Assembly: GCA_030605615.1 (NCBI GenBank)
Contig: JAUWHZ010000027.1
Location: forward strand, 1-57,820
DNA: 57,820 nt
Origin: Atribacterota bacterium
Lineage (GTDB): Bacteria; Atribacterota; Phoenicimicrobiia; Phoenicimicrobiales; Phoenicimicrobiaceae
Reading direction: 5' to 3'
Notes under the pieces: generated by a model
What the model saw: only the letters and a program-made list of their open reading frames with translations
What the model was told of the DNA's origin: nothing
Databases searched by the model: none
In this document: positions 1-57,820 of the stretch, one piece after another
Layout: every line of letters starts with the position of its first letter
Position numbering within the stretch: position 1 is the first letter of the stretch
Position numbers and translations under genes: made by a program

Positions 1-327
1 GGGATACATAACAGGCGACTTATACAGTTCTTAGGACGTTTCGTCGGCGGTTGTTTAGCGGATAAGGGAATGATGTACATCAAACCAAACGGGGACGTAT
101 GGGCATGTCCTTTTATTCCCGTTCGGATGGGTAACGTGCGTGAAGAAGGGCTTGATAAGGTCAGGGAAAGGTTAAGAGGGTGCAAGTTTGAGCACGGCGA
201 AAGTGTGTCGTGGTGTGATGATTGCGAATATCAGCGGATATGTGGTGGTTGTAAGGCACGAATGATGATAGACAATTTAACATATATCTGTCCTGTGCAT
301 GACATATCGGAGCGAGGCACAGTCTAA
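1..327 (+). CDS. Radical SAM/SPASM-domain protein, C-terminal part (runs off window start)
   Basis: Frame open from base 1 (…GGCLADKGMMYIKPNGDVWACPF…CDDCEYQRICGGCKAR…CP), a SPASM Cys pattern. Confidence 0.8.
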   Translation, partial: GIHNRRLIQFLGRFVGGCLADKGMMYIKPNGDVWACPFIPVRMGNVREEGLDKVRERLRGCKFEHGESVSWCDDCEYQRICGGCKARMMIDNLTYICPVHDISERGTV

Positions 328-351
328 AAATCAAGTAAATTCACTGATTTA

Positions 352-450
352 TCACCGCGGAGCGTGCAGACTACGCAGAGTTTTTTAGACTGTTTCAATT
401 ATTGCTCGGGCTTTCTGGTGCCTTTGCGTTCTCCGTGTGCTCTGCGGTGA
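352..450. repeat. Imperfect inverted-repeat doublet (CACCGCRGAG…CGCAGAG type) between convergent genes
   Basis: 352-380 tcaccgcggagcgtgcagactacgcagag is similar to the reverse complement of 422-450. Confidence 0.65.
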
Positions 451-498
451 ATTTTAAGGATTTGGCAAGTTCAAAAAGTAAAATATTACATTAAATTA

Positions 499-1338
499 TT
501 ACATTAAATTTAGCCACTTCTGAATGAGCATTCCAAGAACAATTCCAAACAAAGCAGGGCTTAAAAAGCTGATTACCATCTTAATTCTTTCCTTTTTACT
601 ATCTTTAATAACTAAATGAAAAGTTTTTCCTGGTTTTAATTCCTTAGTTAATAAGTATCCGTTTGAAATTTTTTCTAACTTTATATCCTCTGTATTTTCT
701 ATTTTGAAATTTTCTGCTATATTTACCTCGAAAATAGTATTTTGGACTGATGCACGAAGATATGTTTCTTTATTTAAATGAGTACCTGAAAACTGTGTAT
801 CAAAAAAATACTCCCCCTCCCAAACACCAAAGGATGTCTGTTTAAGAAAAGGTTCGGTATTAACACTCATGGATGGTTGAGATTGCCATACCTGACTCCA
901 CACAGGAACGAATCCATTTTTAATAAAAGATGCTGTTATCAGGTAATCGGGTACATTTTTTCTCATATACTCTTCAGCCTTAGAACGATTAAATGTTTGT
1001 TCAAACCCATTCGCATCTTCCCAGAAGTCAATTTCTTTTGTAAAATTTTCGACTCCTATTTTAAATTCGCTGGTTGACCTCTTGAGTGGTTCTCTTATAC
1101 TAAACTTAATATAGCTAATTGGATTACGCTGCTTTGAAGCTATAGTGGGTTGTTCTTGTTCACCAACACTAATGGAAATATTTACTATATTTGCTTTTGA
1201 AACACTGTAATAGGTTTTTATAGGATCCAAAGAAATTTTATCGTAAAATATTGGAGTTAAAAAAAATAAGTAAGATCCTACTGAAATCAAAAGTAACGCT
1301 ATCAAAATAACTATTTGAGATATCATAATTTTCCCCAT
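499..1338 (-). CDS. Hypothetical membrane-anchored protein (N- and C-terminal TM segments)
   Basis: 279-aa ORF with hydrophobic ends; GGAGGTGA SD just upstream. Confidence 0.7.
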   Translation of the reverse strand: MGKIMISQIVILIALLLISVGSYLFFLTPIFYDKISLDPIKTYYSVSKANIVNISISVGEQEQPTIASKQRNPISYIKFSIREPLKRSTSEFKIGVENFTKEIDFWEDANGFEQTFNRSKAEEYMRKNVPDYLITASFIKNGFVPVWSQVWQSQPSMSVNTEPFLKQTSFGVWEGEYFFDTQFSGTHLNKETYLRASVQNTIFEVNIAENFKIENTEDIKLEKISNGYLLTKELKPGKTFHLVIKDSKKERIKMVISFLSPALFGIVLGMLIQKWLNLM

Positions 1339-1599
1339 TTTTCACCTCCTTATTTTTAAAAAATCTTTATATATAAAACTTGCTATTTTTGCTTACCCAC
1401 CTCTCCTCTGCATTCCCCTTATGGCTATGTTAATATCGTGTGGATTGTGGAATTACCATTTGACGCACTGCTGAACCGGAAGCGAGGACCGGAGTAGGAG
1501 TACCTCTTTCTTTCGCAGAATATTTTTTTGCAACAAGTCTATTTTACAGTTTGCATTTCTTAATATGCCCTTTCTTGTGTTAATCTGTGTAATCTGTGG

Positions 1600-1928
1600 T
1601 TAATAATTTTTGATTGCTCCGGTTTTCTCCTGCAGAATTTTCAGCGCTTCTTTTTCCCGGCTACCGCCGCACTTTTCTACAATACGTGCGTAAAGCGCCA
1701 TCAATTTTTCACGTTCCGCCCGGTCTCGCCCATCTTCCGTTATAGCGTTTCTCGTTGCAATGATAGCAGCTTCTATCACTGCGTTAAGCCCGCGGTTTAT
1801 CGCTTTCACCCCTTTTTGGTTTGTTTTTACTGCGAGGGGCGTCAGTTGAAAAATAAAAGTTTCGCGTGTCTTCTCGCTAAACGCACAGTCGAACAGTATC
1901 CACGAATTCGCTTCTTTTAACACGGGGA
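1600..1928 (-). pseudogene. DUF447-family (archaeal-type) protein, 5'-truncated
   Basis: PVLKEANSWILFDC…AINRGLNAVIEAAIIATR…IVEKCGG matches the DUF447 C-half; the first 17 aa of the ORF-track call are translated REP sequence. Confidence 0.65.
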
Positions 1929-1980
1929 CAGATTTGTCATTTATGTAAAATCTGGTGCCTGGCACAAAACTTGTCATTCA
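1929..1980. repeat. REP array (GTGCCWGGCAC family) abutting the RAYT stop codon
   Basis: caga-tttgtca-ttta-tgtaaaa-tctg-GTGCC-t-GGCAC-aaaa-cttgtca; near copy at 21858-21892. Confidence 0.8.
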
Positions 1981-2841
1981 TGATAGCAAAGAAATTTTAA
2001 TGTTACTTAACCATAGGCTAAAAAGGGGATCAGATTCTATATTCTTTTGCATTTTATTATTTATATTTAGAACAGACTGTCTGGTGATATGAAAAAGACG
2101 AGCTATTTCGGTTATTTTATATCCTTCTTTTACCAGGACGAAAATCAATAAATTTCTCAAATTTTTATTGGTATTAATATTGCCAAAATATTTATCAGCT
2201 TTTGCTAATATATAATCTATGTTTTTAGGTAAAGTAGCTTGGTTAAAGTTTGTTATTTCATTCAAAAGTATATCGATTTTTTTGTTCTTTTCAAAAGAAT
2301 TTTTTTTGATGAAATTAATAAATTCGTTGGTGCTTATTTCACAAAGCTGGAGAAATTCAGTTATTTTTAGCCAGGGAGGTGCATCTTTTTGCGAGATGAA
2401 ATAGCGAAAGCTCCCCCATTTATATTTTTCAGGCTCAGAAGCATCTACCATTCCTGCTTCAACTGGATTTAGATTAATGTAAGAGGAAATATTAAGTAAA
2501 TACTGAAAATTTAAAATAAGGTAACTTTTATATCTATCTTGGAAGAGATGTCCTTTACGCATATGTTTATAATTAAACCAGTGGGCATAAGAGGAATTTA
2601 AAAACTGCATGGCTTGAGAGAGATTTGCTTCTTCTGTCTTTAAAAGAAGGTGAAAGTGAGTATCCATTAGTACGTAGGAAAATAGGTGAACTTTGTGAAA
2701 GTTAACCATTTTTTGTAGGAGTTGTACAAATTTATTTCTATCTACATCATCAGTAAATATAGCAGCTCCTTCCACACCCTTACCAATTATATGATAAATA
2801 GCATTTTTGTCTTCTATATCTGTTCTATTTCTTCTTACCAT
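1978..2841 (-). mobile_element. REP-associated tyrosine transposase (RAYT, Y1_Tnp HUH) with C-terminal HTH
   Basis: YHIIGKG, MDTHFHLL (HUH), GHLFQDRY, YINLNPVEAG (catalytic Tyr region); HTH YKITEIARLFHITRQSV; palindromes on both sides. Confidence 0.9.
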
Positions 2842-2907
2842 AATGAGATTATTATATCTTTTATAAATAAATAGTTCAAGGGATTGTTTTCAGTATAAAA
2901 GCTGCTT

Positions 2908-2948
2908 AAAAGTTAACCAAAGGTGCCTGGCACCTTTGGTTAACTTTT
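2908..2948. repeat. REP palindrome, 20-bp arms
   Basis: aaaagttaaccaaaggtgcc-t-ggcacctttggttaactttt. Confidence 0.95.
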
Positions 2949-3042
2949 TTAAATAAAGTTTTGTTGGAGTTTTAAAAAGAAGTAGTGTATAATTGATTTT
3001 AGTTATTTTTACTACAAAAGTAAGTTAAAGTTTTTTTGATGA

Positions 3043-3159
3043 ATAAAAAAGGATCGAGAAAAGATTGTTCTAGAGATAAAATATAAAGGACTTCGTCTTG
3101 ATGATGAGACTTTAAGAATGATTTACCATGATAATATAGAGAGAATTTTTGTAAAATAA
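3043..3159 (+). pseudogene. Possible gene remnant resembling an amidohydrolase-family C-terminus
   Basis: Frame …KYKGLRLDDETLRMIYHDNIERIFVK* directly after an in-frame TGA, no plausible N-terminal start. Confidence 0.4.
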
Positions 3160-3291
3160 AATAAAATAAATAAGAACCAAAGGTGTTCCATACTATTATT
3201 TATAGCAAGATATCCATTAAATGATACTAAAAGCAAATCTTAATTGCCTTAGCGAATCGAAAAATATTTGAAGATAGGAATGTATTAAGAG

Positions 3292-5139
3292 ATGAAGAAA
3301 TTTTTTGTATTATTATTTGGACTAATTATTTTAATATTAATAGGGGGATGCCAAAATTTGGGAGATTTATTTCCTTTTTTAAATAGAGCACCCATTATAA
3401 CTTCTGAACCTGTTACCACTGCTCTCGAGGGCAATCTGTATTCATATCAGGTAGAGGTTAGTGATCCTGATGGAGATACTCTGACCTATTCTTTTACTCT
3501 CAAGCCAGAGGGAATGAACATTAATGATAAAAATGGTTTAATAACCTGGACGCCAACCAATGATCAGGTAGGAATGCACCAGGTAATTATAGAAATTTCT
3601 GATGGAAAACATAGTGTCCAACAGAACTTTGAAATTGAAGTTGTAAACGTGAATAATCCTCCCCAAATACTTTCTTATTTCCCTGCTAATCTCAGTTTTG
3701 AAATTAATGAAGGAGATTCGGTAAAATTTGAAGTTCAAGCCCACGATATTGACTTAAACACGACTTTAAATTATCAATGGTTTTTAAATGGAAATGAAGT
3801 ATTAAAATCCACTGGTTCAGGAAATGATTCAAAAAGTAGCTGGATTTACTCTTTTGGATATGGAGATTATGGGTTAAAAACAGTAAAGGTTCTAATAAGT
3901 GATGGAGAATTTACAGATAGTGTACAATGGAAAATAAATGTAAAAGATATAACTTCTCCCAATAAACCTACCTTAAGTGATATAATTTCACCTACCAACG
4001 TTTCTTCTCAGATTTTATCAGGGACTAAAGAAACTAATACTTCCATTTGGATTAATGGGAAAGAAGCGGTGCCAATAAATTCCGAGACTACTTGGTCATG
4101 TATTTTTGATTTGTCTGAAGGAAATAATAATATCTCAATTACTTCTCGCGATGCAGCTGGTAACGAAAGCTCCGCAGTAATCGCGACAATCGAATACGAT
4201 CCCAATATCTATGTAGATGCAGGAAATGCCACTGGAACAGAAGATGGGACCAAAACCCACCCCTTTCACACTATAGCCGAGGGGATAGATGCAGTTGCCC
4301 CTGGAAAATCGGTTATAGTAAGTGCAGGGACTTATAATGAACAGCTGGTAGTAAATAAAGGGATTGCCCTCCAGGGTGCTGGAAAGGAATCTGCTTTCAT
4401 AATCGGACTAGGATATGCTGGAAATTTAATTACTATTACAGCTGATAATGTCATAATATCCGGATTTAATATTGATGGCGAATCAGATACAGATATGGGA
4501 ATCTATAGTGACTCATCTTCTTCTATTGAAATATCAGAAAATTTAATCCAAAACCACCAGGATAGTGGAATTTTCTATCAAAGAATAAGCGATGATTATC
4601 CTTCAGGGATATATGTTTATAATAATGAGATATGTCTTAATTCTCAGAACGGAATAAAAGTTATGGAAGCAGGTTCTGGCATTATCGAGAGTAATATCAT
4701 TAGGAAAAATGATTGTGGAATTAAGGTTTCCAATAATGCATCTCTTGAGGTAAAAAAGAATGATATATATGATAATTATGATTCTGGCATTTTTTGTCGG
4801 GAAAGTTCTTCATTATTAATTTGGGAAAATGAGATCAGGACTAATAGTTATGGGATAAGGGTTGGTGAAAAATATAGCGATACTACTAATCCGGATATAG
4901 GAGGAGGAGCTAAAGGTGGAATCGGAAAGAATAATATCACAGGTAACACTTCCAACGGGATTATCAATATGACCGATCACAATATTTTCGCCAAATATAA
5001 CTGGTGGGGAGATGCCAATGGGCCTAAATATCCTGGAAATAATTCAAGTAGTGGCGATTGGGCTTATTGGGATGATGTTAATAATAAAACTGGTGATATT
5101 ATATTTGAAGATTATTTAATTGAACCCCAAACCTTTTAG
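3292..5139 (+). CDS. Lipoprotein with Ig-like repeats and right-handed beta-helix (NosD/pectin-lyase-like) domain
   Basis: Lipobox-like LIGGC; NRAPIITS…DPDGDTLTY Ig motif; YVDA…GTKTHPFHTI; Asn/Gly-Ile ladders; NWWG. Confidence 0.8.
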   Translation: MKKFFVLLFGLIILILIGGCQNLGDLFPFLNRAPIITSEPVTTALEGNLYSYQVEVSDPDGDTLTYSFTLKPEGMNINDKNGLITWTPTNDQVGMHQVIIEISDGKHSVQQNFEIEVVNVNNPPQILSYFPANLSFEINEGDSVKFEVQAHDIDLNTTLNYQWFLNGNEVLKSTGSGNDSKSSWIYSFGYGDYGLKTVKVLISDGEFTDSVQWKINVKDITSPNKPTLSDIISPTNVSSQILSGTKETNTSIWINGKEAVPINSETTWSCIFDLSEGNNNISITSRDAAGNESSAVIATIEYDPNIYVDAGNATGTEDGTKTHPFHTIAEGIDAVAPGKSVIVSAGTYNEQLVVNKGIALQGAGKESAFIIGLGYAGNLITITADNVIISGFNIDGESDTDMGIYSDSSSSIEISENLIQNHQDSGIFYQRISDDYPSGIYVYNNEICLNSQNGIKVMEAGSGIIESNIIRKNDCGIKVSNNASLEVKKNDIYDNYDSGIFCRESSSLLIWENEIRTNSYGIRVGEKYSDTTNPDIGGGAKGGIGKNNITGNTSNGIINMTDHNIFAKYNWWGDANGPKYPGNNSSSGDWAYWDDVNNKTGDIIFEDYLIEPQTF

Positions 5140-5154
5140 ATGAACGTTTCCAGG

Positions 5155-5244
5155 GGGTCCTGGTACCAACTTTACCAAAAGTTAACCAAAGGTGCCAGGC
5201 ACCTTTGGTTAACTTTTCTGGCACAAAAGTTTCCCTTTTTGTGC
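5155..5244. repeat. Multi-unit REP array with perfect palindrome 5177-5217
   Basis: gggtcctGGTACcaactttacc + aaaagttaaccaaaggtgcc-a-ggcacctttggttaactttt + ctGGCACaaaagtttccctttt. Confidence 0.9.
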
Positions 5245-5320
5245 TTGTTTGAAAGATAGTTGTATGGTATGTTATAAAATATAAAAAGATAGACCAAAAC
5301 ATGAGGAAGGAAGAGGAATT

Positions 5321-6418
5321 ATGGACGAGATAAGAAAAAATAAAAATAATATATTAGATGGAGATTTTTCTGGGCTGGATAAAGCTAATATGATAGAGTT
5401 GTTAGAGGAATTTCCTCAGAAGATGAGAGATGCTTTGCGTTTAGGAGAAGAATTTTCTATTCCTACCGCCTTTTCACCTGCTTCTGCCCAGAATTTTAAA
5501 AATATTGTGGTATTGGGAATGGGAGGCTCAGCTATCGGTGGTGATTTATTATCCAATTATTTAGCCGATGAATTATCCATCCCAATAGTAGTTATTCGTG
5601 GTTATGATATTCCAAAATTTGTAAATGAAAATTCTTTGGTGTTTGCAGTCAGTTATTCTGGAAACACTGAAGAGACTCTCTCTGCCTTAAAGAAATGCTT
5701 AGAGGCCAGAGCCAAAGTTGTTGCCTTAACTTCAGGTGGTAAATTTGAAGTTCTTTCCAAAGAAAATAACTTTCCCGTTATTAAAGTTCCAGCGGGGATT
5801 CAGCCTCGAGCCGCTATTTCTTATTTATTCTTTCCTATACTAAAAGTATTAGAAAGGCTGGACTTGATAAAAGAAAGAAATAAAGAAATAGAAGAAACAC
5901 TAAACATTATACAGGAACTTTCCAGAGAATATAGCAGCAAATCTCCGCTTAAAAACAATTTAGCCAAAAAGGTGGCTTTGAGCTTATACCAGCATCTACC
6001 TCTAGTTTGTGGCTCTGAAGGATTATTAGAGGCAGTGGCTATGCGTTGGAAGACCCAGATAAACGAAAATAGTAAATGGCCCTGTTTCTGGAATGTATTT
6101 TCTGAGCTGAATCATAATGAAATAGTCGGTTATGAAATAGAAAATAACATAAATCGACAGGTTAAAATTATTTATCTGGAAGATAAAGAGGGCTCTTTGC
6201 GGATAGAACAAAGGCGAGAGATTACCCGAAAGATTATCGAAGACAAAGTAGCAGAGTTCATAGTTTGTCCCACTAAAGGCAAGGGGAAATTGGCCTGCAT
6301 GTTCTCACTAATCTATTTAGGTGATTTGGTAAGCTATTATTTGGCAATCTTAAATCGGGTTGACCCTTCGCCAGTAGCGTGTATAGAAGATTTAAAAAAA
6401 GAATTAGCCAAACACTGA
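5321..6418 (+). CDS. Bifunctional phosphoglucose/phosphomannose isomerase (SIS)
   Basis: GMGGSAIGG, SYSGNTEET, QPRAA, RWKTQINENSK, ELNHNEI, VDPSPV. Confidence 0.92.
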   Translation: MDEIRKNKNNILDGDFSGLDKANMIELLEEFPQKMRDALRLGEEFSIPTAFSPASAQNFKNIVVLGMGGSAIGGDLLSNYLADELSIPIVVIRGYDIPKFVNENSLVFAVSYSGNTEETLSALKKCLEARAKVVALTSGGKFEVLSKENNFPVIKVPAGIQPRAAISYLFFPILKVLERLDLIKERNKEIEETLNIIQELSREYSSKSPLKNNLAKKVALSLYQHLPLVCGSEGLLEAVAMRWKTQINENSKWPCFWNVFSELNHNEIVGYEIENNINRQVKIIYLEDKEGSLRIEQRREITRKIIEDKVAEFIVCPTKGKGKLACMFSLIYLGDLVSYYLAILNRVDPSPVACIEDLKKELAKH

Positions 6419-6452
6419 GGTAACATTTTGTGCCTGGCACAAAATGTTACCT
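6418..6452. repeat. REP palindrome, variant arms (17 bp)
   Basis: aggtaacattttgtgcc-t-ggcacaaaatgttacct. Confidence 0.9.
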
Positions 6453-6490
6453 TGTTACTCGATTTATTTAAAAAAGAGGAGATTGTTTAT

Positions 6491-7414
6491 TTGAAATATA
6501 TAGAAGTTGGTATCATTGCCTTTGTAGTTTCCTATATCTTAACCCCCTATCTGGCCCGGGTAGGGAAAAAACAGAATATGGTGGATTTACCTGATCATCG
6601 TAAAGTACACGAAGAAGCTATTCCCAATTTAGGGGGAATAGTTATCTTTTTCGGCTTTTTATTGAGTTTGTTGTTTATTGTGCAGATAGAAGGACAGGTT
6701 AAAACCCTTATGGTGGGTGGGGTAATTATTTTGCTATTAGGCATAGTAGATGATATTGCTGACCTTTCTCCCAAACATAAATTTATAATTCAGATGATAC
6801 CAGCATTAATAGTGATTATATATAATAGTGATTTAATAAATAGTTTTATAGTTAATCAATTAAAAAGTCTTGATTTATTAGGTTATCTTCTTTATCCTGT
6901 CTTAATCTTCTGGATAGTAGGGGTCACAAATTCTATAAACCTAATAGATGGTTTAGATGGACTAGCCTGTGGAGTTTCAATTATCACCTTAATAACTTTT
7001 TTTGTTTTGGGTTTGAATCAAAATTTTGAAACCCTTAATCTTATATCTATCGCTCTGGCAGGAAGTATGTTAGCTTTTTTAAAATTTAACTTTTATCCGT
7101 CAAAGATTTTTTTAGGAGATTCAGGCAGCACTTTTAGCGGTTTTATGCTGGCCTCCATAGGGGCTTTGTGGGTGTTAAAAAGTGAAAATGTATTTTTTAT
7201 TTTTATTCCTATTATTATTCTAGCTTTACCTATTTTTGATACCCTGTTTGCTATTTTGAGGAGATACAGGGGCCATCATCCTATTTTTCAGGCTGATAAG
7301 GGCCATCTTCATCATCGTTTTTTGGCTCGAGGATTATCTCATAAAAATGCCGTACTCCTCTTGTGGGGAATAAGCGCCACCTGTAGCATAATCGCCCTTA
7401 TTTTAGCTCTGTAG
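6491..7414 (+). CDS. Undecaprenyl-phosphate GlcNAc-1-phosphate transferase (WecA/TagO, Glycos_transf_4)
   Basis: LGIVDD, NSINLIDGLDGL, FLGDSG, DKGHLHHR; start moved to TTG 6491 after GAGGAG because 6428 lies in the REP. Confidence 0.9.
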   Translation: MKYIEVGIIAFVVSYILTPYLARVGKKQNMVDLPDHRKVHEEAIPNLGGIVIFFGFLLSLLFIVQIEGQVKTLMVGGVIILLLGIVDDIADLSPKHKFIIQMIPALIVIIYNSDLINSFIVNQLKSLDLLGYLLYPVLIFWIVGVTNSINLIDGLDGLACGVSIITLITFFVLGLNQNFETLNLISIALAGSMLAFLKFNFYPSKIFLGDSGSTFSGFMLASIGALWVLKSENVFFIFIPIIILALPIFDTLFAILRRYRGHHPIFQADKGHLHHRFLARGLSHKNAVLLLWGISATCSIIALILAL

Positions 7415-7417
7415 TGT

Positions 7418-7460
7418 AAAAAGTTAACCAAAGGTGCCTGGCACCTTTGGTTAACTTTTT
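7418..7460. repeat. REP palindrome, 21-bp arms
   Basis: aaaaagttaaccaaaggtgcc-t-ggcacctttggttaacttttt. Confidence 0.95.
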
Positions 7461-7481
7461 GTAGCAGAAAGGAAAAGAAAC

Positions 7482-8525
7482 ATGAAATTAAAAAAGAGAA
7501 AAGAGCAAGTAAGTGAAAATGAAAAGACTACCGTTCTGGTTACCGGTGGGGCAGGCTTTATCGGTTCACATATTGTGGATTTATTTATCGAAAATAATTA
7601 TAGGGTGGTAGTAGTTGATGACCTCTCTTCAGGACGAGAAGAAAATTTAAATGAAGATGCCCAATTTTATAAATTAAACATTACTGATAAAAAAGGATTA
7701 GAAGAAGTATTTCAGCAAGAAAGACCTGATTATATCAGTCACCAGGCAGCTCAGATCAGTGTATCTCTCTCGGTAAGAGACCCTTTATTTGATGCCCAGA
7801 CCAATATTTTAGGTTCCTTAAATTTACTACAGTGCTGTGTAAATTATCAGGTTAAAGGAATAGTGTTTGCCTCCAGCGGAGGGACCATTTATGGAGAACC
7901 AGAGCATTTTCCGGTAAGCGAAGCCCATCCCCTCCAACCTTTATCTCCTTATGGAATTAGCAAAGTTACAGTAGAACATTATCTTGATTTTTATAGGAAA
8001 AATTATAATTTCCCTTATGTATCTTTGAGGTATGGAAATGTTTATGGGCCTCGTCAAGACCCTTATGGTGAGGCAGGAGTTATTGCCATATTTATAGAGA
8101 AGATGTTAAAAGGGGAGATCCCCACCATAAATGGTGACGGAGAATATATAAGAGATTATGTTTATGTAGGAGATGTGGCCCGGGCTAATTTACTCGCTAT
8201 CGAAAATATGTTAAAATTAGCTAAAGTTGTTCAGAAAGAAAAAATTGTAGAAGAAACTACGTATAATATTTATAATATTGATAACAATAGTTTTAATTTG
8301 GGCACCGGGGTCGGGGCCTCAGTAAATGAACTTTTTCATCTTTTAAGGGAGATTATAAAATTCCCCCATCCAGCAAATTATGGACCTCCTCGGGCAGGGG
8401 ATTTAAGAAAGAATATCCTGGATTGTCAACTGATCAAAAATGTTTGGGGATGGCAACCAGAAGTTAATTTATCTGAAGGGTTAAAAAAGACAGTCCATTG
8501 GTTTAAAAGGCAGCCCCTTCCTTAA
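7482..8525 (+). CDS. NAD-dependent epimerase (UDP-glucose 4-epimerase-like)
   Basis: VTGGAGFIG, PYGISK (YxxxK), LRYGNVYGPRQDP. Confidence 0.9.
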   Translation: MKLKKRKEQVSENEKTTVLVTGGAGFIGSHIVDLFIENNYRVVVVDDLSSGREENLNEDAQFYKLNITDKKGLEEVFQQERPDYISHQAAQISVSLSVRDPLFDAQTNILGSLNLLQCCVNYQVKGIVFASSGGTIYGEPEHFPVSEAHPLQPLSPYGISKVTVEHYLDFYRKNYNFPYVSLRYGNVYGPRQDPYGEAGVIAIFIEKMLKGEIPTINGDGEYIRDYVYVGDVARANLLAIENMLKLAKVVQKEKIVEETTYNIYNIDNNSFNLGTGVGASVNELFHLLREIIKFPHPANYGPPRAGDLRKNILDCQLIKNVWGWQPEVNLSEGLKKTVHWFKRQPLP

Positions 8526-8633
8526 ATAATTTAAAAAAATGGCTTACAAAAAGAGGATTTTTTTATTTTTTGTAGAATTAAAATATTAACAAGATATAAA
8601 AATATAAATTAAGGAATATTAAGGAATAAATAT

Positions 8634-10241
8634 ATGTCTGAATTTGGAATAACATACAAGATTATAGGTATTGTTGTAGCAAGTGCACTGATGATTATCC
8701 TGGGGAGAGTCGATAAAAAGAAAAAACTTTCTACAGGAAATAAGCTTATATTCCAGATCCTGATTTCTCTAATTGTAATATATTCCGGGGTTAAAATAGA
8801 ATTTTTAAGAGATCCTTCCTCATCCGGCGGGTATCTTTATCTTAACTTTTTAACCATACCTCTGACCATAATCTGGTTAATGAGCATTACTAACTCTATA
8901 GGTCAGGTGGATGAATGGGGAGAGATCACCCCTTATATTATTTTCATTGCTTCTTTAACTTTTTTAGCCGTTTCCCTAATTCAAAGACAAGGGTTAATTT
9001 TGGCAGAAGTTTTGTCTTTAATTTTGGCAGCAGTATCGTTTATTTTTATCAGATACCTGCCACGGAGAAAATTCTCTTCTTATTATATGTCTTTTGGATT
9101 TATATTAGCCATTATTGCTATTGTTGGTGTATTAAAAAGCACAGCTGCTTTAACTCTATTAATACCCCTTTTAATATTGGGGGTTCCACTTATTGATTTT
9201 TCTTATTCTATTGTGGCGGCTTATGCCCGCCCAGAAGTTCAAGGTCAGGGAGATTATCCCTCATTTTCAGAGAGTAGATTGCGACAAAAGTTACAATCTT
9301 ATGGCTTTTCTCCCAGAGGGGCTAATTTAACTATTATCGGTTCATCTCTATATTTAAGTTTTTCTGCCCTGATAATTTCAATAAACCAAAATCTCTATCT
9401 TTTAGTAGTGTTGGTAGTTTTTGGTGGATTAGTTTTTGAATTATTGACAAAACAGGTTAAATTAGGAGAAATAATCATAGGGGAGGATACTTCTAATCAT
9501 CGAGTTAGACTTTTTCAGGTAGGTATTGACCAGATAGATAATCAAAAGACTATTCAAAAGATCGAAGAATTTGTGATTTCTAAAAAACCTCACCTGGTGG
9601 TTACACCAGATACACTGGCTATATTGCGAGCAAGGAGAGATCCGGAATATCATGCTATATTAAAATCTGCTGATTTGATTACCCCTGATGGAGCAGGTAT
9701 TTTATGGGCCACCACGACCCTAAATTATCCTTTGACTGAAAGGGTAACTGGAATCGATATAATAAACAATATATGCCAATTAGCAATAAAGAAAGGGTAT
9801 TCTCTATATTTATTAGGTGCTTCTCCCGGCGTAGCAGAAGAAGCATCCCTAAACTTAACCAGACATTATCCCGGATTAAAGATTGTGGGAAGTCATCATG
9901 GTTATTTTGCTCCCCAAGGAGAAGTAGAGATTGTTAGAGAGATTAAAGAGAAGAGACCAGATATATTATTGGTAGGAATGGGTATGCCCAAACAAGAGAA
10001 ATGGATTGCTAAAAATTTAAACAAATTAAATGTTTCAGTATGTATGGGGGTAGGCGGCAGTTTTGATGTTATTTCCGGGAGGATACCGCGTGCACCACTA
10101 TGGATGCAAAAACATGGAATGGAATGGATTTATAGATCAATTAAGCAACCAAAGAGGGTTTTTTGGGTCTTAGCTCTTTTTTATTTTATCTGGTTGGTAG
10201 TTTTAGGAAAGATAGTATTTACTTTAAAAGAAGCGGATTAA
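8634..10241 (+). CDS. Fusion: degenerate MraY/WecA-like membrane domain + WecB/TagA/CpsF glycosyltransferase
   Basis: C-part PDGAG, ERVTGID, HHGYF, VGMGMPKQEKW, GVGGSFDV, RAP, MEWIYR; N-part polytopic and colinear with WecA. Confidence 0.85.
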   Translation: MSEFGITYKIIGIVVASALMIILGRVDKKKKLSTGNKLIFQILISLIVIYSGVKIEFLRDPSSSGGYLYLNFLTIPLTIIWLMSITNSIGQVDEWGEITPYIIFIASLTFLAVSLIQRQGLILAEVLSLILAAVSFIFIRYLPRRKFSSYYMSFGFILAIIAIVGVLKSTAALTLLIPLLILGVPLIDFSYSIVAAYARPEVQGQGDYPSFSESRLRQKLQSYGFSPRGANLTIIGSSLYLSFSALIISINQNLYLLVVLVVFGGLVFELLTKQVKLGEIIIGEDTSNHRVRLFQVGIDQIDNQKTIQKIEEFVISKKPHLVVTPDTLAILRARRDPEYHAILKSADLITPDGAGILWATTTLNYPLTERVTGIDIINNICQLAIKKGYSLYLLGASPGVAEEASLNLTRHYPGLKIVGSHHGYFAPQGEVEIVREIKEKRPDILLVGMGMPKQEKWIAKNLNKLNVSVCMGVGGSFDVISGRIPRAPLWMQKHGMEWIYRSIKQPKRVFWVLALFYFIWLVVLGKIVFTLKEAD

Positions 10242-10452
10242 TACTAAATAAACAATAATTAGTCAAAAAATAATTATAAAAAGTAAAAGATATTAATTAT
10301 TTGAAAAAGTACTGATAATAATAATTTTAACAGGATTAATCTTTCTGTCCTCTTAATCTTAAATGTTTAAATTGTTACCCCAATTCAATATACCAAAGAC
10401 AGCTGTCACCCTTCATAAAGCACCGTTTTAGTTGATAAATTTTAGGAGATGA

Positions 10453-10932
10453 ATGATGAAAACATACCTGAAAATTGGAATAATTGTAGCTGCCTTATTA
10501 ATTCAACTCACCCTTATTAATTTATTTACCATTCAGGGCCTGAAACCTGATTTAATATTATTAGTGGTGATAGTTTTTTCTCTGTTACAAGGGGCAGAAG
10601 AGGGGACTATTTTTGGATTTGCGTCTGGTCTTTTGCAGGATATTTTTTCCACTGGACTATTAGGTGTAAATGCCCTGGTTAAGACTGTAATAGGTTTTAT
10701 CTGTGGAATTTTAAAAGTAAGGATATTTGCTGAACATATCTTATTTATTATTCCCGTAATAACTTTTATAGTTTCGATTGGCCAGAGCATATTAATATTT
10801 TTGGTACTCCATGCTTTTGGGGTTGAATACAGTTTAGTTTGGAGCTTGAAACAAGTAGCCCTCCCCGAGGCTTTATATAACAGCCTATTATCACCTTTTA
10901 TTTTTCTAGCCGTAAAAAGAATCTTAAAGTAA
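10453..10932 (+). CDS. mreD: Rod shape-determining protein MreD
   Basis: KPDLILL…FGFASGLLQDIFS…GVNAL; upstream of mrdA-rodA. Confidence 0.88.
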   Translation: MMKTYLKIGIIVAALLIQLTLINLFTIQGLKPDLILLVVIVFSLLQGAEEGTIFGFASGLLQDIFSTGLLGVNALVKTVIGFICGILKVRIFAEHILFIIPVITFIVSIGQSILIFLVLHAFGVEYSLVWSLKQVALPEALYNSLLSPFIFLAVKRILK

Positions 10933-10974
10933 AAAATGTAAAAAAAAGTGCCTGGCACAAAATTTTACATTTTT
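10932..10974. repeat. REP palindrome with 4-nt A/A internal bubble
   Basis: aaaaatgtaaaa-aaaa-gtgcc-t-ggcac-aaaa-ttttacattttt. Confidence 0.85.
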
Positions 10975-10998
10975 GAAAAAAGAATTAATAGAGAAAAG

Positions 10999-11874
10999 AT
11001 GATAAAATATAAATATAATAGATGTTTATGGTTGATAATAATAACAGTATTTGTACTTGTGCTTTTAGCCGGGGTTATACCGGTTAGAGCAGAAGTGGGA
11101 GCACCCTTATCAGAAGAGAAGATCGGGGTAGTAGTTACTATCATCCCTTTAGCTGATTTTGTAGAGCAAGTGGGTAAGGATAAGGTGGGAGAAGTTACAG
11201 TTATGGTACCTTCAGGGGCTAACCCTCATACTTATGAGCCGACACCTGTTCAACTCAAAAGGATTAGTCAAGCCCAATTATATGTCAAAGTGGGGTCTGG
11301 AGTAGACTTTGAATTAGCCTGGATGGACAAAATAAGGGTGATAAATAAAGAAATGTTAATTTGTGATTCTTCACAGGGTATTAAGCTGATAAACCAGGAT
11401 CCCCATATATGGCTTTCTCCCCGAAATGCTAAAATTATGGTACAAAATATTTACCAGGCCTTAGCTGAAATTGACCCATATAGCCGAGAGTATTTTGAGA
11501 GAAATGCAATAGAATTTATTAAAAATTTAGACAGGCTGGATGAGGAGATTAGAATTCAATTTATTAGGATGGAGAATAAAACATTTTTATCTTACCACCC
11601 TTCTTGGAATTATTTTGCTAAGGATTATAGCCTTATTCAGTTAGCAATTGAAGATGAAGGTAAGGAGCCGAGCGCTGCCTATTTAGCCCATATAATAGAT
11701 CAAGCGAGAACTTACCATATATCTATTATCTTAGTCTCACCACAATTTAATATTAAAAGTGCCGAGGTGGTAGCTAAAGAAATAGGGATTGAGATTATAG
11801 TAATTGATCCATTATCTCAGGATTATATAAAAAATCTTAAAAAATTAGCCGATGAAATGGTTGGCAATGGGTGA
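10999..11874 (+). CDS. znuA: Zn/Mn ABC transporter substrate-binding protein
   Basis: GANPHTYEP, DPHIWLSP, YHPSWNYF, DPL; start moved out of the REP to ATG 10999. Confidence 0.88.
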   Translation: MIKYKYNRCLWLIIITVFVLVLLAGVIPVRAEVGAPLSEEKIGVVVTIIPLADFVEQVGKDKVGEVTVMVPSGANPHTYEPTPVQLKRISQAQLYVKVGSGVDFELAWMDKIRVINKEMLICDSSQGIKLINQDPHIWLSPRNAKIMVQNIYQALAEIDPYSREYFERNAIEFIKNLDRLDEEIRIQFIRMENKTFLSYHPSWNYFAKDYSLIQLAIEDEGKEPSAAYLAHIIDQARTYHISIILVSPQFNIKSAEVVAKEIGIEIIVIDPLSQDYIKNLKKLADEMVGNG

Positions 11875-11884
11875 TGAATAGATA

Positions 11885-12679
11885 ATGAATCTGGATAATA
11901 AAAATCAAAAGAATAAAAACCAAGAAACTATAATAGAAGTTATAAATTTAAAAAATGTCTGGGTAGATTATGATGATATTGTTGTGTTAGAAGATATAAA
12001 TCTTTCTATATACCAACATGAGTTTTTAGGAATAATAGGACCTAATGGTGGGGGCAAGACCACTTTGCTTAAAGTTGTCCTCGGTTTAGTTCAACCCAGC
12101 AAGGGAGAGGTTAATATTTTAGGGGTAAAGCCAGAAGAGGGCAGGGGATATGTTGGTTATGTTCCACAACACTGTCTTTTTGATCGAGGATTTCCTATAA
12201 GCGTTTGGGAGGTAGTATTGACAGGAAGATTGGGTAAGGGTAAATATTACAAGGCCTATAATAAAGTAGATAAACAAAAGGCACAAGATGTACTTGACCT
12301 TGTCGGAATGTCAGAATTTAAAGGGAAACAGATAGGAAAACTTTCTGAAGGTCAACAAAAACGTGTTTTCATTGCCCGAGCCTTAGTGACTGACCCTAAG
12401 ATTTTGCTGCTTGACGAGCCTTTGGCGAGTATCGATACTCCCTTGCAAACAGAATTTTATGAAATATTAGATAAGTTAAAAGAAAAGATGGCTATTATTT
12501 TGGTTACTCATGACCTTAGTGCAGTCTCGGTTTATGTGGATAAGATCGCCTGTCTAAATCGAAGGCTTTTTTATCATAATTCCAAGGAGATAAGTGTAAA
12601 AGATTTAGAAGAGACTTATCGTTGTCCGGTAGACCTGATCGCCCACGGTATTCCCCACCGGGTATTGAAAAAACATTAA
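11885..12679 (+). CDS. znuC: Zn/Mn ABC transporter ATP-binding protein
   Basis: GPNGGGKTT, GYVPQ, LSEGQQKR, LLLDEP, VTHD. Confidence 0.9.
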   Translation: MNLDNKNQKNKNQETIIEVINLKNVWVDYDDIVVLEDINLSIYQHEFLGIIGPNGGGKTTLLKVVLGLVQPSKGEVNILGVKPEEGRGYVGYVPQHCLFDRGFPISVWEVVLTGRLGKGKYYKAYNKVDKQKAQDVLDLVGMSEFKGKQIGKLSEGQQKRVFIARALVTDPKILLLDEPLASIDTPLQTEFYEILDKLKEKMAIILVTHDLSAVSVYVDKIACLNRRLFYHNSKEISVKDLEETYRCPVDLIAHGIPHRVLKKH

Positions 12680-12765
12680 AAATAATAAAAGATAAAAATC
12701 AATAGAAAAAAGAAAAAAATTAGAAAACTCGAAATTTAAATTAAAATTTAAAGGTAACAAAAAGA

Positions 12766-13593
12766 ATGATGGACATTTTCCAGTATGAGTTTATGAGAAA
12801 TGCCTTATTAGCCATATTATTAGCTAGTATTGCTTGTGGGATTGTGGGTGTTTATGTGGTAGTAAAAAGGATTGTCTTTATAAGTGGAGGGATTGCCCAC
12901 GCCTCTTTTGGAGGTATCGGGTTAGGATATTTTTTAGGTATAAATCCTATTTGGGGTTTAATACCTTTTAGCATTACCTCTGCTCTGGTTATGGGATTGA
13001 TAAGTAAACGTACCAAGATACCAGAGGATACCGCTATTGGAATATTATGGGCACTGGGAGTATCCTTGGGGATTATCTTTATTGGCTTGAGTCCAGGTTA
13101 TGCCCCAGACCTTTTCAGTTATCTTTTTGGTAATATATTAACGGTGACTTCGGCTGATTTAATGGTAATGTTGGTCTTAGATTTAGTGATAATTAAAGTA
13201 GTATTTCTGTTTTATAAAGAATTTTTAGCCCTATCTTTTGATGATGAATTTGCTACAGTAGTGGGAATTCCAACCGAGAAACTGTATCTTCTTCTTTTAT
13301 GTTTGATTGCCCTGACTGTAGTAGTACTGATGAGAGTGGTAGGCATTATTTTAGTAATTGCTTTATTAACCATTCCTGCAGCGATAAGCAAGCAGTTTAC
13401 TGCCAATCTAAAGAAGATGATGTTTATTTCTGTCCTTCTTAGCGCAATCTTTGGTATAATGGGCTTAGTCCTGTCTTATCAGTTTAATTTAGCATCTGGG
13501 GCGACAATAGTGATGGTCTCAGGGATTGGGTTTATGCTTTCCTGGCTTTATAAATATAAATATAAAAAATGTAAAATACAGGTAAATAGATGA
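12766..13593 (+). CDS. znuB: Zn/Mn ABC transporter permease
   Basis: [31 protein letters not shown]. Confidence 0.9.
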
Positions 13594-13601
13594 TTATAGA
13601 T

Positions 13602-13666
13602 GATCCTGGTATCAAACTTTATCAAAAGGGAAACAAAAGTGCCTGGCACTTTTGTTTCCCTTTTGA
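13602..13666. repeat. REP array: degenerate half-unit + perfect palindrome 13622-13666 with variant 22-bp arms
   Basis: gatcctggtatcaaacttta + tcaaaagggaaacaaaagtgcc-t-ggcacttttgtttcccttttga. Confidence 0.9.
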
Positions 13667-13681
13667 AATTGAGGAGAAAAT

Positions 13682-15445
13682 ATGAAGGAATCTTCTACTG
13701 TTCCGGAAGATGTGAAACAGCGACTAAATTGGGTATTAATATTTATTATTATATGCTTTTCTGTTTTAGTTATTAGTCTGTGGTATCTACAAATGATTAA
13801 AGGAGAAGAACTTAGTAAAAGGGCAGTAGAAAATTGCATTCGTTCATTAGTCGAAGATGCTCCTCGGGGGAATATTTATGACCGTTATGGAGAGATGTTA
13901 GTGACCAATCGGCCAGCGGTGATAGTTTCGATAATTCCGGCGGAGGTTGATAATTTAAAAGAATTAAGTAAAAGATTAAGTAAAATAATTGGCCTTTCCG
14001 AGGAAGTTATTGAGCAAAAAGTAAAAAAATATACGGATAATCCCTTTAAGCCAGTAAAGATTTTAGATGATTGTAGGAAAGATAAAATAATTGAAATCGA
14101 AGAGAGAAAAAGTGAACTAAAGGGAGTGGTTTTAGAGGTTCAACCCAGGAGGAATTATCTTTATCACGAATTAGCAGCTCATAGCTTGGGGCATGTGGGA
14201 GAAATAGATAAAGAAGAGTTGCAAAGATTGGGTAACCCCAAATTCCAGGGAGGAGATATAATCGGCAAAACCGGGCTGGAGAAGTATTATGATGACATTT
14301 TAAGAGGAGAAAAAGGAGGAAAAGAAGTTGAGGTCGATGCCTTGGGCCGAGAAATAGCTCTGCTATTACATCGGAAACCTGTACCAGGCAAAGATTTGGT
14401 TCTAACTATTGATAGAGATCTACAACTCTACGGAGAAAATTTACTTTACGGAAAAAGAGGGTCTATTATAGTAAGTAACCCTTATAATGGCGAGATATTA
14501 GCTTTAGTTAATAGACCTTCTTTTAATCCTAATTTATTTGTCAGTGGAATTTCTTATCCTGATTGGGAGAGACTTTCTTCAGACCCCGATTATCCTTTAA
14601 CCAACCGGAGTGTCCAGGGTGTCTATGCCCCTGGTTCAATATTTAAAGTAGTTACTGCCATAGCTGCCTTGGAAGAAGGGGTTACCAATAGAAAGAGAAA
14701 AGTCTATTGTTCCGGTACTTTTGAGTTAGCTGATCAGGTTTTTACTTGCTGGAAGGAATTAGGGCATGGTAGTTTAAGCTTTGTCGATGGCATTGCTCAT
14801 TCCTGCAATATTTATTTTTATACAATAGGAAAAGAACTGGGGATTGAAGGATTTAGTAAATATATGCATAAATTTGGATTGGGAGAGAAAGTGGGTATTG
14901 ATTTACCAGCAGAAGCTCTAGGAACAATCCCTTCCTCTGAATGGAAGCAGAGGGAGCATAAACAGATATGGTTTCCTGGTGATACTATAAATCTTTCCAT
15001 AGGTCAGGGATATCTTTTATTAACTCCTTTACAGATTCACAGTATTATTTGTGCGGTGACTACAGAAGGGGAGATTTACCGATTACATCTGGTAAAAGAG
15101 ATAATTTCTCCTGATGGGGAAACAATTAAAGAAATTACGCCAGAAGTTTACCGGAAAGTAGATATTTCTACCAGCACTTTTCGAACTGTTAAGGAGGGAT
15201 TAAGAGCTACTATATTAAAAGGAACGGGTTGGCGGGCAAATGTTAAGGAACTATCGATAGCTGGTAAAACCGGAACAGCGCAAAACCCCCAAGGAGAAAC
15301 CCATGCTTGGTTTATGGGATTTGCCCCTTATGAGAATCCCGAAGTTTGCATCACCATTTTTATAGAAAATGGGGGAGAAGGGGGAGAAATAGCTGCCCCC
15401 ATAGCCCGCGCCATGCTGGAGAAATATTTTAATACCCAAAAATAA
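13682..15445 (+). CDS. mrdA: Penicillin-binding protein 2
   Basis: APRGNIYDR, PGSIFK (SxxK), SCN (SxN), KTGTAQ. Confidence 0.95.
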   Translation: MKESSTVPEDVKQRLNWVLIFIIICFSVLVISLWYLQMIKGEELSKRAVENCIRSLVEDAPRGNIYDRYGEMLVTNRPAVIVSIIPAEVDNLKELSKRLSKIIGLSEEVIEQKVKKYTDNPFKPVKILDDCRKDKIIEIEERKSELKGVVLEVQPRRNYLYHELAAHSLGHVGEIDKEELQRLGNPKFQGGDIIGKTGLEKYYDDILRGEKGGKEVEVDALGREIALLLHRKPVPGKDLVLTIDRDLQLYGENLLYGKRGSIIVSNPYNGEILALVNRPSFNPNLFVSGISYPDWERLSSDPDYPLTNRSVQGVYAPGSIFKVVTAIAALEEGVTNRKRKVYCSGTFELADQVFTCWKELGHGSLSFVDGIAHSCNIYFYTIGKELGIEGFSKYMHKFGLGEKVGIDLPAEALGTIPSSEWKQREHKQIWFPGDTINLSIGQGYLLLTPLQIHSIICAVTTEGEIYRLHLVKEIISPDGETIKEITPEVYRKVDISTSTFRTVKEGLRATILKGTGWRANVKELSIAGKTGTAQNPQGETHAWFMGFAPYENPEVCITIFIENGGEGGEIAAPIARAMLEKYFNTQK

Positions 15446-15446
15446 A

Positions 15447-15510
15447 AAAAGTTAACCAAAGGTGCCTGGCACCTTTGGTTAACTTTTGGTAAAGTTTGGT
15501 GCCGGGATCC
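15447..15510. repeat. REP palindrome (15447-15487) plus extra half-unit
   Basis: aaaagttaaccaaaggtgcc-t-ggcacctttggttaactttt-ggtaaagtttggtgccgggatcc; near reverse complement of 5155-5217. Confidence 0.95.
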
Positions 15511-15531
15511 CAATTTTTTGGAGGATGGAAG

Positions 15532-16638
15532 TTGAAAGAAAAATTAAGTAAATTAATTGAAAATTTAGACTATACTTTGCTTTTTGCAGTGGTAATCCTC
15601 TGTTTTTATGGCATACTGGTGCTGTATAGCTCAACTCGTATTGAATCTATGGGGGGGGAGCCGTTTTTTTATGTTAAACGGCAGTTCTTATGGATGATAT
15701 TAGGATTTTTATTTTTAACAGTTATACTTTTTATCGATTATCATCAGATAGAAAGGTATTCAACGGTTATTTATTTTGGGGTTATTGTTTTACTAGCAAT
15801 GGTTATAATTTTTGGTAGGTCAACTTATGGAGCAAGACGTTGGTTATCTATAGGACCTTTTGATTTCCAACCCTCTGAATTTGCTAAAATTGCTTTAATA
15901 ATATTTTTAGCGGATTTTTTATCTAAAAACAAACCAAAATTGGATAATTTTTTCTATTATTTACTGCCTTTCGCTTACACTGGGTTATTAATTTTATTGG
16001 TGTTCATGCAACCAGATTTAGGAACCTCTGTAGTATATTTAGCCATTCTTATAATAATGTTATTTACGGTGGGGGTTAAGATAAAATATTTGGTTTTGAC
16101 TTTTATAGCGGCCTTATCCTCTATTCCTGTTTTGTGGCTTATTTTAAAAGAATATCAAAAGAATAGGTTGCTTTTATTTATTAATCCTAATCTGGACCCT
16201 TTAGGGGGTGGCTATAATGTTATCCAATCTAAGATTGCCATTGGTTCTGGTGGCTTTTTAGGGAAGGGACTTTTTAGTGGTTTGCAAAGCCAATTAAAAT
16301 TTCTTCCTGCTCAGCATACAGATTTTATATTTTCTGTAGTGGGAGAAGAGTTAGGTTTTGCGGGAGCTATCTTATTATTAGGACTTTATGCGATTATATT
16401 ATGGAGAGGAACAAGAATAGCTCTTGAGGCAAGAGATTTATTAGGAACTTTGTTGGCTACGGGAGCGGTGGCTTTCCTTTTTTTTCATATAATAGTAAAC
16501 ATTGGAATGGCTATGGGAATGTTGCCAGCTACAGGATTGCCTCTACCTTTTTTAAGTTATGGCGGAAGCTTCATGATTTCTAATTTATTGGCTATAGGGA
16601 TATTGTTAAATGTGGAATTGCACAAGATAAAGTGGTAA
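15532..16638 (+). CDS. rodA: Rod shape-determining protein RodA (SEDS)
   Basis: GARRW, FQPSEFAK, QPDLGT, AQHTDFIFS, PFLSYGGS; TTG start after GGAGG. Confidence 0.95.
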   Translation: MKEKLSKLIENLDYTLLFAVVILCFYGILVLYSSTRIESMGGEPFFYVKRQFLWMILGFLFLTVILFIDYHQIERYSTVIYFGVIVLLAMVIIFGRSTYGARRWLSIGPFDFQPSEFAKIALIIFLADFLSKNKPKLDNFFYYLLPFAYTGLLILLVFMQPDLGTSVVYLAILIIMLFTVGVKIKYLVLTFIAALSSIPVLWLILKEYQKNRLLLFINPNLDPLGGGYNVIQSKIAIGSGGFLGKGLFSGLQSQLKFLPAQHTDFIFSVVGEELGFAGAILLLGLYAIILWRGTRIALEARDLLGTLLATGAVAFLFFHIIVNIGMAMGMLPATGLPLPFLSYGGSFMISNLLAIGILLNVELHKIKW

Positions 16639-16682
16639 GGTGGTTAACTAGTTAACCAATTTGCATTTAGGGAGAGAAGAAT

Positions 16683-18524
16683 TTGGATATAAAGAAAATA
16701 TTATTTGAAGAATTATTAGACAAAGTAGAAAAACCGGGGAGATATACCGGCAAAGAATTTAACGAGATAGTAAAAGAAGAAAATAAATCCGCGGTCAAAA
16801 TAGCTTTAGCCTTTCCTGACCTATATGAAATCGGAATGAGTTATTTAGGATTTAAAATTTTGTACGAAATTATCAATCGAAGAGATGATGCTGTAGCAGA
16901 AAGAATTTTTTCGCCTGCTGTTGATATGGAAAGATTGTTAAGAGAGCGTCAATTACCAGTATTTTCTTTGGAGACCTACCGACCTTTAAATTCATTCGAT
17001 ATAGTAGGCTTTACTATTCAACACGAATTATGCTTTTCTAATATTCTAAATCTACTTGATCTCGGAGGAATCCCCTTAAAATCCGAAGAGAGAAAAGAGG
17101 AAGACCCCCTGGTAATTGCTGGTGGTCCAGGTGCTTTTAATCCCGAACCCTTATACTGCTTTATTGATTTGTTTGTGATTGGAGAAGGGGAAGAGATTAT
17201 TGAGGGGATTATAGAAGTTTACAAAAAATGGAAAGAAGAAAAAGGAAATCGAGCCGATCTTTTAGAAAAATTAGCCCGCTTAGATGGAATTTATATTCCT
17301 TCTCATTATAAGGTGAGTTATTTTGAAGATGGAAAAATAAAATCAATTATACCTAAAAAAGAGGAGTTTATCCCAATAATTAAAAAACGGATGATTTCCA
17401 ATTTTGATCAAGCATCTTATCCTCTTTTTCCCATCGTTCCTAATATAAATGTGGTTCATGATAGAATAACTTTAGAGGTTTTTCGGGGATGTACGCGAGG
17501 GTGCCGTTTTTGCCAGGCGGGGATGATTTACCGTCCAGTAAGAGAGAAGTCAGTCGAGAACTTGATTAAATTAGCTGATGAAATTCTCGCGCATACCGGA
17601 TATGAAGAGATATCTTTGTCTTCTTTGAGTTCGAGCGATTATAGCGAAATAGAGAAATTAATTACCTTATTAGTAGATAGATTTAAGGAAAAGGGAGTAG
17701 GAATTTCCCTCCCCTCTTTAAGGATAGATAGTTTTTCTGTTGGTCTAGCCCAACAGGTGCAGCGGGTTAGAAAAACTGGCCTTACCTTTGCCCCTGAGGT
17801 AGGGACTCAGAGATTAAGAGATGTAATAAATAAAAATGTTCAAGAAGAGGATCTATATTTATCTATAAGAGCAGCTTTTAAGGGCGGCTGGAGAAAGATA
17901 AAACTTTATTTTATGGTAGGATTACCCACCGAGACTGACGAAGATGTGGAGGAAATTATTAGACTGATGAATAAAGTTGATCGCATGGGTAGAGAAATAA
18001 TTGGAAGGAAGATAAATATAAATATTAGCGTATCTGCTTTTGTACCTAAATCTCATACTCCTTTTCAATGGGATGCCCAGGAAGAGAGGGAGGCCTTATC
18101 TAAAAAAATAAGATACTTAAAGAATAAATTAAACTGGAGAAATATTTCCTTTAGTTACCCGGATATTAATCGAAGTTATTTAGAAGCAGTCTTTGCTCGA
18201 GGGGACAGAAGGTTAGGTGAAGTATTGGAAAGAGCTTATTATCTGGGATGTAAATTTGATGCCTGGAGAGAACAGTTTAATTTTGAAGCCTGGCAAAAGG
18301 CCTTTGCGGAGAGTGGACTTTCTATGGAATTTTATGCTAATCGAGTGCGGAAAGATGATGAGATTTTACCCTGGGACCATATCTCTTGTGGAGTTAAAAA
18401 AGAATATCTGCTTAAAGAGAAAGAAAAAGCCTTAAATGGGGAGACGACCCCTGATTGTCGATTTGATTCCTGCACTTCCTGCGGAGCCTGTGAAAGGAAG
18501 GATTTAATAATTTGGAACGATTAA
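16683..18524 (+). CDS. B12-binding-like radical SAM protein (TIGR03960 family)
   Basis: FPDLYEIGMS, RGCTRGCRFC, TPDCR…CTSCGAC; conserved rodA-rng context. Confidence 0.9.
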   Translation: MDIKKILFEELLDKVEKPGRYTGKEFNEIVKEENKSAVKIALAFPDLYEIGMSYLGFKILYEIINRRDDAVAERIFSPAVDMERLLRERQLPVFSLETYRPLNSFDIVGFTIQHELCFSNILNLLDLGGIPLKSEERKEEDPLVIAGGPGAFNPEPLYCFIDLFVIGEGEEIIEGIIEVYKKWKEEKGNRADLLEKLARLDGIYIPSHYKVSYFEDGKIKSIIPKKEEFIPIIKKRMISNFDQASYPLFPIVPNINVVHDRITLEVFRGCTRGCRFCQAGMIYRPVREKSVENLIKLADEILAHTGYEEISLSSLSSSDYSEIEKLITLLVDRFKEKGVGISLPSLRIDSFSVGLAQQVQRVRKTGLTFAPEVGTQRLRDVINKNVQEEDLYLSIRAAFKGGWRKIKLYFMVGLPTETDEDVEEIIRLMNKVDRMGREIIGRKININISVSAFVPKSHTPFQWDAQEEREALSKKIRYLKNKLNWRNISFSYPDINRSYLEAVFARGDRRLGEVLERAYYLGCKFDAWREQFNFEAWQKAFAESGLSMEFYANRVRKDDEILPWDHISCGVKKEYLLKEKEKALNGETTPDCRFDSCTSCGACERKDLIIWND

Positions 18525-19288
18525 TCAGAGTAAAATATTGCAAAAATGGTCCTATTAAATACATTTCTCATTTAAATCTGGTCCAGGTTTTTACCCGGGC
18601 TCTAAGAAGAGCAGATATTCCGATGGTCATATCTGGTGGCTTTAATCCTAGATTTAGAATGTCTTTTGGCCCTCCTTTGCCCCTGGGGATTAGTAGCACT
18701 TCTGAATATTTGGATATCAGAGTAAAGAAAAAAATAGAACCCGAAGACCTGATATATAGGTTAAATGTTGTCTTACCTTGTGGGTTAAAGGTATTACAAG
18801 CCAAGATAATTCCTTTACCTTCTGATTCCTTAGTTAAAATAATCAGTTCTGCTTTTTATATAATCACTCTGAAATTAAAGAAAAGTGTAATAAATTTAAG
18901 TAAGGAAGATTTAGATCAAAATAAGGAAAACCTAAATAGAGAGATTTTAAGAGAAGAAAAGGTTGATAGAGAATTAAAAGATCTGAAGAAAGAGATAGAT
19001 AAAAATATTAAGGGATTTTTAAACCAGGAAGAAATTGTAATAGAGAAGCAGACTAAAAAGGGCATAAAAAAGATTAATACAAGGCCTGCAATTATAAATA
19101 TGTCAGTTAAAAAATGTCAGGACCAAATTCTGGAGATTAATTTGTGGTTAAATATTGGACAAGAAGGAAATTTAAACCCTCGATATGTTGTTGAAGCCTG
19201 GTTATCTAATTCTGGTTATATTTTCGATATCAAGCAGATTTGCCGGGATGGATTATATATAAAAAACCAAGAGGTTATCGATTATTAA
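18512..19288 (+). CDS. Radical SAM-associated protein (TIGR03936/DUF2344)
   Basis: KYISHL…RALRRA…SGGFNPR…PLPLG…SEYLD. Confidence 0.88.
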   Translation: MERLIRVKYCKNGPIKYISHLNLVQVFTRALRRADIPMVISGGFNPRFRMSFGPPLPLGISSTSEYLDIRVKKKIEPEDLIYRLNVVLPCGLKVLQAKIIPLPSDSLVKIISSAFYIITLKLKKSVINLSKEDLDQNKENLNREILREEKVDRELKDLKKEIDKNIKGFLNQEEIVIEKQTKKGIKKINTRPAIINMSVKKCQDQILEINLWLNIGQEGNLNPRYVVEAWLSNSGYIFDIKQICRDGLYIKNQEVIDY

Positions 19289-19437
19289 TTTTTAATTAAT
19301 TAAAAGAGATAAAATAATATTTATGCTTAACTGAAGGATAATAAATCTATTAGAGTAGAATTTATTATCCTTTACTATTAGAGTTATTTAGAGTAAGATA
19401 ATGTAAAAGAATTTAAAAGCAAAACAGGAGTTTTTGA

Positions 19438-20955
19438 ATGAATAAAAAAGTGATAATAGACGTAGGGTTAACTGAAGAGAGAGTAGCTATAACTGAAGAT
19501 GGAAGATTAGTAGAAATCCATATAGAGAGAATTGAAGATGATAAAATTGTGGGCAATATCTATAAAGGCAAAGTGATTAATGTTTTACCCGGAATAGAAG
19601 CAGCATTTGTAGACATTGGAATTGAGAGAAATGTTTTTTTACACATTGATAGTACCCCTAATGCTGAAGACAGCGAGAAGGTAAAGGATGCACAGATTTC
19701 TACCAATCATCCACCCACTGTTGACAAAATCAAAGTGGGTCAAGAAATTATAGTGCAAGTAGTAAAAGAAGCGATTACTCCCAAAGGAGCCCGAGTTACC
19801 ACAAATATAGGTTTGCCTGGTAGATATTTAGTTTTAATGCCTAATAATGTAAGTATAGGGATTTCTCATCGGGTTGAAGATGAGAAGGAAAGAGAAAGAT
19901 TGAAAAAAATTCTTCAACAAACAAAGCCGAAGGATGTCGGATTAATTATACGGACTGCTGGCTGGGGGAAGGAATTAGAGGATTTTTTACCGGATCTAGA
20001 TTTTTTAATTAGATTATGGAATAAGATTAAAAAAAGGGCTAAGAAGGTTAAGGCGCCTATGTTGCTCCATGAAGACTTAACCCTCACTTATCGAATTATT
20101 CGTGATCTGTTTACTGAAGAAATAGATGAAATTCTAATAAATTCCAAAACTGAATATAAAAACATATTAAAATTTTTAAAAACCTTATCTTTGTCCAACT
20201 TAGAACCAAGGGTATCATTTTATAATGATGAAAAAACTATATTTGAAGAGTATGGCATTGAAAAGGAAATTAACAAAGCTTTACAAAAAAAGGTGTGGCT
20301 TAAGTGTGGAGGATATTTAATCTTTGACCAGGCCGAGGCCTTAACAGTTATTGATGTAAATACCGGGAAATTTGTGGGCAAAAAAGATATGAGAAGAACT
20401 ATTTTAAAGACTAATTTACAAGCAGTAGAGGAGATAGGGCTTCAGTTAAGGTTACGAGATATTGGTGGGGTTATCATAGTTGATTTAATTGATATGGAAA
20501 ACCAAGAAGATAGAAAAAAGGTAGTAAAGAAATTAGAAGAGAGTTTAAAGAAAGATAAAACCAAGACTAACATTATTCAAAATAGCGAATTAGGTTTAGT
20601 TGAACTTACCAGAAAGAGATCAAGAAGAGATCTGGAAAATATGTTAAGGACTTCTTGCCCTTATTGCTCTGGGACAGGTAGAGTTTTATCTGCCGAGACT
20701 GTAAGTAATATGGTTCTACGCAAGTTAGAAAAACTATGTAAGACTTCCCGGGCAGAAGCAGTTTTATTAGGAGTGCACCCTAAAGTAGAAGAAACTCTAT
20801 CCGGAACAAAGATGTTATTGGTTAAACAATTAGAGAAAAATTGTCGTAAGACTATTTTTATTAAAGCTTCCAAAAATATTCATATAGAAAGGATAGAGGT
20901 TGTAGCAGTAGGGAGATTGAAAGAAGTAAAGAAGATCAAGCGAATGTTTGCTTAG
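19438..20955 (+). CDS. rng: Ribonuclease E/G family
   Basis: GNIYKGKV S1 domain, VIDVNTG, LRDIGG, CPYCSGTG. Confidence 0.92.
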   Translation: MNKKVIIDVGLTEERVAITEDGRLVEIHIERIEDDKIVGNIYKGKVINVLPGIEAAFVDIGIERNVFLHIDSTPNAEDSEKVKDAQISTNHPPTVDKIKVGQEIIVQVVKEAITPKGARVTTNIGLPGRYLVLMPNNVSIGISHRVEDEKERERLKKILQQTKPKDVGLIIRTAGWGKELEDFLPDLDFLIRLWNKIKKRAKKVKAPMLLHEDLTLTYRIIRDLFTEEIDEILINSKTEYKNILKFLKTLSLSNLEPRVSFYNDEKTIFEEYGIEKEINKALQKKVWLKCGGYLIFDQAEALTVIDVNTGKFVGKKDMRRTILKTNLQAVEEIGLQLRLRDIGGVIIVDLIDMENQEDRKKVVKKLEESLKKDKTKTNIIQNSELGLVELTRKRSRRDLENMLRTSCPYCSGTGRVLSAETVSNMVLRKLEKLCKTSRAEAVLLGVHPKVEETLSGTKMLLVKQLEKNCRKTIFIKASKNIHIERIEVVAVGRLKEVKKIKRMFA

Positions 20956-20984
20956 GGTTTACTCAATACGCAATACGAAATTAT

Positions 20985-21013
20985 TTGACAACTAAATAAA
21001 TATATGCTAAATT
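20985..21013 (+). promoter_or_regulatory. Sigma70 promoter for rplU operon
   Basis: TTGACA-17 nt-TAAATT with TG extension. Confidence 0.65.
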
Positions 21014-21029
21014 TTATAAGCATTTGTTT

Positions 21030-21105
21030 ATATCCGCACAGGTTGGGTGCATAAAGTGCGAAAAGTGATTAATCAAATTTAATTACTACCTAATCCTGGC
21101 GAGTT
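21030..21105 (+). ncRNA. Ribosomal protein L21 leader
   Basis: CCGCAC-aggttgggt…acctaatcct-GGCGAG directly upstream of rplU. Confidence 0.75.
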
Positions 21106-21130
21106 TTGAAAACAAGGAGGATTCCAAGAA

Positions 21131-21442
21131 ATGCAAGCAGTTATTGCAACTGGAGGGAAGCAATACCTGGTAAAAGAAGGAGACATTATCAGGGTTGAAA
21201 AAATAGACCAAGAGAAAAGCAAAAAGATAGAATTTGATCAAGTATTAATGGTTAACAAAGAAGGAGAATATATTATTGGTCGACCATTAGTGGAAAAGGC
21301 TAAGGTGACTGGTAAAGTTTTAAATCAAGGAAAGGCTAAGAAGATAATAGTTTTTAAATATAAACCTAAGAAAAAATATCGGAAAAAGACCGGACATAGG
21401 CAACCTTATACTGAAGTTTTAATTGAGAAAATAAAACTTTAA
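21131..21442 (+). CDS. rplU: 50S ribosomal protein L21
   Basis: TGGKQYLV…GHRQPYT. Confidence 0.97.
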
Positions 21443-21534
21443 AAAAGAGGATAAAATTATCTAAAATAATTTTTTATCGATAAGTTATGATATAATATAA
21501 TTACTGGTAGATTTTAAGAGGTGAGGTGATAATT

Positions 21535-21795
21535 ATGGCACATAAAAAGGGTCAAGGTTCAATTCGAAACGGTAGAGATAGTAAGTCCAAGCGATTGGGA
21601 ATAAAACGATTTGCTGGTCAATTTGTAACAGCAGGTAGTATTCTTATAAGACAGAGAGGAACCAGAATTCTTCCCGGTGAAAACGTAGGAAGAGGGAAAG
21701 ATGATACTCTATTTGCGCTAACCGAAGGATTTGTAACTTTTGAAAGAAAAGGAAAAGACCGAAAACAGGTCTGTGTTTATGCCGAAAGATCTTAA
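21535..21795 (+). CDS. rpmA: 50S ribosomal protein L27
   Basis: [16 protein letters not shown]…RQRGT…GKDDTLFAL. Confidence 0.97.
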
Positions 21796-21817
21796 TGAGA
21801 AGATAATTTTGTCAATC

Positions 21818-21851
21818 AACCCTGGGTTTTTTATAAAACTCAGGGTTTTTT
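21818..21851 (+). terminator. Intrinsic terminator-like hairpin
   Basis: aaccctgggtttt-ttat-aaaactcagggtt followed by a T run. Confidence 0.7.
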
Positions 21852-21857
21852 AGTATT

Positions 21858-21892
21858 ATGTAAAAAAAAGTGCCTGGCACAAAATTTGTCAT
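21858..21892. repeat. REP (GTGCCWGGCAC family), imperfect
   Basis: atgtaaaa-aaaa-gtgcc-t-ggcac-aaaa-tttgtcat. Confidence 0.85.
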
Positions 21893-21910
21893 TTTCGGCA
21901 GGAGAAGAGT

Positions 21911-23191
21911 ATGTTTGTAGATAGAGTAAAAATAGAACTAAGGGCAGGAAAAGGTGGTAATGGTGCGGTAAGTTTTAGAAGAGAGAAGCATATCCCCAAA
22001 GGTGGACCTGATGGAGGCGATGGAGGAAAGGGTGGCGATATAATTATTGAGGCAGATGAGAAGGTCGGAACCTTAGTAGAACTTTATAATCACCCTCATC
22101 AAAGGGCCCAAAACGGAGAAAGTGGTCGGGGTGCAAATAAAAAAGGAAAAAGTGGAGAAGATTTAATCATAAAAGTTCCTCTGGGAACTGTAATAGAGGA
22201 TATAGATAGGTCTATAACCTTGGGTGATTTGATGAGTAATGGACAGCGGATAGTAGCGGCCAGGGGCGGCCAGGGAGGTTTAGGAAATTCCCGCTTTAAA
22301 AGTTCCATCCGAAGGGGACCGAGATTTGCCCAAAAGGGAGAACCGGGAGAAGAAAAAAGGTTATATTTGAGTCTTAAAATAATCGCTGATGTAGGACTGG
22401 TGGGTTATCCTAATGTGGGGAAATCTACTTTGCTTTCTCGGATTTCATCAGCTAAACCCAAGATTGCTGACTATCCTTTTACTACTCTTAATCCCCATTT
22501 AGGAGTAGTTAAAGTAGACGAAATCAAAAGTTTTGTAGCGGCAGATATTCCCGGTTTAATCGAAGGTGCACATCAAGGTACCGGGTTAGGAGATAAGTTT
22601 TTAAAGCATATTGAAAGGACTAAAGTAATCTTACATCTTGTCGATGGTTCAGAAATAAAAAAGGAGAATCCTCTCCACCATTTTAAGGCTATAAACAGAG
22701 AATTAAGTAATTTTAGTGAAGAATTAGCAAAAAAACCACAGGTTATTGCGATAAATAAATGTGATTTACCTTCAACTAAAGAAAATTTAGATATTCTTAA
22801 AAAGACTTTCGTTAAGAAGGGTTATCAAGTTTTCCCCATTTCTGCCTTGGCTGGGGAAGGATTAAATGCTCTAATCTATCATCTTTCTTCTTTCTTGGAT
22901 GAATTAAAGTCTAAAGAAAAGAAAAAAGTTCCCGATGCTTTACCCAAAAAGGAGGCAGTTTATAAATTTACTCCCCGATTCGTAATTACTAAGAAGGAGA
23001 ATATTTATGAAGTTTCAGGAGAAGAGATAGAACGCATTGTAGCCATGACCGACTTTGACAATGAAGAGGCATTAGACAATTTTCAAAAAATAATTAAAAA
23101 AATCGGTCTGGAAAAGGCTTTAATTAAGAGAGGAATCAAAGAAGGAGATGAGGTAGAAATAAGGGAAAAGGTTTTTTACTTTTTTAAATAA
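21911..23191 (+). CDS. obgE: GTPase ObgE/CgtA with C-terminal OCT domain
   Basis: GGPDGGDGG, GYPNVGKS, DYPFTTL, DIPG, NKCD. Confidence 0.97.
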   Translation: MFVDRVKIELRAGKGGNGAVSFRREKHIPKGGPDGGDGGKGGDIIIEADEKVGTLVELYNHPHQRAQNGESGRGANKKGKSGEDLIIKVPLGTVIEDIDRSITLGDLMSNGQRIVAARGGQGGLGNSRFKSSIRRGPRFAQKGEPGEEKRLYLSLKIIADVGLVGYPNVGKSTLLSRISSAKPKIADYPFTTLNPHLGVVKVDEIKSFVAADIPGLIEGAHQGTGLGDKFLKHIERTKVILHLVDGSEIKKENPLHHFKAINRELSNFSEELAKKPQVIAINKCDLPSTKENLDILKKTFVKKGYQVFPISALAGEGLNALIYHLSSFLDELKSKEKKKVPDALPKKEAVYKFTPRFVITKKENIYEVSGEEIERIVAMTDFDNEEALDNFQKIIKKIGLEKALIKRGIKEGDEVEIREKVFYFFK

Positions 23192-23293
23192 ATAGGGTAT
23201 AATTTTAATAATTAAATTAGTAGGGAAAATAGGCGAATTGGGTAGCCCCTTGGAGAGCTTGATAATCAACAAATCAGCAGTAAAGGTGAATTA

Positions 23294-26200
23294 ATGACCG
23301 GTATAGCTAATAATCTTTTAAAAAAGCTATTTTTAAAAGAAAAGCATATATATATTTTAAAAATTTTTTGTTTTATTGCTCTATTACTAATTATAATAAA
23401 TTTTTTTCTTACTTCTTCATTTGTCCAGGCCCCTGAACTAAAAATAAGTATATTATACCTTAATAATACTGAACTAACTGATTGGGATTGGTTAAGCAAA
23501 GGTTTAACTGATATGTTGATAGATGACCTTTCCCGGCTTGATTACATCACCTGTCCCTCCCGCCAGGACATAGAAGATTTGTACCTTAAACATAGTTTGC
23601 CTACTGCTCGAACCGAAATGAATAAGTCTCTATTAATCAAAATTAATGAGGATTTAAATGCTGAGATAATATTTTTTGGGAACTATTTTTTTTCTTCACC
23701 TTCCGAGTTGAATTTGAGTCTTAAAAAATATGAAGTAACAACTGGAGAAATTACCACTTTTCGAGATATTAAAGTGGAAAAGACCGATATCTTTAGCTTG
23801 AAAGAAGGGATTGTCTTTTTAATCTTGGAAGAACTTGGCATTGAGGAGCCATCCTCCGAGGATAAGGCTCTAATAAAAGAAATTCCTACTTCTTCTGTTG
23901 AGGCTTTAATTAATTATTATAAATGTATTGATTCCAGGGATAAGGCTATTATAGAATATCAAGGAGCAGATTATCCCAGTAAAAAATTATGGGCTGAGGC
24001 AATAGATTATGGGAAAAAAGCAGTGGCAGTTGACCCAAAATATGCTGAGGCTTTTTATCTTTTAGCTGAAATTTATAATAAGACCCGTTGGACTATCAGA
24101 GAGGTAGAAAGTTTAAATAAATTTATCCAGCTGGTAGAAGATAACCAATTGGGGAGTAAAAAAATTTACGAAAAAGTCGCTCAAGCCTATTTTAGATTGG
24201 GTTATGCCTTTTATTCTAAGAAAGAATTTGAACAGGCGATCGAATATTTTAATTCTTCTATAAAATATAATCCTGATCTATTAGAAGCCCACCTCTATTT
24301 GGTGCGAGTTTATTATGATAGGGGAGAGATGGGTCTCTCTCTTGATGAATGTGAAGAAGTTTTGAGGATAGACCCACAGAATAAAGAGATCTCCTGGTTT
24401 ATTAAAAAGAACGAACAAGCCCAAAAGTATGGTCGGGAAGCTTATGAAAATTACGAAAAGGGTTATCTGGCTTATAAAAAAGGAAATTTTGAAGAAGCCA
24501 TAGATTATTTTAAAATTTCTATTTTAAGCAATCCCGAGTTTAAGGAACCTCATTATTATATAGCTTTAAGTTATTATAATCTTGGAGATTTTGATAATTC
24601 TATTTCTCAATGGGAAGAAGTTATCAGGATTGACCCTTTTAACAATTCAGCAAAACATTTCTTAAATAAATCCTTAGAAGAGAAAAAATACGGACGAGAG
24701 ACTTTAAGGCATTTTAATGCTGGTTATGATTATTATATTAAAGGAGAATACGATAAAGCTATCGTAGAGTTTAATAAGTCTTTAAACTGTAATCCCAAAT
24801 TTGAGAAAGCCCGAAAATATCTTTCCCGTTCTTATTACCAGCTTGATCAGATGGACAAATACCGGGAAGAACGAGAGAAGGCCACTGAATTAAAGACCAG
24901 CGATGAAGAGGAGAGGGCGGAAGAACATTATAAATTGGGATATGAATTTTATTCCTTAGACGACTTCAAAGTGGCAATAGATGAACTTAAAAAAGCCCTG
25001 AATCTAAAAAGCGATTATCCCGGTGCACGCTTTTTATTAGGGGAGTGTTATTTTCAGCAAAAAGAATATCAATTGGCTCAGATTGAGTATGACCGGGTAG
25101 TAACTGATTCAGCAAAAAATGAATATACAGATGATGCCCTTTTGGGTAGTGGCTGGAGTTATTATTTATTAGGAGAATACCCGAAGGCAGCGGAGAGATT
25201 TTCAAAACTAATAGAAGAATTTCCCCAAAGTAATTTAGCCCTCCAGGCTAACTATAAATTGGGCAAATCATATTTTAAAGGAAAAGATTACCCCAAGGTA
25301 ATTAAAGCATATAAAGAGTTTATAGAAAAATATCCTCAGTTTCAAGGACCAGAAATAAAAGAAATATATTTCTTATTGGGCCAGGCCTATCTCTGGTCAG
25401 AGCAATATAAGGAAGCAGAGGAGACCTTTTCCAAGTTATCCTCTCTCTATCCAGAGTTTGAATTAATTAAGGAAGCGGAATACTTTCGAAGTTTAAGCCT
25501 ATTTAAGCAGGAGGAATATCAAGAAGCAATAATTAAACTGGAAGAGTTAGTGGCAGAAGGAGAGGACAAGGCAAAAAATGAGACCTATTATTTACTGGCT
25601 CGTTGTTGGTTAAATTTAGAAGAATATGATAAAGCTATTGAAAAGTTGGAAGATTTAAAACAACTTAAAGTGGAAGATTCTTTATTAGGGAAGGCCATCT
25701 TTGATTTAGGATTAGCTTATTCTCGCCAAGGAGACAAGGAGAGAGCAGTTTTAGAATTTCAAGAATTTATTGAAAAATATCCTCAAAGCGAACTGATTAA
25801 ATCGGCTCATTTTGAGCTGGGGAAAAATTTATATAATTTAAAGAAATATAAATTAGCCCTATCCGAATTAAAGGAAATTTCTACAGCCGAAGCCCTTTAT
25901 TTAAGGGGGAAGGCTGCTGAAGAACTGGGGGATCAAGAAGGAGAAATTGCGGCCTTTGAAGAACTACGGGAGAAATTCCCCCAAAGCGAATACTCTCAAG
26001 AGGCTTATTTTAAGTTAGGTAATTATTATTATAAGCAGAAGAAATATAAAGAGGCGATTGAGGAATTTAAGAAAATTAGTCTAATTTTTCCCCATTCCTC
26101 TTTGATCTCGGAAAGTTATTATTGGATGGGGTGGAGTTATTTTAAATTAACTGAATATCAGAAGGCAAGTGAGTGTTTTAAAAAAGTTGGGGAAGATGAT

Positions 26201-26932
26201 ATAAATTTAAAATTAGCTCAGAGAGCTATATTTATGGCAGCAGAGTCACTGTATAACCTTGAGGATTACCAAAAAGCCCGAGAAGAGTATAGAGCTTTTA
26301 TCGGAAAGTATCCTAAAGCAGAACTTTCTGTAAATGCCCAATATGCTATAGCCTGGACATTTTTGGAAAATAAGGAATATGAGCCCTCAATACAGGAGTT
26401 TAAAAAACTCATAAGCATTTATCCGGAAAGCAAATTTGTGGAAGAAGCTCAATTTAGAATTGGTAAGGGTTATTTTCTTTTAGGAAATAAGGATGAGGCC
26501 AAGACGGAATTAGAGAAATTTATAGATAGCTATGCTAAGAGCAATTTTAGGGCAGAGGTCCTTTATTCATTAAGCCAGATGTATCTAGAAGAAGAAAAAT
26601 GGATGGACAGCATTATCGAGTTAGAAAAATTAGTGAGAGAATATCCAGATACTAAATATTTACCTGATGTCTTATATGGTTTGTGTCTTTCTTATTTTAA
26701 AAAAGATGAATATAATAAGGCTATTGAAGCGGGAGAAAAATATTTAAAAGACTATTTTAAATTACAATTCGGAGATGATATCTTATATATAAAAGCGATT
26801 TGCTGGGAAAAGTTAGAAAATCAGGAAAAGGCAATTACTGATTATCAGATTCTAATTTCTAAATTTCCCCAGAGTCCATATATAGAAAAAGCCAAGGAGA
26901 GGTTGGAAGTTTTACAGAAGGAAAGTGAGTAA
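23294..26932 (+). CDS. Giant membrane-anchored TPR protein (N-terminal TolB-N/CsgG-like domain, many CpoB/BamD-like TPRs)
   Basis: N-terminal TM; WLSKGLTDMLIDDL segment; repeated …FIEKYPQS…A.F.LG TPR units over ~1000 aa. Confidence 0.8.
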   Translation: MTGIANNLLKKLFLKEKHIYILKIFCFIALLLIIINFFLTSSFVQAPELKISILYLNNTELTDWDWLSKGLTDMLIDDLSRLDYITCPSRQDIEDLYLKHSLPTARTEMNKSLLIKINEDLNAEIIFFGNYFFSSPSELNLSLKKYEVTTGEITTFRDIKVEKTDIFSLKEGIVFLILEELGIEEPSSEDKALIKEIPTSSVEALINYYKCIDSRDKAIIEYQGADYPSKKLWAEAIDYGKKAVAVDPKYAEAFYLLAEIYNKTRWTIREVESLNKFIQLVEDNQLGSKKIYEKVAQAYFRLGYAFYSKKEFEQAIEYFNSSIKYNPDLLEAHLYLVRVYYDRGEMGLSLDECEEVLRIDPQNKEISWFIKKNEQAQKYGREAYENYEKGYLAYKKGNFEEAIDYFKISILSNPEFKEPHYYIALSYYNLGDFDNSISQWEEVIRIDPFNNSAKHFLNKSLEEKKYGRETLRHFNAGYDYYIKGEYDKAIVEFNKSLNCNPKFEKARKYLSRSYYQLDQMDKYREEREKATELKTSDEEERAEEHYKLGYEFYSLDDFKVAIDELKKALNLKSDYPGARFLLGECYFQQKEYQLAQIEYDRVVTDSAKNEYTDDALLGSGWSYYLLGEYPKAAERFSKLIEEFPQSNLALQANYKLGKSYFKGKDYPKVIKAYKEFIEKYPQFQGPEIKEIYFLLGQAYLWSEQYKEAEETFSKLSSLYPEFELIKEAEYFRSLSLFKQEEYQEAIIKLEELVAEGEDKAKNETYYLLARCWLNLEEYDKAIEKLEDLKQLKVEDSLLGKAIFDLGLAYSRQGDKERAVLEFQEFIEKYPQSELIKSAHFELGKNLYNLKKYKLALSELKEISTAEALYLRGKAAEELGDQEGEIAAFEELREKFPQSEYSQEAYFKLGNYYYKQKKYKEAIEEFKKISLIFPHSSLISESYYWMGWSYFKLTEYQKASECFKKVGEDDINLKLAQRAIFMAAESLYNLEDYQKAREEYRAFIGKYPKAELSVNAQYAIAWTFLENKEYEPSIQEFKKLISIYPESKFVEEAQFRIGKGYFLLGNKDEAKTELEKFIDSYAKSNFRAEVLYSLSQMYLEEEKWMDSIIELEKLVREYPDTKYLPDVLYGLCLSYFKKDEYNKAIEAGEKYLKDYFKLQFGDDILYIKAICWEKLENQEKAITDYQILISKFPQSPYIEKAKERLEVLQKESE

Positions 26933-26933
26933 G

Positions 26934-27130
26934 TAGTCGTTAGTGAATAGTGAATAGCAAAGAAGAAAGAAAATAAGTGAAGAATAAGATCATATCGAGA
27001 AATGTATATGATGTAGGGGCTTGATTTATCAAGCCCGCAAAACTCGGGTCGGATAAATCCGACCCCTACGCCAGATTCAGAGCTCCATTAGACTATTAAC
27101 TAACGACTAAATTGACTGGTAGACTGGAAG
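26934..27130. repeat. Heptamer-repeat mosaic enclosing a GTAG-REP doublet (27013-27069)
   Basis: tagtcgt/tagtgaa units; GTAG-gggcttgat-tt-atcaagccc … gggtcggat-aa-atccgaccc-CTAC. Confidence 0.85.
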
Positions 27131-27188
27131 ATTTTAAAGGGAAATAATTAAAAAGGTTAAAAATAAAAAAAGAGGGGGCAAATATTTA

Positions 27189-27863
27189 ATGTTTGAGGTT
27201 TTTGAAAAAGGCGGATTCTTAATGTATCCCATATTTATATGTTCTTTATTGGCGGTTACTATTTTTTTTGAACGAATGTTCTATTTAAAGAGTGTTAAAA
27301 GCAGGAGTAAAAGATTTGTTGGTCGAGTTAAGAATTTGGTGAAAAAAGGAAGTATTGAGCTGGCTATTTCTGCTTGCCGTAAAAGTCCTACTCCAATATC
27401 TCAGATTATGTTAGATGGTTTAATGAAATATGGTCGAAGTCGGGAAGAGATAAAAGAGGCAATCGAAGATAGTGCGAACCAAGAAATTCCTCTTTTAGAA
27501 AGAAATCTTTCCATCCTTTCTACTATTGGAAATGTTACTCCCTTATTAGGACTTTTAGGAACAGTATTTGGTATGATTAAGGCATTTAATGTAATAGCTG
27601 TTATGGGAGTAGGCAAACCAGAGGCACTGGCAGAAGGTATTTCAATGGCATTGCTTACTACTGCCTTTGGATTATCAGTGGCTATACCTACCATTGTAAT
27701 TTACAATTATTTAGCTCATCGAGTAGATAAATTAATAAAAGAGATGGAAATAAGTTGTGTAGATCTTTTAGAACTTTTAACTAACCATGATATGAGACAA
27801 GAAACAAGTCAGAATTTTGATCGGGAAGGTGAAGTAGCGTATGAAGTTTCCTCATCCGAATAA
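27189..27863 (+). CDS. exbB: MotA/TolQ/ExbB proton channel protein
   Basis: TPLLGLLGTVFGMI, ALLTTAFGL. Confidence 0.9.
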   Translation: MFEVFEKGGFLMYPIFICSLLAVTIFFERMFYLKSVKSRSKRFVGRVKNLVKKGSIELAISACRKSPTPISQIMLDGLMKYGRSREEIKEAIEDSANQEIPLLERNLSILSTIGNVTPLLGLLGTVFGMIKAFNVIAVMGVGKPEALAEGISMALLTTAFGLSVAIPTIVIYNYLAHRVDKLIKEMEISCVDLLELLTNHDMRQETSQNFDREGEVAYEVSSSE

Positions 27864-28257
27864 AAAGAGTGCTAGTTTTAATTTGACTCCTTTAATAGAT
27901 GTAGTCTTTCTTTTATTGATATTTTTTATGTTGACTACTACATTTATAAATTTAGAAAGCAGAATAAAGGTTAATTTACCCACTGGTGATTTTGCTGCTG
28001 CCGAGCCGTCTGAAAATATTACCCTAACTATTACTGAAAATAACACGATTTACTTTAATGGAAAATTGATAGATCCTTTAAAGATTACTGAAAATGTGGC
28101 TACAGAATTAGAAAATGATCCGGAAAAATTGGTGATATTAGAGGCTGATAAAAATGTTCTTCATGGTAAGGTAATCAGGGTAATGGATTTAATTAAAAAA
28201 GGTGGAGCAGATAGGATTGCTATTGCCACCAAGCCAACCGAAATAAGTAGTGAGTAA
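27841..28257 (+). CDS. exbD: ExbD/TolR family protein
   Basis: NLTPLIDVVFLLLIFFM (conserved Asp), ADKNVLHGKVIRVMD. Confidence 0.92.
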   Translation: MKFPHPNKKSASFNLTPLIDVVFLLLIFFMLTTTFINLESRIKVNLPTGDFAAAEPSENITLTITENNTIYFNGKLIDPLKITENVATELENDPEKLVILEADKNVLHGKVIRVMDLIKKGGADRIAIATKPTEISSE

Positions 28258-28456
28258 TTCGTATCTCGTATCTCGTAAGGAAAACAGGAGTCAGAAGCCT
28301 AATTCGTATCTCGTGAATCGTATCTCGTATTCTAACGGATAGCGTTTAGCGTATAGGATAATTAGTATATAGTGAATAGTATTTAGTCGTTAGTAGGACA
28401 GGCGTCTCGCCTGTCTATCAGTCAATCAACGACTATTCCTTAACGACTAATTTAAT
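28258..28456. repeat. Heptamer-repeat mosaic with GTAG-REP (28393-28415)
   Basis: tcgtatc tandem units; GTAG-gacaggcg-tct-cgcctgtc; blocks shared with 35960-36010 and 57319-57390. Confidence 0.85.
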
Positions 28457-28492
28457 TGGTAAATTAATAATATGAGGTGCTTATAAAAATAT

Positions 28493-29983
28493 ATGCCCAG
28501 ATATAGTTATAGAATAAAACGCTTAAAACAGAGTAAAAAAAGTTTTTTAGGAAGGTCATTTCTAATTTCTATTATAGTTAATGTTATATTATTGTATGCT
28601 TTTGGAAATATGATTGCCTTTGATTTTAAGAAACCTTTTCCAGAAGAAGAGCTGACCCTGGTCACTCTGGTGGAACTTCCTGCCCCCAAAAAGCCAGAAA
28701 CTAAAAAACCAGAAATTACTGAGAAAAAACCTGTTGCTCAATTACAAGTTAAACCAAAGCTCGAGCCAGTTTCACCAGAGCCACCTAAATTAAAGGAAGA
28801 GGTAACTGAGACTAAGGTAATAGAGAAAGAAGAATTAACCGAAGGCACACCCAAAGTAGAAGTTAAGACTCCACAGATTGAGACCGAACCCGAATTGATA
28901 GCACCTTCTCCACAAGCAAAGGAGTCTTTAGGAGAGGACATAAGTATTTCTACTGAATATTTTAAGCAGGCCATAGCCAGTAGAAAAGAGGTAAAGGGGG
29001 AGATCTTCGAGCCAGGAGAGTCACAGCTTAAGGTTAATTTAGGCGAAAAAGAGGAAGAAAATATTGAAGCGACCTATGGTACAATAGTTAGTCCGGGAGA
29101 AATTAGTACCCTTCCCGAAGTAAAGGAAAAAGAATCACCCTTCGGGAGTAGACCCCTTTCTATTATGATAGAAAATTCAGAGGGAGCCCGACCCCAGACT
29201 GGTTTAGATAAGGCCAGTATTGTCTACGAAGTTTTAGCAGAAGGTGGAATAACTAGATTTTTAGCTATTTATTATGATAAAGATGCAGAAGAAGTTGGAC
29301 CAGTAAGGAGTGCCCGTCCTTATTTTGTTAGTAAGTCTTTAGAACACCAGGCAATTTATGTCCATATAGGAGGAAGTGAAGAAGCTTATAATTTCATAAA
29401 GACAGAAAAAATTGATGATATAAATGAATTTGTAGATTTTCAACCCTTTTGGCGAACTAAAGACCGAAAACCACCACATAATTTATATACCTCAACTATT
29501 AAGCTAAGAAAAGAAGCTAACAAATTAGGTTATATAGAAATGATAAAGAAGGAAGATTATCAATTTGAAACTGATAGAAATGAAAAATTAACTGGCAGAC
29601 AAGCCAATACTATAGTAATTCCTTATAACGATATCTATACAGTTAGCTATGAATATCAGCCTGAATCAATGAAATATCTAAGATTTTTAAATGGTAAGCC
29701 CCATATAGATGCTAAGACCAAAAAACAATTGTCAATAGATAATATTGTTGTCCAATTTGCCAAAACCAAAGTCATTGATGAAGAGGGAAGATTAGCAATG
29801 GATTTTATTGGTGAGGGAAGAGGTTTAATATTCTTTAAAGGAGATTCTGAAGAAATTACCTGGAAAAAGCAGGACTTAAGGGCAAGGACAGTATTTTTTA
29901 ATAAAGAGGGAGACCGAATAGCTTTCACGCCAGGGAGCATTTGGATCCAAATTGTCTTCTCAGATTTAACGGTAGAATATTAA
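28493..29983 (+). CDS. TonB-like anchor + Pro/Lys/Glu-rich stalk fused to DUF3048 (YerB-like) domain
   Basis: TM SFLISIIVNVILLY; PAPKKPETKKPE… stalk; IMIENSEGARPQTGL…EGGITR…GPVRSARPY. Confidence 0.8.
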   Translation: MPRYSYRIKRLKQSKKSFLGRSFLISIIVNVILLYAFGNMIAFDFKKPFPEEELTLVTLVELPAPKKPETKKPEITEKKPVAQLQVKPKLEPVSPEPPKLKEEVTETKVIEKEELTEGTPKVEVKTPQIETEPELIAPSPQAKESLGEDISISTEYFKQAIASRKEVKGEIFEPGESQLKVNLGEKEEENIEATYGTIVSPGEISTLPEVKEKESPFGSRPLSIMIENSEGARPQTGLDKASIVYEVLAEGGITRFLAIYYDKDAEEVGPVRSARPYFVSKSLEHQAIYVHIGGSEEAYNFIKTEKIDDINEFVDFQPFWRTKDRKPPHNLYTSTIKLRKEANKLGYIEMIKKEDYQFETDRNEKLTGRQANTIVIPYNDIYTVSYEYQPESMKYLRFLNGKPHIDAKTKKQLSIDNIVVQFAKTKVIDEEGRLAMDFIGEGRGLIFFKGDSEEITWKKQDLRARTVFFNKEGDRIAFTPGSIWIQIVFSDLTVEY

Positions 29984-30030
29984 AATGTTACATAACTATT
30001 GAGATCTCTAAATTTGTGGATAATATGAAC

Positions 30031-30927
30031 ATGAAAAATTTAGAAGAAATTTTAGGATATTTTTTAGATTATTTATCTGTTGAAAGAGGCTTAGCACAAA
30101 ATACTATAATTTCTTATAGATATGATCTGATAAAATACATTAATTTTTTTAAAAAAAATAAGGTTCAGTCTTTTAACCAAACCAACAAAGGATTAATTAA
30201 TAATTATTTTGTTTATCTAAGAAAAGAAGGTTTAGAGATTAATTCGATTTCTAGAAATTTAGTTGCGATAAAGATGTTTTATCGTTTTATGTTAGCTGAA
30301 GGTTTTATCAATGAAGATGTTAGTAGTTTAATTGAATTTCCCCGAGTAAGCAAGAAGCTCCCTTATGCTTTAAGTTTAAGGGAGATAAATATTTTATTAG
30401 ATGATTCAAATTTTAGAGAATATTTGGGGCAAAGAGACCAGGCAATATTGGAATTATTCTATGCTACTGGAATAAGAGTATCAGAATTAATAAACTTGAA
30501 GATTGATGATATAAATATGGAAAATCAGATGTTAAAATGTTTAGGAAAAGGTTCTAAAGAACGAATTATTCCTTTTGGAAGTAAAGCCTATCAGTCTTTA
30601 AGCTTATATCTTAAAGAAGTTAGACTAAGATTAGCTAAAGACCCCAAAGTAAATGCTTTATTTTTAAATAATAGAGGGGAGAGACTTTCCCGACAGGGGA
30701 TATTTTTTTTAGTGAAAAAGTATGCTCGTAAAGCAGGGATAGAAAAGAAGGTCACCCCCCATACTTTAAGGCATACTTTAGCTACTCATTTACTGGAAAA
30801 TGGGGCTGATCTCAGGTCGGTGCAGGAGATGCTGGGCCATTCGGATATTTCTACTACTCAGATTTATACTCATGTAAGTAGAAAATGGATTAAAGAGGAA
30901 TATTACAGAGCTTTTCCCCGAACGTAA
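30031..30927 (+). CDS. xerD: Site-specific tyrosine recombinase XerD
   Basis: VERGLAQNT, ATGIRVSE, GKGSKER, HTLRH, LGHSDISTTQIY; start 30025 or 30031. Confidence 0.92.
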   Translation: MKNLEEILGYFLDYLSVERGLAQNTIISYRYDLIKYINFFKKNKVQSFNQTNKGLINNYFVYLRKEGLEINSISRNLVAIKMFYRFMLAEGFINEDVSSLIEFPRVSKKLPYALSLREINILLDDSNFREYLGQRDQAILELFYATGIRVSELINLKIDDINMENQMLKCLGKGSKERIIPFGSKAYQSLSLYLKEVRLRLAKDPKVNALFLNNRGERLSRQGIFFLVKKYARKAGIEKKVTPHTLRHTLATHLLENGADLRSVQEMLGHSDISTTQIYTHVSRKWIKEEYYRAFPRT

Positions 30928-31075
30928 ACTAGTATATAGTATATCGTATGTAGTATATAGCAAAGAAGAAAGAAAACAGAAGACAGAATTCAGGAGCCAG
31001 AATGAGATAGTATCGCGTATTTAGCTAGCAAAATAACTAACTAGCTAACCAAATTGACCAGCGAACTGGTTAATT
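30928..31075. repeat. 7/8-mer repeat mosaic
   Basis: tagtata, acagaag, taactagc/taac units; tagcaaagaagaaagaaaa shared with ~26955. Confidence 0.7.
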
Positions 31076-31099
31076 AAATTATTAGGAGGCACAATAAAA

Positions 31100-31924
31100 G
31101 TGGTAGATTTGAAAGCAAAAATTGCAGAAAGTGTTGAATATATTAATAAAAAAAGTAAGATTAAACCCAAGATTGCTATTATCCTGGGGACTGGATTGGG
31201 AAGATTAGCAGAAGATATTAAAGAAAAAGAAATAATTCCTTATGGTGATATTCCTAATTTTCCTGTATCTACTGTTCAAAGCCATAGTGGCAACTTGGTT
31301 TTGGGAAAATTAGGAAATAAAGAAGTAGTAGCTATGCAGGGGAGATTTCATTATTATGAGGGTTATAGCTTAGAAGAAGTCACTTTTCCTGTAAGGGTTA
31401 TGAAAAAGTTTGGAGCAGATATAATCATTATTTCTAATGCAGCAGGAGGGATGAACCGATCTTTTAAAAGAGGGGATTTAATGATTATTACTGATCATAT
31501 AAATTTATTTGGAAATAACCCCTTAATTGGCCCCAATGATGAAGAATTAGGACCAAGATTTCCGGATATGTCTGAAGCTTACAGCCGAAAGCTTATTGAA
31601 TTGGCTTTAAAGGTAGCATTAAAAGAAAAAATTAAATTACATCAAGGGGTATATGCAGTTTTGACTGGACCTACTTTGGAAACGCCTGCAGAGTATAGAT
31701 TTTTAATAAAGATTGGTGCAGATGCAGTTGGGATGTCTACAGTTCCAGAGGTGATAGTAGCAAATCATATGGGAATGAAAGTACTGGGGATTTCTTGTAT
31801 CACCGATTTAGCTATAGATGGGGTAATAGAAAAGACTAGTTTAGAGGAAATATTAAAAGTCGCCTCTGATGCTGAACCCACCATGGCTAAATTAGTCAAG
31901 AAGGTGATTGAAAAAATTGATTAA
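31100..31924 (+). CDS. punA: Purine nucleoside phosphorylase (family 2)
   Basis: ILGTGLG, QGRFHYYEG, NAAGG, ETPAEY, GMSTVPE. Confidence 0.92.
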   Translation: MVDLKAKIAESVEYINKKSKIKPKIAIILGTGLGRLAEDIKEKEIIPYGDIPNFPVSTVQSHSGNLVLGKLGNKEVVAMQGRFHYYEGYSLEEVTFPVRVMKKFGADIIIISNAAGGMNRSFKRGDLMIITDHINLFGNNPLIGPNDEELGPRFPDMSEAYSRKLIELALKVALKEKIKLHQGVYAVLTGPTLETPAEYRFLIKIGADAVGMSTVPEVIVANHMGMKVLGISCITDLAIDGVIEKTSLEEILKVASDAEPTMAKLVKKVIEKID

Positions 31925-32375
31925 TAATGGTTTAAGAGTTGCCCTTCTATCTGCTCTACCTATTACTGAATTAAGAGGGGCTATTCCTTTGGCTTTAACA
32001 ATTTATAAAATGCCCGTTTTCCCGGCGTATATTTTTGCGGTTTTAGGAAATATAGTACCGGCAATTTTTTTATTACTTTATTTAAAACCCTTTTCGGATT
32101 TTTTATGTCAATGGCGTTTGTTTAATATGTTTTTTGAATGGCTTTTTAAAAGAACACGCCGGAATAATGTAGAAAAATACGAAAAGTATGGGGCATTATT
32201 TTTATTATTCTTTGTGGCTATTCCACTTCCTGTAACTGGAGCCTGGACTGGTTCGGTTGCCGCATTTGTCCTTGGAATAAGATTTTGGTATGCTTTTCCT
32301 ACGATAGTAGGAGGGGTTATGATTGCAGGAATAATTGTTACTTTAGCCAGTCTGGGAGTTATTAATTTTATTTAA
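31908..32375 (+). CDS. Small multidrug export-like membrane protein (COG2426)
   Basis: LPITELRGAIP, FVAIPLPVTGAWTG. Confidence 0.85.
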   Translation: MKKLINNGLRVALLSALPITELRGAIPLALTIYKMPVFPAYIFAVLGNIVPAIFLLLYLKPFSDFLCQWRLFNMFFEWLFKRTRRNNVEKYEKYGALFLLFFVAIPLPVTGAWTGSVAAFVLGIRFWYAFPTIVGGVMIAGIIVTLASLGVINFI

Positions 32376-32466
32376 AATCGTTAGCTGGTTTGATATTAAT
32401 ACATCAACTAATTAACCAGGTAACCAATTAGCCAACTAACCAATTAACTACTAGAGAGAGGAAAAG

Positions 32467-33504
32467 ATGAGAACTATAGAATGGAAAGAAGGGAAAGTTT
32501 TTTTAATTGACCAGAGAAAACTTCCCTTAAAATGTGAAGTAATTAATTGTTCTACCTATCAAGAGGTAGCTGAGGCTATTAAGAAAATGAAGATAAGAGG
32601 TGCACCAGCTATCGGAGTAGCGGCTGCCTTTGGAATGGCCTTAGCTGCTTATTCTTCAAAGGCAAAGAATCATGAGAAATTTACCCATGATATGGAAGAG
32701 GCGAAAGATTGTCTGGCTTGTACTCGTCCTACAGCAGTTAATTTATTTTGGGCCCTGGATAGGATAATGAAATTAATAACAGCTGTGATTAAAAGAGATA
32801 TTGAACTTTTAAAATTGAAAGATTTAATTTTTCAGGAAGCTAAAAATATTGAGCAGGAAGATGTTGAGATAAATAAGAATATGGGAAGATATGGTTCTTC
32901 ACTTATAAAAGACGGAGATAGTATTTTGACTCATTGCAATGCCGGGGCTTTAGCAACTGTAGATCATGGTACAGCCTTAGGGGTAATTCGAACTGCTTTT
33001 GAAGAGGGGAAGAAGATACATGTCTATGTCGATGAAACCAGACCGGTATTACAGGGAGCCCGACTCACTACCTGGGAATTGATGCAAGATAAAATTCCCT
33101 TTACTTTAATTACTGATAATATGGCTGGATTTTTAATGTCAAAAAATAAAGTAAACCTGGTAATAGTAGGGGCAGATCGTATTGCCCTTAATGGTGATGT
33201 GGTCAATAAGATTGGGACTTATTCTTTATCTGTATTAGCTCGGGAAAATGCAGTGCCTTTTTATGTGGCTGCTCCCTTATCAACTATAGATACTTCTTTA
33301 AAGTCAGGACAGGGAATCCCTATTGAAGAACGGGATCCAAAAGAAGTTACCCACGTTTTAGGCAAGCAGATAGCCCCTACAGGGGTGAAAGTGTTTAACC
33401 CAGCGTTTGATCTAACCCCTAACCGTTATGTGGAGGCCATTATTACCGAAAAAGGGATTATCAAAAAACCTTATGAGAAGAATATTAAAAAAATATTAAA
33501 TTAG
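32467..33504 (+). CDS. mtnA: S-methyl-5-thioribose-1-phosphate isomerase
   Basis: IRGAPAIG, TRPTAVNL, THCNAGALAT, DETRP, NPAFD. Confidence 0.95.
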   Translation: MRTIEWKEGKVFLIDQRKLPLKCEVINCSTYQEVAEAIKKMKIRGAPAIGVAAAFGMALAAYSSKAKNHEKFTHDMEEAKDCLACTRPTAVNLFWALDRIMKLITAVIKRDIELLKLKDLIFQEAKNIEQEDVEINKNMGRYGSSLIKDGDSILTHCNAGALATVDHGTALGVIRTAFEEGKKIHVYVDETRPVLQGARLTTWELMQDKIPFTLITDNMAGFLMSKNKVNLVIVGADRIALNGDVVNKIGTYSLSVLARENAVPFYVAAPLSTIDTSLKSGQGIPIEERDPKEVTHVLGKQIAPTGVKVFNPAFDLTPNRYVEAIITEKGIIKKPYEKNIKKILN

Positions 33505-33620
33505 TTAGACAGTTACTTAGTTACCTAATTAGTTAGTTCTCTAAGTGTCCGGTTAACCAGTTATCTTGTAAATTAACCAATTAACCAATTAACTAGCTAA
33601 CTAGCTAACCAACTAACTAA
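33505..33620. repeat. Degenerate 8-mer (taaccaat/taactagc) repeat tract, loosely inverted
   Basis: ttagttag… then …ttaaccaattaaccaattaactagctaactagctaacc; similar tracts at 32405-32450, 37910-37955, 39528-39612. Confidence 0.7.
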
Positions 33621-33636
33621 ATACAGGAGGAGTAAA

Positions 33637-34899
33637 TTGGATTCAGGAAAATTTATTATTACCGGAGGAAAGAGATTAGATGGTAGTGTAGAAATAGCTG
33701 GAGCGAAAAATTCTGCTCTATCTATTATGGCCGCCACCCTATTAACTAAAGATGTCTGTATTTTAAGAAATATCCCCCATCTTACCGATGTTGATACTAT
33801 GGCTGCAGTAATAAGGAAATTAGGGGTTAAAGTGGAATGGAGAGGAGATAATACGCTTTATATCGATTCCGATAATTTTAATAATTATGAGGCCCCTTAT
33901 GAGCTGGTTAAGAAGATGAGGGCTTCTATTTTAGTTATGGGGCCACTCTTGGCTCGCTTAAAGAAAGCGAAGATATCTTTGCCGGGCGGTTGTGCTATCG
34001 GTGCTCGTCCAGTTGATTTTCACATAAAGGGTTTTGAAGTTTTAGGTGCTCAAGTTGAAGTGGTGAGAGGTTACATTAAAGCAGAGGTTAAAAAGTTAAA
34101 AGGGGATGATATATACTTAGATTTCCCCAGTCTGGGAGCAACTGAAAATATAATGATGGCTGCCTCTTTAGCTGAAGGGGTTACTAAAATTGAGAATGCT
34201 GCCAAGGACCCTGAAATAGTAGAATTGGGAAATTTTTTAATAAAAATGGGAGCTAAAATAAAAGGTTTAGGGACTGATCTTATAAAAATAAAAGGAGTAA
34301 AAAAATTAAATGGAGTTGAATATAATATAATTCCTGACCGAATAGAAGCAGGAACCTATATGATTGCAGCAGCTATTACAGGTGGAGATATTTTAATAGA
34401 AAAAATCGATCCTTTATTATTAAAACCGGTAATAATAAAATTAGAAGAAGCAGGGGTAAAAATTAAACAAAAGAAGGATTCAATCAAGGTGATAGGACCT
34501 AAGAGAATTAATGCAGTGGATATTAAAACTTTACCTTTCCCAGGATTTCCTACTGATATACAGCCTCAGTTTATGGCTTTAACCTGTGTGGCGAAAGGGA
34601 CGAGTGTTATTATTGAAAGTGTATTTGAGAATAGATTTGCTCATACCGGAGATTTAATAAGAATGGGGGCAGATATTAAAGTTGAAGGACATAGTGCTAT
34701 TGTCAAGGGTGTAAGGAAATTGAGTGCTGCACCGGTAATGGCCTCAGATTTAAGGGGTGGAGCAGCTTTGATATTGGCTGGTTTGGTAGCAGAAGGAACT
34801 ACTGAGCTGAGCAGAATATATCACTTAGATAGAGGATATGTGAAGTTGGCAGATAAGCTAACTTCTTTAGGAGCAGACATTCATAGAGTGGAAGAGTAA
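33637..34899 (+). CDS. murA: UDP-N-acetylglucosamine 1-carboxyvinyltransferase
   Basis: GAKNS, LPGGCAIGARPVD, PDRIEAGT, GFPTD, HLDRGY. Confidence 0.97.
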   Translation: MDSGKFIITGGKRLDGSVEIAGAKNSALSIMAATLLTKDVCILRNIPHLTDVDTMAAVIRKLGVKVEWRGDNTLYIDSDNFNNYEAPYELVKKMRASILVMGPLLARLKKAKISLPGGCAIGARPVDFHIKGFEVLGAQVEVVRGYIKAEVKKLKGDDIYLDFPSLGATENIMMAASLAEGVTKIENAAKDPEIVELGNFLIKMGAKIKGLGTDLIKIKGVKKLNGVEYNIIPDRIEAGTYMIAAAITGGDILIEKIDPLLLKPVIIKLEEAGVKIKQKKDSIKVIGPKRINAVDIKTLPFPGFPTDIQPQFMALTCVAKGTSVIIESVFENRFAHTGDLIRMGADIKVEGHSAIVKGVRKLSAAPVMASDLRGGAALILAGLVAEGTTELSRIYHLDRGYVKLADKLTSLGADIHRVEE

Positions 34900-34941
34900 T
34901 ATACTAAATACTAATTTTAGGTAGAGGAGGAGAAAATAAAT

Positions 34942-35958
34942 ATGCTAGGAATGGACAGAAGTCTGGGCATAGACCTGGGAACCGTAAGTGTTATAATTTA
35001 TATGAAGGGGAAAGGTATTGTCCTTCAGGAACCTTCAGTAGTATCAATTTTACAAGATAGTGGAAAGGTCCTGGCAGTGGGAGAAGAAGCGAAAGATATG
35101 CTGGGTAAAACGCCAGGAAATATAATTGCTATTCAACCAATGAAGAGTGGGGTTATTGCAGATTATGAAATAACCGAAAAAATGTTGAGTTATTTTATCA
35201 AAAAGGTATGTGGCAATAGTAAGGTATTTCGTCCTCAAGTAGTAATTTGTGTCCCTTCAGGAGGGACTGAAGTAGAGAAGAGAGCAGCCATAGAAGCAGC
35301 TATGCAAGCTGGAGCAAGAAAGGCTTATTTAATTGAAGAGACGATGGCAGCAGCTATTGGAGCAGGTTTGGATATAAGTGAACCTTATGGCAATATGATT
35401 GTTGATGTAGGAGGAGGGACCGCCGACATAGCGGTTATCTCTCTGGGTGGAATTGTGGTTAGTGAATCGTTAAGAATAGCCAGTAATGACTTTGATGAAA
35501 ATCTTATAAAATATATCAAAGATAAATATAATTTAATGATTGGTGAAAGAACTGCTGAAACCTTAAAAATAGAAATTGGCACAGCGGTGGAATTAGAAGA
35601 AGAATTATTTACAGATATAAGAGGAAGAGATTTAGTATCTGGTTTACCCAAGAGTATTTCTGTAGGTTCTAATGAAGTGTTGAAAGCTATTTTTCCTTCC
35701 TTAAAAATGATAATAGAAGCAATTAAAGCAGTTTTAGAGAAAACTCCTCCCGAGTTAGCAGCGGATATTGCCGATAAAGGGATTGTCGTTACCGGAGGAG
35801 GAGCTTTATTGAGAAACTTTGATCAATTATTGACTGAGGTAATCGGGATACCTGCATATTTATCAGAAAATCCAATTTCCTGTGTAGCCTTAGGTGCGGG
35901 GAAGGTTTTGGATAACATCCATATATTAAAGAGTGGGTTGGTAAGTACTTACAAGTAA
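34942..35958 (+). CDS. mreB: MreB/Mbl actin-like protein
   Basis: GIDLGT, VDVGGGT, GERTAE, TPPEL, TGGGAL; murA-adjacent position suggests Mbl type. Confidence 0.9.
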   Translation: MLGMDRSLGIDLGTVSVIIYMKGKGIVLQEPSVVSILQDSGKVLAVGEEAKDMLGKTPGNIIAIQPMKSGVIADYEITEKMLSYFIKKVCGNSKVFRPQVVICVPSGGTEVEKRAAIEAAMQAGARKAYLIEETMAAAIGAGLDISEPYGNMIVDVGGGTADIAVISLGGIVVSESLRIASNDFDENLIKYIKDKYNLMIGERTAETLKIEIGTAVELEEELFTDIRGRDLVSGLPKSISVGSNEVLKAIFPSLKMIIEAIKAVLEKTPPELAADIADKGIVVTGGGALLRNFDQLLTEVIGIPAYLSENPISCVALGAGKVLDNIHILKSGLVSTYK

Positions 35959-35959
35959 A

Positions 35960-36010
35960 TTAGTCGTTAGTGAATAGTCGTTAGTAGGACAGGCGTCCCG
36001 CCTGTCTATA
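35960..36010. repeat. Heptamer tract + GTAG-REP (35984-36006)
   Basis: tagtcgt-tagtgaa-tagtcgt-ta-GTAG-gacaggcg-tcc-cgcctgtc. Confidence 0.85.
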
Positions 36011-36091
36011 AGATAATTAGATATCAATCGTTAGTATTTAGTTATCCAGTTGGCCAGTTACCCCAATTGGTGAATTAATCAGAGGTAAAGA

Positions 36092-37909
36092 ATGAAGACA
36101 AGATTAAATATTAGTTTATTAATAAAATTTATATTAATTTTATTAATTTTATTTAGCTTAAGTGTAAGCGTCACGTTTTCTAATGATTTGTTTATGTCAA
36201 CTTCTGAGATAAAGCCAGGGATGAGAGGGATAGGAAAGACAGTTTTTCATGGCACTGAAATAGAGACTTTTCAGGTGGATATTATAGATATAATCAAAGG
36301 AGAAGGCGAAATTGATAATTTTATTCTTGCCCATTTAAGTGGAGAGAGAATTGAAGCAAGTGGTGGTATCTCGGAGGGGATGAGTGGCAGCCCGGTCTAT
36401 ATAGATGGTAGATTAATTGGAGCTATATCTTATGCCTGGGAAATGAGTGAACATAACCTCTGTCTTATAACACCTATCCAGGAGATGTTAAAAATATTTA
36501 ATCTTCCGATTAATTATGACCATTCCTTATTCCAAGAATATCAGATTAATAAATCTTTGTGTCTTGCCGGGAAGGAAATTAACAAGATAATTGTAAAAGA
36601 TAGTGTTGAAGATAATAATTTTTACAAAAAAATAAATCAGGAAGAAATTGTTTTTTATCCAGTAACCTCATCAGTTACTATAAGCGGTCTGAAAGGTAGA
36701 TCCTTTGACCGGTTAAGCAATTCATTGAAAAAATTTAATCTGAAACCAGTTCAGGGTGTTTACGGCTTAGAGAAAGTAGACTTTCAGGATGTAGGAGAAA
36801 AACCTTCTCGTAAAGTAGAAGCTGGTTCTGCAATAGGAATACAGTTAACTCGAGGAGATGTCAATATTACTTCTATTGGAACAGTAACTTACCGAGAGGG
36901 AAATAAAATTTTAGCTCTAGGTCATCCTTTTTTAAAGAAGGGAGAGGTTTCTTTTCTTCTTTCTACGGTATATATTTATCATAGTATGCCCAACATAGTT
37001 ATGCCTTTTAAATTAGGTTCTCCTTTATACTTAGTAGGAAAAATTGTTCAGGATAGAGAGGCAGGAATACAGGGGATACTTAATTCCTACCCCCGCGTAA
37101 TTCCTCTTATAATAAATGTAGAAAATATCGATTCGGGATCATTTTATCAAATGGGAGTCCAATTGATAGATGATTATGACTTATTAGAGCCCTTAGTATC
37201 AAATATAACTGTGCAAGCAATAGATAATGCTCTGGATAGAATTGGGGTAGGTTCTGCCCAGGTAGTTATAGATATTAAGGGTGTAAAAGAGGGACAAGAA
37301 GTTTGTAGAAAAAATATGTATTATAGTTCAAACGATATAGCTATTCAGGTTATTACCGAGATACCCGAAATTATCGATTTAATTATTAATAATTATTTTG
37401 AGGCCGTGAGTTTGGCCCAGATAAATATCGATATTAGAATAGATAATAAAAGGAAAATTGGTAAGATAGAAGAGGTGACCTTGGAAGAATCATCTCTAAA
37501 ACCAGGAGATAGTCTAATAGCACAGATTAAGATTAGACCTTTTCGGGGAGATTTAATCGAAAAGACATTGACTATTCAACTTCCTTCTCATGTTTCTTCA
37601 GGCGAGGCTTTATTAATGGTTAGTGGAGGAGGAGATTTAAATAATCAACAAGAAGAGCTTGTTAATGGCGGTGAAAAAGTTTATAAAAATTTAGAAGAAA
37701 TATTTAAAGATATTACTGATAGGCCGAGGGGTAATCAAATTATTGGAGAAGTAATAATTTATTCGGATGAATTTACCTCTGAGGAAGAGACTGGTGAAGA
37801 TGATCTAAAGGAAAATGAAGAAAAAAAGGATTTACTGATTTCTAAGATTGAAACCGATATGGTTATAGAAGGATATCTGGAAGTATCTTTTACAATATTA
37901 GAAGATTAG
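36092..37909 (+). CDS. SpoIVB/peptidase S55 domain secreted protein
   Basis: GMRGIGKTV, EGMSGSPVY, GTVTY…LGHPF; signal peptide. Confidence 0.85.
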   Translation: MKTRLNISLLIKFILILLILFSLSVSVTFSNDLFMSTSEIKPGMRGIGKTVFHGTEIETFQVDIIDIIKGEGEIDNFILAHLSGERIEASGGISEGMSGSPVYIDGRLIGAISYAWEMSEHNLCLITPIQEMLKIFNLPINYDHSLFQEYQINKSLCLAGKEINKIIVKDSVEDNNFYKKINQEEIVFYPVTSSVTISGLKGRSFDRLSNSLKKFNLKPVQGVYGLEKVDFQDVGEKPSRKVEAGSAIGIQLTRGDVNITSIGTVTYREGNKILALGHPFLKKGEVSFLLSTVYIYHSMPNIVMPFKLGSPLYLVGKIVQDREAGIQGILNSYPRVIPLIINVENIDSGSFYQMGVQLIDDYDLLEPLVSNITVQAIDNALDRIGVGSAQVVIDIKGVKEGQEVCRKNMYYSSNDIAIQVITEIPEIIDLIINNYFEAVSLAQINIDIRIDNKRKIGKIEEVTLEESSLKPGDSLIAQIKIRPFRGDLIEKTLTIQLPSHVSSGEALLMVSGGGDLNNQQEELVNGGEKVYKNLEEIFKDITDRPRGNQIIGEVIIYSDEFTSEEETGEDDLKENEEKKDLLISKIETDMVIEGYLEVSFTILED

Positions 37910-37971
37910 CCAATTATCCAATTAACCGATTTGCCAATTAATTGGCAAATTAATAGATGGGATGGAAGAAG

Positions 37972-38673
37972 ATGAAAGTTGTAGCTTTAATTGCGGCTGC
38001 TGGTTTGGGCAAAAGAATGAATTCCAAAATAAGCAAGTCCTTTATCCCTATTTTTGGGAAACCAATTTTAGCTTATACCCTTGAAAAATTCGAACAATGT
38101 AAACTTATTGAAGAAATATGTCTTATAGTCAATCAAGAAGAAAAAGATTTTTGCTCAAAAAATATAATTTTGAGATATAATTTTTCTAAGGTCCAAAAAA
38201 TAATTAACGGCGGTGAAACGAGGCAGGAGTCAGTTTATAATGGTCTTAAGGCTCTGAATCCTGATGTAGATATTGTAGTAATTCATGATGGAGCTCGGCC
38301 ATTAGTTGAAGAAACTCTTATTCAAGATTCGATTGAAGTAGCCCAAAAAAACGGAGCAGTCATAGTAGCAATTCCACTTAAAGATACTGTTAAAAAGAGT
38401 CAAAAAAATTTTTTTATAAAAGAAACTCTTAATCGGGATGAGATATGGAGAGCCCAAACTCCTCAAACTTTTAAATATGATATAATTTTATCTGCCCATC
38501 ATCAGGCTTATAAGGATAAGTTTTGTGCCACTGATGATGCTGCAATTGTAGAAAGATATGGACATAAAGTAAAAATGATAATTGGTTCTGAAGAAAATAT
38601 TAAAATAACTACTCCTTTTGATATAATTATCGCGGAGAATTTTTTAAAAAGAGGATTTAAGTTTACACCATGA
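37972..38673 (+). CDS. ispD: 2-C-methyl-D-erythritol 4-phosphate cytidylyltransferase
   Basis: AAAGLGKRM, GGETRQESV, IHDGARP, AQTPQ, NIKITT. Confidence 0.95.
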   Translation: MKVVALIAAAGLGKRMNSKISKSFIPIFGKPILAYTLEKFEQCKLIEEICLIVNQEEKDFCSKNIILRYNFSKVQKIINGGETRQESVYNGLKALNPDVDIVVIHDGARPLVEETLIQDSIEVAQKNGAVIVAIPLKDTVKKSQKNFFIKETLNRDEIWRAQTPQTFKYDIILSAHHQAYKDKFCATDDAAIVERYGHKVKMIIGSEENIKITTPFDIIIAENFLKRGFKFTP

Positions 38674-39527
38674 ATGAGATTAAAATAAATAGCTATTCTA
38701 AAATAAATTTAGCCTTAAATATTTTAGATAAACGTAAAGATGGATATCATGAAGTTGAGACTATAATACAATCGATTAACCTGGCAGATAAAGTAATTAT
38801 AACCGAAGAGAGGGAAGGGATTAAAATAAAATGCAATCACCCTCAAGTTCCGGTTGATAGTCAAAGCTTAGCCTATAAATCAGCCGAAAAGATGCTTAAG
38901 AAGTATGGAATAGAAAGAGGAGTTAAAATAGAAATTGATAAAAAAATACCTCTTGCTAGCGGTATGGCAGGTGGTTCGGCTAATTCTGCTACAATTTTAG
39001 TGGGGATAAATAAACTTTTTAGTTTAAATCTTAGTAATGAGGTTTTAAGGGAAATAGGAGAAGAGCTGGGGACGGATGTCCCTTTCTGTATACAAAATGG
39101 GACTGCCCTGGCTTACCAGAGAGGGGAAAAGATAACCCTTCTTCCTCCCATTAATCCCCCCTTATGGATTGTTGTAATAAATCCTGGTTTTAAAATTTCT
39201 ACTCAGTGGGCTTATAATAATCTTGATTTAGAGAAAGTTAAAGGAAGGAAAGATAATACTAAAGCTATGCTTACAGTGTTAAAAGAAGGAAAATCTCAGG
39301 AAATTGCGAAAAATCTATTTAATTCTTTTGAAGAGTTAGTTATTAAAAAATTTCCTGAAATTGAAAAAGTAAAAGATAGATTGATAAATGAGGGAGTATT
39401 AGGTGCACTTATGTCCGGTAGTGGACCTACAGTATTTGGCATTGCGCAGAATAAGAAAGAAGCTTTACAAATATATAAAAAATTAAAACCAGAATACAAA
39501 TTAATCTGGATAGTTCATAGTATTTAG
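38670..39527 (+). CDS. ispE: 4-diphosphocytidyl-2-C-methyl-D-erythritol kinase
   Basis: SKINL, DGYHE, IPLASGMAGGS, DVPF, MSGSGPTV. Confidence 0.95.
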   Translation: MNEIKINSYSKINLALNILDKRKDGYHEVETIIQSINLADKVIITEEREGIKIKCNHPQVPVDSQSLAYKSAEKMLKKYGIERGVKIEIDKKIPLASGMAGGSANSATILVGINKLFSLNLSNEVLREIGEELGTDVPFCIQNGTALAYQRGEKITLLPPINPPLWIVVINPGFKISTQWAYNNLDLEKVKGRKDNTKAMLTVLKEGKSQEIAKNLFNSFEELVIKKFPEIEKVKDRLINEGVLGALMSGSGPTVFGIAQNKKEALQIYKKLKPEYKLIWIVHSI

Positions 39528-39626
39528 TTAGCTGGTTAGACAGTCAATTTACTAATTCTCCAATTCACCAATTCACTAAGTAACCATCTAACCATGTGAC
39601 TAAGTAACTAATAAGAGAGGGAGATT

Positions 39627-40097
39627 ATGCGGGTAGGAATTGGATATGATGTACATCCTTTCGCTTCGGGAAAGAAATTAATTTTAGGGGGAGAAATCAT
39701 TCCCTATCAAAAGGGTTTAAGTGGCCATTCAGATGCCGATGTCTTAATTCATTCTGTGATAGATGCTTTATTGGGGGCAGCAGGAGAAGGAGATATTGGT
39801 CAACATTTTCCGGATAATGATGAGAGGTATAAAAATATTTCCAGTTTAAAGTTATTAAAAGATACTTACATACTCTTAAAAGATAAAAGGATAATCGTAA
39901 ATAATATTGATGTTTCGATAGTGCTGGAAGAACCTCGACTTTCACATTTTATTGTAAAAATGAAATACAATATCTCAAAAGTATTAAATATATCTACTGA
40001 AAAGATAAATATTAAAGCTACTACCAATGAAAAGATGGGTTTTATCGGCAGAAGAGAAGGCATTGCTTCTTATTGTGTGGTTAGTTTAACTGATTAA
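39627..40097 (+). CDS. ispF: 2-C-methyl-D-erythritol 2,4-cyclodiphosphate synthase
   Basis: GYDVH, GHSDADV, GDIGQHFP, KATTNE. Confidence 0.96.
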   Translation: MRVGIGYDVHPFASGKKLILGGEIIPYQKGLSGHSDADVLIHSVIDALLGAAGEGDIGQHFPDNDERYKNISSLKLLKDTYILLKDKRIIVNNIDVSIVLEEPRLSHFIVKMKYNISKVLNISTEKINIKATTNEKMGFIGRREGIASYCVVSLTD

Positions 40098-40117
40098 TAT
40101 TGAAAGGAGATTAGATA

Positions 40118-40486
40118 ATGAAGGAGAAAGAAGATAAAAAAGAAAAAGGAGACAAAAAAGTATCAAAAAATGTAGAAGTAGAAAATGAAGAAGTTAAGGA
40201 AGAGGAAAAGCAAAAAGAATCTCTTAAAGAACCTGATTTACCTACTCTTTTTGTTTGGTTTATAAGTATGTTAAGCGGAAAGGCCTGGGAATATTTAGGC
40301 CTTATAATGAACCCGGAGACAAAAAAGATAAATCAGGATTTAAAGAAAGCAAAAATTGCTATTGATGCTGTTGCCTTTTTATTTGATCAAATAAAAGACA
40401 CTCTAACTAAAGAAGATTTTAAGCGAATAGAAAATTTAGTGGCAAATTTAAGGATGAATTATGTGGAGAAATTGAAAGAATCGTAA
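40118..40486 (+). CDS. DUF1844 family protein
   Basis: AWEYLGLIMNP…DLKKAKIAID…LRMNYV. Confidence 0.8.
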   Translation: MKEKEDKKEKGDKKVSKNVEVENEEVKEEEKQKESLKEPDLPTLFVWFISMLSGKAWEYLGLIMNPETKKINQDLKKAKIAIDAVAFLFDQIKDTLTKEDFKRIENLVANLRMNYVEKLKES

Positions 40487-40537
40487 AATTAAGGAATATT
40501 ATTAACGAGAAGAAAGTGGGGAGAGGGTGCAAGAATA

Positions 40538-41461
40538 ATGGATAAATTTTATCATAAAAGCGGTCTTAGTTTATTAACACTGTTATTAATTTTAATTTTG
40601 GGTAGTGGAATAATTTACGCTCAGGATGCTCAAACCTATTATAAAAATGGGTATGAGTATTTTATCCAGGAAAATTACGAAAAGGCTGAGCAATATTATA
40701 AAAAAGCTATTGAGTTAAATCCTGATTTTGAAAAAGCTCATTATTGGCTGGGAAAAGTATATAAACAAACCGGAGCCTACAGTCAGGCAATAGAACAATG
40801 GAAAGAAGTTCTAAGAATTAACCCCGGAAATCAATATGCTTTTTGGAATTTAGTAGGCAGTTTTAAGAGTACTTCTCGGGTTCAATCAGATAAATCAGGA
40901 GATTATTTAGATGAAGGAATTAAAATAATTAGAAATCCTGAGGAATACCTTTACAAGGAAGATACCCCTTCTTTAGACCTCTTACTTAGTGCCATTCCTT
41001 ATTTTAAGAAAGCGATAAGCATAGATCCGAATTTAGTGGAGGCCTATTTTTGGGTAGGAGAAATTTACCAGGTTTTAGGAGATAAAAGTACCCGGCAATT
41101 TTATTCTTTAGCTATAGAAAGTTATAAAAAAGCAATAAATATTGAGGAAGTTAGAAATCCTATATCCTTTACTCACCCCTCACCGTATTGGCGTTCTTAT
41201 ATTCAGTTATCTAAAATGTACCATTCTTTAAGATTAAAAGATAAGGAAGAAAAATTATGGCTTGAATTAGAGAAGGTAAAATCACTCCCCTATCAACAGG
41301 CTTTAAACAGGAAAGGATATTTTGGTTTTGGTTATCCTTCTCGCATAGAAGTTAGTTTTGAAGAAGGAGATAAGGTAGAGAATTGGATTTATTCGGAGAA
41401 AAATATTACTTTTGTAGTAATTAATGGAGAGGTCCAAGGAGAAAAAGAGGAGGAATTGTAA
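40538..41461 (+). CDS. Secreted TPR protein
   Basis: Signal peptide; YKKAIELNPDFEKAHYWLG repeats. Confidence 0.8.
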   Translation: MDKFYHKSGLSLLTLLLILILGSGIIYAQDAQTYYKNGYEYFIQENYEKAEQYYKKAIELNPDFEKAHYWLGKVYKQTGAYSQAIEQWKEVLRINPGNQYAFWNLVGSFKSTSRVQSDKSGDYLDEGIKIIRNPEEYLYKEDTPSLDLLLSAIPYFKKAISIDPNLVEAYFWVGEIYQVLGDKSTRQFYSLAIESYKKAINIEEVRNPISFTHPSPYWRSYIQLSKMYHSLRLKDKEEKLWLELEKVKSLPYQQALNRKGYFGFGYPSRIEVSFEEGDKVENWIYSEKNITFVVINGEVQGEKEEEL

Positions 41462-42072
41462 TTCTTAAAGAAAAAGATACCATCAAACGTTTAGGAATAA
41501 TGGGAGGGGTATTTGACCCCGTACATTATGGGCATTTATTTACGGCTGAAGAAGCAAGGATTAAATTTAAATTAGATAAAGTAATATTTGTACCCTGCCG
41601 TCAGCCGACCCATAAACGAGAGAATAACATTTCTGATCCAGAACATCGGTATTTGATGACTATTTTAGCTACTGGCAATAACCCATTTTTTGAAGTATCT
41701 AAAATGGAACTTCGTCGACCAGGCCCTTCTTATTCTATCGATACAGTGAAAGAATTTATAAAGAAATATAATCATGGGATAAAAATATTTTTTATTACCG
41801 GAGCTGATGCCTTCTTAGAGATAGATTCTTGGTATAAAAGCGAGGAATTAATTAAGCTTTGTCGATTTGTAGCAGCTACTCGTCCGGGATATGATTTAAA
41901 TAAATTAGATCAAAAATTTAAAAAAGTTATCAAAATTATGGAGATTCCCGCCCTGGCTATATCTTCTACTGATATTAGAAAAAGGGTGAGAGAGAGAAAG
42001 GGCATCAAATATCTGGTTCCCTATAAAGTGGAAGAATATATCTACAAAAATGGATTATATCGTAAAATGTAA
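41461..42072 (+). CDS. nadD: Nicotinate-nucleotide adenylyltransferase (start uncertain; first ATG is 41500)
   Basis: KRLGIMGGVFDPVHYGHL, SYSIDT, ITGAD, ISSTDIR. Confidence 0.92.
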   Translation: MLKEKDTIKRLGIMGGVFDPVHYGHLFTAEEARIKFKLDKVIFVPCRQPTHKRENNISDPEHRYLMTILATGNNPFFEVSKMELRRPGPSYSIDTVKEFIKKYNHGIKIFFITGADAFLEIDSWYKSEELIKLCRFVAATRPGYDLNKLDQKFKKVIKIMEIPALAISSTDIRKRVRERKGIKYLVPYKVEEYIYKNGLYRKM

Positions 42073-42090
42073 CATTTTGTGCCTGGGTCC
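42064..42090. repeat. REP half-site (GTGCC family) overlapping the nadD stop
   Basis: aaaa-tgtaaca-tttt-gtgcc-t-gggtcc. Confidence 0.7.
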
Positions 42091-42111
42091 TCTTAAAATG
42101 AGAATCAGGAG

Positions 42112-42691
42112 ATGAGAATGGATATTGATTTAATAAAGGTAAGATTAAAAGAGATAATAAGTGAAGAGAGATTCGTACACTCGGTTAATGTTTCCCGGGT
42201 AGCTCGGGAGTTAGCTTTAAGATATGATTATAATGCGGATAATGCCGAAATAGCCGGGCTATTACATGATTGTGCCAAAGATTTAAATTATAAGACTTTG
42301 GAAAAAATGATTTTAGAATATAATATACAGACCGATGAAATTATTCAAAAAATCCCTAAACTATTACATCCTTTGGTAGGGGCAGCTATAGCGGAAAAGG
42401 AATTTAACATTCAAGACCCTGCTATTTTAAAAGCAATAAAAGCACACAGTGCCGGTGCAGCTCAGATGTCCCTTTTAGATAAGATAATTTATCTAAGTGA
42501 TAAGATTGAACCTTTTGAGGAATAATGAAGGGGTAGAGGAAGTAAGAAAAATGGTATGGAAAGATTTAAATAGAGCTGTATTAATGGTTCTGGATAAAGG
42601 ACTAATCTATCTAATCAGTAAAGGTTCATTAATTCATCCAATTTCTATTGAGGCTAGAAATAACATTTTAAGCAAGGTGGTTTTTGCTTAA
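42112..42691 (+). pseudogene. yqeK: YqeK HD-domain Ap4A hydrolase split by a frameshift at 42513-42516
   Basis: ERFVHS, LLHDCAK, LLHP, LSDKIEP then stop; the +1 frame continues LRNNEGVEEVRK…DLNRA…IHP…ARN. Confidence 0.85.
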
Positions 42692-43878
42692 TGTATGAAA
42701 ATAATTTATTAGAAGAGAAGACAGGAAGGAATAATGGAAGAAGATTAAAAAGGAAAAAAAATAAAAAAATAATCCTGATCATATCTTCTATTCTACTGTT
42801 ATCTATTCTAATTATATTCTTAAAATATTTAGGAATATTTCCTTTCAGTTCTAGTATATTGTCTTATAATCGAATAAATGTATTAATTGTGGGTTGTGAT
42901 GAAATTGAAAACCACGGACGTGCTGATACTATAGTGTTTTTAAGCATATCCCCTAAAACTAAAGATGCCCTCATATTATCTATCCCTCGGGATACCCGGG
43001 TTGAAATTCCGGGAAGAGGAATGGACAAGATAAATCATGCTTATGCCTTTGGAGGGGAAAAATTAATAAGTAAAACAGTCAGTTCATTTTTAGATATACC
43101 TCTTCATTTTTATGCTGTAATGGATTTTAAAGGATTTGTCAGTATAATTGATGAATTAGGTGGAGTAGAGATTGATATAGAAAAGGAGATGCATTATGTA
43201 GATAAAGCAGGTGGGGTGGATATAAACCTTTATCCAGGAAAGCAAATATTAAATGGTGAAAAAGCTTTACAATATATTAGATTCAGACATGATAGATTAG
43301 GTGATTTGGGCAGGATAAAGAGACAACAAAAATTAGCTATGGCTCTAATTAACAAGATGATGAAATTTGATTCTATTATAAAAATTCCTCAGCTGTTAGA
43401 AGGGATAAAGGGGTATATAGAGACTAATATAAAGGTTCAAGATGTAATCGCTATAGCTAATTTGTTTAAAAATGTAAATCGAGAGAAGTTTAAGCTTGAA
43501 ACCGTTCAGAGTAAGCCAGTTTATATTGAGGGGGTAAGTTATTTAGAACCGGATGTGGAAGAAGTGCAGCAAAGGGTTAAGTCACTAATTTATGGTAAAA
43601 ATAGTGGGGTAAAAGTAGAAGTTTTAAATGGGAATGCTATGTCGGGTATTGCTCATAGAATAGCCAAAGATTTAGAGTTACAGGGATTTGAGATAGTAAA
43701 TATTGATAATGCAGATAATTTTAATTATGAAAAAACTAAAATTATTATTTACTCAGATAAGATAAATTTAGATAATGAATTTAAACAGTTATTTAAAGAT
43801 TTTGAAATTGTTAAAGGATATCAAACACAGGATGGCCCAGATTTGGTAATAATATTAGGGAAAGATATGATTAATTAG
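42691..43878 (+). CDS. LCP (LytR-CpsA-Psr) protein with LytR_C domain
   Basis: GRADT, SIPRDT, KINHAYAFGG, RFRHD…DLGRIKRQQ, VEVLNG. Confidence 0.92.
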   Translation: MYENNLLEEKTGRNNGRRLKRKKNKKIILIISSILLLSILIIFLKYLGIFPFSSSILSYNRINVLIVGCDEIENHGRADTIVFLSISPKTKDALILSIPRDTRVEIPGRGMDKINHAYAFGGEKLISKTVSSFLDIPLHFYAVMDFKGFVSIIDELGGVEIDIEKEMHYVDKAGGVDINLYPGKQILNGEKALQYIRFRHDRLGDLGRIKRQQKLAMALINKMMKFDSIIKIPQLLEGIKGYIETNIKVQDVIAIANLFKNVNREKFKLETVQSKPVYIEGVSYLEPDVEEVQQRVKSLIYGKNSGVKVEVLNGNAMSGIAHRIAKDLELQGFEIVNIDNADNFNYEKTKIIIYSDKINLDNEFKQLFKDFEIVKGYQTQDGPDLVIILGKDMIN

Positions 43879-44060
43879 TATCTCGTATCTCGTGTGAATC
43901 GTATCTCGTAAAGAAGAAGTAGTACAGGCGCCTTGCCTGTCTATCAAACAACTAAATAAACTAAACGGCAAATCAGCTAACTAAATTGACCGGTAGAGTT
44001 AAATAAACTTGTATCTTGCATTTAATGCTAACGACTATTCACTATTGACTATCGACTAAT
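43879..44060. repeat. 7/8-mer mosaic with degenerate GTAG-REP (43919-43941)
   Basis: tcgtatc units; GTAG-tacaggcg-cct-tgcctgtc; ctaacga/ctattca/ctattga units. Confidence 0.8.
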
Positions 44061-44068
44061 TAAAAGAG

Positions 44069-44434
44069 GTGATGTTTTTGAAAAAAAATTCTTTAGCTAT
44101 TGCTAAAATGGCTGTAGCTGCCGCTGAAGATAAAAAAGCAAAAGATACAGTAATATTAAAACTAAGCAAATTAACTCTAATTGCAGATTATTTTGTAATC
44201 ACCAGTGGTGATTCAGAACCCCAATTAAAAGCAATAAATAATTTTATTATGAGGAAATTAAAAAAGAACAAAATTAGATTATTGCATTATGAAGGCAAAC
44301 CTGAGACAGGATGGATATTATTGGATTATGGTGATGTAATAGTTCATATATTTTCTAAAGAGAAAAGGGATTTTTACGACCTGGAATATATCTGGCAGGA
44401 AGCAAAGAAAATTCGCTTATTAAAAGGGAAGTAA
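44069..44434 (+). CDS. rsfS: Ribosome silencing factor
   Basis: DKKAKD, ADYFVI, WILLDYGDVIVHIF…RDFYDLE. Confidence 0.95.
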   Translation: MMFLKKNSLAIAKMAVAAAEDKKAKDTVILKLSKLTLIADYFVITSGDSEPQLKAINNFIMRKLKKNKIRLLHYEGKPETGWILLDYGDVIVHIFSKEKRDFYDLEYIWQEAKKIRLLKGK

Positions 44435-44454
44435 ATATTAAAGGAGGGAAAATA

Positions 44455-44829
44455 ATGAGTGCCAGTGAAGAGGGTAAGGGAAATTGGGTTTTCGGATTAA
44501 TAATATTAGCTGTTGGCATTATATTTATAGTAGAAAATTTCACTGATTTAGAAATATGGGGAAGAGTATGGAACCTATGGCCAGTAATTTTACTTATCTG
44601 GGGAATTAAAGAAATATGGCAAAATAAATCCATTTTTTTTGGAGTAATATTAATAGCAATAGGGACCATCTTTTTTGCTAAATATTTTTTCGATTTTGTG
44701 ATTTCAGAAAATATCTGGAAATTTTGGCCAATACTGATAATTGCCCTGGGAATCGATCAAATTTTTAAATCCTTTGGGGTGAGAAGAATTAAAGCCATGG
44801 AAAAAATAAAAGAAGAAGAGGAAATTTAG
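44455..44829 (+). CDS. Small membrane protein with duplicated LiaF/DUF5668-like TM unit
   Basis: Two copies of FG.ILI..G..F…W..WP.ILI..GI. Confidence 0.75.
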   Translation: MSASEEGKGNWVFGLIILAVGIIFIVENFTDLEIWGRVWNLWPVILLIWGIKEIWQNKSIFFGVILIAIGTIFFAKYFFDFVISENIWKFWPILIIALGIDQIFKSFGVRRIKAMEKIKEEEEI

Positions 44830-44843
44830 TTCTTTTATTTTTT

Positions 44844-45902
44844 CTACTTTCTATTTTCTAACCTTTTTATTTCCACTAAAAGTACTGTGGCTCCAATAGT
44901 CAAGTTTAGGTAAAAAATTGTAAATCTCCAGGCTCCAATAAAGAGACCCAAAAGATAATAAGGGACAAAGAATGAGAACAAAGAAGCAAAACCTATTTCT
45001 GCTGTTCCACTTCCACCTGGGGTGGGCATAAAAGGTAGAATAAAATAGAATATAACTTGCATTACCAATACATGAGAGAGATTAAAGTTTAAGTTAAATC
45101 CCCAAAGGAGCAAGGGTGCTATCAGGAAAAAAGTGCCCCAAAAGATAATGGTATAAAAGGTAGATAGTAATATTTTAATCCAATTTTCTTTTAATAGATA
45201 AAAGCTCTTGTGAAATTCTTTGATTTCCTGGATTACTTTATCGAATAAGTGCGACATTGTTTCTTTTTTAGAAAATTTTAAGATACAGGGCAAATGTTGA
45301 ATCTTAAAAATTATTCCTATCATCTTTTCTGGATATATTGCCGCCAGAATAAATAAAAAGAGAAAAAACAAGGAAATTAGTATAGCTGCATTGATAAGGA
45401 TTAAAGAAAGAATGGTGTAATTAGTAATTGTTCTTTTAAAGCTGAAAAAGATGATAGGGGTAAAAATAGTAAAAACTAAGGTCTTAAGCAGAGGAATGAC
45501 AGTGGCAACCATAGTAGCTTTACCTAAAGTCATTTTATTTTTTATGTTTTTATTAAATAGATATATTTGAGCGGGCAAGGTACCGGAGAAGAAAGGGGTT
45601 ATACCACCGGCAAAGTTACTAATATAGTACACTTTTAGGGCTTCAGTAAAAGTAATTTTTTCATTAACTGCCTCTACGGTCATTTTTATTCTGAGAGCAT
45701 TTACTGCTGCAGCAAATGCCATCAGAACAAAAGCTAAGAATAGGTATTTTTTGTTAATATAAGATAGACTTATCCAGGTATTCTGATTAGTAGTAACAAA
45801 GATGATGATTAAGGCAGTTATAATACCGATAACTATAGAAACAGCCAACCCTTTAAGAAATCTTTTTTTATCTAAAATTAATTCATTCAAAAAGTCATTC
45901 AC
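44844..45902 (-). CDS. Lysylphosphatidylglycerol synthase TM / flippase-like protein (UPF0104)
   Basis: ITPFFSG, PTPGGSGTAE, WRFTIFY. Confidence 0.85.
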   Translation of the reverse strand: MNDFLNELILDKKRFLKGLAVSIVIGIITALIIIFVTTNQNTWISLSYINKKYLFLAFVLMAFAAAVNALRIKMTVEAVNEKITFTEALKVYYISNFAGGITPFFSGTLPAQIYLFNKNIKNKMTLGKATMVATVIPLLKTLVFTIFTPIIFFSFKRTITNYTILSLILINAAILISLFFLFLFILAAIYPEKMIGIIFKIQHLPCILKFSKKETMSHLFDKVIQEIKEFHKSFYLLKENWIKILLSTFYTIIFWGTFFLIAPLLLWGFNLNFNLSHVLVMQVIFYFILPFMPTPGGSGTAEIGFASLFSFFVPYYLLGLFIGAWRFTIFYLNLTIGATVLLVEIKRLENRK

Positions 45903-46201
45903 TCCTTTTAGATAGTCGTTAGCATTAAATTCAGGTTTTTAGTTATTAGTTTACAGATTTTAGTTACAAACCTTAAAGTTGTGGGTTATCTAAAACTCGA
46001 AACTTGTAACTTGAGACCTGAAACTTACAAATTAGAGTATAACATACTTTTATTTTTATTTACAGGAAGGATATTTCCCATAAAAAGACAGTTATTAAAT
46101 ATAACCAAAACAATAAAGGTTGTAGTGCATTAGTTAGAACATAGAGAAGGAGATAGAACTATAGGTAAAAATTTTAATCTAGCGGAAAGGATAATTTATT
46201 A

Positions 46202-46882
46202 ATGATAGGGACTATAGTAAATGTGGTGGCAATTTTTTTAGGTTGTTCTGTGGGATTTATTTTGAAAAGTAGATTTCCCGAAAAAATTGAAAAAATTATT
46301 ATGCAGGCCCTGGGATTGGCTTCTTTATTAATTGGGATGCAGATGGCCATTAAAACAAATAATATATTATTGGTGATATTCTCTCTGGTAATAGGTGGGG
46401 TGATTGGGGAGATAATAGGCATTGAAGAAGGTCTGGAAAGATTTGGAGAAAGAATTAAGCGAAAGTTCAAAAGTAATAATACTTCGGAAAGATTTGTAGA
46501 AGGATTTCTTACCGCCAGTTTATTATATTGTGTAGGCTCAATGGCCATAATGGGTGCTATTAAGGAAGGTCTAAGCGGTAATCCGGATATACTTTATGCT
46601 AAATCATTGTTAGATGGAGTAACCTCTATTGCTTTTACCGCAGCTATGGGCATAGGGGTATTATTTTCGGCTATTCCGGTATTTTTATATCAGGGAGGGA
46701 TCACCTTGTTAGCTCGCTCCATAAAAGATTTCCTCTCTCCTGAAATAATAAATGAGATGACTGCGGTGGGGGGAATTTTAATATTAGGTATAGGTTTTGG
46801 ATTATTAGAGATAAAAAAGATTAAGGTAGGGAATCTATTACCCGCTATTCTGGTTGCCGCCCTTTTAGCAGCAATTTTTTAG
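46202..46882 (+). CDS. DUF554 membrane protein
   Basis: MIGTIVN, GFLTASLLYCVGSMAI, KSLLDG, KVGNLLPA. Confidence 0.9.
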   Translation: MIGTIVNVVAIFLGCSVGFILKSRFPEKIEKIIMQALGLASLLIGMQMAIKTNNILLVIFSLVIGGVIGEIIGIEEGLERFGERIKRKFKSNNTSERFVEGFLTASLLYCVGSMAIMGAIKEGLSGNPDILYAKSLLDGVTSIAFTAAMGIGVLFSAIPVFLYQGGITLLARSIKDFLSPEIINEMTAVGGILILGIGFGLLEIKKIKVGNLLPAILVAALLAAIF

Positions 46883-46963
46883 CTAATGAGTCGAGGTGGT
46901 AATTATTGTCCCTATTAACCTTTCTAAACCGAGGAAAAGGGAAGATAGAAAGGATGTGGATAA

Positions 46964-49147
46964 ATGAAATTAAAATTTAAATGGGAAGATAAAATTTTAA
47001 AACCGCAAAGATGGATAAAGAAAATCAAAAAAAATAGAGAAGTATTTATTATAGTTGGTACGGTTATAATTTTAAATATTATAGTCTGCTTGAGTGAGGT
47101 TTTAGATATTCCCCAATACTTACTCGGTGCACCAAAAACTCCCATTAACTGGCGAGAAGCTCTTTTTTTATCTATTCTAATAACTTCTGTTGGCTCTATT
47201 GCAATTGCTATGATTAGGCACTTTGTTGGCGAACATAAGCAGTCTAAAGAAATCCTTCAGAAATCCGAAGCAAAATACCGTACCACTTTTGAATCAACTG
47301 GAACGGCTACAATAATCATTGAAGAAGATATGACCATATCTATGATTAACTCTCAATGTGAAAAAGTCTTTGGGTATTCTAAAGAAAAAGTAGAAGGCAA
47401 AAAAAGCTGGATTGAATTTGTGGTAAAAGAAGATTTAGAGAGGATGAAAGAATACCATCGCCAGCGCAGAATTAATCCTGATAAGGCACCAGGAAATTAT
47501 GAATTTCGTTTAAGGGATCGATATGGTAAGGTTAAAAATATCTTTCTTACCATTAATATGATTCCAGGGACAAAGCAGAGTGTAGCTTCTTTATTAGATA
47601 TCACCGAGCGCAAACAAAGCGAAAAGTTAAAAGAGGTCTTATATAATATCTCCAAAGCAGCCAACTCCCCCATCTCGCTTGGCCAACTCTACCGAACTAT
47701 CCATAAAGAACTGGGCACTATAATCGATACTACCAATTTCTATATCGCCTTAGTTGATGAAAAAGAAGATAAGGTTTTCTTCCCCTATCATCAAGATGAG
47801 AAGGATAATGATTTCCCCATTCTAAAGATAAGCAGTACCAATACTCTTACTACTTATGTTATAAAAACTGGTAAGTCTCTACTTAATGATAATAATCAAT
47901 ATAAGGAAATGATCGCTCAAGGAATATTAACCCCTATGGGTAGCACCACACCTCAGAGTATCTGGTTAGGAGCCCCCCTAAAGGTAGAAGATAAAATAAT
48001 CGGAGCTATGGTGGTGCAAAGCTACACCAACCCTGAGCTTTATACTGAAAAAGATATCAAACTGATGGAATTCGTCTCCTCCCAGGTAGCTACCGCCATA
48101 GAGCGTAAAAGCTCCGAAGAGAGAATCAAACACCTAAGCTTCCATGATTCTCTAACCGGTCTTTACAACCGGGCTTACTTTGAGGAAGAACTGGAAAGAT
48201 ACAACTTCCCCCGTTACTACCCTTTAAGTATAGTGATGATAGATATCAACGGACTTAAGGTAATAAACGATACCTTCGGCCACTACCAGGGAGATAAGCT
48301 CTTACAACACTTCGCCCAACTTCTTGCTTCCGTCTCCCGCAAAGGAGATGTAATCGCTCGTATAGGAGGAGATGAGTTTGCCCTTCTCCTCCCCTCTACC
48401 ACACCCGAACAGGTCCATAAGTTCTGTGAGAGGATCAAGAAGACCTGTGAGGAAGATACCATTAAACCAATCTACCTAAGACCGAGTATCTCCTTAGGTA
48501 AGGCCACCCAGGAGGGGGAATATCAGGATATAGGTACCCTCTTAAAAGAGGCCGATAACAAGATGTATCAGGATAAGCTCTTCAGTGCAAAAAGTAGAGA
48601 AAAATATCTTCTTGATTCTTTCTGTATGATTCTGGCCGAGCGAGACCCCCATGCCGGAGATCATGCCCAGAGACTCCAGGAGCTGGCCTTATCTTTAGGC
48701 AAAAGGATAGCCCTTTCCGAATACCAGTTAAACAACCTGAAGCTCTTGGCCTTACTTCACGATATCGGTAAGATCGGCATCCCCGATAGCATCCTCTTTA
48801 AGACCTACGACCTTACCCCTTCTGAGTGGAAGAAGATGAAAGAACACCCCAAAATAGGCTACCGTATGGCCAAGAACATTCCTGACTTTACCCCCATCGC
48901 CCGGGAGATCCTCTACCACCATGAAAACTGGGACGGCTCTGGTTATCCGGAGGGTCTAAAAGGAGAGAAGATCCCCTTACTTTCCCGGATCATCACCATC
49001 GCCGATGCCTATGATGTGATGCAGTCCCGTCGTCCATATAAAGGAAAAATAAGTAAAGCCAAGGCCTTACAAGAGATAAAAAGGTGTACCGGGACCCAGT
49101 TTGACCCTCAGCTGGTAGAGATATTCTTGAAGATAGTAAAAACCTGA
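46964..49147 (+). CDS. Membrane-anchored PAS-GAF-GGDEF-HD-GYP c-di-GMP signalling protein
   Basis: DITERK PAS end, GAF, HDSLTGLYNR, RIGGDEF, HDIGK, HHENWDGSGYP. Confidence 0.92.
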   Translation: MKLKFKWEDKILKPQRWIKKIKKNREVFIIVGTVIILNIIVCLSEVLDIPQYLLGAPKTPINWREALFLSILITSVGSIAIAMIRHFVGEHKQSKEILQKSEAKYRTTFESTGTATIIIEEDMTISMINSQCEKVFGYSKEKVEGKKSWIEFVVKEDLERMKEYHRQRRINPDKAPGNYEFRLRDRYGKVKNIFLTINMIPGTKQSVASLLDITERKQSEKLKEVLYNISKAANSPISLGQLYRTIHKELGTIIDTTNFYIALVDEKEDKVFFPYHQDEKDNDFPILKISSTNTLTTYVIKTGKSLLNDNNQYKEMIAQGILTPMGSTTPQSIWLGAPLKVEDKIIGAMVVQSYTNPELYTEKDIKLMEFVSSQVATAIERKSSEERIKHLSFHDSLTGLYNRAYFEEELERYNFPRYYPLSIVMIDINGLKVINDTFGHYQGDKLLQHFAQLLASVSRKGDVIARIGGDEFALLLPSTTPEQVHKFCERIKKTCEEDTIKPIYLRPSISLGKATQEGEYQDIGTLLKEADNKMYQDKLFSAKSREKYLLDSFCMILAERDPHAGDHAQRLQELALSLGKRIALSEYQLNNLKLLALLHDIGKIGIPDSILFKTYDLTPSEWKKMKEHPKIGYRMAKNIPDFTPIAREILYHHENWDGSGYPEGLKGEKIPLLSRIITIADAYDVMQSRRPYKGKISKAKALQEIKRCTGTQFDPQLVEIFLKIVKT

Positions 49148-49310
49148 CAGGATGGTTCTTTGGCGCGTTTTTACAAATTTAAATGCAATAAATTGTATTG
49201 ATTGGCTAATTGCTTAGTTATATAATTAATTAGATTTGTTATAGTCAATCGAATTAAATATAAAAATTTAAGCATTATACATTAATTTAAAATATTGGAG
49301 GTTGTATAGG

Positions 49311-50513
49311 ATGCAGAAAAAGACCATTAAAGATTTGAATAAAGATCAATTAGAAGGCAAAAGAGTATTGGTCAGGGTGGATTTTAATGTTCCCCTAAAC
49401 GAAGAATTAGAAATTACTGATGATACAAGAATAAAAGCAGTTCTTCCCACTATTAAATATTTAGTTTCTCGTAAGGCTAAAGTAGTTTTGATGAGCCACT
49501 TAGGTCGTCCTAAAGGTAAAATAATAGAGAAGTTGAGACTTAATCCTGTTGCCCGGAGATTAACTGAATTATTAGAACAGAAAGTTAAAAAGCTTGATGA
49601 TTGTATAGGTAAAGAAGCAGAAGAAGAAGTTGCGAAATTACAGCCGGGTGAAGTAGTACTCTTAGAAAATTTAAGATTTCATCCCGAAGAGGAAAAGAAC
49701 GACCCAAAATTTTCTAAAGCATTGGCTAATTTAGCCGATATTTTTGTGAATGATGCCTTTGGTACTGCCCATCGAGCCCATGCTTCTACAGTGGGGGTAG
49801 CCAGGATATTGCCATCATATGCTGGATTTTTAATGGCCAAAGAGGTAGAGGTATTGAGCAATTTATTAGAGAATCCCGAAAGACCTTTTGTAGTCCTATT
49901 AGGGGGAGCAAAAATATCCGGGAAAATTGAAATTGTTCAGAATTTATTAAATATAGCGGATAAAATTTTAATTGCCGGAGGGATGAGTTATACCTGTTTG
50001 GCCGCTCTGGGGTATGAGGTAGGCAAATCCTTATTAGAGGAATATGATTTAAGAGTAGTTTATAAAATGTTAAAAGAAGCAGAAGAGAAAGGGAATAAGA
50101 TACTTTTACCTATTGATTTAGTAGTGGCAAGAAAAGAGGTATCAGAAAAGGCAGTGAGTAAATTGGTAAGAGTCGAGAATATTCCCAAAGATGGCATAGG
50201 AGTGGATTTGGGCGAAGAATCTTTAGAGAGATTTAAGAAAGAATTAAAAAAAGCAAAAACCATATTTTGGAATGGACCAGTAGGAGTATTTGAAATAGAG
50301 AAATTCGCTAAAGGGACTAATAGAATAGCAAGATGTTTAGCTGATATGGAAGACAAGGCAACCACTGTTATTGGCGGAGGAGACTCAATTGCAGCAATTG
50401 ATAAGGTAGGAGTTGCAGAAAAAATAACTCATATTTCTACCGGTGGTGGAGCTTCTTTAGAATTTTTAGGCGGAAAAAAACTTCCTGGTATAGAAATTTT
50501 ACCAGAAGAATAA
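49311..50513 (+). CDS. pgk: Phosphoglycerate kinase
   Basis: RVDFNVP, SHLGRP, NDAFGTAHRAHAS, WNGPVG, STGGGASLE; start 49302 or 49311. Confidence 0.97.
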   Translation: MQKKTIKDLNKDQLEGKRVLVRVDFNVPLNEELEITDDTRIKAVLPTIKYLVSRKAKVVLMSHLGRPKGKIIEKLRLNPVARRLTELLEQKVKKLDDCIGKEAEEEVAKLQPGEVVLLENLRFHPEEEKNDPKFSKALANLADIFVNDAFGTAHRAHASTVGVARILPSYAGFLMAKEVEVLSNLLENPERPFVVLLGGAKISGKIEIVQNLLNIADKILIAGGMSYTCLAALGYEVGKSLLEEYDLRVVYKMLKEAEEKGNKILLPIDLVVARKEVSEKAVSKLVRVENIPKDGIGVDLGEESLERFKKELKKAKTIFWNGPVGVFEIEKFAKGTNRIARCLADMEDKATTVIGGGDSIAAIDKVGVAEKITHISTGGGASLEFLGGKKLPGIEILPEE

Positions 50514-50553
50514 AAGTGAATCTGAATCAGGGGATGGTTTTTTGGTTCATTTT

Positions 50554-51075
50554 TTAAGAACTATTCCCTGATTTATTAAGAAATAAATTTTGAACTTTTT
50601 GGGTCATTCTCTCCCAGTGAGTTCCTTTCCAGTAATATTTTTTACAAGAAGGGCAATAAACAAATTCGTTTTGAGTTAAAAAGACATAAGGCGGAACATA
50701 ACCCTCGACTTTTATTTTATCTATCTTTATAGTAGGAGTATTACATAACGAACAACGAGAAAATATTTTTGACTTAAAATCAATTTTAATTTTTAACCCC
50801 TTTATCACCTCAGATAATTGCTCTTCCCATCGATTACCTTTAATAAATAAAAAGTCGCAGATATTCCGTCTTTTTATAAGATTAGTATCTCTGGTCAGCA
50901 ATATTCTATTTTCTTGCCGGGCAGTAAGAATAAGAGTTAAATCTTCATCGGCAATAGGGTAAGTGGTATTATAACCTAAAATACGCAACCACTTAGCTAA
51001 TTTACCCAGCATTTTATCAGCTAAAAATTTTATTTCTTCTTCTTTACCATTGTTAGTATTAGTATCTTGTATCAT
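50554..51075 (-). CDS. Mut7-C RNase domain protein (DUF82)
   Basis: ADKMLGKLAKWLRILGY, LLTRD, RCSLCN, CPSCKKYYWKGTH. Confidence 0.9.
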   Translation of the reverse strand: MIQDTNTNNGKEEEIKFLADKMLGKLAKWLRILGYNTTYPIADEDLTLILTARQENRILLTRDTNLIKRRNICDFLFIKGNRWEEQLSEVIKGLKIKIDFKSKIFSRCSLCNTPTIKIDKIKVEGYVPPYVFLTQNEFVYCPSCKKYYWKGTHWERMTQKVQNLFLNKSGNSS

Positions 51076-51234
51076 TTTTCACAAATAAATTCCTTCAATG
51101 AATAAAAAATAATGTTTTTATATTTAAATAATCGACTCACTGGTTTTTCTAATCTTTATTTCAAAATTATTATATCATGTTACTATTAAAAATTATACAA
51201 TCACACTATATACTGTGATTAAATTTGAGTTAAC

Positions 51235-51288
51235 TTGACAATTTAATCAGGTAGTTGTATTATTATTATACCCCCATAGGGTATAATA
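51235..51288 (+). promoter_or_regulatory. Sigma70 promoter with CsoR/RcnR-type operator
   Basis: TTGACA-17-TATTAT then tattataCCCCCataGGGtataata (51264-51288). Confidence 0.8.
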
Positions 51289-51313
51289 AATATAGGAATA
51301 AATTGTTTCTGTT

Positions 51314-51598
51314 ATGAATAATTCACAATTCAATCAATTAGAAAAAATAAAAATATTAAGTCGATTAAAAAGGATAGAAGGACAGATCAGGGGCATACAA
51401 GGGATGATTATTGAAGAAAGATCTTGTTCAGACATTATGGTTCAAATTGCTGCAGTTAAATCAGCTCTTAATCAAGTGAGTAAAATGCTTTTAGAGAATC
51501 ATGTCAATTCCTGGTTTAATTCATCACTTGATTCTGAGGATATCCCTCAGGATATGATTACCGAAATAATGGATTTAATATTAAAGTTTGTAAGATAA
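51314..51598 (+). CDS. CsoR/RcnR-family transcriptional repressor
   Basis: RLKRIEGQIRGI, CSDIMVQIAAVKSAL, LENH. Confidence 0.9.
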   Translation: MNNSQFNQLEKIKILSRLKRIEGQIRGIQGMIIEERSCSDIMVQIAAVKSALNQVSKMLLENHVNSWFNSSLDSEDIPQDMITEIMDLILKFVR

Positions 51599-51632
51599 GA
51601 AATAATAACTAAATTGAGTAAATACAGAATTA

Positions 51633-51664
51633 AGAAGTCAGAAGTCAGAAGTCAGAAGTCAGAA
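51633..51664. repeat. Tandem heptamer (agaagtc)x4
   Basis: agaagtcagaagtcagaagtcagaagtcagaa. Confidence 0.9.
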
Positions 51665-51723
51665 TAAAATAATAAAATAATATAAAGAACAATTATTCCC
51701 TGAATCGGCGAGTTATGTGTCAA

Positions 51724-51753
51724 TTGACAATTATTTATAGAATAAATTATAAT
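51724..51753 (+). promoter_or_regulatory. Sigma70 promoter for mcsA operon
   Basis: TTGACA-18-TATAAT; -35 lies inside palindrome tgtcaattgaca. Confidence 0.65.
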
Positions 51754-51821
51754 TTATGTGAAATCAGATTTATAGTGATATTAAAGAAAGAATAAAAATT
51801 GTTGGAGGAAAACCAATTATA

Positions 51822-52343
51822 ATGTTATGTCAAATTTGTAAGAAAAAAGAAGCCACTATTACTATTGCTAAAGTTGTTGGTGAACAGAAGACTGAGTTTC
51901 ATCTTTGTAAAGACTGTGCTGCTGTTTTTAGCGATAAAATTTCTATATTTCCTCTCCCTCAATTTAATATTAATGATTTGTTAGCCGGATTATTAAAAGC
52001 CATTGACCTTTATAACAAAGAGGAAGGAATTGTCCCAGCTAAAGAGATAAAATGTAAAAATTGTGGTTTAACCTATGAAGAATTTAAACAATCTGGAAAG
52101 TTAGGTTGTAGTGTGTGCTATCACGATTTTAGAGACCAATTAACCCCTCTTCTTAGAAGATTATATGGTAGCAGTGAACATATAGGTAAGATCCCTCGCC
52201 GGGCTAGGGGCAAGTTAAATAAAATTAAGAAAATTAAGCAGCTCAGAAAGGAATTACGGGAAGTAGTGATAAAGGAAGAGTACGAGAAAGCCGCGAAGAT
52301 AAGAGATGAGATATTAAAACTTGAAGGAGTGCTAAAGAAATAA
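51822..52343 (+). CDS. mcsA: McsA (CxxC motifs + UVR domain)
   Basis: CQIC, CKDC, CKNC, GCSVC, EEYEKAAKIRDEI. Confidence 0.93.
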   Translation: MLCQICKKKEATITIAKVVGEQKTEFHLCKDCAAVFSDKISIFPLPQFNINDLLAGLLKAIDLYNKEEGIVPAKEIKCKNCGLTYEEFKQSGKLGCSVCYHDFRDQLTPLLRRLYGSSEHIGKIPRRARGKLNKIKKIKQLRKELREVVIKEEYEKAAKIRDEILKLEGVLKK

Positions 52344-52344
52344 A

Positions 52345-53439
52345 ATGCAAAATAATAGAAAAGAGACACTATTACAGAATTTGAAAAAATCTACTGCTGA
52401 ATGGACTAGTGGACAAGGGTCCCTATCTGATATAGTAATAAGCTCTCGAATTAGATTAGCTCGAAATATGGAAGGCATTCCTTTTCCATCCCGAGCTGAT
52501 AAAGCAGAACTAAAGAATATATTTGAATTGAGCAAACAGGTTGTAGATAAAAGTTCTCTTTTTAGAGATTCTAATCTACTTTTATTAGATGAACTGAGCT
52601 CTTTAGAAAATCAATTTTTAGTGGAAAAACATCTAATAAGTATTTACCATGCTCGAGAGAAGCATCTCTATAGAGGGTGTGTTTTTAATCAAAAAGAGAC
52701 TTTAAGCATAATGATTAACGAAGAAGACCATTTTCGAATCCAATACCTACTTTCAGGGTTACAGTTGAATAAAATATGGGAATTCATTAATCAAATTGAT
52801 GATGAAATTGGGAAAAAGGTTACCTATGCCTTCAGCGAGAAAGAAGGATACTTAACCTCCTGTCCAACCAACGTAGGAACTGGATTGAGGGCTTCAGTGA
52901 TGTTGCATTTACCGGCCTTAGTAATGGTAAATAGGGTAAATGATGTATTAAAAGCGATATCCAAAATAGGTTATGTAGTAAGAGGATTTTATGGTGAAGG
53001 AACTGAAGTGATGGGAAATCTTTTTCAGGTTTCCAATCAGATTACTTTAGGTCTATCTGAAGAGGAGATTATCGACAATTTAGAAAAGGTTAATCAACAA
53101 ATAATAAGCCAGGAGCAGAAGATGAGAAAAAATTTATTATCTGAATCCAAAAGTCAGCTGGAAGATCAGGTTTGGAGGGCTTATGGTATCTTGAGTAATG
53201 CTCGAATTATATCTTCAGCGGAGACAATGAAGCTTTTATCTAAATTGAGGTTTGGAGTAGAATTAGGAATAATCTCGTATCCTGGCCTGGGAACTATAAA
53301 TAAATTGATGTTGTTGATTCAACCTGCTTATTTACAAATCTTATCAGGTAAAGAGTTAAGTCCTTATGACCGAGACTTGCAAAGGGCAATATTAATTAGA
53401 AATAAAATTACCTATTCAAGAGAAAGGATGTGTATATAA
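52345..53439 (+). CDS. mcsB: Protein arginine kinase McsB
   Basis: [33 protein letters not shown]. Confidence 0.95.
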
Positions 53440-55877
53440 TGTTTAAAAGGTACACTGAAAAAGCAAAGAAGGCTATAATGATAGCTCAAGAAGAAGCGAT
53501 AAATTTTAATCATGATTATATAGGAACTGAACATATTCTTATTGGTTTAGTAAAAGAAGAAGATGAAGTTGCGTCTCAGGTTTTAAAAGAATTAGGGGTG
53601 GATGCTGATAAGGTTGTAGAAGAGGTAGAAAGACTGGTGGGAAGAGGTGAATATCAGCAGGTAAGCGAGATTGCCTTCACTCCCCGGGCTAAAAAAGTTT
53701 TAGAATTAGCCTCCCAAGAAGCGAGCCAATTGAAACACAATTATATTGGTACAGAGCATATATTATTAGGTTTAATTAAAGAAGGAAGTGGAGTAGCGAT
53801 TAGAATTTTAGCAGATTTGGGCGTTAATCCAGATAATGTTTACACAGAAGTTATGAAAATTCTAATGAAAAGTGAAGCTCAAAGTTTTCCCTCTGCTGCA
53901 GGGAAAAGATTAACTAAAACCCCCGCTTTAGATGAATTTGGGAGAGATTTAACCAAATTAGCCAGAGAGGATAAATTAGACCCGGTTATTGGTAGAGGCA
54001 TGGAAATTCAAAGAGTAATGCAAATTTTAAGCAGAAGAAAGAAAAATAATCCCTGTATAATAGGAGAAGCTGGTGTAGGGAAAACAGCTATTGTGGAGGG
54101 TTTAGCACAAAAGATAGATAATAATGATGTTCCGGAGATATTAAAAAATAAAAGAATTGTTTGTCTTGATTTGGCTTTAATTGTGGCTGGTACTAAGTAT
54201 CGAGGCGAATTTGAAAAGAGATTGAAGAAAATTGTTAAAGAAGTTCAGGATTCAAATGAGATCATACTATTTATCGACGAGATTCATACCTTAGTAGGCG
54301 CAGGAGCAGCGGAAGGGGCGATCGATGCTTCTAATATATTAAAACCCGCCTTGGCGCGAGGAGAACTACAAGTTATTGGCGCAACTACTGCTGATGAATA
54401 TCGAAAGTATATCGAAAAAGATGCTGCCCTAGAACGAAGATTTCAGCCAATTAATATTTCTGAACCTTCAATAGAAGAGACTATTAAAATCTTGCAAGGA
54501 CTTAGAGATAAATATGAAGCTCATCATAAGATAAAAATAACTGACCAGGCTTTAGAGGCAGCAGCTCGTCTGTCCGCCCGATATGTTTCTGGTAGGTTTT
54601 TACCGGATAAGGCTATTGATTTGATAGATGAAGCAGCTTCCCGGATTAAATTGCAAAACACTATTTCTCCTCCAGATGTAAAAGAAATGGAAGAACAGTT
54701 GAATCGAGTAAGAAAAGAAAAAGAATCAGCAGTAAAGTTGCAACAGTTTGAAAAGGCAGCTCAATTAAGAGATAAAGAAAAGAAGTTAGAGGCTGAACTT
54801 CAAAAAGTAAAAGAGAAATGGGAAACAGGTAAGAGGATTAACAAAGTGGAAGTTACTGAAGAGGATATTGCCGAAATTGTATCCAGTTGGACCGGCATCC
54901 CTGTTTTTTCATTGAAAGAAGAAGAAGCGCAAAAGTTACTCCGCATGGAGGAAGAGTTACACAAAAGGATAATTGGACAGGATGAAGCTATAATATCTAT
55001 TTCAAGAGCAATAAGAAGAGCCCGAGCTGGCGTGAAAAATCCCAAACGTCCCATTGGTTCTTTTATCTTCTTAGGACCAACTGGAGTAGGCAAGACGGAA
55101 TTGGCCCGCAGTTTAGCAGAATTTCTTTTTGGTGATGAAAATGCTATGTTAAGTTTAGATATGTCTGAATATATGGAAAAATTTGCTGTTTCCAGATTGG
55201 TTGGGGCCCCTCCAGGGTATGTGGGATATGAGGAAGGGGGTCAATTGACTGAAAAGGTTAGGAGAAAACCTTATTCGGTAGTATTGTTAGATGAAATAGA
55301 AAAAGCTCATCCAGATGTTTTTAATATATTATTACAGATCTTTGAAGATGGTAGATTAACTGACTCACAGGGAAGAGTGGTAGATTTTAAAAATACAGTA
55401 ATAATTATGACTTCCAATGTAGGAGCTACCTTAATTAAAAAAGGAGCTACTTTAGGATTTAGAGGGACTAATGAGCCCGAAGAAATCTCTTATAAAGAAA
55501 TAAAAGAAAAAGTAACGGGAGAGTTGAATAAAACGTTCCGACCAGAATTTTTAAATCGAATTGATGAGATAATAGTTTTCAAATCTCTTAACAGAGAGGA
55601 GATTAAGAAAATAGCTGATTTAATGTTGAAGGAAGTGAAAAAACTATTAGAAGAGCAAAAAGTTGACCTTGAAGCAACAGAAAAGGCTAAAGAACTATTA
55701 GCTAAAGCGGGTTATGATCCCAATTTTGGAGCTCGCCCATTAAGGCGGATTATCGAAAAATTAATTGAAACTCCTATTTCCGAAAAAATATTAGCTGGTA
55801 AGTTTAAGGAAGGAGATTGTATATTAATCGAAGTAAAAGATAGGAAAATAGTATTTTCTAAAAAAGGAAAAAAATAA
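53439..55877 (+). CDS. clpC: ATP-dependent Clp protease ATPase ClpC
   Basis: Clp N repeats, [26 protein letters not shown]; TAATG coupling to mcsB. Confidence 0.96.
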
Positions 55878-55899
55878 AAATTAAGACAAAGAGGTTAAA

Positions 55900-57273
55900 A
55901 TGGCCAGAGGAGAAAAATCTATTTTTCGTTGTCAACAATGTGGTTATGAATCTTTCCGATGGTTGGGGCGTTGTCCTGATTGTGGAGGATGGAATGCTCT
56001 GATTGAGGAAGCATTCAAAGAAGAGAAAAAATATTCCCTTCATCCAGAAGGACATTCTACACCTTTACCTATTAGTAAGATAGAGATAGAGGAAAGTAAA
56101 GCGAGATATAAAGCGGGGATTTCGGAGTTTGATAGAGTATTAGGAGGAGGAATTGTCCCTGGTTCTCTAATTTTAGTTGGGGGAGAACCAGGTATTGGAA
56201 AGTCTACCCTTCTTTTACAAATAGCTAATGTTTTAAGCAGTAACTATGGGATAATTTTATACATTTCTGCTGAAGAATCGCTTTTTCAGATTAAATTAAG
56301 GGCCAGTCGATTAGGTGCCCTGGCAGAAAAACTTTTTTTAGTTTCTGAAACTGATATAGAAGTGATAAAAAAGCATATCAGTGAGATTAAGCCAAAAGTG
56401 GTTATAATAGATTCCATTCAAGCAATTAATGATTGCGAGATTACTTCAGCACCAGGAAGTATTAGTCAGGTAAGAGAATGTACTGCTCAAATAATGCGCT
56501 TAGCTAAGAGTAAAGAAATTTCCGTCTTTATTATCGGTCATGTAACTAAAGGAGGGATGCTGGCTGGGCCTAAAGTTCTTGAGCATATTGTAGATACCGT
56601 TTTATATCTGGAAGGCGAACAATATAATATTTATCGTATACTTCGTTCGACAAAGAATAGATTTGGCTCTACTAATGAATTGGGGATATTTAAAATGGGA
56701 GAAAAAGGTCTGGTTGAAGTTTTAAATCCATCTGAATTACTTCTTTCAGAAAAACCTTCTCATGTTTCTGGCTCAGTAGTAGCAGCTACTTTTGAAGGGA
56801 GTAGACCAATATTAGTGGAAATACAAGCTTTGGTAAGTTATAGCAACCTGGGCATCTCCCGAAGAATGACTACCGGGGTAGATTATAATCGAGTTCTACT
56901 TATCTTAGCAGTACTCGAAAAAAGGGTGGGATACTCTTTACATTCTCAAGATGTTCATGTAAATGTTGCAGGGGGAATAAGGGTATTAGAGCCTGCTTTA
57001 GATTTGGCAATTATAATGGCCATAGCTTCCAGTTTTAAAGACATTCCTATTGATCCAAATACAGCTGTACTTGGAGAAGTGGGGTTGGCAGGAGAAATTA
57101 GAATGGTAAATCAAGCAGAAAAACGGATACAGGAAGTATTAAAAATGGGTTTTAAGAGATGCATTATTCCTCAGGGTAATTTAAAGACTCTTAATAATTA
57201 TTTATCAAAAGAAGAGTTGGAAATTATCGGGGTAAAGACAGTTCAAGAGGCTATCAATCTGGTCTTGAATTAG
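55900..57273 (+). CDS. radA: DNA repair protein RadA/Sms
   Basis: CQQC…CPDC, GEPGIGKST, KNRFG. Confidence 0.97.
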   Translation: MARGEKSIFRCQQCGYESFRWLGRCPDCGGWNALIEEAFKEEKKYSLHPEGHSTPLPISKIEIEESKARYKAGISEFDRVLGGGIVPGSLILVGGEPGIGKSTLLLQIANVLSSNYGIILYISAEESLFQIKLRASRLGALAEKLFLVSETDIEVIKKHISEIKPKVVIIDSIQAINDCEITSAPGSISQVRECTAQIMRLAKSKEISVFIIGHVTKGGMLAGPKVLEHIVDTVLYLEGEQYNIYRILRSTKNRFGSTNELGIFKMGEKGLVEVLNPSELLLSEKPSHVSGSVVAATFEGSRPILVEIQALVSYSNLGISRRMTTGVDYNRVLLILAVLEKRVGYSLHSQDVHVNVAGGIRVLEPALDLAIIMAIASSFKDIPIDPNTAVLGEVGLAGEIRMVNQAEKRIQEVLKMGFKRCIIPQGNLKTLNNYLSKEELEIIGVKTVQEAINLVLN

Positions 57274-57510
57274 TCGTTAGTCGTTAGTGAATAGTATATA
57301 GTAAAGAAAAGAGAAGGTAGAAGCCTAATTCGTATCTCGCATTCTAGCGGATAGCGTTTAGCGTAGAGCGGATAGAATAATTAGTATATAGTAAAGAAGA
57401 AAGAGAAAAGAAGAATTAAGAATCTAGGAGTCAGAAGCCAGAGGTAAGGGCAGATCTTGTGTTTGCCCATAGAATAAAAAGAGCAGGCTCCGTGAAAGCA
57501 GAAAGCAGGA
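57271..57510. repeat. Heptamer mosaic with degenerate GTAG-type REP (57444-57468)
   Basis: tagtcgt x2, blocks shared with 28293-28372, gaaagca x2, gtaa-gggcaga…tttgccc. Confidence 0.8.
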
Positions 57511-57541
57511 ATCTATTAAAAATAAAATGTCATTGCGAACA

Positions 57542-57820
57542 CTATGACTTTGTCAAGCACTTTTTAAACTTTTTAGATACATCGGATGTATTGATCGATG
57601 CTCCTTGATATACCGGGTATTATTCCGGATTATAGTACAGGCCACCTTAAGCAGTTTATTGGCAATATTATTCAAGACTAAGGGCTTGGCTTTACCCTGA
57701 TCTAGTTTACGTAAATAATAGCGTCTAAAGGTTACATTATGGGTGGACACCGATTGAGCAGCCAGCCGCAGGAGTTTACGGCTTGGCCCAGGTCCAAAGT
57801 GGCGAATTTTCGCCCTTTTA
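57542..57820 (-). mobile_element. IS110-family element, 3' end (transposase C-terminus 57553-57819, runs off window)
   Basis: …RHFGPGPSRKLLRLAAQSVSTHNVTFRRYYLRKLDQGK…IANKLLKVA…; higher GC; TTGACAAAGTCATAG at the end. Confidence 0.8.

Follow-up and report, generated by a model that had tools for sequence, protein, structure and literature searches.

The window, i.e. the whole stretch of 57,820 nucleotides of Atribacterota DNA that was analysed, is contig C6 of a metagenome bin (624 kb, 27 contigs, 65.7% complete). Near its left end lies a RAYT transposase gene flanked by hairpin repeats with the 11-nt core GTGCCWGGCAC, and further copies of the repeat are dispersed along the window (Table 1).

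Table 1. The RAYT gene and the hairpin elements of the window (positions in nucleotides of the window unless residues are given).
Feature	Position	Strand	Remarks
Imperfect 'Q type' element (ATGACAA..GTGCC-W-GGCAC..)	1929..1977	.	core 1955-1965, abuts RAYT stop codon
RAYT gene	1978..2841	-	intact 287-aa ORF, Y1/HUH domain and C-terminal DnaA-domain-IV-like HTH
HTH tail of RAYT	residues about 200-287 = nt 1981-2244	-	fold match to DnaA domain IV
Perfect 41-bp palindrome 'P type' (AAAAG-N7-AAAGGTGCC-W-...)	2908..2948	.	20-nt arms, 1-nt centre
Dispersed P-type copy	5177..5217	.	stem as in 2908-2948; between two + strand genes
Dispersed perfect palindrome	6418..6452	.	17-nt arms, stem differs (GGTAACATTTT)
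Dispersed P-type copy	7418..7460	.	orthologous site in other genera filled with other stems
Dispersed imperfect copy	10932..10974	.	arms 81% complementary
Dispersed perfect palindrome	13622..13666	.	22-nt arms, stem GGGAAAC
Dispersed P-type copy	15447..15487	.	orthologous site empty in G035 and G041
Dispersed imperfect copy (ATGTAAA..GTGCC-T-GGCAC..TTGTCAT)	21857..21892	.	
Half copy	42064..42086	.	left arm plus GTGCCTGG, nothing more

The gene had been predicted to encode a Y1/HUH transposase with a C-terminal HTH, and this is what is found. The product matches Pfam Y1_Tnp (PF01797) with E 8.1e-11 and 42.5 bits, above the cut-off of 23, and scores 55.9 bits against the NCBIfam equivalog NF047646 (REP_Tyr_transpos), under the cut-off of 80. 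The HUH motif lies at H62-F-H64 (THFH) and Tyr121 within YINLNP; FQ is also present, and H62, H64, Y121 and N125 are invariant in an alignment of 48 homologs. A PDB search with the single sequence returned nothing relevant, and a profile of the 48-sequence alignment was required to reach the closest solved relative, E. coli TnpAREP (4er8, E 1.2e-6). The AlphaFold (AF2) model (mean pLDDT 85.9) leads to the same protein, with 4er8_A as top Foldseek match (E 5e-7, TM 0.74 on target) and IS200, ISDra2 and IS608 transposase chains at ranks 2-24. It is by predicted fold that the HTH is recognised: residues 200-287, modelled separately (pLDDT 87.7), have as best structural matches DNA-bound DnaA domain IV (3pvp, 1j1v; TM 0.74-0.76 over the whole domain), with non-significant Foldseek E values of 0.14-0.17, and the Pfam HTH_7 and HTH_23 matches of the tail fall under their cut-offs.

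To which class does this protein belong? The product carries the Y...NP signature of RAYT class 2, and its gene is flanked by a repeat dispersed in intergenic DNA, as in that class; the repeat, however, has no GT[AG]G foot, and 4 of the 5 protein residues that would contact one differ. In Quentin et al. (2018; PMC6006769), subclass 2.1 is defined by the HuH motifs NH[YF]H or NHVH, by FQ or W[EQ], by YIELNP or Y[IV]HLNP, and by a C-terminal HTH of the Bac_DnaA_C, HTH_23 or HTH_28 type. The paper equates it with Bertels' Group 1 and most 'TIRYT' of Di Nocera et al. (2013; PMC3733652), gives it as the largest RAYT class (14.9% of strains), and reports that REP-like sequences were not found near its genes. 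Judged by motifs and a DnaA_C-like tail as set against Table 1 of PMC6006769, the window RAYT fits TnpAY1 subclass 2.1, i.e. Bertels Group 1 or 'TIRYT'. Its THFH has T where the table gives N, and its HTH is assigned from the sub-threshold Pfam matches and the DnaA domain IV fold. GGGGWSAS inverted repeats, expected for the subclass, are replaced at its flanks by GGTGCC-W-GGCACC. Homologs are extremely numerous, with 27,813 representatives of clusters at E <= 0.001. Among the papers listed in the literature searched, none is a biochemical study of subclass 2.1, Group 1 or TIRYT, and neither an assigned substrate nor a tested activity was found. The original prediction of a distinct, probably little-characterised RAYT-REP system is supported, with one refinement: the protein is not of an unknown lineage, as its motifs place it in subclass 2.1.

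The bin has two further Y1 genes. One (L001, G000:C3:4573-5370) is a third 2.1-like gene, encoding 265 aa with 37% identity to the window RAYT, and is bracketed by 28-nt inverted repeats that are 89% complementary, partly self-complementary and without the GTGCC core. The other (L004, G000:C12:43178-43705) encodes a short protein of 175 aa with the motifs NDHIH and YIANNP, which lies far from the other Y1 proteins in the tree; no core is present within the surrounding 3.3-kb locus.

The repeats had been described as an array touching the stop codon of the transposase gene, a perfect 41-bp palindrome upstream of it, and copies at eight more sites, all without GTAG. The palindrome is indeed present, 66 nt upstream of the ATG at 2841. 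Contact with the stop codon is also real, but what touches it is a single imperfect unit and not an array. Recurrence holds at the sites named, where core starts (1955, 2923, 5192, 6430, 7434, 10948, 13639, 15462 and 21870) agree with the element starts, except that the one at 42064 is a half copy and not a full one. The lack of GTAG was borne out as well, with GTAG/CTAC seen 3 times against 8.2 expected from genome frequency in 81-nt windows around the 17 copies of the genome. The core itself is far in excess of chance: 9 in the window against 0.09 expected, a number reached in 0 of 100 shuffles, and 17 in the 624-kb genome.

Perfect copies are predicted to fold strongly as single-stranded DNA (-16.7 to -23.6 kcal/mol, z -7.3 to -10.1), and the palindrome upstream of the gene is among them (-20.4 kcal/mol, z -7.7); for the element that abuts the stop codon, predicted folding is on a par with its shuffles (z -0.89). 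The central base, A or T, showed no clear pattern with gene direction among the 17 copies. Some P-type copies (5140-5260, 15488-15511) adjoin a one-sided half-site-like sequence (GGTAAAGTTTGGTGCC or its complement), and at 5218-5250 there is a second small hairpin that begins CTGGCAC; these flanks and the small hairpin suggest composite or nested units. The core was not found as a bacterial repeat in the literature searched, where examples drawn in figures could escape a search. The matches listed for the string are unrelated to bacterial repeats, the one bacterial instance being a primer, and the string is absent from the supplements of PMC3733652 and, as an 11-mer, from those of PMC6006769.

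Is the bracket a peculiarity of this locus? Twelve loci were compared: L006-L016, which hold 11 orthologs, and L002, which is the second copy in the bin (G000). A core hairpin stands on every flank that is uncut by a contig end (12/12 loci); nine loci have core hairpins on both sides, about 979 bp apart, and in L007, L009 and L011 one flank is cut by a contig end. Stems differ among loci through paired changes (GTTAACC, GTTTCCC, GGGAAAC, GTGTCCT, GTAACCC). The orthologs split weakly into two groups (SH-aLRT 84-85). A group of 10, which includes the C9 copy of the bin, has perfect P-type palindromes at its flanks; the window RAYT groups with L006, with L007 beside them, and these have flanks of the imperfect Q type. 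The window RAYT itself has the Q type at its 3' end and the P type at its 5' end, and a Q-type element likewise follows the stop codon in L006, a 91%-identical ortholog locus.

The C9 RAYT is 64% identical to that of the window. C9:1-1216 and C6:1978-3330 have a common layout, which takes in the upstream palindrome, some 60 nt past it and the start of a homolog of the gene at 3292, and every other genome has one of the two RAYT versions alone. The two copies in the bin are therefore probably not paralogs but a single locus in two versions, contributed by related strains that were binned together.

A survey of 86 Atribacterota genomes, the window genome included, links the repeat to the gene. 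Orthologs (cut-off E <= 1e-50) are present in 21 genomes, all of family f1, and each of these has 10-30 cores; reversed-pattern controls gave 0-1 across genomes. Had the repeat been equally abundant in relatives without the RAYT, the proposed link would have failed; instead, 57 of the 65 genomes without an ortholog have 0-3 cores. The eight exceptions are G009 and seven incomplete or fragmented f1 genomes with 6-21 cores and no ortholog found (G037, G038, G039, G047, G048, G049 and G059). G009, of another family, has 56 cores and two RAYTs 38-39% identical to the window RAYT, with cores nearby: 270 bp upstream of the first gene, and 82 bp upstream and 263 bp downstream of the second. In G049 the contig begins 228 nt before the neighbouring gene and so does not reach the place where a RAYT would be expected, and G037 has a partial gene, 50% identical, at a contig start. 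Of the other five genomes, three are 59-63% complete. Two f1 genomes have 0 cores: G035, with no ortholog, and G041, where a RAYT remnant at the corresponding locus has 12 stops (1 TGA and 11 TAA) and decayed flanking elements. The repeats are thus lost where the RAYT gene is dead or absent.

One stretch of G009 (L178, G009:C55:1-11000) holds 11 cores in 11 kb, all of which share one central base when read on one strand; their stem contains a bulge (AACTTAAC-GGTGCC-T-GGCACC-AAGTTAT), and AAGTTAT repeats often follow. Elsewhere cores are often paired, with a spacing of 36-37 nt in G036, G042 and G043 (a single G036 pair is spaced by 45 nt) and of 24-35 nt in G089 (Acidobacteriota). Most pairs with strands listed are inverted, as in REPIN doublets; the window genome has single copies only.

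The stems covary. In 85 distinct copies from the phylum, selected by the 11-nt core alone, 82.8% of the cells of the 20-pair stem are paired against 65.3% in shuffles, double-sided changes number 263 against 122, and the covariation score is 0.378 against 0.147, with 0 of 500 shuffles reaching 0.378. In slid registers, pairing is at most 48.9%.

The gene block at 4800-16000 is syntenic across the family, and the RAYT gene lies about 3.3-3.6 kb from the first matched base of the block, both in the window and in 7 further genomes that represent 3 additional genera. The same intergenic sites (5192, 7434, 15462) are filled in several genera, each genome with its own stem. Of 11 arm positions, 3.1 differ when copies of one genome are compared (186 pairs) and 5.6 when the copies come from different genomes (3384 pairs). 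This is the main argument for ongoing copying or overwriting, as static conserved hairpins would not be alike within a genome and different between genomes. Since copy numbers are low and many copies stand at conserved positions, it is from stem turnover that we infer movement in the phylum. Orthologous sites are also found empty among those that can be mapped: 6430, 7434 and 15462 in both G035 and G041, and 5192 in G041. At the site of the copy at 15447..15487, six relatives have an intact core, one has a decayed one and G035 and G041 have none. Comparison of filled with empty sites revealed no clear target sequence or duplication.

Copies cluster around the gene. In the bin, 14 of 17 lie on C6:1955-21870 and C9:237-9149; in genomes of 1.0-2.0 Mb the figures are 9 of 25 within 21 kb (G042), 9 of 11 within 30 kb (G043), 10 of 22 within 26 kb (G045) and 9 of 18 within 20 kb (G057). 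As the sites are orthologous, much of this clustering is inherited.

Does the repeat extend beyond the phylum? An exact scan for AAAGGTGCCWGGCACCTTT over one genome per species (596 Gb) gave at least 129 stretches, against about 4 expected by chance at equal base frequencies. Among the matches listed, 80 loci come from about 43 assemblies, those with many loci belonging to Planctomycetota, Actinomycetes, Acidobacteriota, Bdellovibrionota, Acidimicrobiales, Elusimicrobia, Hyphomicrobiales and Atribacterota; single matches in other taxa may be chance. Outer stems in the listed matches are lineage-specific and the tip is constant, with arm positions 6-9 constant by construction, as the scan fixed them. 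The tip GGTGCC-W-GGCACC recurs in Planctomycetota, Actinomycetota, Acidobacteriota and Elusimicrobiota. A tblastn search with four Y1 proteins of the genome matched 5 of the 129 listed loci. A candidate bracket in Acidimicrobiales (L085), two palindromes 1008 bp apart with the GTTAACC stem that also occurs in the window, was rejected: the 317-aa gene between them is not a RAYT and reads by eye as MBL-fold hydrolase-like. Proximity in the scan therefore says little, and whole genomes were searched.

In five genomes chosen for many loci, GGTGCCWGGCACC is present in 78-323 copies (controls 0-1), and in each of the five, one or two Y1 genes are core-flanked, on both sides in L147, L148, L153, L154 and L161 and on the downstream side only in L150. 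The remaining 24 of the 30 Y1 loci examined from these genomes have no core. An Elusimicrobia locus too has a core bracket around a 2.1-like RAYT. Paralogs that lack the core stand between inverted repeats like the GGGGWSAS ones in the literature: GGGGTCAG-type repeats flank L193 and L149, and one such repeat, a full palindrome tipped GGGGTC-W-GACCCC, lies beside a gene whose sister, also in that genome, is core-linked.

Do core-linked RAYTs descend from one ancestor that carried the tip? Monophyly was considered and rejected. Nine label changes are needed on the tree, at least five of them forced by starred branches; the tree, made by a quick method, leaves out 10 of 11 near-identical G087 RYVLQN-group paralogs and duplicate rows, and a FastTree run agrees that the core-linked RAYTs are not one clade. 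The tip thus switches between close relatives or arose repeatedly, and a simple clade-to-tip co-evolution is unsupported. The co-occurrence of a RAYT clade with GTGCCWGGCAC that had been proposed as a check holds within the phylum, as the 21 ortholog genomes attest, but does not extend to a single core-linked RAYT clade.

What, then, is this system? It is probably REPtron-like, a vertically inherited and likely single-copy subclass 2.1 Y1/HUH transposase together with its own family of hairpin palindromes. The fold and catalytic residues, the bracket, the co-occurrence, the stem covariation, the likeness of stems within genomes and the loss of repeats along with the gene were all computed here. 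The palindromes bracket the RAYT gene and, in intergenic spaces nearby, closely follow stop codons. Most likely, as in TnpAREP and IS608, the enzyme would bind the hairpin on transiently single-stranded DNA. Specificity would lie in GGTGCC-W-GGCACC, the GC-rich tip that stays constant, and not in a GTAG foot, and Tyr121 and the HUH metal site would carry out cleavage and rejoining. Hairpins would be copied or overwritten, mostly near the gene of the enzyme. The DnaA-like HTH tail might add duplex or tip contacts, or might serve autoregulation via the palindrome upstream of the gene. A promoter-like match, a consensus match only, lies between that palindrome and the RAYT start codon (2879-2851).

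Could the palindromes instead be operator-like duplex sites for the HTH tail, with a RAYT that moves no DNA and has been domesticated as a local DNA-binding protein to regulate or organise the cluster of cell-envelope genes next to it? The resemblance of the tail to a duplex-binding domain of DnaA, the fact that in five genomes 40-80% of copies stand no more than 20-30 kb from the gene, the many sites conserved between genera and the position of one palindrome about 29 nt upstream of the promoter-like match for the RAYT gene all accord with such a role. It is nevertheless an unlikely one, as the catalytic His and Tyr residues are invariant, other phyla have their many copies spread over many contigs, and a fixed operator leaves both the paired stem substitutions and the likeness within genomes unexplained.

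The position of the copies raises a second alternative, that they serve the host as ordinary terminators or as stabilisers of mRNA 3' ends, among which the transposase gene happens to lie. All 17 genomic copies are intergenic, most with core centres 17-25 nt past the stop codon of the upstream gene, and the stems have an A run at their start and a T run at their end. However, only one of eight copies in 1500-21499 scores terminator-like, because the T run is within the stem. The tip stays constant as the stems change, relatives that lack the gene also lack the hairpins, and in GC-rich phyla RAYT genes stand between hairpins that have this tip and no T run after them, all of which makes this origin very improbable. 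Least probable of all, with hardly any chance of being correct, is that hairpin, gene and hairpin form an autonomous IS200/IS605-like insertion sequence, as two versions in the bin, contigs that break at the locus and a gene between two hairpins might suggest: the motif is Y...NP and not Y...Q, many near-identical whole copies are not found, solo hairpins far outnumber genes, each genome has one syntenic locus, in 7 other genomes at the distance from the gene block given above, and the two versions in the bin, at 64% identity, resemble variants of one locus.

The probable REPtron-like system can be set beside those already described. With subclass 2.1, Group 1 and TIRtrons it shares the xH[YF]H, FQ and Y[IV]xLNP motifs, a C-terminal HTH, a low copy number and flanking inverted sequences that form moderately abundant families; paralogs in the same genomes have the published GGGGWSAS-type inverted repeats. 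TIRs, some of them self-complementary, make up moderately abundant families with GGGGWSAS in common according to PMC3733652, and flanking 16-mers of Group 1 occur about 12 times per replicon according to Bertels et al. (2017; PMC5581495). Here, in contrast, whole palindromes tipped GGTGCC-W-GGCACC take the place of GGGGWSAS flanks, and repeats reach 78-323 copies in the five other-phylum genomes, whereas PMC6006769 reports no REP-like sequences near genes of subclass 2.1.

E. coli TnpAREP (subclass 2.2/Group 2, 4er8) is the best structural and profile match, with HUH plus Y...NP, and its REP/BIME hairpins likewise bracket the gene and have dispersed intergenic copies near stop codons. It differs in having a GTAG foot, absent here, where the conserved part is the tip of the hairpin, and in having no extra HTH domain. 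Of the E. coli residues that read GTAG according to PMC6006769 (W94, Q95, E100, H101 and R104), Q95 alone is kept; the profile alignment gives F100, Q101, S106, Y107 and L110 in the window RAYT. The Pseudomonas REPIN-RAYT system (Group 3) is similar in its vertical inheritance at a fixed locus, in repeat populations tied to the gene and in inverted doublets, which occur in some hosts here (24-37 nt apart in G036, G042, G043 and G089); Atribacterota copies, unlike those of Pseudomonas, are mostly single, few (10-30) and concentrated round the gene. The IS200/IS605 TnpA proteins (IS608, ISDra2) have the Y1 fold, and their recognition of single-stranded hairpins is the model for the proposed mechanism. 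They have Y...Q where Y...NP is found here, with no whole-unit copies seen and a syntenic position across genera.

A wider proposal is put forward tentatively, as it has somewhat less than an even chance of being correct: GGTGCC-W-GGCACC hairpins might constitute a REP superfamily, present in at least five phyla and serviced by tip-reading Y1 transposases of subclass 2.1 with a DnaA-like tail, which would overwrite hairpins at fixed intergenic sites again and again, above all near their own gene, and so keep them alike, with decay of the population after death of the gene. If true, a superfamily with up to 323 copies per genome would belong to enzymes of the largest RAYT class, reported as REP-less, and a GTAG foot would not be required for REP recognition. 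The hairpin, being well defined, strongly structured and shared by many genomes, would offer a concrete substrate for the first biochemistry on subclass 2.1. The Atribacterota genomes, with the gene present, dead or absent and the same sites filled or empty, offer a natural series on repeat maintenance.

The GTGCCWGGCAC repeats break metagenome assemblies at the RAYT locus, and this bears on the reading of such bins. The left end of the window (1-1977) consists of GC-richer pieces, with the end of a radical-SAM/SPASM-like ORF at 1-327 and, at 1600-1977, an ORF of 125 aa that is 5'-truncated in appearance and has DUF447_C as its sole match. Four public runs were compared as contigs. At 1500-1750, summed contig depth is 100 to 1000 times that of the neighbours in two of them, both cold-seep runs, and below that of the neighbours in the other two, and loose contig ends are numerous at about 1570-1611, 1853-1871 and 1928. 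Given the depth anomaly and the loose ends, the DNA left of 1977, with its truncated DUF447_C ORF, may have been misjoined or may belong to a strain-specific piece whose end is the repeat. Joints at 1977/1978, 2959, 5183 and 7539 lie at repeats and have sides of 23-30 letters, so they are not taken as signs of excision or circles. No Rfam family matches the window at gathering thresholds, the segment 48001-49000 included, where GC content is 47% against 30-38% elsewhere and GC skew is negative.

Follow-up and report, generated by a model that had tools for sequence, protein, structure and literature searches.

A RAYT gene flanked by AT-rich REP palindromes in an Atribacterota genome

We identify a REP-RAYT unit in an Atribacterota genome, a RAYT gene, which would spread the repeats, flanked by two REP palindromes, within a 57,820-nt stretch of DNA (hereafter the window) whose palindromes are short hairpin-forming REPs sitting between genes. 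Their AT-rich GTGCCWGGCAC family belongs to a class of bacterial repeats that is already known; the phylum in which it occurs here has been little studied. We propose, with considerable confidence, that the palindromes are the REPs of a REP-RAYT system, a REPtron or a TIRtron, inherited vertically in one Atribacterota family; the hairpin would be read by its shape and apex, the mid-stem would drift by compensated steps, and copies would be overwritten in place. The variable stem segment would thereby be a barcode of how copies get replaced.

Results

The window contains nine copies of GTGCCWGGCAC (at 1955, 2923, 5192, 6430, 7434, 10948, 13639, 15462, and 21870), where zero are expected by chance and 0 of 100 dinucleotide-preserving shuffles of the window gave any match. 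A motif-blind scan of the 624-kb genome recovered 39 perfect palindromes with arms of at least 11 nt, 12 of them of this family. Six perfect family palindromes lie inside the window, 35-45 nt long (arms 17-22 nt, centre 1 nt), and they start exactly where an earlier note on this DNA had placed them. The half-unit grammar described in that note, a W4 foot followed by a 7-mer, a 4-mer, and GTGCC, is confirmed for its central modules: the 7-mer is GTTAACC in four copies, GGGAAAC at 13622, GGTAACA at 6418, and TGTAAAA at 10932, and the 4-mer TCTG is found at the 1955 copy. The W4 foot does not extend to all units, being CTGA at 6418, TTTA at 1955, and ATTA at 21870. Folding energies of the perfect copies, taken as single-stranded DNA, are -16.7 to -23.6 kcal/mol (z -8.2 to -9.4). 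Two family members with unmatched arms that had been overlooked, at 1955 and 21870, fold as single strands no better than shuffles.

Besides the copy beside the RAYT gene, perfect GTTAACC copies occupy 5177..5217 (centre A), 7418..7460, and 15447..15487, the last between the PBP2 and RodA genes. The perfect copy at 6418..6452 (GGTAACA-TTTT) overlaps the phosphoglucose isomerase stop codon, and a REP at this site is absent in all nine other genomes compared. At 13622..13666 a perfect copy with 22-nt arms carries GGGAAAC-AAAA; its counterpart in genome G001 has one uncompensated apex change (13639). The TGTAAAA copy at 10932..10974, identical in G001, folds with a 4x4 internal loop of unpaired A's, the AAAA/AAAA bubble noted before. 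The copy at 21858..21892 has unmatched arms (TGTAAAA / TGACAAA) and lies just 3' of another hairpin, terminator-like and separate, that follows the L27 gene. Half-units abut full units at three places. The half-unit at 5150..5176 ends in GGTACC beside GGGGTCC, resembles the half-unit present in RAYT leaders, and joins the REP at 5177 tail-to-tail, a type of join also reported earlier; GATCC-TGGTATC-AAAC-TTTA (13600..13621) abuts the REP at 13622; and GGTAAAG-TTTG-GTGCC followed by GGGATCCC (15488..15511) matches a conserved RAYT leader motif and is missing in the 98%-identical G001. An inside-out unit, GGCAC-AAAA-GTTTCCC-TTTT-GTGC (5218..5246), folds as a small hairpin, and its position is kept in G014, G015, G017, and G022. 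The 7-mer TGTAACA attributed to 42064 is present, but belongs to a solitary left half-unit, AAAA-TGTAACA-TTTT-GTGCC (AAAATGTAACATTTTGTGCC), then TGGGTCC (42064..42090), and not to a palindrome.

The gene between the 1955 and 2923 copies, likewise overlooked earlier, encodes a RAYT-type Y1/HUH tyrosine transposase of 287 aa (1978..2841, minus strand). It matches PF01797 (E 8.1e-11); its best NCBIfam match, REP_Tyr_transpos, scores 55.9 bits, below the cut-off of 80. H62, H64, Y121, N125, and P126 are invariant across 26 relatives, and the profile matches 4er8_A (E. coli TnpA_REP), with E. coli Y115 aligned to Y121. For its AlphaFold model (pLDDT 84.2), 4er8_A is again the top match, by Foldseek (E 3.5e-7, TM 0.73 on target), and the build is an N-terminal catalytic core with a C-terminal helical extension of ~140 aa that matches HTH_7, HTH_23, and HTH_28, all below their cut-offs. 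From sequence and model, we predict that the protein is a nuclease-ligase of the HUH/Y1 type acting on single-stranded DNA, to which a helix-turn-helix-like domain has been added at the C-terminus. On its 5' side, a leader and promoter (2842..2907, minus strand; TTGAAC-17-TATAAT at 2879..2851, scoring 10/12 in a promoter scan) is followed by a decayed half-unit beside a perfect GTTAACC-AAAG palindrome (2908..2948); the leader is kept in related RAYT loci. The REP on its 3' side (1943..1977) abuts the RAYT stop codon and has unmatched arms, TGTAAAA-TCTG on the left and AAAA-CTTGTCA on the right, an arm type that also flanks a 91%-identical RAYT at locus L005. A second RAYT paralogue lies on contig C9 between two GTTTCCC copies. 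The same genome also carries a canonical RAYT on contig C12 (102.2 bits) and GC-rich palindromes headed by TAGG or GTAGG. The AT-rich family is separate from the GTAG-tagged REPs of the phylum: it lacks the GTAG tag, its apex is conserved, and it has a RAYT lineage of its own.

RAYT involvement, raised as a possibility in the earlier note, is supported by this arrangement and by its recurrence in relatives. Inspected directly, 18 of 19 related Atribacterota RAYT loci have a palindrome with the same apex on each side, the 7-mers differing yet staying complementary; the exception is L018, where the 5' copy has collapsed. When palindromes were sought without reference to the motif, 18 of 24 related RAYT loci had flanking ones with the GTGCC-W-GGCAC apex, and three Caldisericota relatives, about 40% identical, share this apex. 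Of the 24 other family genomes, 22 contain the motif (6-30 copies each), versus 1 of 16 sister-family genomes, and 18 of 25 family genomes have a RAYT match at orthologue level (E below 1e-50); these counts come from related genomes and metagenome bins and are not independent. REPs and RAYT are also lost together: of the two family genomes with zero motif copies, G002 has a paralogue-level RAYT match alone and G013 a pseudogene with 12 stops. Four genomes (G004, G011, G017, and G023) have 9-21 copies each without an orthologue-level RAYT; they are in 270-490 contigs each, and their RAYT may be unassembled. In at least 12 genomes of the family the RAYT gene adjoins the beta-helix gene, and copies cluster near the RAYT gene, with 9/17, 10/18, 11/22, 9/25, and 7/30 on the RAYT contig. 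The only public runs that could bear on mobility are assembled contigs, broken at the repeats.

The placing of the copies could instead suggest that they are primarily host elements, bidirectional intrinsic terminators or mRNA 3' stabilisers held by RNA-structure selection at gene ends, with the RAYT link secondary. Six of the seven copies between co-directional genes begin 0-11 nt past the upstream stop codon, the stem lies between an A-run and a T-run, one copy passes a terminator scan, and sites are kept across genera. We nevertheless consider this reading quite unlikely. That copy is the only one in the window to satisfy the scan's tail rule, and at the L27-Obg site the separate terminator-like hairpin already precedes the REP. 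Selection site by site would also leave unexplained the copies on both RAYT flanks, the absence of the motif where RAYT is absent or broken, and the single common 7-mer per genome with its joint switching (below). A secondary host role for the REPs is compatible with these observations.

Arms match in 114 of 152 copies from eight genomes, against 55.8 expected when arms were shuffled within each genome; these copies were found through an intact apex, so that decayed members are under-sampled. The excess of matched arms that the earlier note had proposed to look for is thus present. Out of 10000 permutations, none reached the observed count in five of the eight genomes, 1 did in G010, 165 in G001, and 460 in G008, where the excess is weak (16/30 versus 11.4). 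Each of the seven mid-stem pairs uses 2-4 Watson-Crick pair types and is paired in 85-99% of 149 distinct sequences, compared with 4-70% when the partner is shifted by one column as a control. Single compensated pair steps join 17 of 21 matched alleles in two networks, and the coding DNA of the compared genomes differs by about 20-25%; this runs counter to the earlier view that point mutation explains the arms poorly. The idea that half-units recombine fares better: among the 38 unmatched copies, 19 are chimeras joining arms of two known alleles. Twelve single mismatches persist uncorrected.

Matched arms could also arise if arm-to-arm copying were the main cause, with quasipalindrome template switching or hairpin-templated repair moving each change to the partner arm. 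Hairpin stems are documented, in the material cited, to be both created and maintained by template switching (PMC8794818), many copies have perfect arms of 17-22 nt, and a single event fits the process, a compensated change (left A>C, right T>G) at 21870 between G000 and G001, which are 98% identical. The same copy retains an identical 2-nt mismatch in both genomes. The two-allele chimeras, the persisting mismatches, and the uncorrected G001 apex change at 13639 also speak against such copying, the unpaired centre base is replaced too, and a local process cannot yield identical alleles at many loci and in several species. We therefore regard this mechanism, which the earlier note had put forward, as unneeded and unlikely.

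Whole-unit replacement, which we prefer, is indicated by alleles at four orthologous window sites (5192, 7434, 13639, and 15462). Several alleles coexist in every genome; they are genome-specific, and some are common to multiple loci and species. The orthologous sites carry GTTAACC in G014 (4/4), GTGTCCT in G015 (4/4), TGTAAAC in G010 (3/3), and in G017 GTTTCCC (2/3) plus one GTTTCCC/GTTAACC chimera; the site of 5177..5217 has other alleles in G015, G017, and G010. The centre base changes as well, being A in G015 (4/4) and T in G014 (4/4). Some orthologous sites retain one old allele, GTTGCCA, in three species, so overwriting is incomplete. The dominant allele equals one of the RAYT-flanking alleles in 6/6 genomes, a match that proves little because dominant alleles are frequent and chance would give it roughly one time in five or six. 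REP doublets in relatives are regularly spaced, with centres 36-37 nt apart; unlike for BIMEs, we know of no host protein that binds them.

Genome-specific alleles would also be expected of double-stranded operators for a dimeric DNA-binding protein, such as the RAYT helix-turn-helix domain, whose 7-mer half-sites co-evolve with the protein so that all sites shift together. The weak helix-turn-helix matches of the C-terminal domain fit this reading, and broad arm classes track RAYT clades. We judge it very improbable, since 7 of 19 Atribacterota RAYT genes have different alleles on their own two flanks, several alleles coexist in every genome, alleles switch on very short RAYT branches, and neither the centre-base co-change nor the doublets are predicted. 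These observations also bear on the possibility, raised earlier, that each arm type is a lineage with its own RAYT and no mixed arrays: the broad arm classes agree with the RAYT clades, yet there are chimeras as well as RAYT genes with mixed flanks.

Discussion

We infer that RAYT would bind and cut the hairpin formed by either strand when single-stranded. Sequence would be read at the GC-rich apex, where five GTGCC/GGCAC pairs close a C-W-G loop, and probably at the A/T feet too. The 7-bp mid-stem would need pairing alone, and would therefore drift by compensated single-pair steps as a neutral barcode. The 4-mer beside the apex may be a semi-free module: copies of the GTTAACC class have it paired, whereas in those of the TGTAAAA/TGACAAA class, as in Caldisericota, it forms an internal loop. 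Copies at fixed intergenic sites would be inherited and also overwritten, centre base included, by the allele currently amplifying in the genome, with replacement of one arm sometimes producing chimeras. The likeliest route to these would be that a new copy inserts next to an existing one, giving the 36-37-nt doublet, and that the DNA between their identical 11-nt apexes is then lost; an alternative route is conversion of short tracts from copy to copy.

The system resembles REPtrons, as described in the cited portions of Nunvar 2010 (PMC2817692), Bertels & Rainey 2011 (PMC3116915), and Corneloup 2021 (PMC8266576), in having an HUH/Y1 gene between two copies of a short extragenic palindrome, with further copies scattered through the genome, in the synteny and vertical inheritance of the gene, and in the joint loss of REPs and RAYT. 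Perfect palindromes, as here, are used by group-3 REPtrons, for which the excerpted account reports that a loop base is essential, that a mid-stem mismatch impairs cleavage, and that complementing three bottom stem positions improved it (Corneloup 2021, PMC8266576). Unlike classical REPs and REPtrons, the copies here lack the 5' GT[AG]G tag; their AT-rich stems have 19-21 pairs, twice the length, and end in a 3-nt loop, there are only 6-30 per genome with about half on the RAYT contig, and the 287-aa protein has a long C-terminal domain. Both strands here form nearly identical hairpins, so that the centre base alone could serve to tell the strands apart.

As in enterobacterial BIMEs (PMC2817692, in the part cited), units and half-units are joined by short linkers and the doublets of relatives are regularly spaced, whereas here many of the doublets have direct instead of alternating order and mix arms of two alleles. 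By description, the protein is also like that of TIRtrons/TIRYT (Di Nocera 2013, PMC3733652), which correspond, in the passages cited, to TnpA_REP subclass 2.1 (Quentin 2018, PMC6006769) and RAYT group 1 (Bertels 2017, PMC5581495): a long RAYT-like protein with a C-terminal helix-turn-helix-like extension and flanking repeats without GTAG. Quentin et al. (PMC6006769), in the section cited, found no REP-like sequences alongside subclass 2.1 genes. In place of the GGGGWSAS terminal inverted repeats of TIRtrons, the flanks here are complete 41-nt palindromes with the GTGCCWGGCAC apex.

Hairpin repeats in the window and its genome

The motif GTGCCWGGCAC occurs nine times in the window, with no match in any of 100 shuffles, and 17 times in the whole of G000, the 66%-complete metagenome bin that holds the window (624 kb in 27 contigs; the other genomes compared are likewise metagenome bins). 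A motif-blind scan of G000 returned 39 perfect palindromes whose arms measure 11 nt or more; 12 are of the GTGCCWGGCAC kind, and six of these lie inside the window, with arms of 17–22 nt around one centre base. An earlier note on this DNA had placed the six window palindromes at exactly the coordinates returned by the scan, and its other readings were borne out on inspection: the mid-stem 7-mers and apex-adjacent 4-mers of the arms, an A/A bubble at 10932, a half-unit (one arm) at 42064 and half-units abutting copies at 5150, 13600 and 15488.

As single-stranded DNA, the perfect copies fold into hairpins of 16–21 pairs with a 3-nt loop (−16.7 to −23.6 kcal/mol, z −8.2 to −9.4); copies 1955 and 21870, with non-matching arms, fold no better than shuffled sequence. 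All window copies are intergenic, and six of the seven between co-directional genes start 0–11 nt past the upstream stop codon. The foot consists of A-runs and T-runs (AAAAG...CTTTT); the GT[AG]G tetranucleotide that marks the 5' foot in a REPtron is lacking, no copy having GTAG there.

A Y1/HUH transposase gene between two copies

The open reading frame at 1978–2841 on the minus strand encodes a Y1/HUH transposase of 287 aa (PF01797, E 8.1e-11), a REP-associated transposase-like protein (RAYT), and lies exactly between copies 1955 (1943–1977) and 2923 (2908–2948). Across 26 aligned relatives, residues H62, H64, Y121, N125 and P126 never vary. The profile of these relatives matches E. coli TnpA_REP (4er8_A, E 8.5e-4), with H59-x-H61 of 4er8 aligned to H62-x-H64 and the catalytic Y115 to Y121; phmmer with the window protein returned no PDB sequence at E up to 0.01. 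The AlphaFold model (mean pLDDT 84.2) finds 4er8_A as its best structural match (E 3.5e-7, TM 0.73 on target), followed by IS200/IS605 transposases. The window gene carries the HUH motif and catalytic tyrosine by which a REPtron is recognized. Residues 151–287 form a confident all-helical domain in the model and weakly resemble helix-turn-helix families, at scores under the curated cut-offs (HTH_7 9e-5, HTH_23 3.3e-4, HTH_28 4.4e-3).

G000 holds four Y1/HUH transposase genes, and the best NCBIfam model for all four is the REP-associated tyrosine transposase. The window RAYT (55.9 bits) and a paralogue on contig C9 (61.8 bits) stay under the 80-bit cut-off, which the remaining two exceed at 82.7 and 102.2 bits. 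Two perfect copies with the 7-mer type, or allele, GTTTCCC border the C9 paralogue (C9:221–263 and C9:1201–1241). Positions C9:162–710 and window 2456–3008 are 86% identical; the shared stretch takes in some 60 nt beyond the 5' REP, the leader and the first ~385 nt of the gene. The upstream side of the RAYT locus, as seen in relatives, lies on C6, the window's contig, and the downstream side on C9, so a single ancestral locus seems to have been duplicated or split. Compared with G019:C149:1122–1979 and locus L005, the window RAYT shows 91% protein identity to that of a genome of another genus; the neighboring DNA is only ~74% identical and the leader is of a different type, a pattern suggestive of RAYT alleles being exchanged or recombining across genera.

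The 82.7-bit gene (C3:4573–5412, locus L001) is flanked by inverted repeats with GGGGACGGTTCT / AGAACCGTCCC, similar to the published TIRYT motif GGGGWSAS, and four tandem copies of the 13-mer GTCCCTTGTATCA lie in its neighborhood. The 102.2-bit gene (C12:43178–43717, locus L004) encodes a short, canonical RAYT of 171–180 aa. Together with GC-rich palindromes with TAGG or GTAGG heads at C12:21403, C15:6418, C22:70889 and C25:1586, it is a second, GTAG-type REP family in G000; similar elements are present in spacers of two other genomes, G005 and G020.

Repeat and gene are inherited together

Direct inspection showed copies on both flanks of the RAYT gene in 18 of 19 Atribacterota loci; at locus L018 the 5' copy has collapsed. 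The 5' side keeps a conserved order of ~60 nt of flank, palindrome, TTTT, half-unit and promoter (TTGAAC-17-TATAAT), the leader half-unit being more or less decayed and ending GTGCC-GGGATCCC, and on the 3' side a second palindrome directly follows the stop codon. The window half-units at 5150, 13600, 15488 and 42079 have the same form as this leader half-unit. Repeat copies on both sides of the gene are thus observed, as is expected of a REPtron. In a motif-blind scan, 18 of 24 related RAYT loci yielded palindromes, each bearing the GTGCC-W-GGCAC apex; at one further locus, the Caldisericales locus L028, the palindrome has the apex GGTACC-T-GGTACC. Three Caldisericota relatives at 39–40% protein identity show the GTGCC-W-GGCAC apex and a paired 7-mer, but their 4-mer is unpaired.

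Within the window's family, 22 of the 24 other genomes carry GTGCCWGGCAC, at 6–30 copies; in the sister family one of 16 does. At orthologue level, RAYT is present in 18 of 25 family genomes. Of the two family genomes with zero copies, G002 has nothing closer than a distant paralogue, and in G013 the gene is a pseudogene interrupted by 12 stops. Copies for which no RAYT orthologue was found occur in four fragmented family genomes, and G001 (59% complete, 6 copies) gave no RAYT match at all. In at least 12 family genomes the gene adjoins a beta-helix gene (window 3292). RAYT thus keeps to one locus, is transmitted vertically and accompanies the repeat, a further hallmark of a REPtron. Three clades of the RAYT tree go with three arm classes; in an unresolved short-branch group the flanks are GTTAACC, GTTTCCC, GGGAAAC, GTGTCCT/A or GTTTCCA, and in seven of 19 loci the two sides of RAYT carry unlike alleles. 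We conclude that the GTGCCWGGCAC hairpins and the Y1/HUH gene are a REP-RAYT system. Its copy number, 17 per 624 kb in G000 and about half on the RAYT contig, falls well short of the >100 per genome that the accessible text of one study gives as usual for REPs (PMC2817692); copies in all genomes were ascertained through an intact apex.

Terminator, promoter and restriction-site readings

A terminator scan flagged one window copy (15447–15487, minus strand); in the others the T-run is itself base-paired with the A-run. No Rfam family matched window 1–23000 at gathering score. Intergenic hairpins of this kind should not be annotated as ordinary terminators only. A separate terminator-like hairpin (CCCTGGG...CTCAGGG, then T6) lies at 21820–21857 downstream of the L27 gene; it is kept in 10 of 10 other genomes compared, with a REP just behind it in most.

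Two further readings were set aside. The sequence TGGCAC could suggest a sigma-54 promoter; 5 nt downstream, where the −12 box would be TTGC, it reads GTTA. The hairpins also contain palindromic words (CCWGG in the apex, GTTAAC in the GTTAACC allele and GGATCC in the leader half-unit) that we take to be classical restriction or methylation sites, CCWGG being Dcm/EcoRII-type; such a function would leave the flanking of RAYT by copies unexplained.

The mid-stem varies while the arms stay paired

We compared 152 copies with an intact apex from eight genomes, excluding a further one because some of its bases are withheld. Since the search used the apex, its five pairs are necessarily invariant. 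Each of the seven mid-stem pairs shows 2–4 Watson-Crick pair types, with 85–99% of sequences paired; the apex-adjacent pair is Watson-Crick in 65% and the other three 4-mer pairs in ~80%. The excess of matched (complementary) arms on which the earlier note's claim turned is present: 114 of the 152 copies have matching 7-mer arms, where shuffling right arms within each genome predicts 55.8. Among 10,000 permutations, none reached the observed matches in five genomes, one did in G010, 165 in G001 and 460 in G008.

Nine purine-rich and eight pyrimidine-rich members of the 21 matched alleles form two networks connected by single compensated steps; alleles outside them are two steps away. The 38 unmatched copies comprise 19 chimeras of two known alleles, 12 with a single mismatch (three of them G.T) and seven others. 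GTTTCCC and GGGAAAC are exact reverse complements, and we considered a literal flip of the 7-mer by inversion; inverting a palindrome cannot yield such a flip, and GGGAAAC is a member of the purine-rich network. In the L27-Obg spacer of G022 (locus L137), an old copy has the apex GTACC...GGTAC and an enlarged loop; the copy is decaying, and its apex, invariant elsewhere, has undergone a compensated change.

We propose that the hairpin would be recognized by its shape plus its apex, the mid-stem being free to drift while it stays paired. This reading would explain the earlier note's description of arms that change wholesale and remain palindromic, and it agrees with published group-3 REPtron biochemistry as far as given in the accessible portion of PMC8266576. 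It predicts that in vitro apex changes abolish activity, compensated mid-stem swaps are tolerated and mismatches impair activity.

Alleles at orthologous sites differ by genome

Judged from 80-nt flanks, most copy sites are orthologous across genera, and the allele that occupies them differs by genome. At the sites orthologous to window 5192, 7434, 13639 and 15462, G014 carries GTTAACC at four of four and G015 GTGTCCT at four of four. G012 has GTTAACC at three of three, G010 TGTAAAC at three of three, and G017 GTTTCCC at two of three together with a copy that is GTTTCCC on the left and GTTAACC on the right; a second chimera in G012 (locus L161) is the mirror case. The centre base at the four sites is A in 4/4 in G015 and T in 4/4 in G014. 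Some sites in three species retain an older allele, GTTGCCA. G008 and G010 contain many doublets with centres 36–37 nt apart, often joining the left arm of one allele to the right arm of another.

One allele is shared across a genome and reaches orthologous sites along with a different centre base. Taken with the half-converted copies and the doublets, this suggests that whichever allele is amplifying at present overwrites copies where they stand. A new copy might insert beside the old one, with DNA then lost between the identical apexes; alternatively, short-tract conversion could give the same outcome. The earlier note had favored arm-to-arm copying or assembly of half-units. The observations just listed speak against copying between the arms of one hairpin, and equally against mutations arising separately at every site.

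Copies cluster near RAYT. Nine of 17 copies in G000 lie within 20 kb of the gene, and the RAYT contig holds 10 of 18, 11 of 22, 9 of 25 and 7 of 30 copies in four relatives (binomial P < 1e-8 in each of the five genomes, figures that are not independent as the genomes are kin and share sites). The dominant allele is one of the two RAYT-flank alleles in all six genomes with known flanks; we treat this as a consistency check only, since it is expected by chance about one time in five or six.

Recent change and assembly breaks

Over 14.6 kb of the window, G000 and G001 share 98% identity. The 10948 copy is the same in both. In G001, the 13639 copy shows a single apex change without compensation, and the half-unit at 15488–15511 is absent or replaced; the 21870 copy differs by one compensated pair change, with a 2-nt stem mismatch kept in both. 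Parts of the window recur in public runs in twenty rows, all assembled contigs from sediment or seep metagenomes and none listed as RNA, and these contigs end in or beside REPs (e.g., 7469, 10943/10962, 13653 and 15466). Some contain REP-to-REP joints, and one joint, in X2, skips 1978–2959; with sides of 20–31 nt, these were read as repeat-induced or from other organisms. The repeat system explains why assemblies of these genomes break at such sites.

Spacers at loci L122, L125, L133, L135 and L137, orthologous to window 19288–19438 and 20955–21131, are full of short tandem repeats with a 7–8-nt period (GTATCGA, AAGATAAG and words like CCAGTTAG), which are lacking or short in the window.

Relation to known systems

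How domesticated transposases disseminate REPs is described as poorly understood in the accessible portion of PMC8266576. The hairpin studied here has a neutral, fast-changing stem segment, which makes donor and recipient copies distinguishable across genomes; sequence alone therefore suffices to count doublets, chimeras of half-units and the replacement of copies at fixed sites. We suggest, as a tentative reading that we consider possible but rather doubtful, that the mid-stem is a natural barcode of RAYT-dependent overwriting, of a whole unit or of one arm, acting mainly at distances of up to a few tens of kilobases from RAYT. It would then provide the first comparative evidence for how a RAYT, here a long one that ends in a helix-turn-helix-like domain and is maybe of subclass 2.1/TIRYT, spreads its repeats, namely through replacement or conversion of copies already present in cis and not through scattering of new ones, and would tie an apex found in two phyla to hairpin recognition by the protein.

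Among the best 10 of 36 papers returned by our literature search, none mentions Atribacter, and three papers that name both Atribacter and RAYT deal, to judge from title and abstract, with other subjects. To judge from the available published descriptions, the closest class for the window protein is TnpA_REP subclass 2.1, also called TIRYT or RAYT group 1, whose long members bear a C-terminal helix-turn-helix-like domain of the Bac_DnaA_C, HTH_23 or HTH_28 kind; the protein may belong to this subclass. For such elements, the accessible text of Di Nocera et al. describes terminal inverted repeats, some self-complementary and clustered (PMC3733652). The window RAYT is flanked by GTGCCWGGCAC palindromes and not by inverted repeats with GGGGWSAS, the motif of most TIRYT flanks; inverted repeats with GGGGACGG occur only at the C3 paralogue. 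The long RAYT-like class with a helix-turn-helix, subclass 2.1, had no REP-like partner in the main survey, as far as its accessible text states (PMC6006769); here, a long RAYT-like protein with a helix-turn-helix-like tail has a clear hairpin partner.

Follow-up and report, generated by a model that had tools for sequence, protein, structure and literature searches.

A block of four genes in an Atribacterota genome probably encodes a Ton/Tol-type trans-envelope machine driven by the proton-motive force (PMF), with a force transducer that ends in a YerB/DUF3048 head where TonB and TolA have their own C-terminal domain. This DUF3048-headed transducer is most likely a variant of the “alternative force transducers” of 2025, whose accessible description places vWA-tipped proteins beside TPR-tolQ-tolR genes (Williams-Jones et al. 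2025, Mol Biol Evol msaf138, PMC12204202). In the mechanism we propose, ExbB and ExbD would form the inner-membrane motor, and the transmembrane (TM) helix of the stalk protein would dock on the motor rim by its S26-x3-N30 face. A conserved, strand-like segment at residues 52–63 would engage the periplasmic dimer of ExbD. The linker, conserved in length at about 169 aa, would then cross the periplasm and offer the head domain to its target in the zone of the wall or outer membrane, while a secreted TPR giant with an LpoB/TolB-N-like domain may serve as a scaffold, a regulator, or the target itself.

The gene block and its motor

Within the window, that is, the whole stretch of 57,820 nucleotides analyzed, the list of open reading frames places the four co-oriented genes of the earlier note at positions 23,294–29,983, all on the + strand, as are the features described below. 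The host is a sediment bacterium of the phylum Atribacterota, nearly all of which keeps the four-gene block. Cell-wall genes abound around it, with obg, xerD, PBP2-RodA, and MurA-MreB nearby.

The second gene (27,189–27,863; 224 aa) encodes an ExbB/TolQ-type proton-channel subunit matching Pfam MotA_ExbB (PF01618; 6.9e-36, 123.2 bits), and the third (27,841–28,257; 138 aa), which overlaps it by 23 nt, encodes an ExbD/TolR-type subunit matching PF02472 (2.4e-31, 108.9 bits). A conserved Asp in the TM helix of ExbD and conserved Thr residues in those of ExbB are functional residues of the MotA/ExbB/TolQ-ExbD/TolR 5:2 motors. TM Asp20 of ExbD is invariant in 17 orthologs and present in every ExbD copy of the loci read, and T125, T157, and T158 of ExbB are invariant among 19 sequences; it is because of family membership and these invariant residues that we assign the motor step to this pair. 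Within TM3 of ExbB, most of the same 19 sequences have a Glu (GISEALL), which we take to be the equivalent of the Glu that matters in TolQ and ExbB; the window copy has Met, and three others have Val, which counts against the machine proposed here. This is the only MotA_ExbB gene found in the metagenome-assembled genome (MAG), whose completeness of 66% bounds every whole-MAG absence given here. The closed genome G005 has one MotA_ExbB and one ExbD, and no TonB_C, TonB-dependent transporter (TBDT), or OmpA.

Homologues of MotAB and ExbBD could also be put to GldLM/AglRQS-type or Zorya-type use, making the block a motor for motility, secretion, or defense. ExbB does match ZorA weakly (E 0.0046), and the vWA-tipped relatives were tentatively tied to gliding by their describers in the available part of PMC12204202. 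However, PADLOC is silent on the other three proteins, no gliding or secretion genes lie alongside the block, and its universal, single-copy presence in a housekeeping region is unlike that of defense islands, so that we regard this reading as extremely improbable.

The first gene (23,294–26,932) encodes a giant secreted TPR protein of 1212 aa. Its TPR array covers approximately residues 234–1212 (23,993–26,929), with Pfam and NCBIfam stretches running from 241 to 1209; the Pfam matches comprise TPR_2, TPR_6, TPR_16, and other TPR families, plus YfiO/BamD-like, with no coiled-coil family among them. NCBIfam tol_pal_ybgF (TIGR02795) reaches 289 bits (cut-off 90), a figure summed over 10 TPR stretches, and BamD scores 229 bits over 7 stretches. 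The N-terminal signal or anchor helix (residues 1–41, 23,294–23,416; helix 5–41 in the AF2 model) contains a hydrophobic stretch that ends ...SFVQA/PE, with no Cys lipobox, and is probably cleaved. It is followed by an alpha-beta domain at about residues 48–180 (23,435–23,833), modeled with a pLDDT of 86–97 (88.8 overall for residues 1–240). Foldseek matched this domain to the LpoB C-domain (4q6l; E 2.6e-6), to TolB N-domains (E 6e-6 to 1e-4, with 4r40, 7mx5, 2w8b, and 2hqs at 6e-6 to 2e-5), and to FlgT, CsgG, and PelC (all matches probability 1.00, E 2.6e-6 to 1e-4), in agreement with the TolB-N/CsgG-like domain noticed earlier. Since Pfam gave no match in this region, the LpoB/TolB-N/CsgG-like assignment is fold-level only. 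The part proposed for the TPR giant comes from conserved gene order alone, its gene being directly upstream of the ExbB gene in 12/12 loci.

The stalk protein and its DUF3048 head

The last gene (28,493–29,983) encodes a TonB/TolA-like stalk protein of 496 aa, assigned by Pfam and AF2. Its N-terminus, MPRYSYRIKRLKQSKKSFLGR, has 8 K/R in 21 residues and leads into a hydrophobic TM helix at residues 22–42 (28,556–28,618) that carries S26-I-I-V-N30 (S26 at 28,568–28,570 and N30 at 28,580–28,582). In the AF2 model, a helix at 22–38 is followed by no secondary structure at 39–216 (pLDDT 41–58) and by a confident domain at 213–496 (pLDDT ~97). The intervening Pro/Glu/Lys-rich linker (residues 43–212, 28,619–29,128) is disordered, and its 169 aa are 12% Pro, 21% Asp+Glu, and 14% Lys+Arg. 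The TonB/TolA architecture that had been read from this gene, with a basic tail, a single TM helix with S26-x3-N30, and a long stalk, is therefore present, and the HMM and AlphaFold check proposed at the time returned the TM helix, the disordered linker, and a confident YerB-like head.

S26 is invariant in the Atribacterota orthologs, and S-x3-[HN] occurs in every ortholog read. The second position holds Asn in 38 loci (36 genomes) and the canonical His in L041 (from the deep family f7), P0125, and P0131; Asn is reportedly able to substitute for His20 of E. coli TonB. Of the four positions of the SHLS motif (S-x3-H-x6-L-x3-S), only two match; Ser is kept and His is changed to Asn, with F37 at the Leu position and I41 at the second Ser. 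When the stalk N-terminus was aligned by hhalign with the N-termini of nine canonical Atribacterota TonBs, S26 fell on S13 and N30 on H17, at a probability of only 64.7% (E 6e-5, 43 columns) and for TM helices, which align easily. A sequence search of the PDB with the N-terminal 212 residues found no TonB or TolA. Among 134 DUF3048 cluster representatives with an N-terminal hydrophobic segment, S-x3-[HN] lies inside the hydrophobic core in three, all of them stalked, and none of the other 131 has it there, which points to more than chance.

Residues 52–63, ELTLVTLVELPA (28,646–28,681), may form a “motor box”, as their conservation suggests. Across 21 orthologs, E61 and P63 never vary and V57 is kept in at least 90%, and in distant families the identity of this region is 33.5% vs 25% for the stalk, the highest among the non-globular parts. 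The AF2 model of the free stalk chain has no strand here. The accessible part of Zinke 2024 describes a TonB peptide that follows the TM helix and forms a beta strand between ExbD protomers. The candidate box, directly after the TM helix, is in the same place as this ExbD-binding peptide.

The head (residues 213–496, 29,129–29,980) matches both DUF3048 domains well above their cut-offs of 25 bits: the N-domain PF11258 at 213–347 (2.3e-49, 167.8 bits) and DUF3048_C PF17479 at 376–485 (1.2e-28, 100.2 bits). These are the only Pfam matches on the stalk protein, with no TonB_C (PF03544) and no TolA-type C-domain. By sequence, the head matches B. subtilis YerB (PDB 2psb) with an E-value of 4e-45 and 35–36% identity; by structure, the match has a Z of 37.2 and an rmsd of 2.0 over 275 residues (Foldseek 1e-28). 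No solved fold other than YerB reaches a Z of at least 5, and the vWA fold was not matched. A full DUF3048/YerB-like domain thus stands where TonB_C would be, as first proposed. P234, E246, E250, R255, G269, R272, S273, R275, P328, R397, and W457 are invariant among 86 family members, and in a quick tree of the head domain only, the stalked forms make one clade (SH-aLRT 95). Structural and literature searches gave no known ligand or activity for the head; in the accessible full-text literature, DUF3048 turned up in only two papers, once in passing in each and never in a title or abstract.

The stalk protein could instead be a membrane-anchored, YerB-like protein of the wall or periplasm on a long spacer, next to exbBD by inherited synteny, with the motor serving the TPR protein or an unrecognized partner. 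The family at large would fit such a passive anchor. Most of the 7424 DUF3048 hits are lipoprotein-sized (~350 aa) and from monoderms, led by a signal or lipoprotein sequence and lacking a nearby motor, and other long forms, of 550–940 aa, have Pro-rich linkers behind ordinary signal peptides. DUF3048 works without a motor in monoderms, and therefore the head needs no energization in principle. However, an invariant Ser and an Asn/His spaced by one helical turn would not persist in a passive anchor across families that are only ~26% identical there, nor would a passive spacer hold its length at 156–171 aa (median 169; 20 orthologs from across the phylum). The motif is also confined to the stalked forms among the 134 representatives, and the motor would be left without any TonB- or TolA-like partner in most genomes. 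Together with the gene order discussed below, these points make the passive anchor unlikely, and we prefer the motor-coupled transducer.

Conservation of the block and canonical Ton and Tol genes in the phylum

A match to the stalk protein was found in 82/86 genomes of the phylum, and 73/86 have near-full-length orthologs (matches that begin by query residue 22 and reach at least residue 488). In 12/12 loci, drawn from all 7 Atribacterota families, the genes run TPR-ExbB-ExbD-stalk; conservation of the fusion and of its neighborhood, set beforehand as a test, is thus what was found. In other genomes, the genes overlap or nearly abut; for example, in L032, the stalk gene begins at 10181, just after the end of the ExbD gene at 10178. 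The upstream neighbor of the block varies between obg, an ABC ATPase, and a proA-like gene. That the four genes stay together while this flank changes three times speaks against a passive anchor held in place by synteny. In its favor, xerD and PNP, downstream of the block, are also syntenic across the phylum, so conserved order alone is no proof of a functional tie. The whole obg-to-PNP region is syntenic within the order that holds this genome, and since kin are not independent, shared ancestry accounts for some of the adjacency signal.

One sister lineage (P0131, L057, and L107) has S-x3-H and a linker of ~400 aa, and upstream of the stalked gene there is a divergent xylose-isomerase-like gene and no ExbBD. 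This counts against the generality of motor coupling and is a point for the passive anchor. Outside the named Atribacterota set, no stalked lineage is closer than P0131.

Pfam found no TBDT, TolB, or Pal among the 26 ORFs of the window, in line with the earlier report of none nearby, and TonB_C, the TBDT barrel, and OmpA had no match in the whole 66%-complete MAG. Across the phylum, TonB_C is present in 11/51 genomes at least 90% complete and the TBDT barrel in 15/51; G000 and the closed genomes G005, G019, G030, and G032 have no TBDT barrel. A canonical TonB was considered as the client of this motor and rejected: in the 11 genomes that have one, it is in its own TBDT-TonB-ExbB-ExbD cassette, with a second ExbB adjoining TonB_C in 9 of the 11 and the full order read in 2. 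Since it is confined to a separate cassette, the canonical TonB does not account for the ExbBD of the block, which is where the suggested search for TBDTs and another tonB led. TolB_N was found in 0/5 of the best genomes (the control was positive in E. coli and Caulobacter), and in a TonB_2 profile search the control itself was silent. There is no OmpA/Pal gene in the block at the loci read; OmpA-domain genes elsewhere in the phylum adjoin MotA-like genes. The organism is a diderm, and Omp85 and an SLH protein of 574–587 aa are each present in 5/5 genomes.

These distributions bear on whether the block might be a diverged Ton system for nutrient import, whose DUF3048 head opens a non-classical outer-membrane transporter. 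ExbB/ExbD with a TonB-like transducer is the Ton layout, and classical Ton modules are usable by the phylum. Yet 36/51 of the good genomes lack a TBDT, and no outer-membrane barrel gene lies in or beside the block at 12 loci. The partner is a soluble TPR/LpoB-like protein, of a type seen in envelope-assembly systems. NCBIfam also favors TolQ over ExbB (109.5 vs 79.4 bits, against equivalog cut-offs of 221 and 206.2) and TolR over ExbD (77.4 vs 60.3 bits, against 127.3 and 123.45), although all four scores fall under those cut-offs. We therefore consider nutrient import very unlikely.

The Atribacterota envelope set has BamA and an OmpM-like SLH protein and no TolB, with TonB and TBDTs missing from most genomes. 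Given this set, the job would most likely be envelope maintenance, coupling the outer membrane or wall to the energized inner membrane. The system would then substitute functionally for Tol-Pal/CpoB instead of importing nutrients.

Relation to known systems

The machine was first noted as undescribed. This most likely stands for the DUF3048-headed variant, but its kind is not wholly undescribed, the vWA-tipped relatives having been published in 2025; the main text of PMC12204202, as far as it was available, makes no mention of DUF3048 or YerB. As described there, the vWA-tipped transducers are built, like the Atribacterota protein, in three parts: a TM helix bearing the Ser/His motor motif (matched in part here), a disordered linker that includes a motor box (a candidate here), and a globular head unrelated to TonB_C. 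Their genes are likewise syntenic with a TPR gene and with motor genes of the tolQ/tolR type (here in 12/12 loci). From the same part of that source, the differences are a DUF3048/YerB head rather than vWA, one tolR/exbD gene rather than a heterologous pair, and Asn at the His position in most Atribacterota. The hosts also differ: Atribacterota, which are OmpM-type diderms, vs Proteobacteria, PVC, Bacteroidetes, and Rhodothermaeota for the vWA-tipped systems.

With TonB, the stalk protein has in common the basic tail, the single TM helix in which a polar residue follows a Ser by four positions, the conserved segment after the helix, the Pro/Glu/Lys-rich spacer, and a gene next after exbB-exbD (12/12 loci). 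It differs in having no TonB_C, in a phylum where most genomes lack a TBDT and the canonical TonBs are encoded in distinct cassettes that include an ExbBD for them.

CpoB (YbgF), a product of the tol-pal genes, is a short periplasmic protein of ~260 aa that has a coiled coil at its N-terminus and a single TPR domain. The block resembles Tol-Pal/CpoB in the TolQ/TolR-leaning scores of its motor, a predicted periplasm-spanning transducer, the cell-wall gene setting, and a partner that joins a TolB-N/LpoB-like fold to CpoB/BamD-like TPRs. Unlike Tol-Pal, it has no TolA domain III, TolB beta-propeller, or Pal, and in contrast to CpoB, the TPR giant is 1212 aa long.

It is possible, if rather doubtful, that the block is the long-missing energized envelope system of OmpM-type (Terrabacteria-like) diderms, with a TonB-derived transducer that exchanged its head for a YerB/DUF3048 domain acting on the wall or on the outer-membrane interface, and with the LpoB/TolB-N-like TPR giant as its periplasmic partner. 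If so, the block would play in Atribacterota the part that Tol-Pal/CpoB plays in Gracilicutes, and it may bear on the unusual multilayered envelope of the phylum. The large orphan DUF3048/YerB family found in Firmicutes and Actinobacteria would then also gain a first assigned function, that of a module directed at the cell wall.

B. subtilis YerB itself has the homologous head with both Pfam domains. It is presumably a short lipoprotein of a monoderm, with no TonB-like helix, stalk, or motor, and this view agrees with the leaders seen among the DUF3048 hits.

Architecture of the stalk protein and its neighbours

The four plus-strand ORFs of the block (23294-29983) lie exactly where the earlier note had placed them, and its description of a four-gene block was confirmed overall. 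The first encodes a TPR-rich protein of 1212 aa (Pfam and NCBIfam), the second ExbB/TolQ (PF01618, 6.9e-36), the third ExbD/TolR (PF02472, 2.4e-31; 23-nt overlap with exbB), and the fourth a 496-aa stalk protein in which Pfam and NCBIfam find DUF3048 N (213-347) and C (376-485) as sole domains. The best explanation for the stalk protein, and one that we regard as moderately probable, is a Ton/Tol-type force transducer carrying a YerB/DUF3048 head. Its N-terminus is a basic tail followed by a single hydrophobic helix with S26-IIV-N30. An AF2 model made with 86 input sequences places a helix at 22-38 and, at 213-496, a globular head predicted with confidence (pLDDT about 97); residues 39-216 have no secondary structure (pLDDT 41-58). 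This head is a clear homologue of Bacillus subtilis YerB (2psb), with a sequence E of 4e-45, a Foldseek value of 1e-28, and a structural alignment at Z 37.2 and rmsd 2.0 over 275 residues. Nothing in the PDB other than YerB matched the head at Z 5 (Foldseek, VIA-align), and a search of the Atlas with DUF3048 clusters left out gave no usable match. Seven polar residues are invariant in 86 family members (E246, E250, R255, R272, S273, R275, and R397), and from this conservation they look like a putative binding or catalytic pocket.

The likeness to TonB lies in the helix. When 14 stalk N-termini were aligned profile to profile with those of nine canonical Atribacterota TonBs (that is, with a TonB_C domain), in which S and H are invariant, S26 fell on S13 and N30 on H17. 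The probability of 64.7% and E of 6e-5 over 43 columns are modest, as TM helices align easily. Among the 134 DUF3048 representatives having an N-terminal hydrophobic segment, S-x3-[HN] occurs inside it in three, all stalked. The Ser is invariant. At the second position, 38 loci (36 genomes) have Asn; His stands there in family f7 (L041), in the P0131 lineage, which holds the closest stalked forms outside the named Atribacterota set, and in P0125, another DUF3048 protein. Asn can reportedly stand in for TonB His20. By sequence, the stalk N-terminus had no relevant match among solved TonB and TolA structures. The stalk helix matches only two of the four positions of the SHLS motif, which PMC12204202 describes as motor-binding. 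The same paper presents a “motor box”, a beta strand within the disordered stretch past the helix, as general to TolA and TonB, and in PMC10771500 the TonB segment past the helix is a strand between two ExbD protomers. A candidate motor box occupies stalk residues 52-63, right after the helix, with E61 and P63 invariant; no strand is predicted there in the AF2 model of the free chain. Complex prediction for two ExbD periplasmic domains (56-138) with stalk residues 40-100 gave scores of 0.38, 0.42, and 0.40, and 0.30 for one control, which speaks neither for nor against binding.

For the TPR protein, the proposal of a TolB-N/CsgG-like domain proved right at the level of the fold. Residues 1-240, modelled from 12 orthologs (pLDDT 88.8), comprise a long helix at the N-terminus followed by an alpha-beta domain that matches the LpoB C-domain, TolB N-domains, FlgT, CsgG, and PelC (E 2.6e-6 to 1e-4, probability 1.00). 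Pfam returned no match for this domain, and an Atlas search gave CsgG/LpoB matches below threshold only. With no lipobox Cys in its leader, the protein probably acts as a periplasmic scaffold that is soluble or anchored by its N-terminus. The motor subunits score better in NCBIfam as TolQ/TolR than as ExbB/ExbD, far below all equivalog cut-offs. Residue 153 of ExbB (27645-27647), in the TM3 motif GIS-E-ALLTTA, is Met in this window; across 19 aligned sequences the position is Glu in 15, Met here, and Val in three others. At three loci of family f4 (L033, L037, and L042, from genomes G019, G012, and G020), a second, near-identical ExbB-ExbD pair sits upstream of the TPR gene, so that the stalk gene and the TPR gene each have a motor copy before them. 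As the open frames leading into these two genes start with the same residues in L033 and L042, the second pair there suggests a tandem duplication in which the 5' leader was copied as well.

Conservation of the block and other clients for the motor

Both the fusion and its adjacency to the motor are kept across the phylum. The stalk protein has a match in 82 of 86 genomes, including 42 of the 43 of high quality, and by our own count of the table the match spans residue 22 or earlier to residue 488 or later in 73. Genomes without a near-full-length match mostly have contig-end fragments, or the short paralog only. The order TPR-ExbB-ExbD-stalk-(lgt)-xerD-PNP was found at 12/12 loci drawn from all seven families, and the gene upstream of the block is obg in f1 and f2, an ABC ATPase in f3-f6, and a proA-like gene in f7. 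Other genomes have the genes packed closely: at locus L032, the ExbB and ExbD genes overlap, and the stalk gene starts 2 nt past ExbD and itself overlaps lgt. Synteny throughout the phylum inflates the apparent support for a functional tie. The linker is 156-171 aa long (median 169 in 20 orthologs), and its identity drops to 25% between distant families. In a quick ML tree of the head domain alone, the stalked forms make up a single clade (SH-aLRT 95), with P0131 as sister of the 21 Atribacterota rows.

An ORF of 249-256 aa lies between the stalk gene and xerD at seven of eight sampled f3-f6 loci (L032, at 11641-12408, L033, L034, L035, L040, L042, and L043; L037 was not read). Its start overlaps the stalk stop in L032 and L034, and at the other loci checked it abuts that stop. 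In L032 it is lgt (prolipoprotein diacylglyceryl transferase, Pfam), whose N-terminal sequence is common to the other copies; the insertion hints further that the block is linked to the envelope or to lipoproteins.

The earlier note had raised the alternative that a canonical TonB or TolA elsewhere accounts for this motor. Among 51 genomes at least 90% complete, TonB_C was found in 11 and TBDT barrels in 15; the two co-locate, and a second ExbB adjoins TonB_C in nine of the 11. The two cassettes that were read (L046 and L048) run TBDT-TonB-ExbB-ExbD, and their TonB has the canonical S-x3-H. Such cassettes (L046, L048, G025, G045, G072, G076-G080, G083, and G084) are patchy and mostly in family f2. 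Since TonB_C is present in so few genomes, beside its own TBDT and ExbBD, the canonical Ton module is an accessory, self-sufficient unit. In the closed genome G005, MotA_ExbB and ExbD each occur once, both within the block, and TonB_C, TBDT, and OmpA domains are all absent. TolB_N was found in none of the five best genomes, with positive controls, and Omp85/BamA and an SLH protein of 574-587 aa are both present in the same five of five. These five are diderms of OmpM type without Tol-Pal, and the block is the sole ExbBD-type motor in most Atribacterota. OmpA-domain genes, where found, mostly adjoin a longer MotA-like gene as MotAB-like pairs. MotA-like frames of 261-290 aa stand beside an OmpA-domain gene of 239-253 aa, as at G019:C1:219156-220375, with equivalents in f3 (G008) and f4-f7 and none in this MAG's family among the genomes searched.

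DUF3048 beyond the block and described transducers

The DUF3048/YerB family comprises 7424 cluster representatives and has a solved structure. Upstream of the stalk gene in the P0131 lineage is a divergent sugar-isomerase-like gene, not ExbBD. A search with P0131 recovered itself and one relative at 90%, a metagenome scan for its lineage gave short contigs only, and a genome-contig scan with P0125 matched only a Bacilli MAG, which has the domain by itself. This MAG has a second, stalkless paralog of 311 aa (G000:C16; L116:1482-2417, minus strand), whose hydrophobic leader is ordinary and whose pocket motifs are altered, next to cytidine-deaminase-like and recO-like genes. Short paralogs of about 312-340 aa occur in many f1 and f2 genomes. 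Other DUF3048 proteins are long, at 550-940 aa: behind a signal peptide come a conserved helical N-domain, a linker of 100-300 aa rich in Pro and Ala, and DUF3048 (P0160, P0162, P0173, P0175, P0180, P0183, P0193, P0205, P0211, P0222, P0231, P0238, P0241, and P0253); the S-x3-H helix is absent from these architectures. Tethering of a DUF3048 head through a long spacer has apparently evolved at least twice.

Ton and Tol were long held to be the sole clients of ExbBD/TolQR motors. In 2025, Williams-Jones et al. (PMC12204202) proposed, from genomes alone, a transducer class with other heads. Those systems have the same gene order and logic as the block, which would therefore join an already described kind of transducer as a DUF3048-headed variant; the block differs in its head and in having one tolR/exbD gene. 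The interpretation in the earlier note, a motor-and-stalk machine, is partly supported: the fusion and adjacency are conserved and canonical TonB is separate, but the kind is not wholly “undescribed”. Neither “DUF3048” nor “YerB” occurs in the main text of PMC12204202, a full-text literature search for “DUF3048” gave passing single occurrences in two papers only, never in a title or abstract, and the Atribacterota isolation papers searched make no mention of TonB, ExbB, or Tol. As far as these searches reach, a block with a DUF3048-headed transducer is not in print. DUF3048 would be a second, unrelated head elsewhere in the bacterial tree, and, if this is true, head-swapping on a TonB chassis would be a general way for new energised envelope functions to arise. 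The block links DUF3048/YerB, a family without a function, to a mechanism open to probing. Atribacterota are an abundant subsurface phylum whose three-layer envelope is under debate, and the idea could now be tested in cultured members.

Genomic setting and repeats within the block

The MAG is 624 kb in 27 contigs and 66% complete, with the window as contig C6; sequencing runs containing this DNA originate from cold-seep and subsurface sediment, and none of those listed for the block is of RNA. Every named relative of the window's proteins belongs to Atribacteria, Atribacterota, or Caldatribacteriota. The block is flanked by a PBP2-RodA pair (13682-16638) and a MurA-MreB pair (33637-35958). 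Because RNase G, L21, Obg, XerD, and PNP also lie between these pairs, the region is one of housekeeping and cell-wall genes. A defence-system reading of the block was rejected, PADLOC having yielded nothing beyond a weak ZorA match.

Two intergenic gaps within the block measure 256 and 235 nt here, versus 2-120 nt in other genomes, and both contain copies of a small element whose ends are inverted (26934-27109 and 28378-28452). The arms of the first copy (26934-26951 and 27092-27109) are 94% complementary, and the second copy flanks a hairpin rich in GC (28398-28416). In the 624-kb MAG the core 10-mer is present 36 times, where about 1.4 copies would be expected, and often directly after stop codons, which makes this a REP/MITE-like family.
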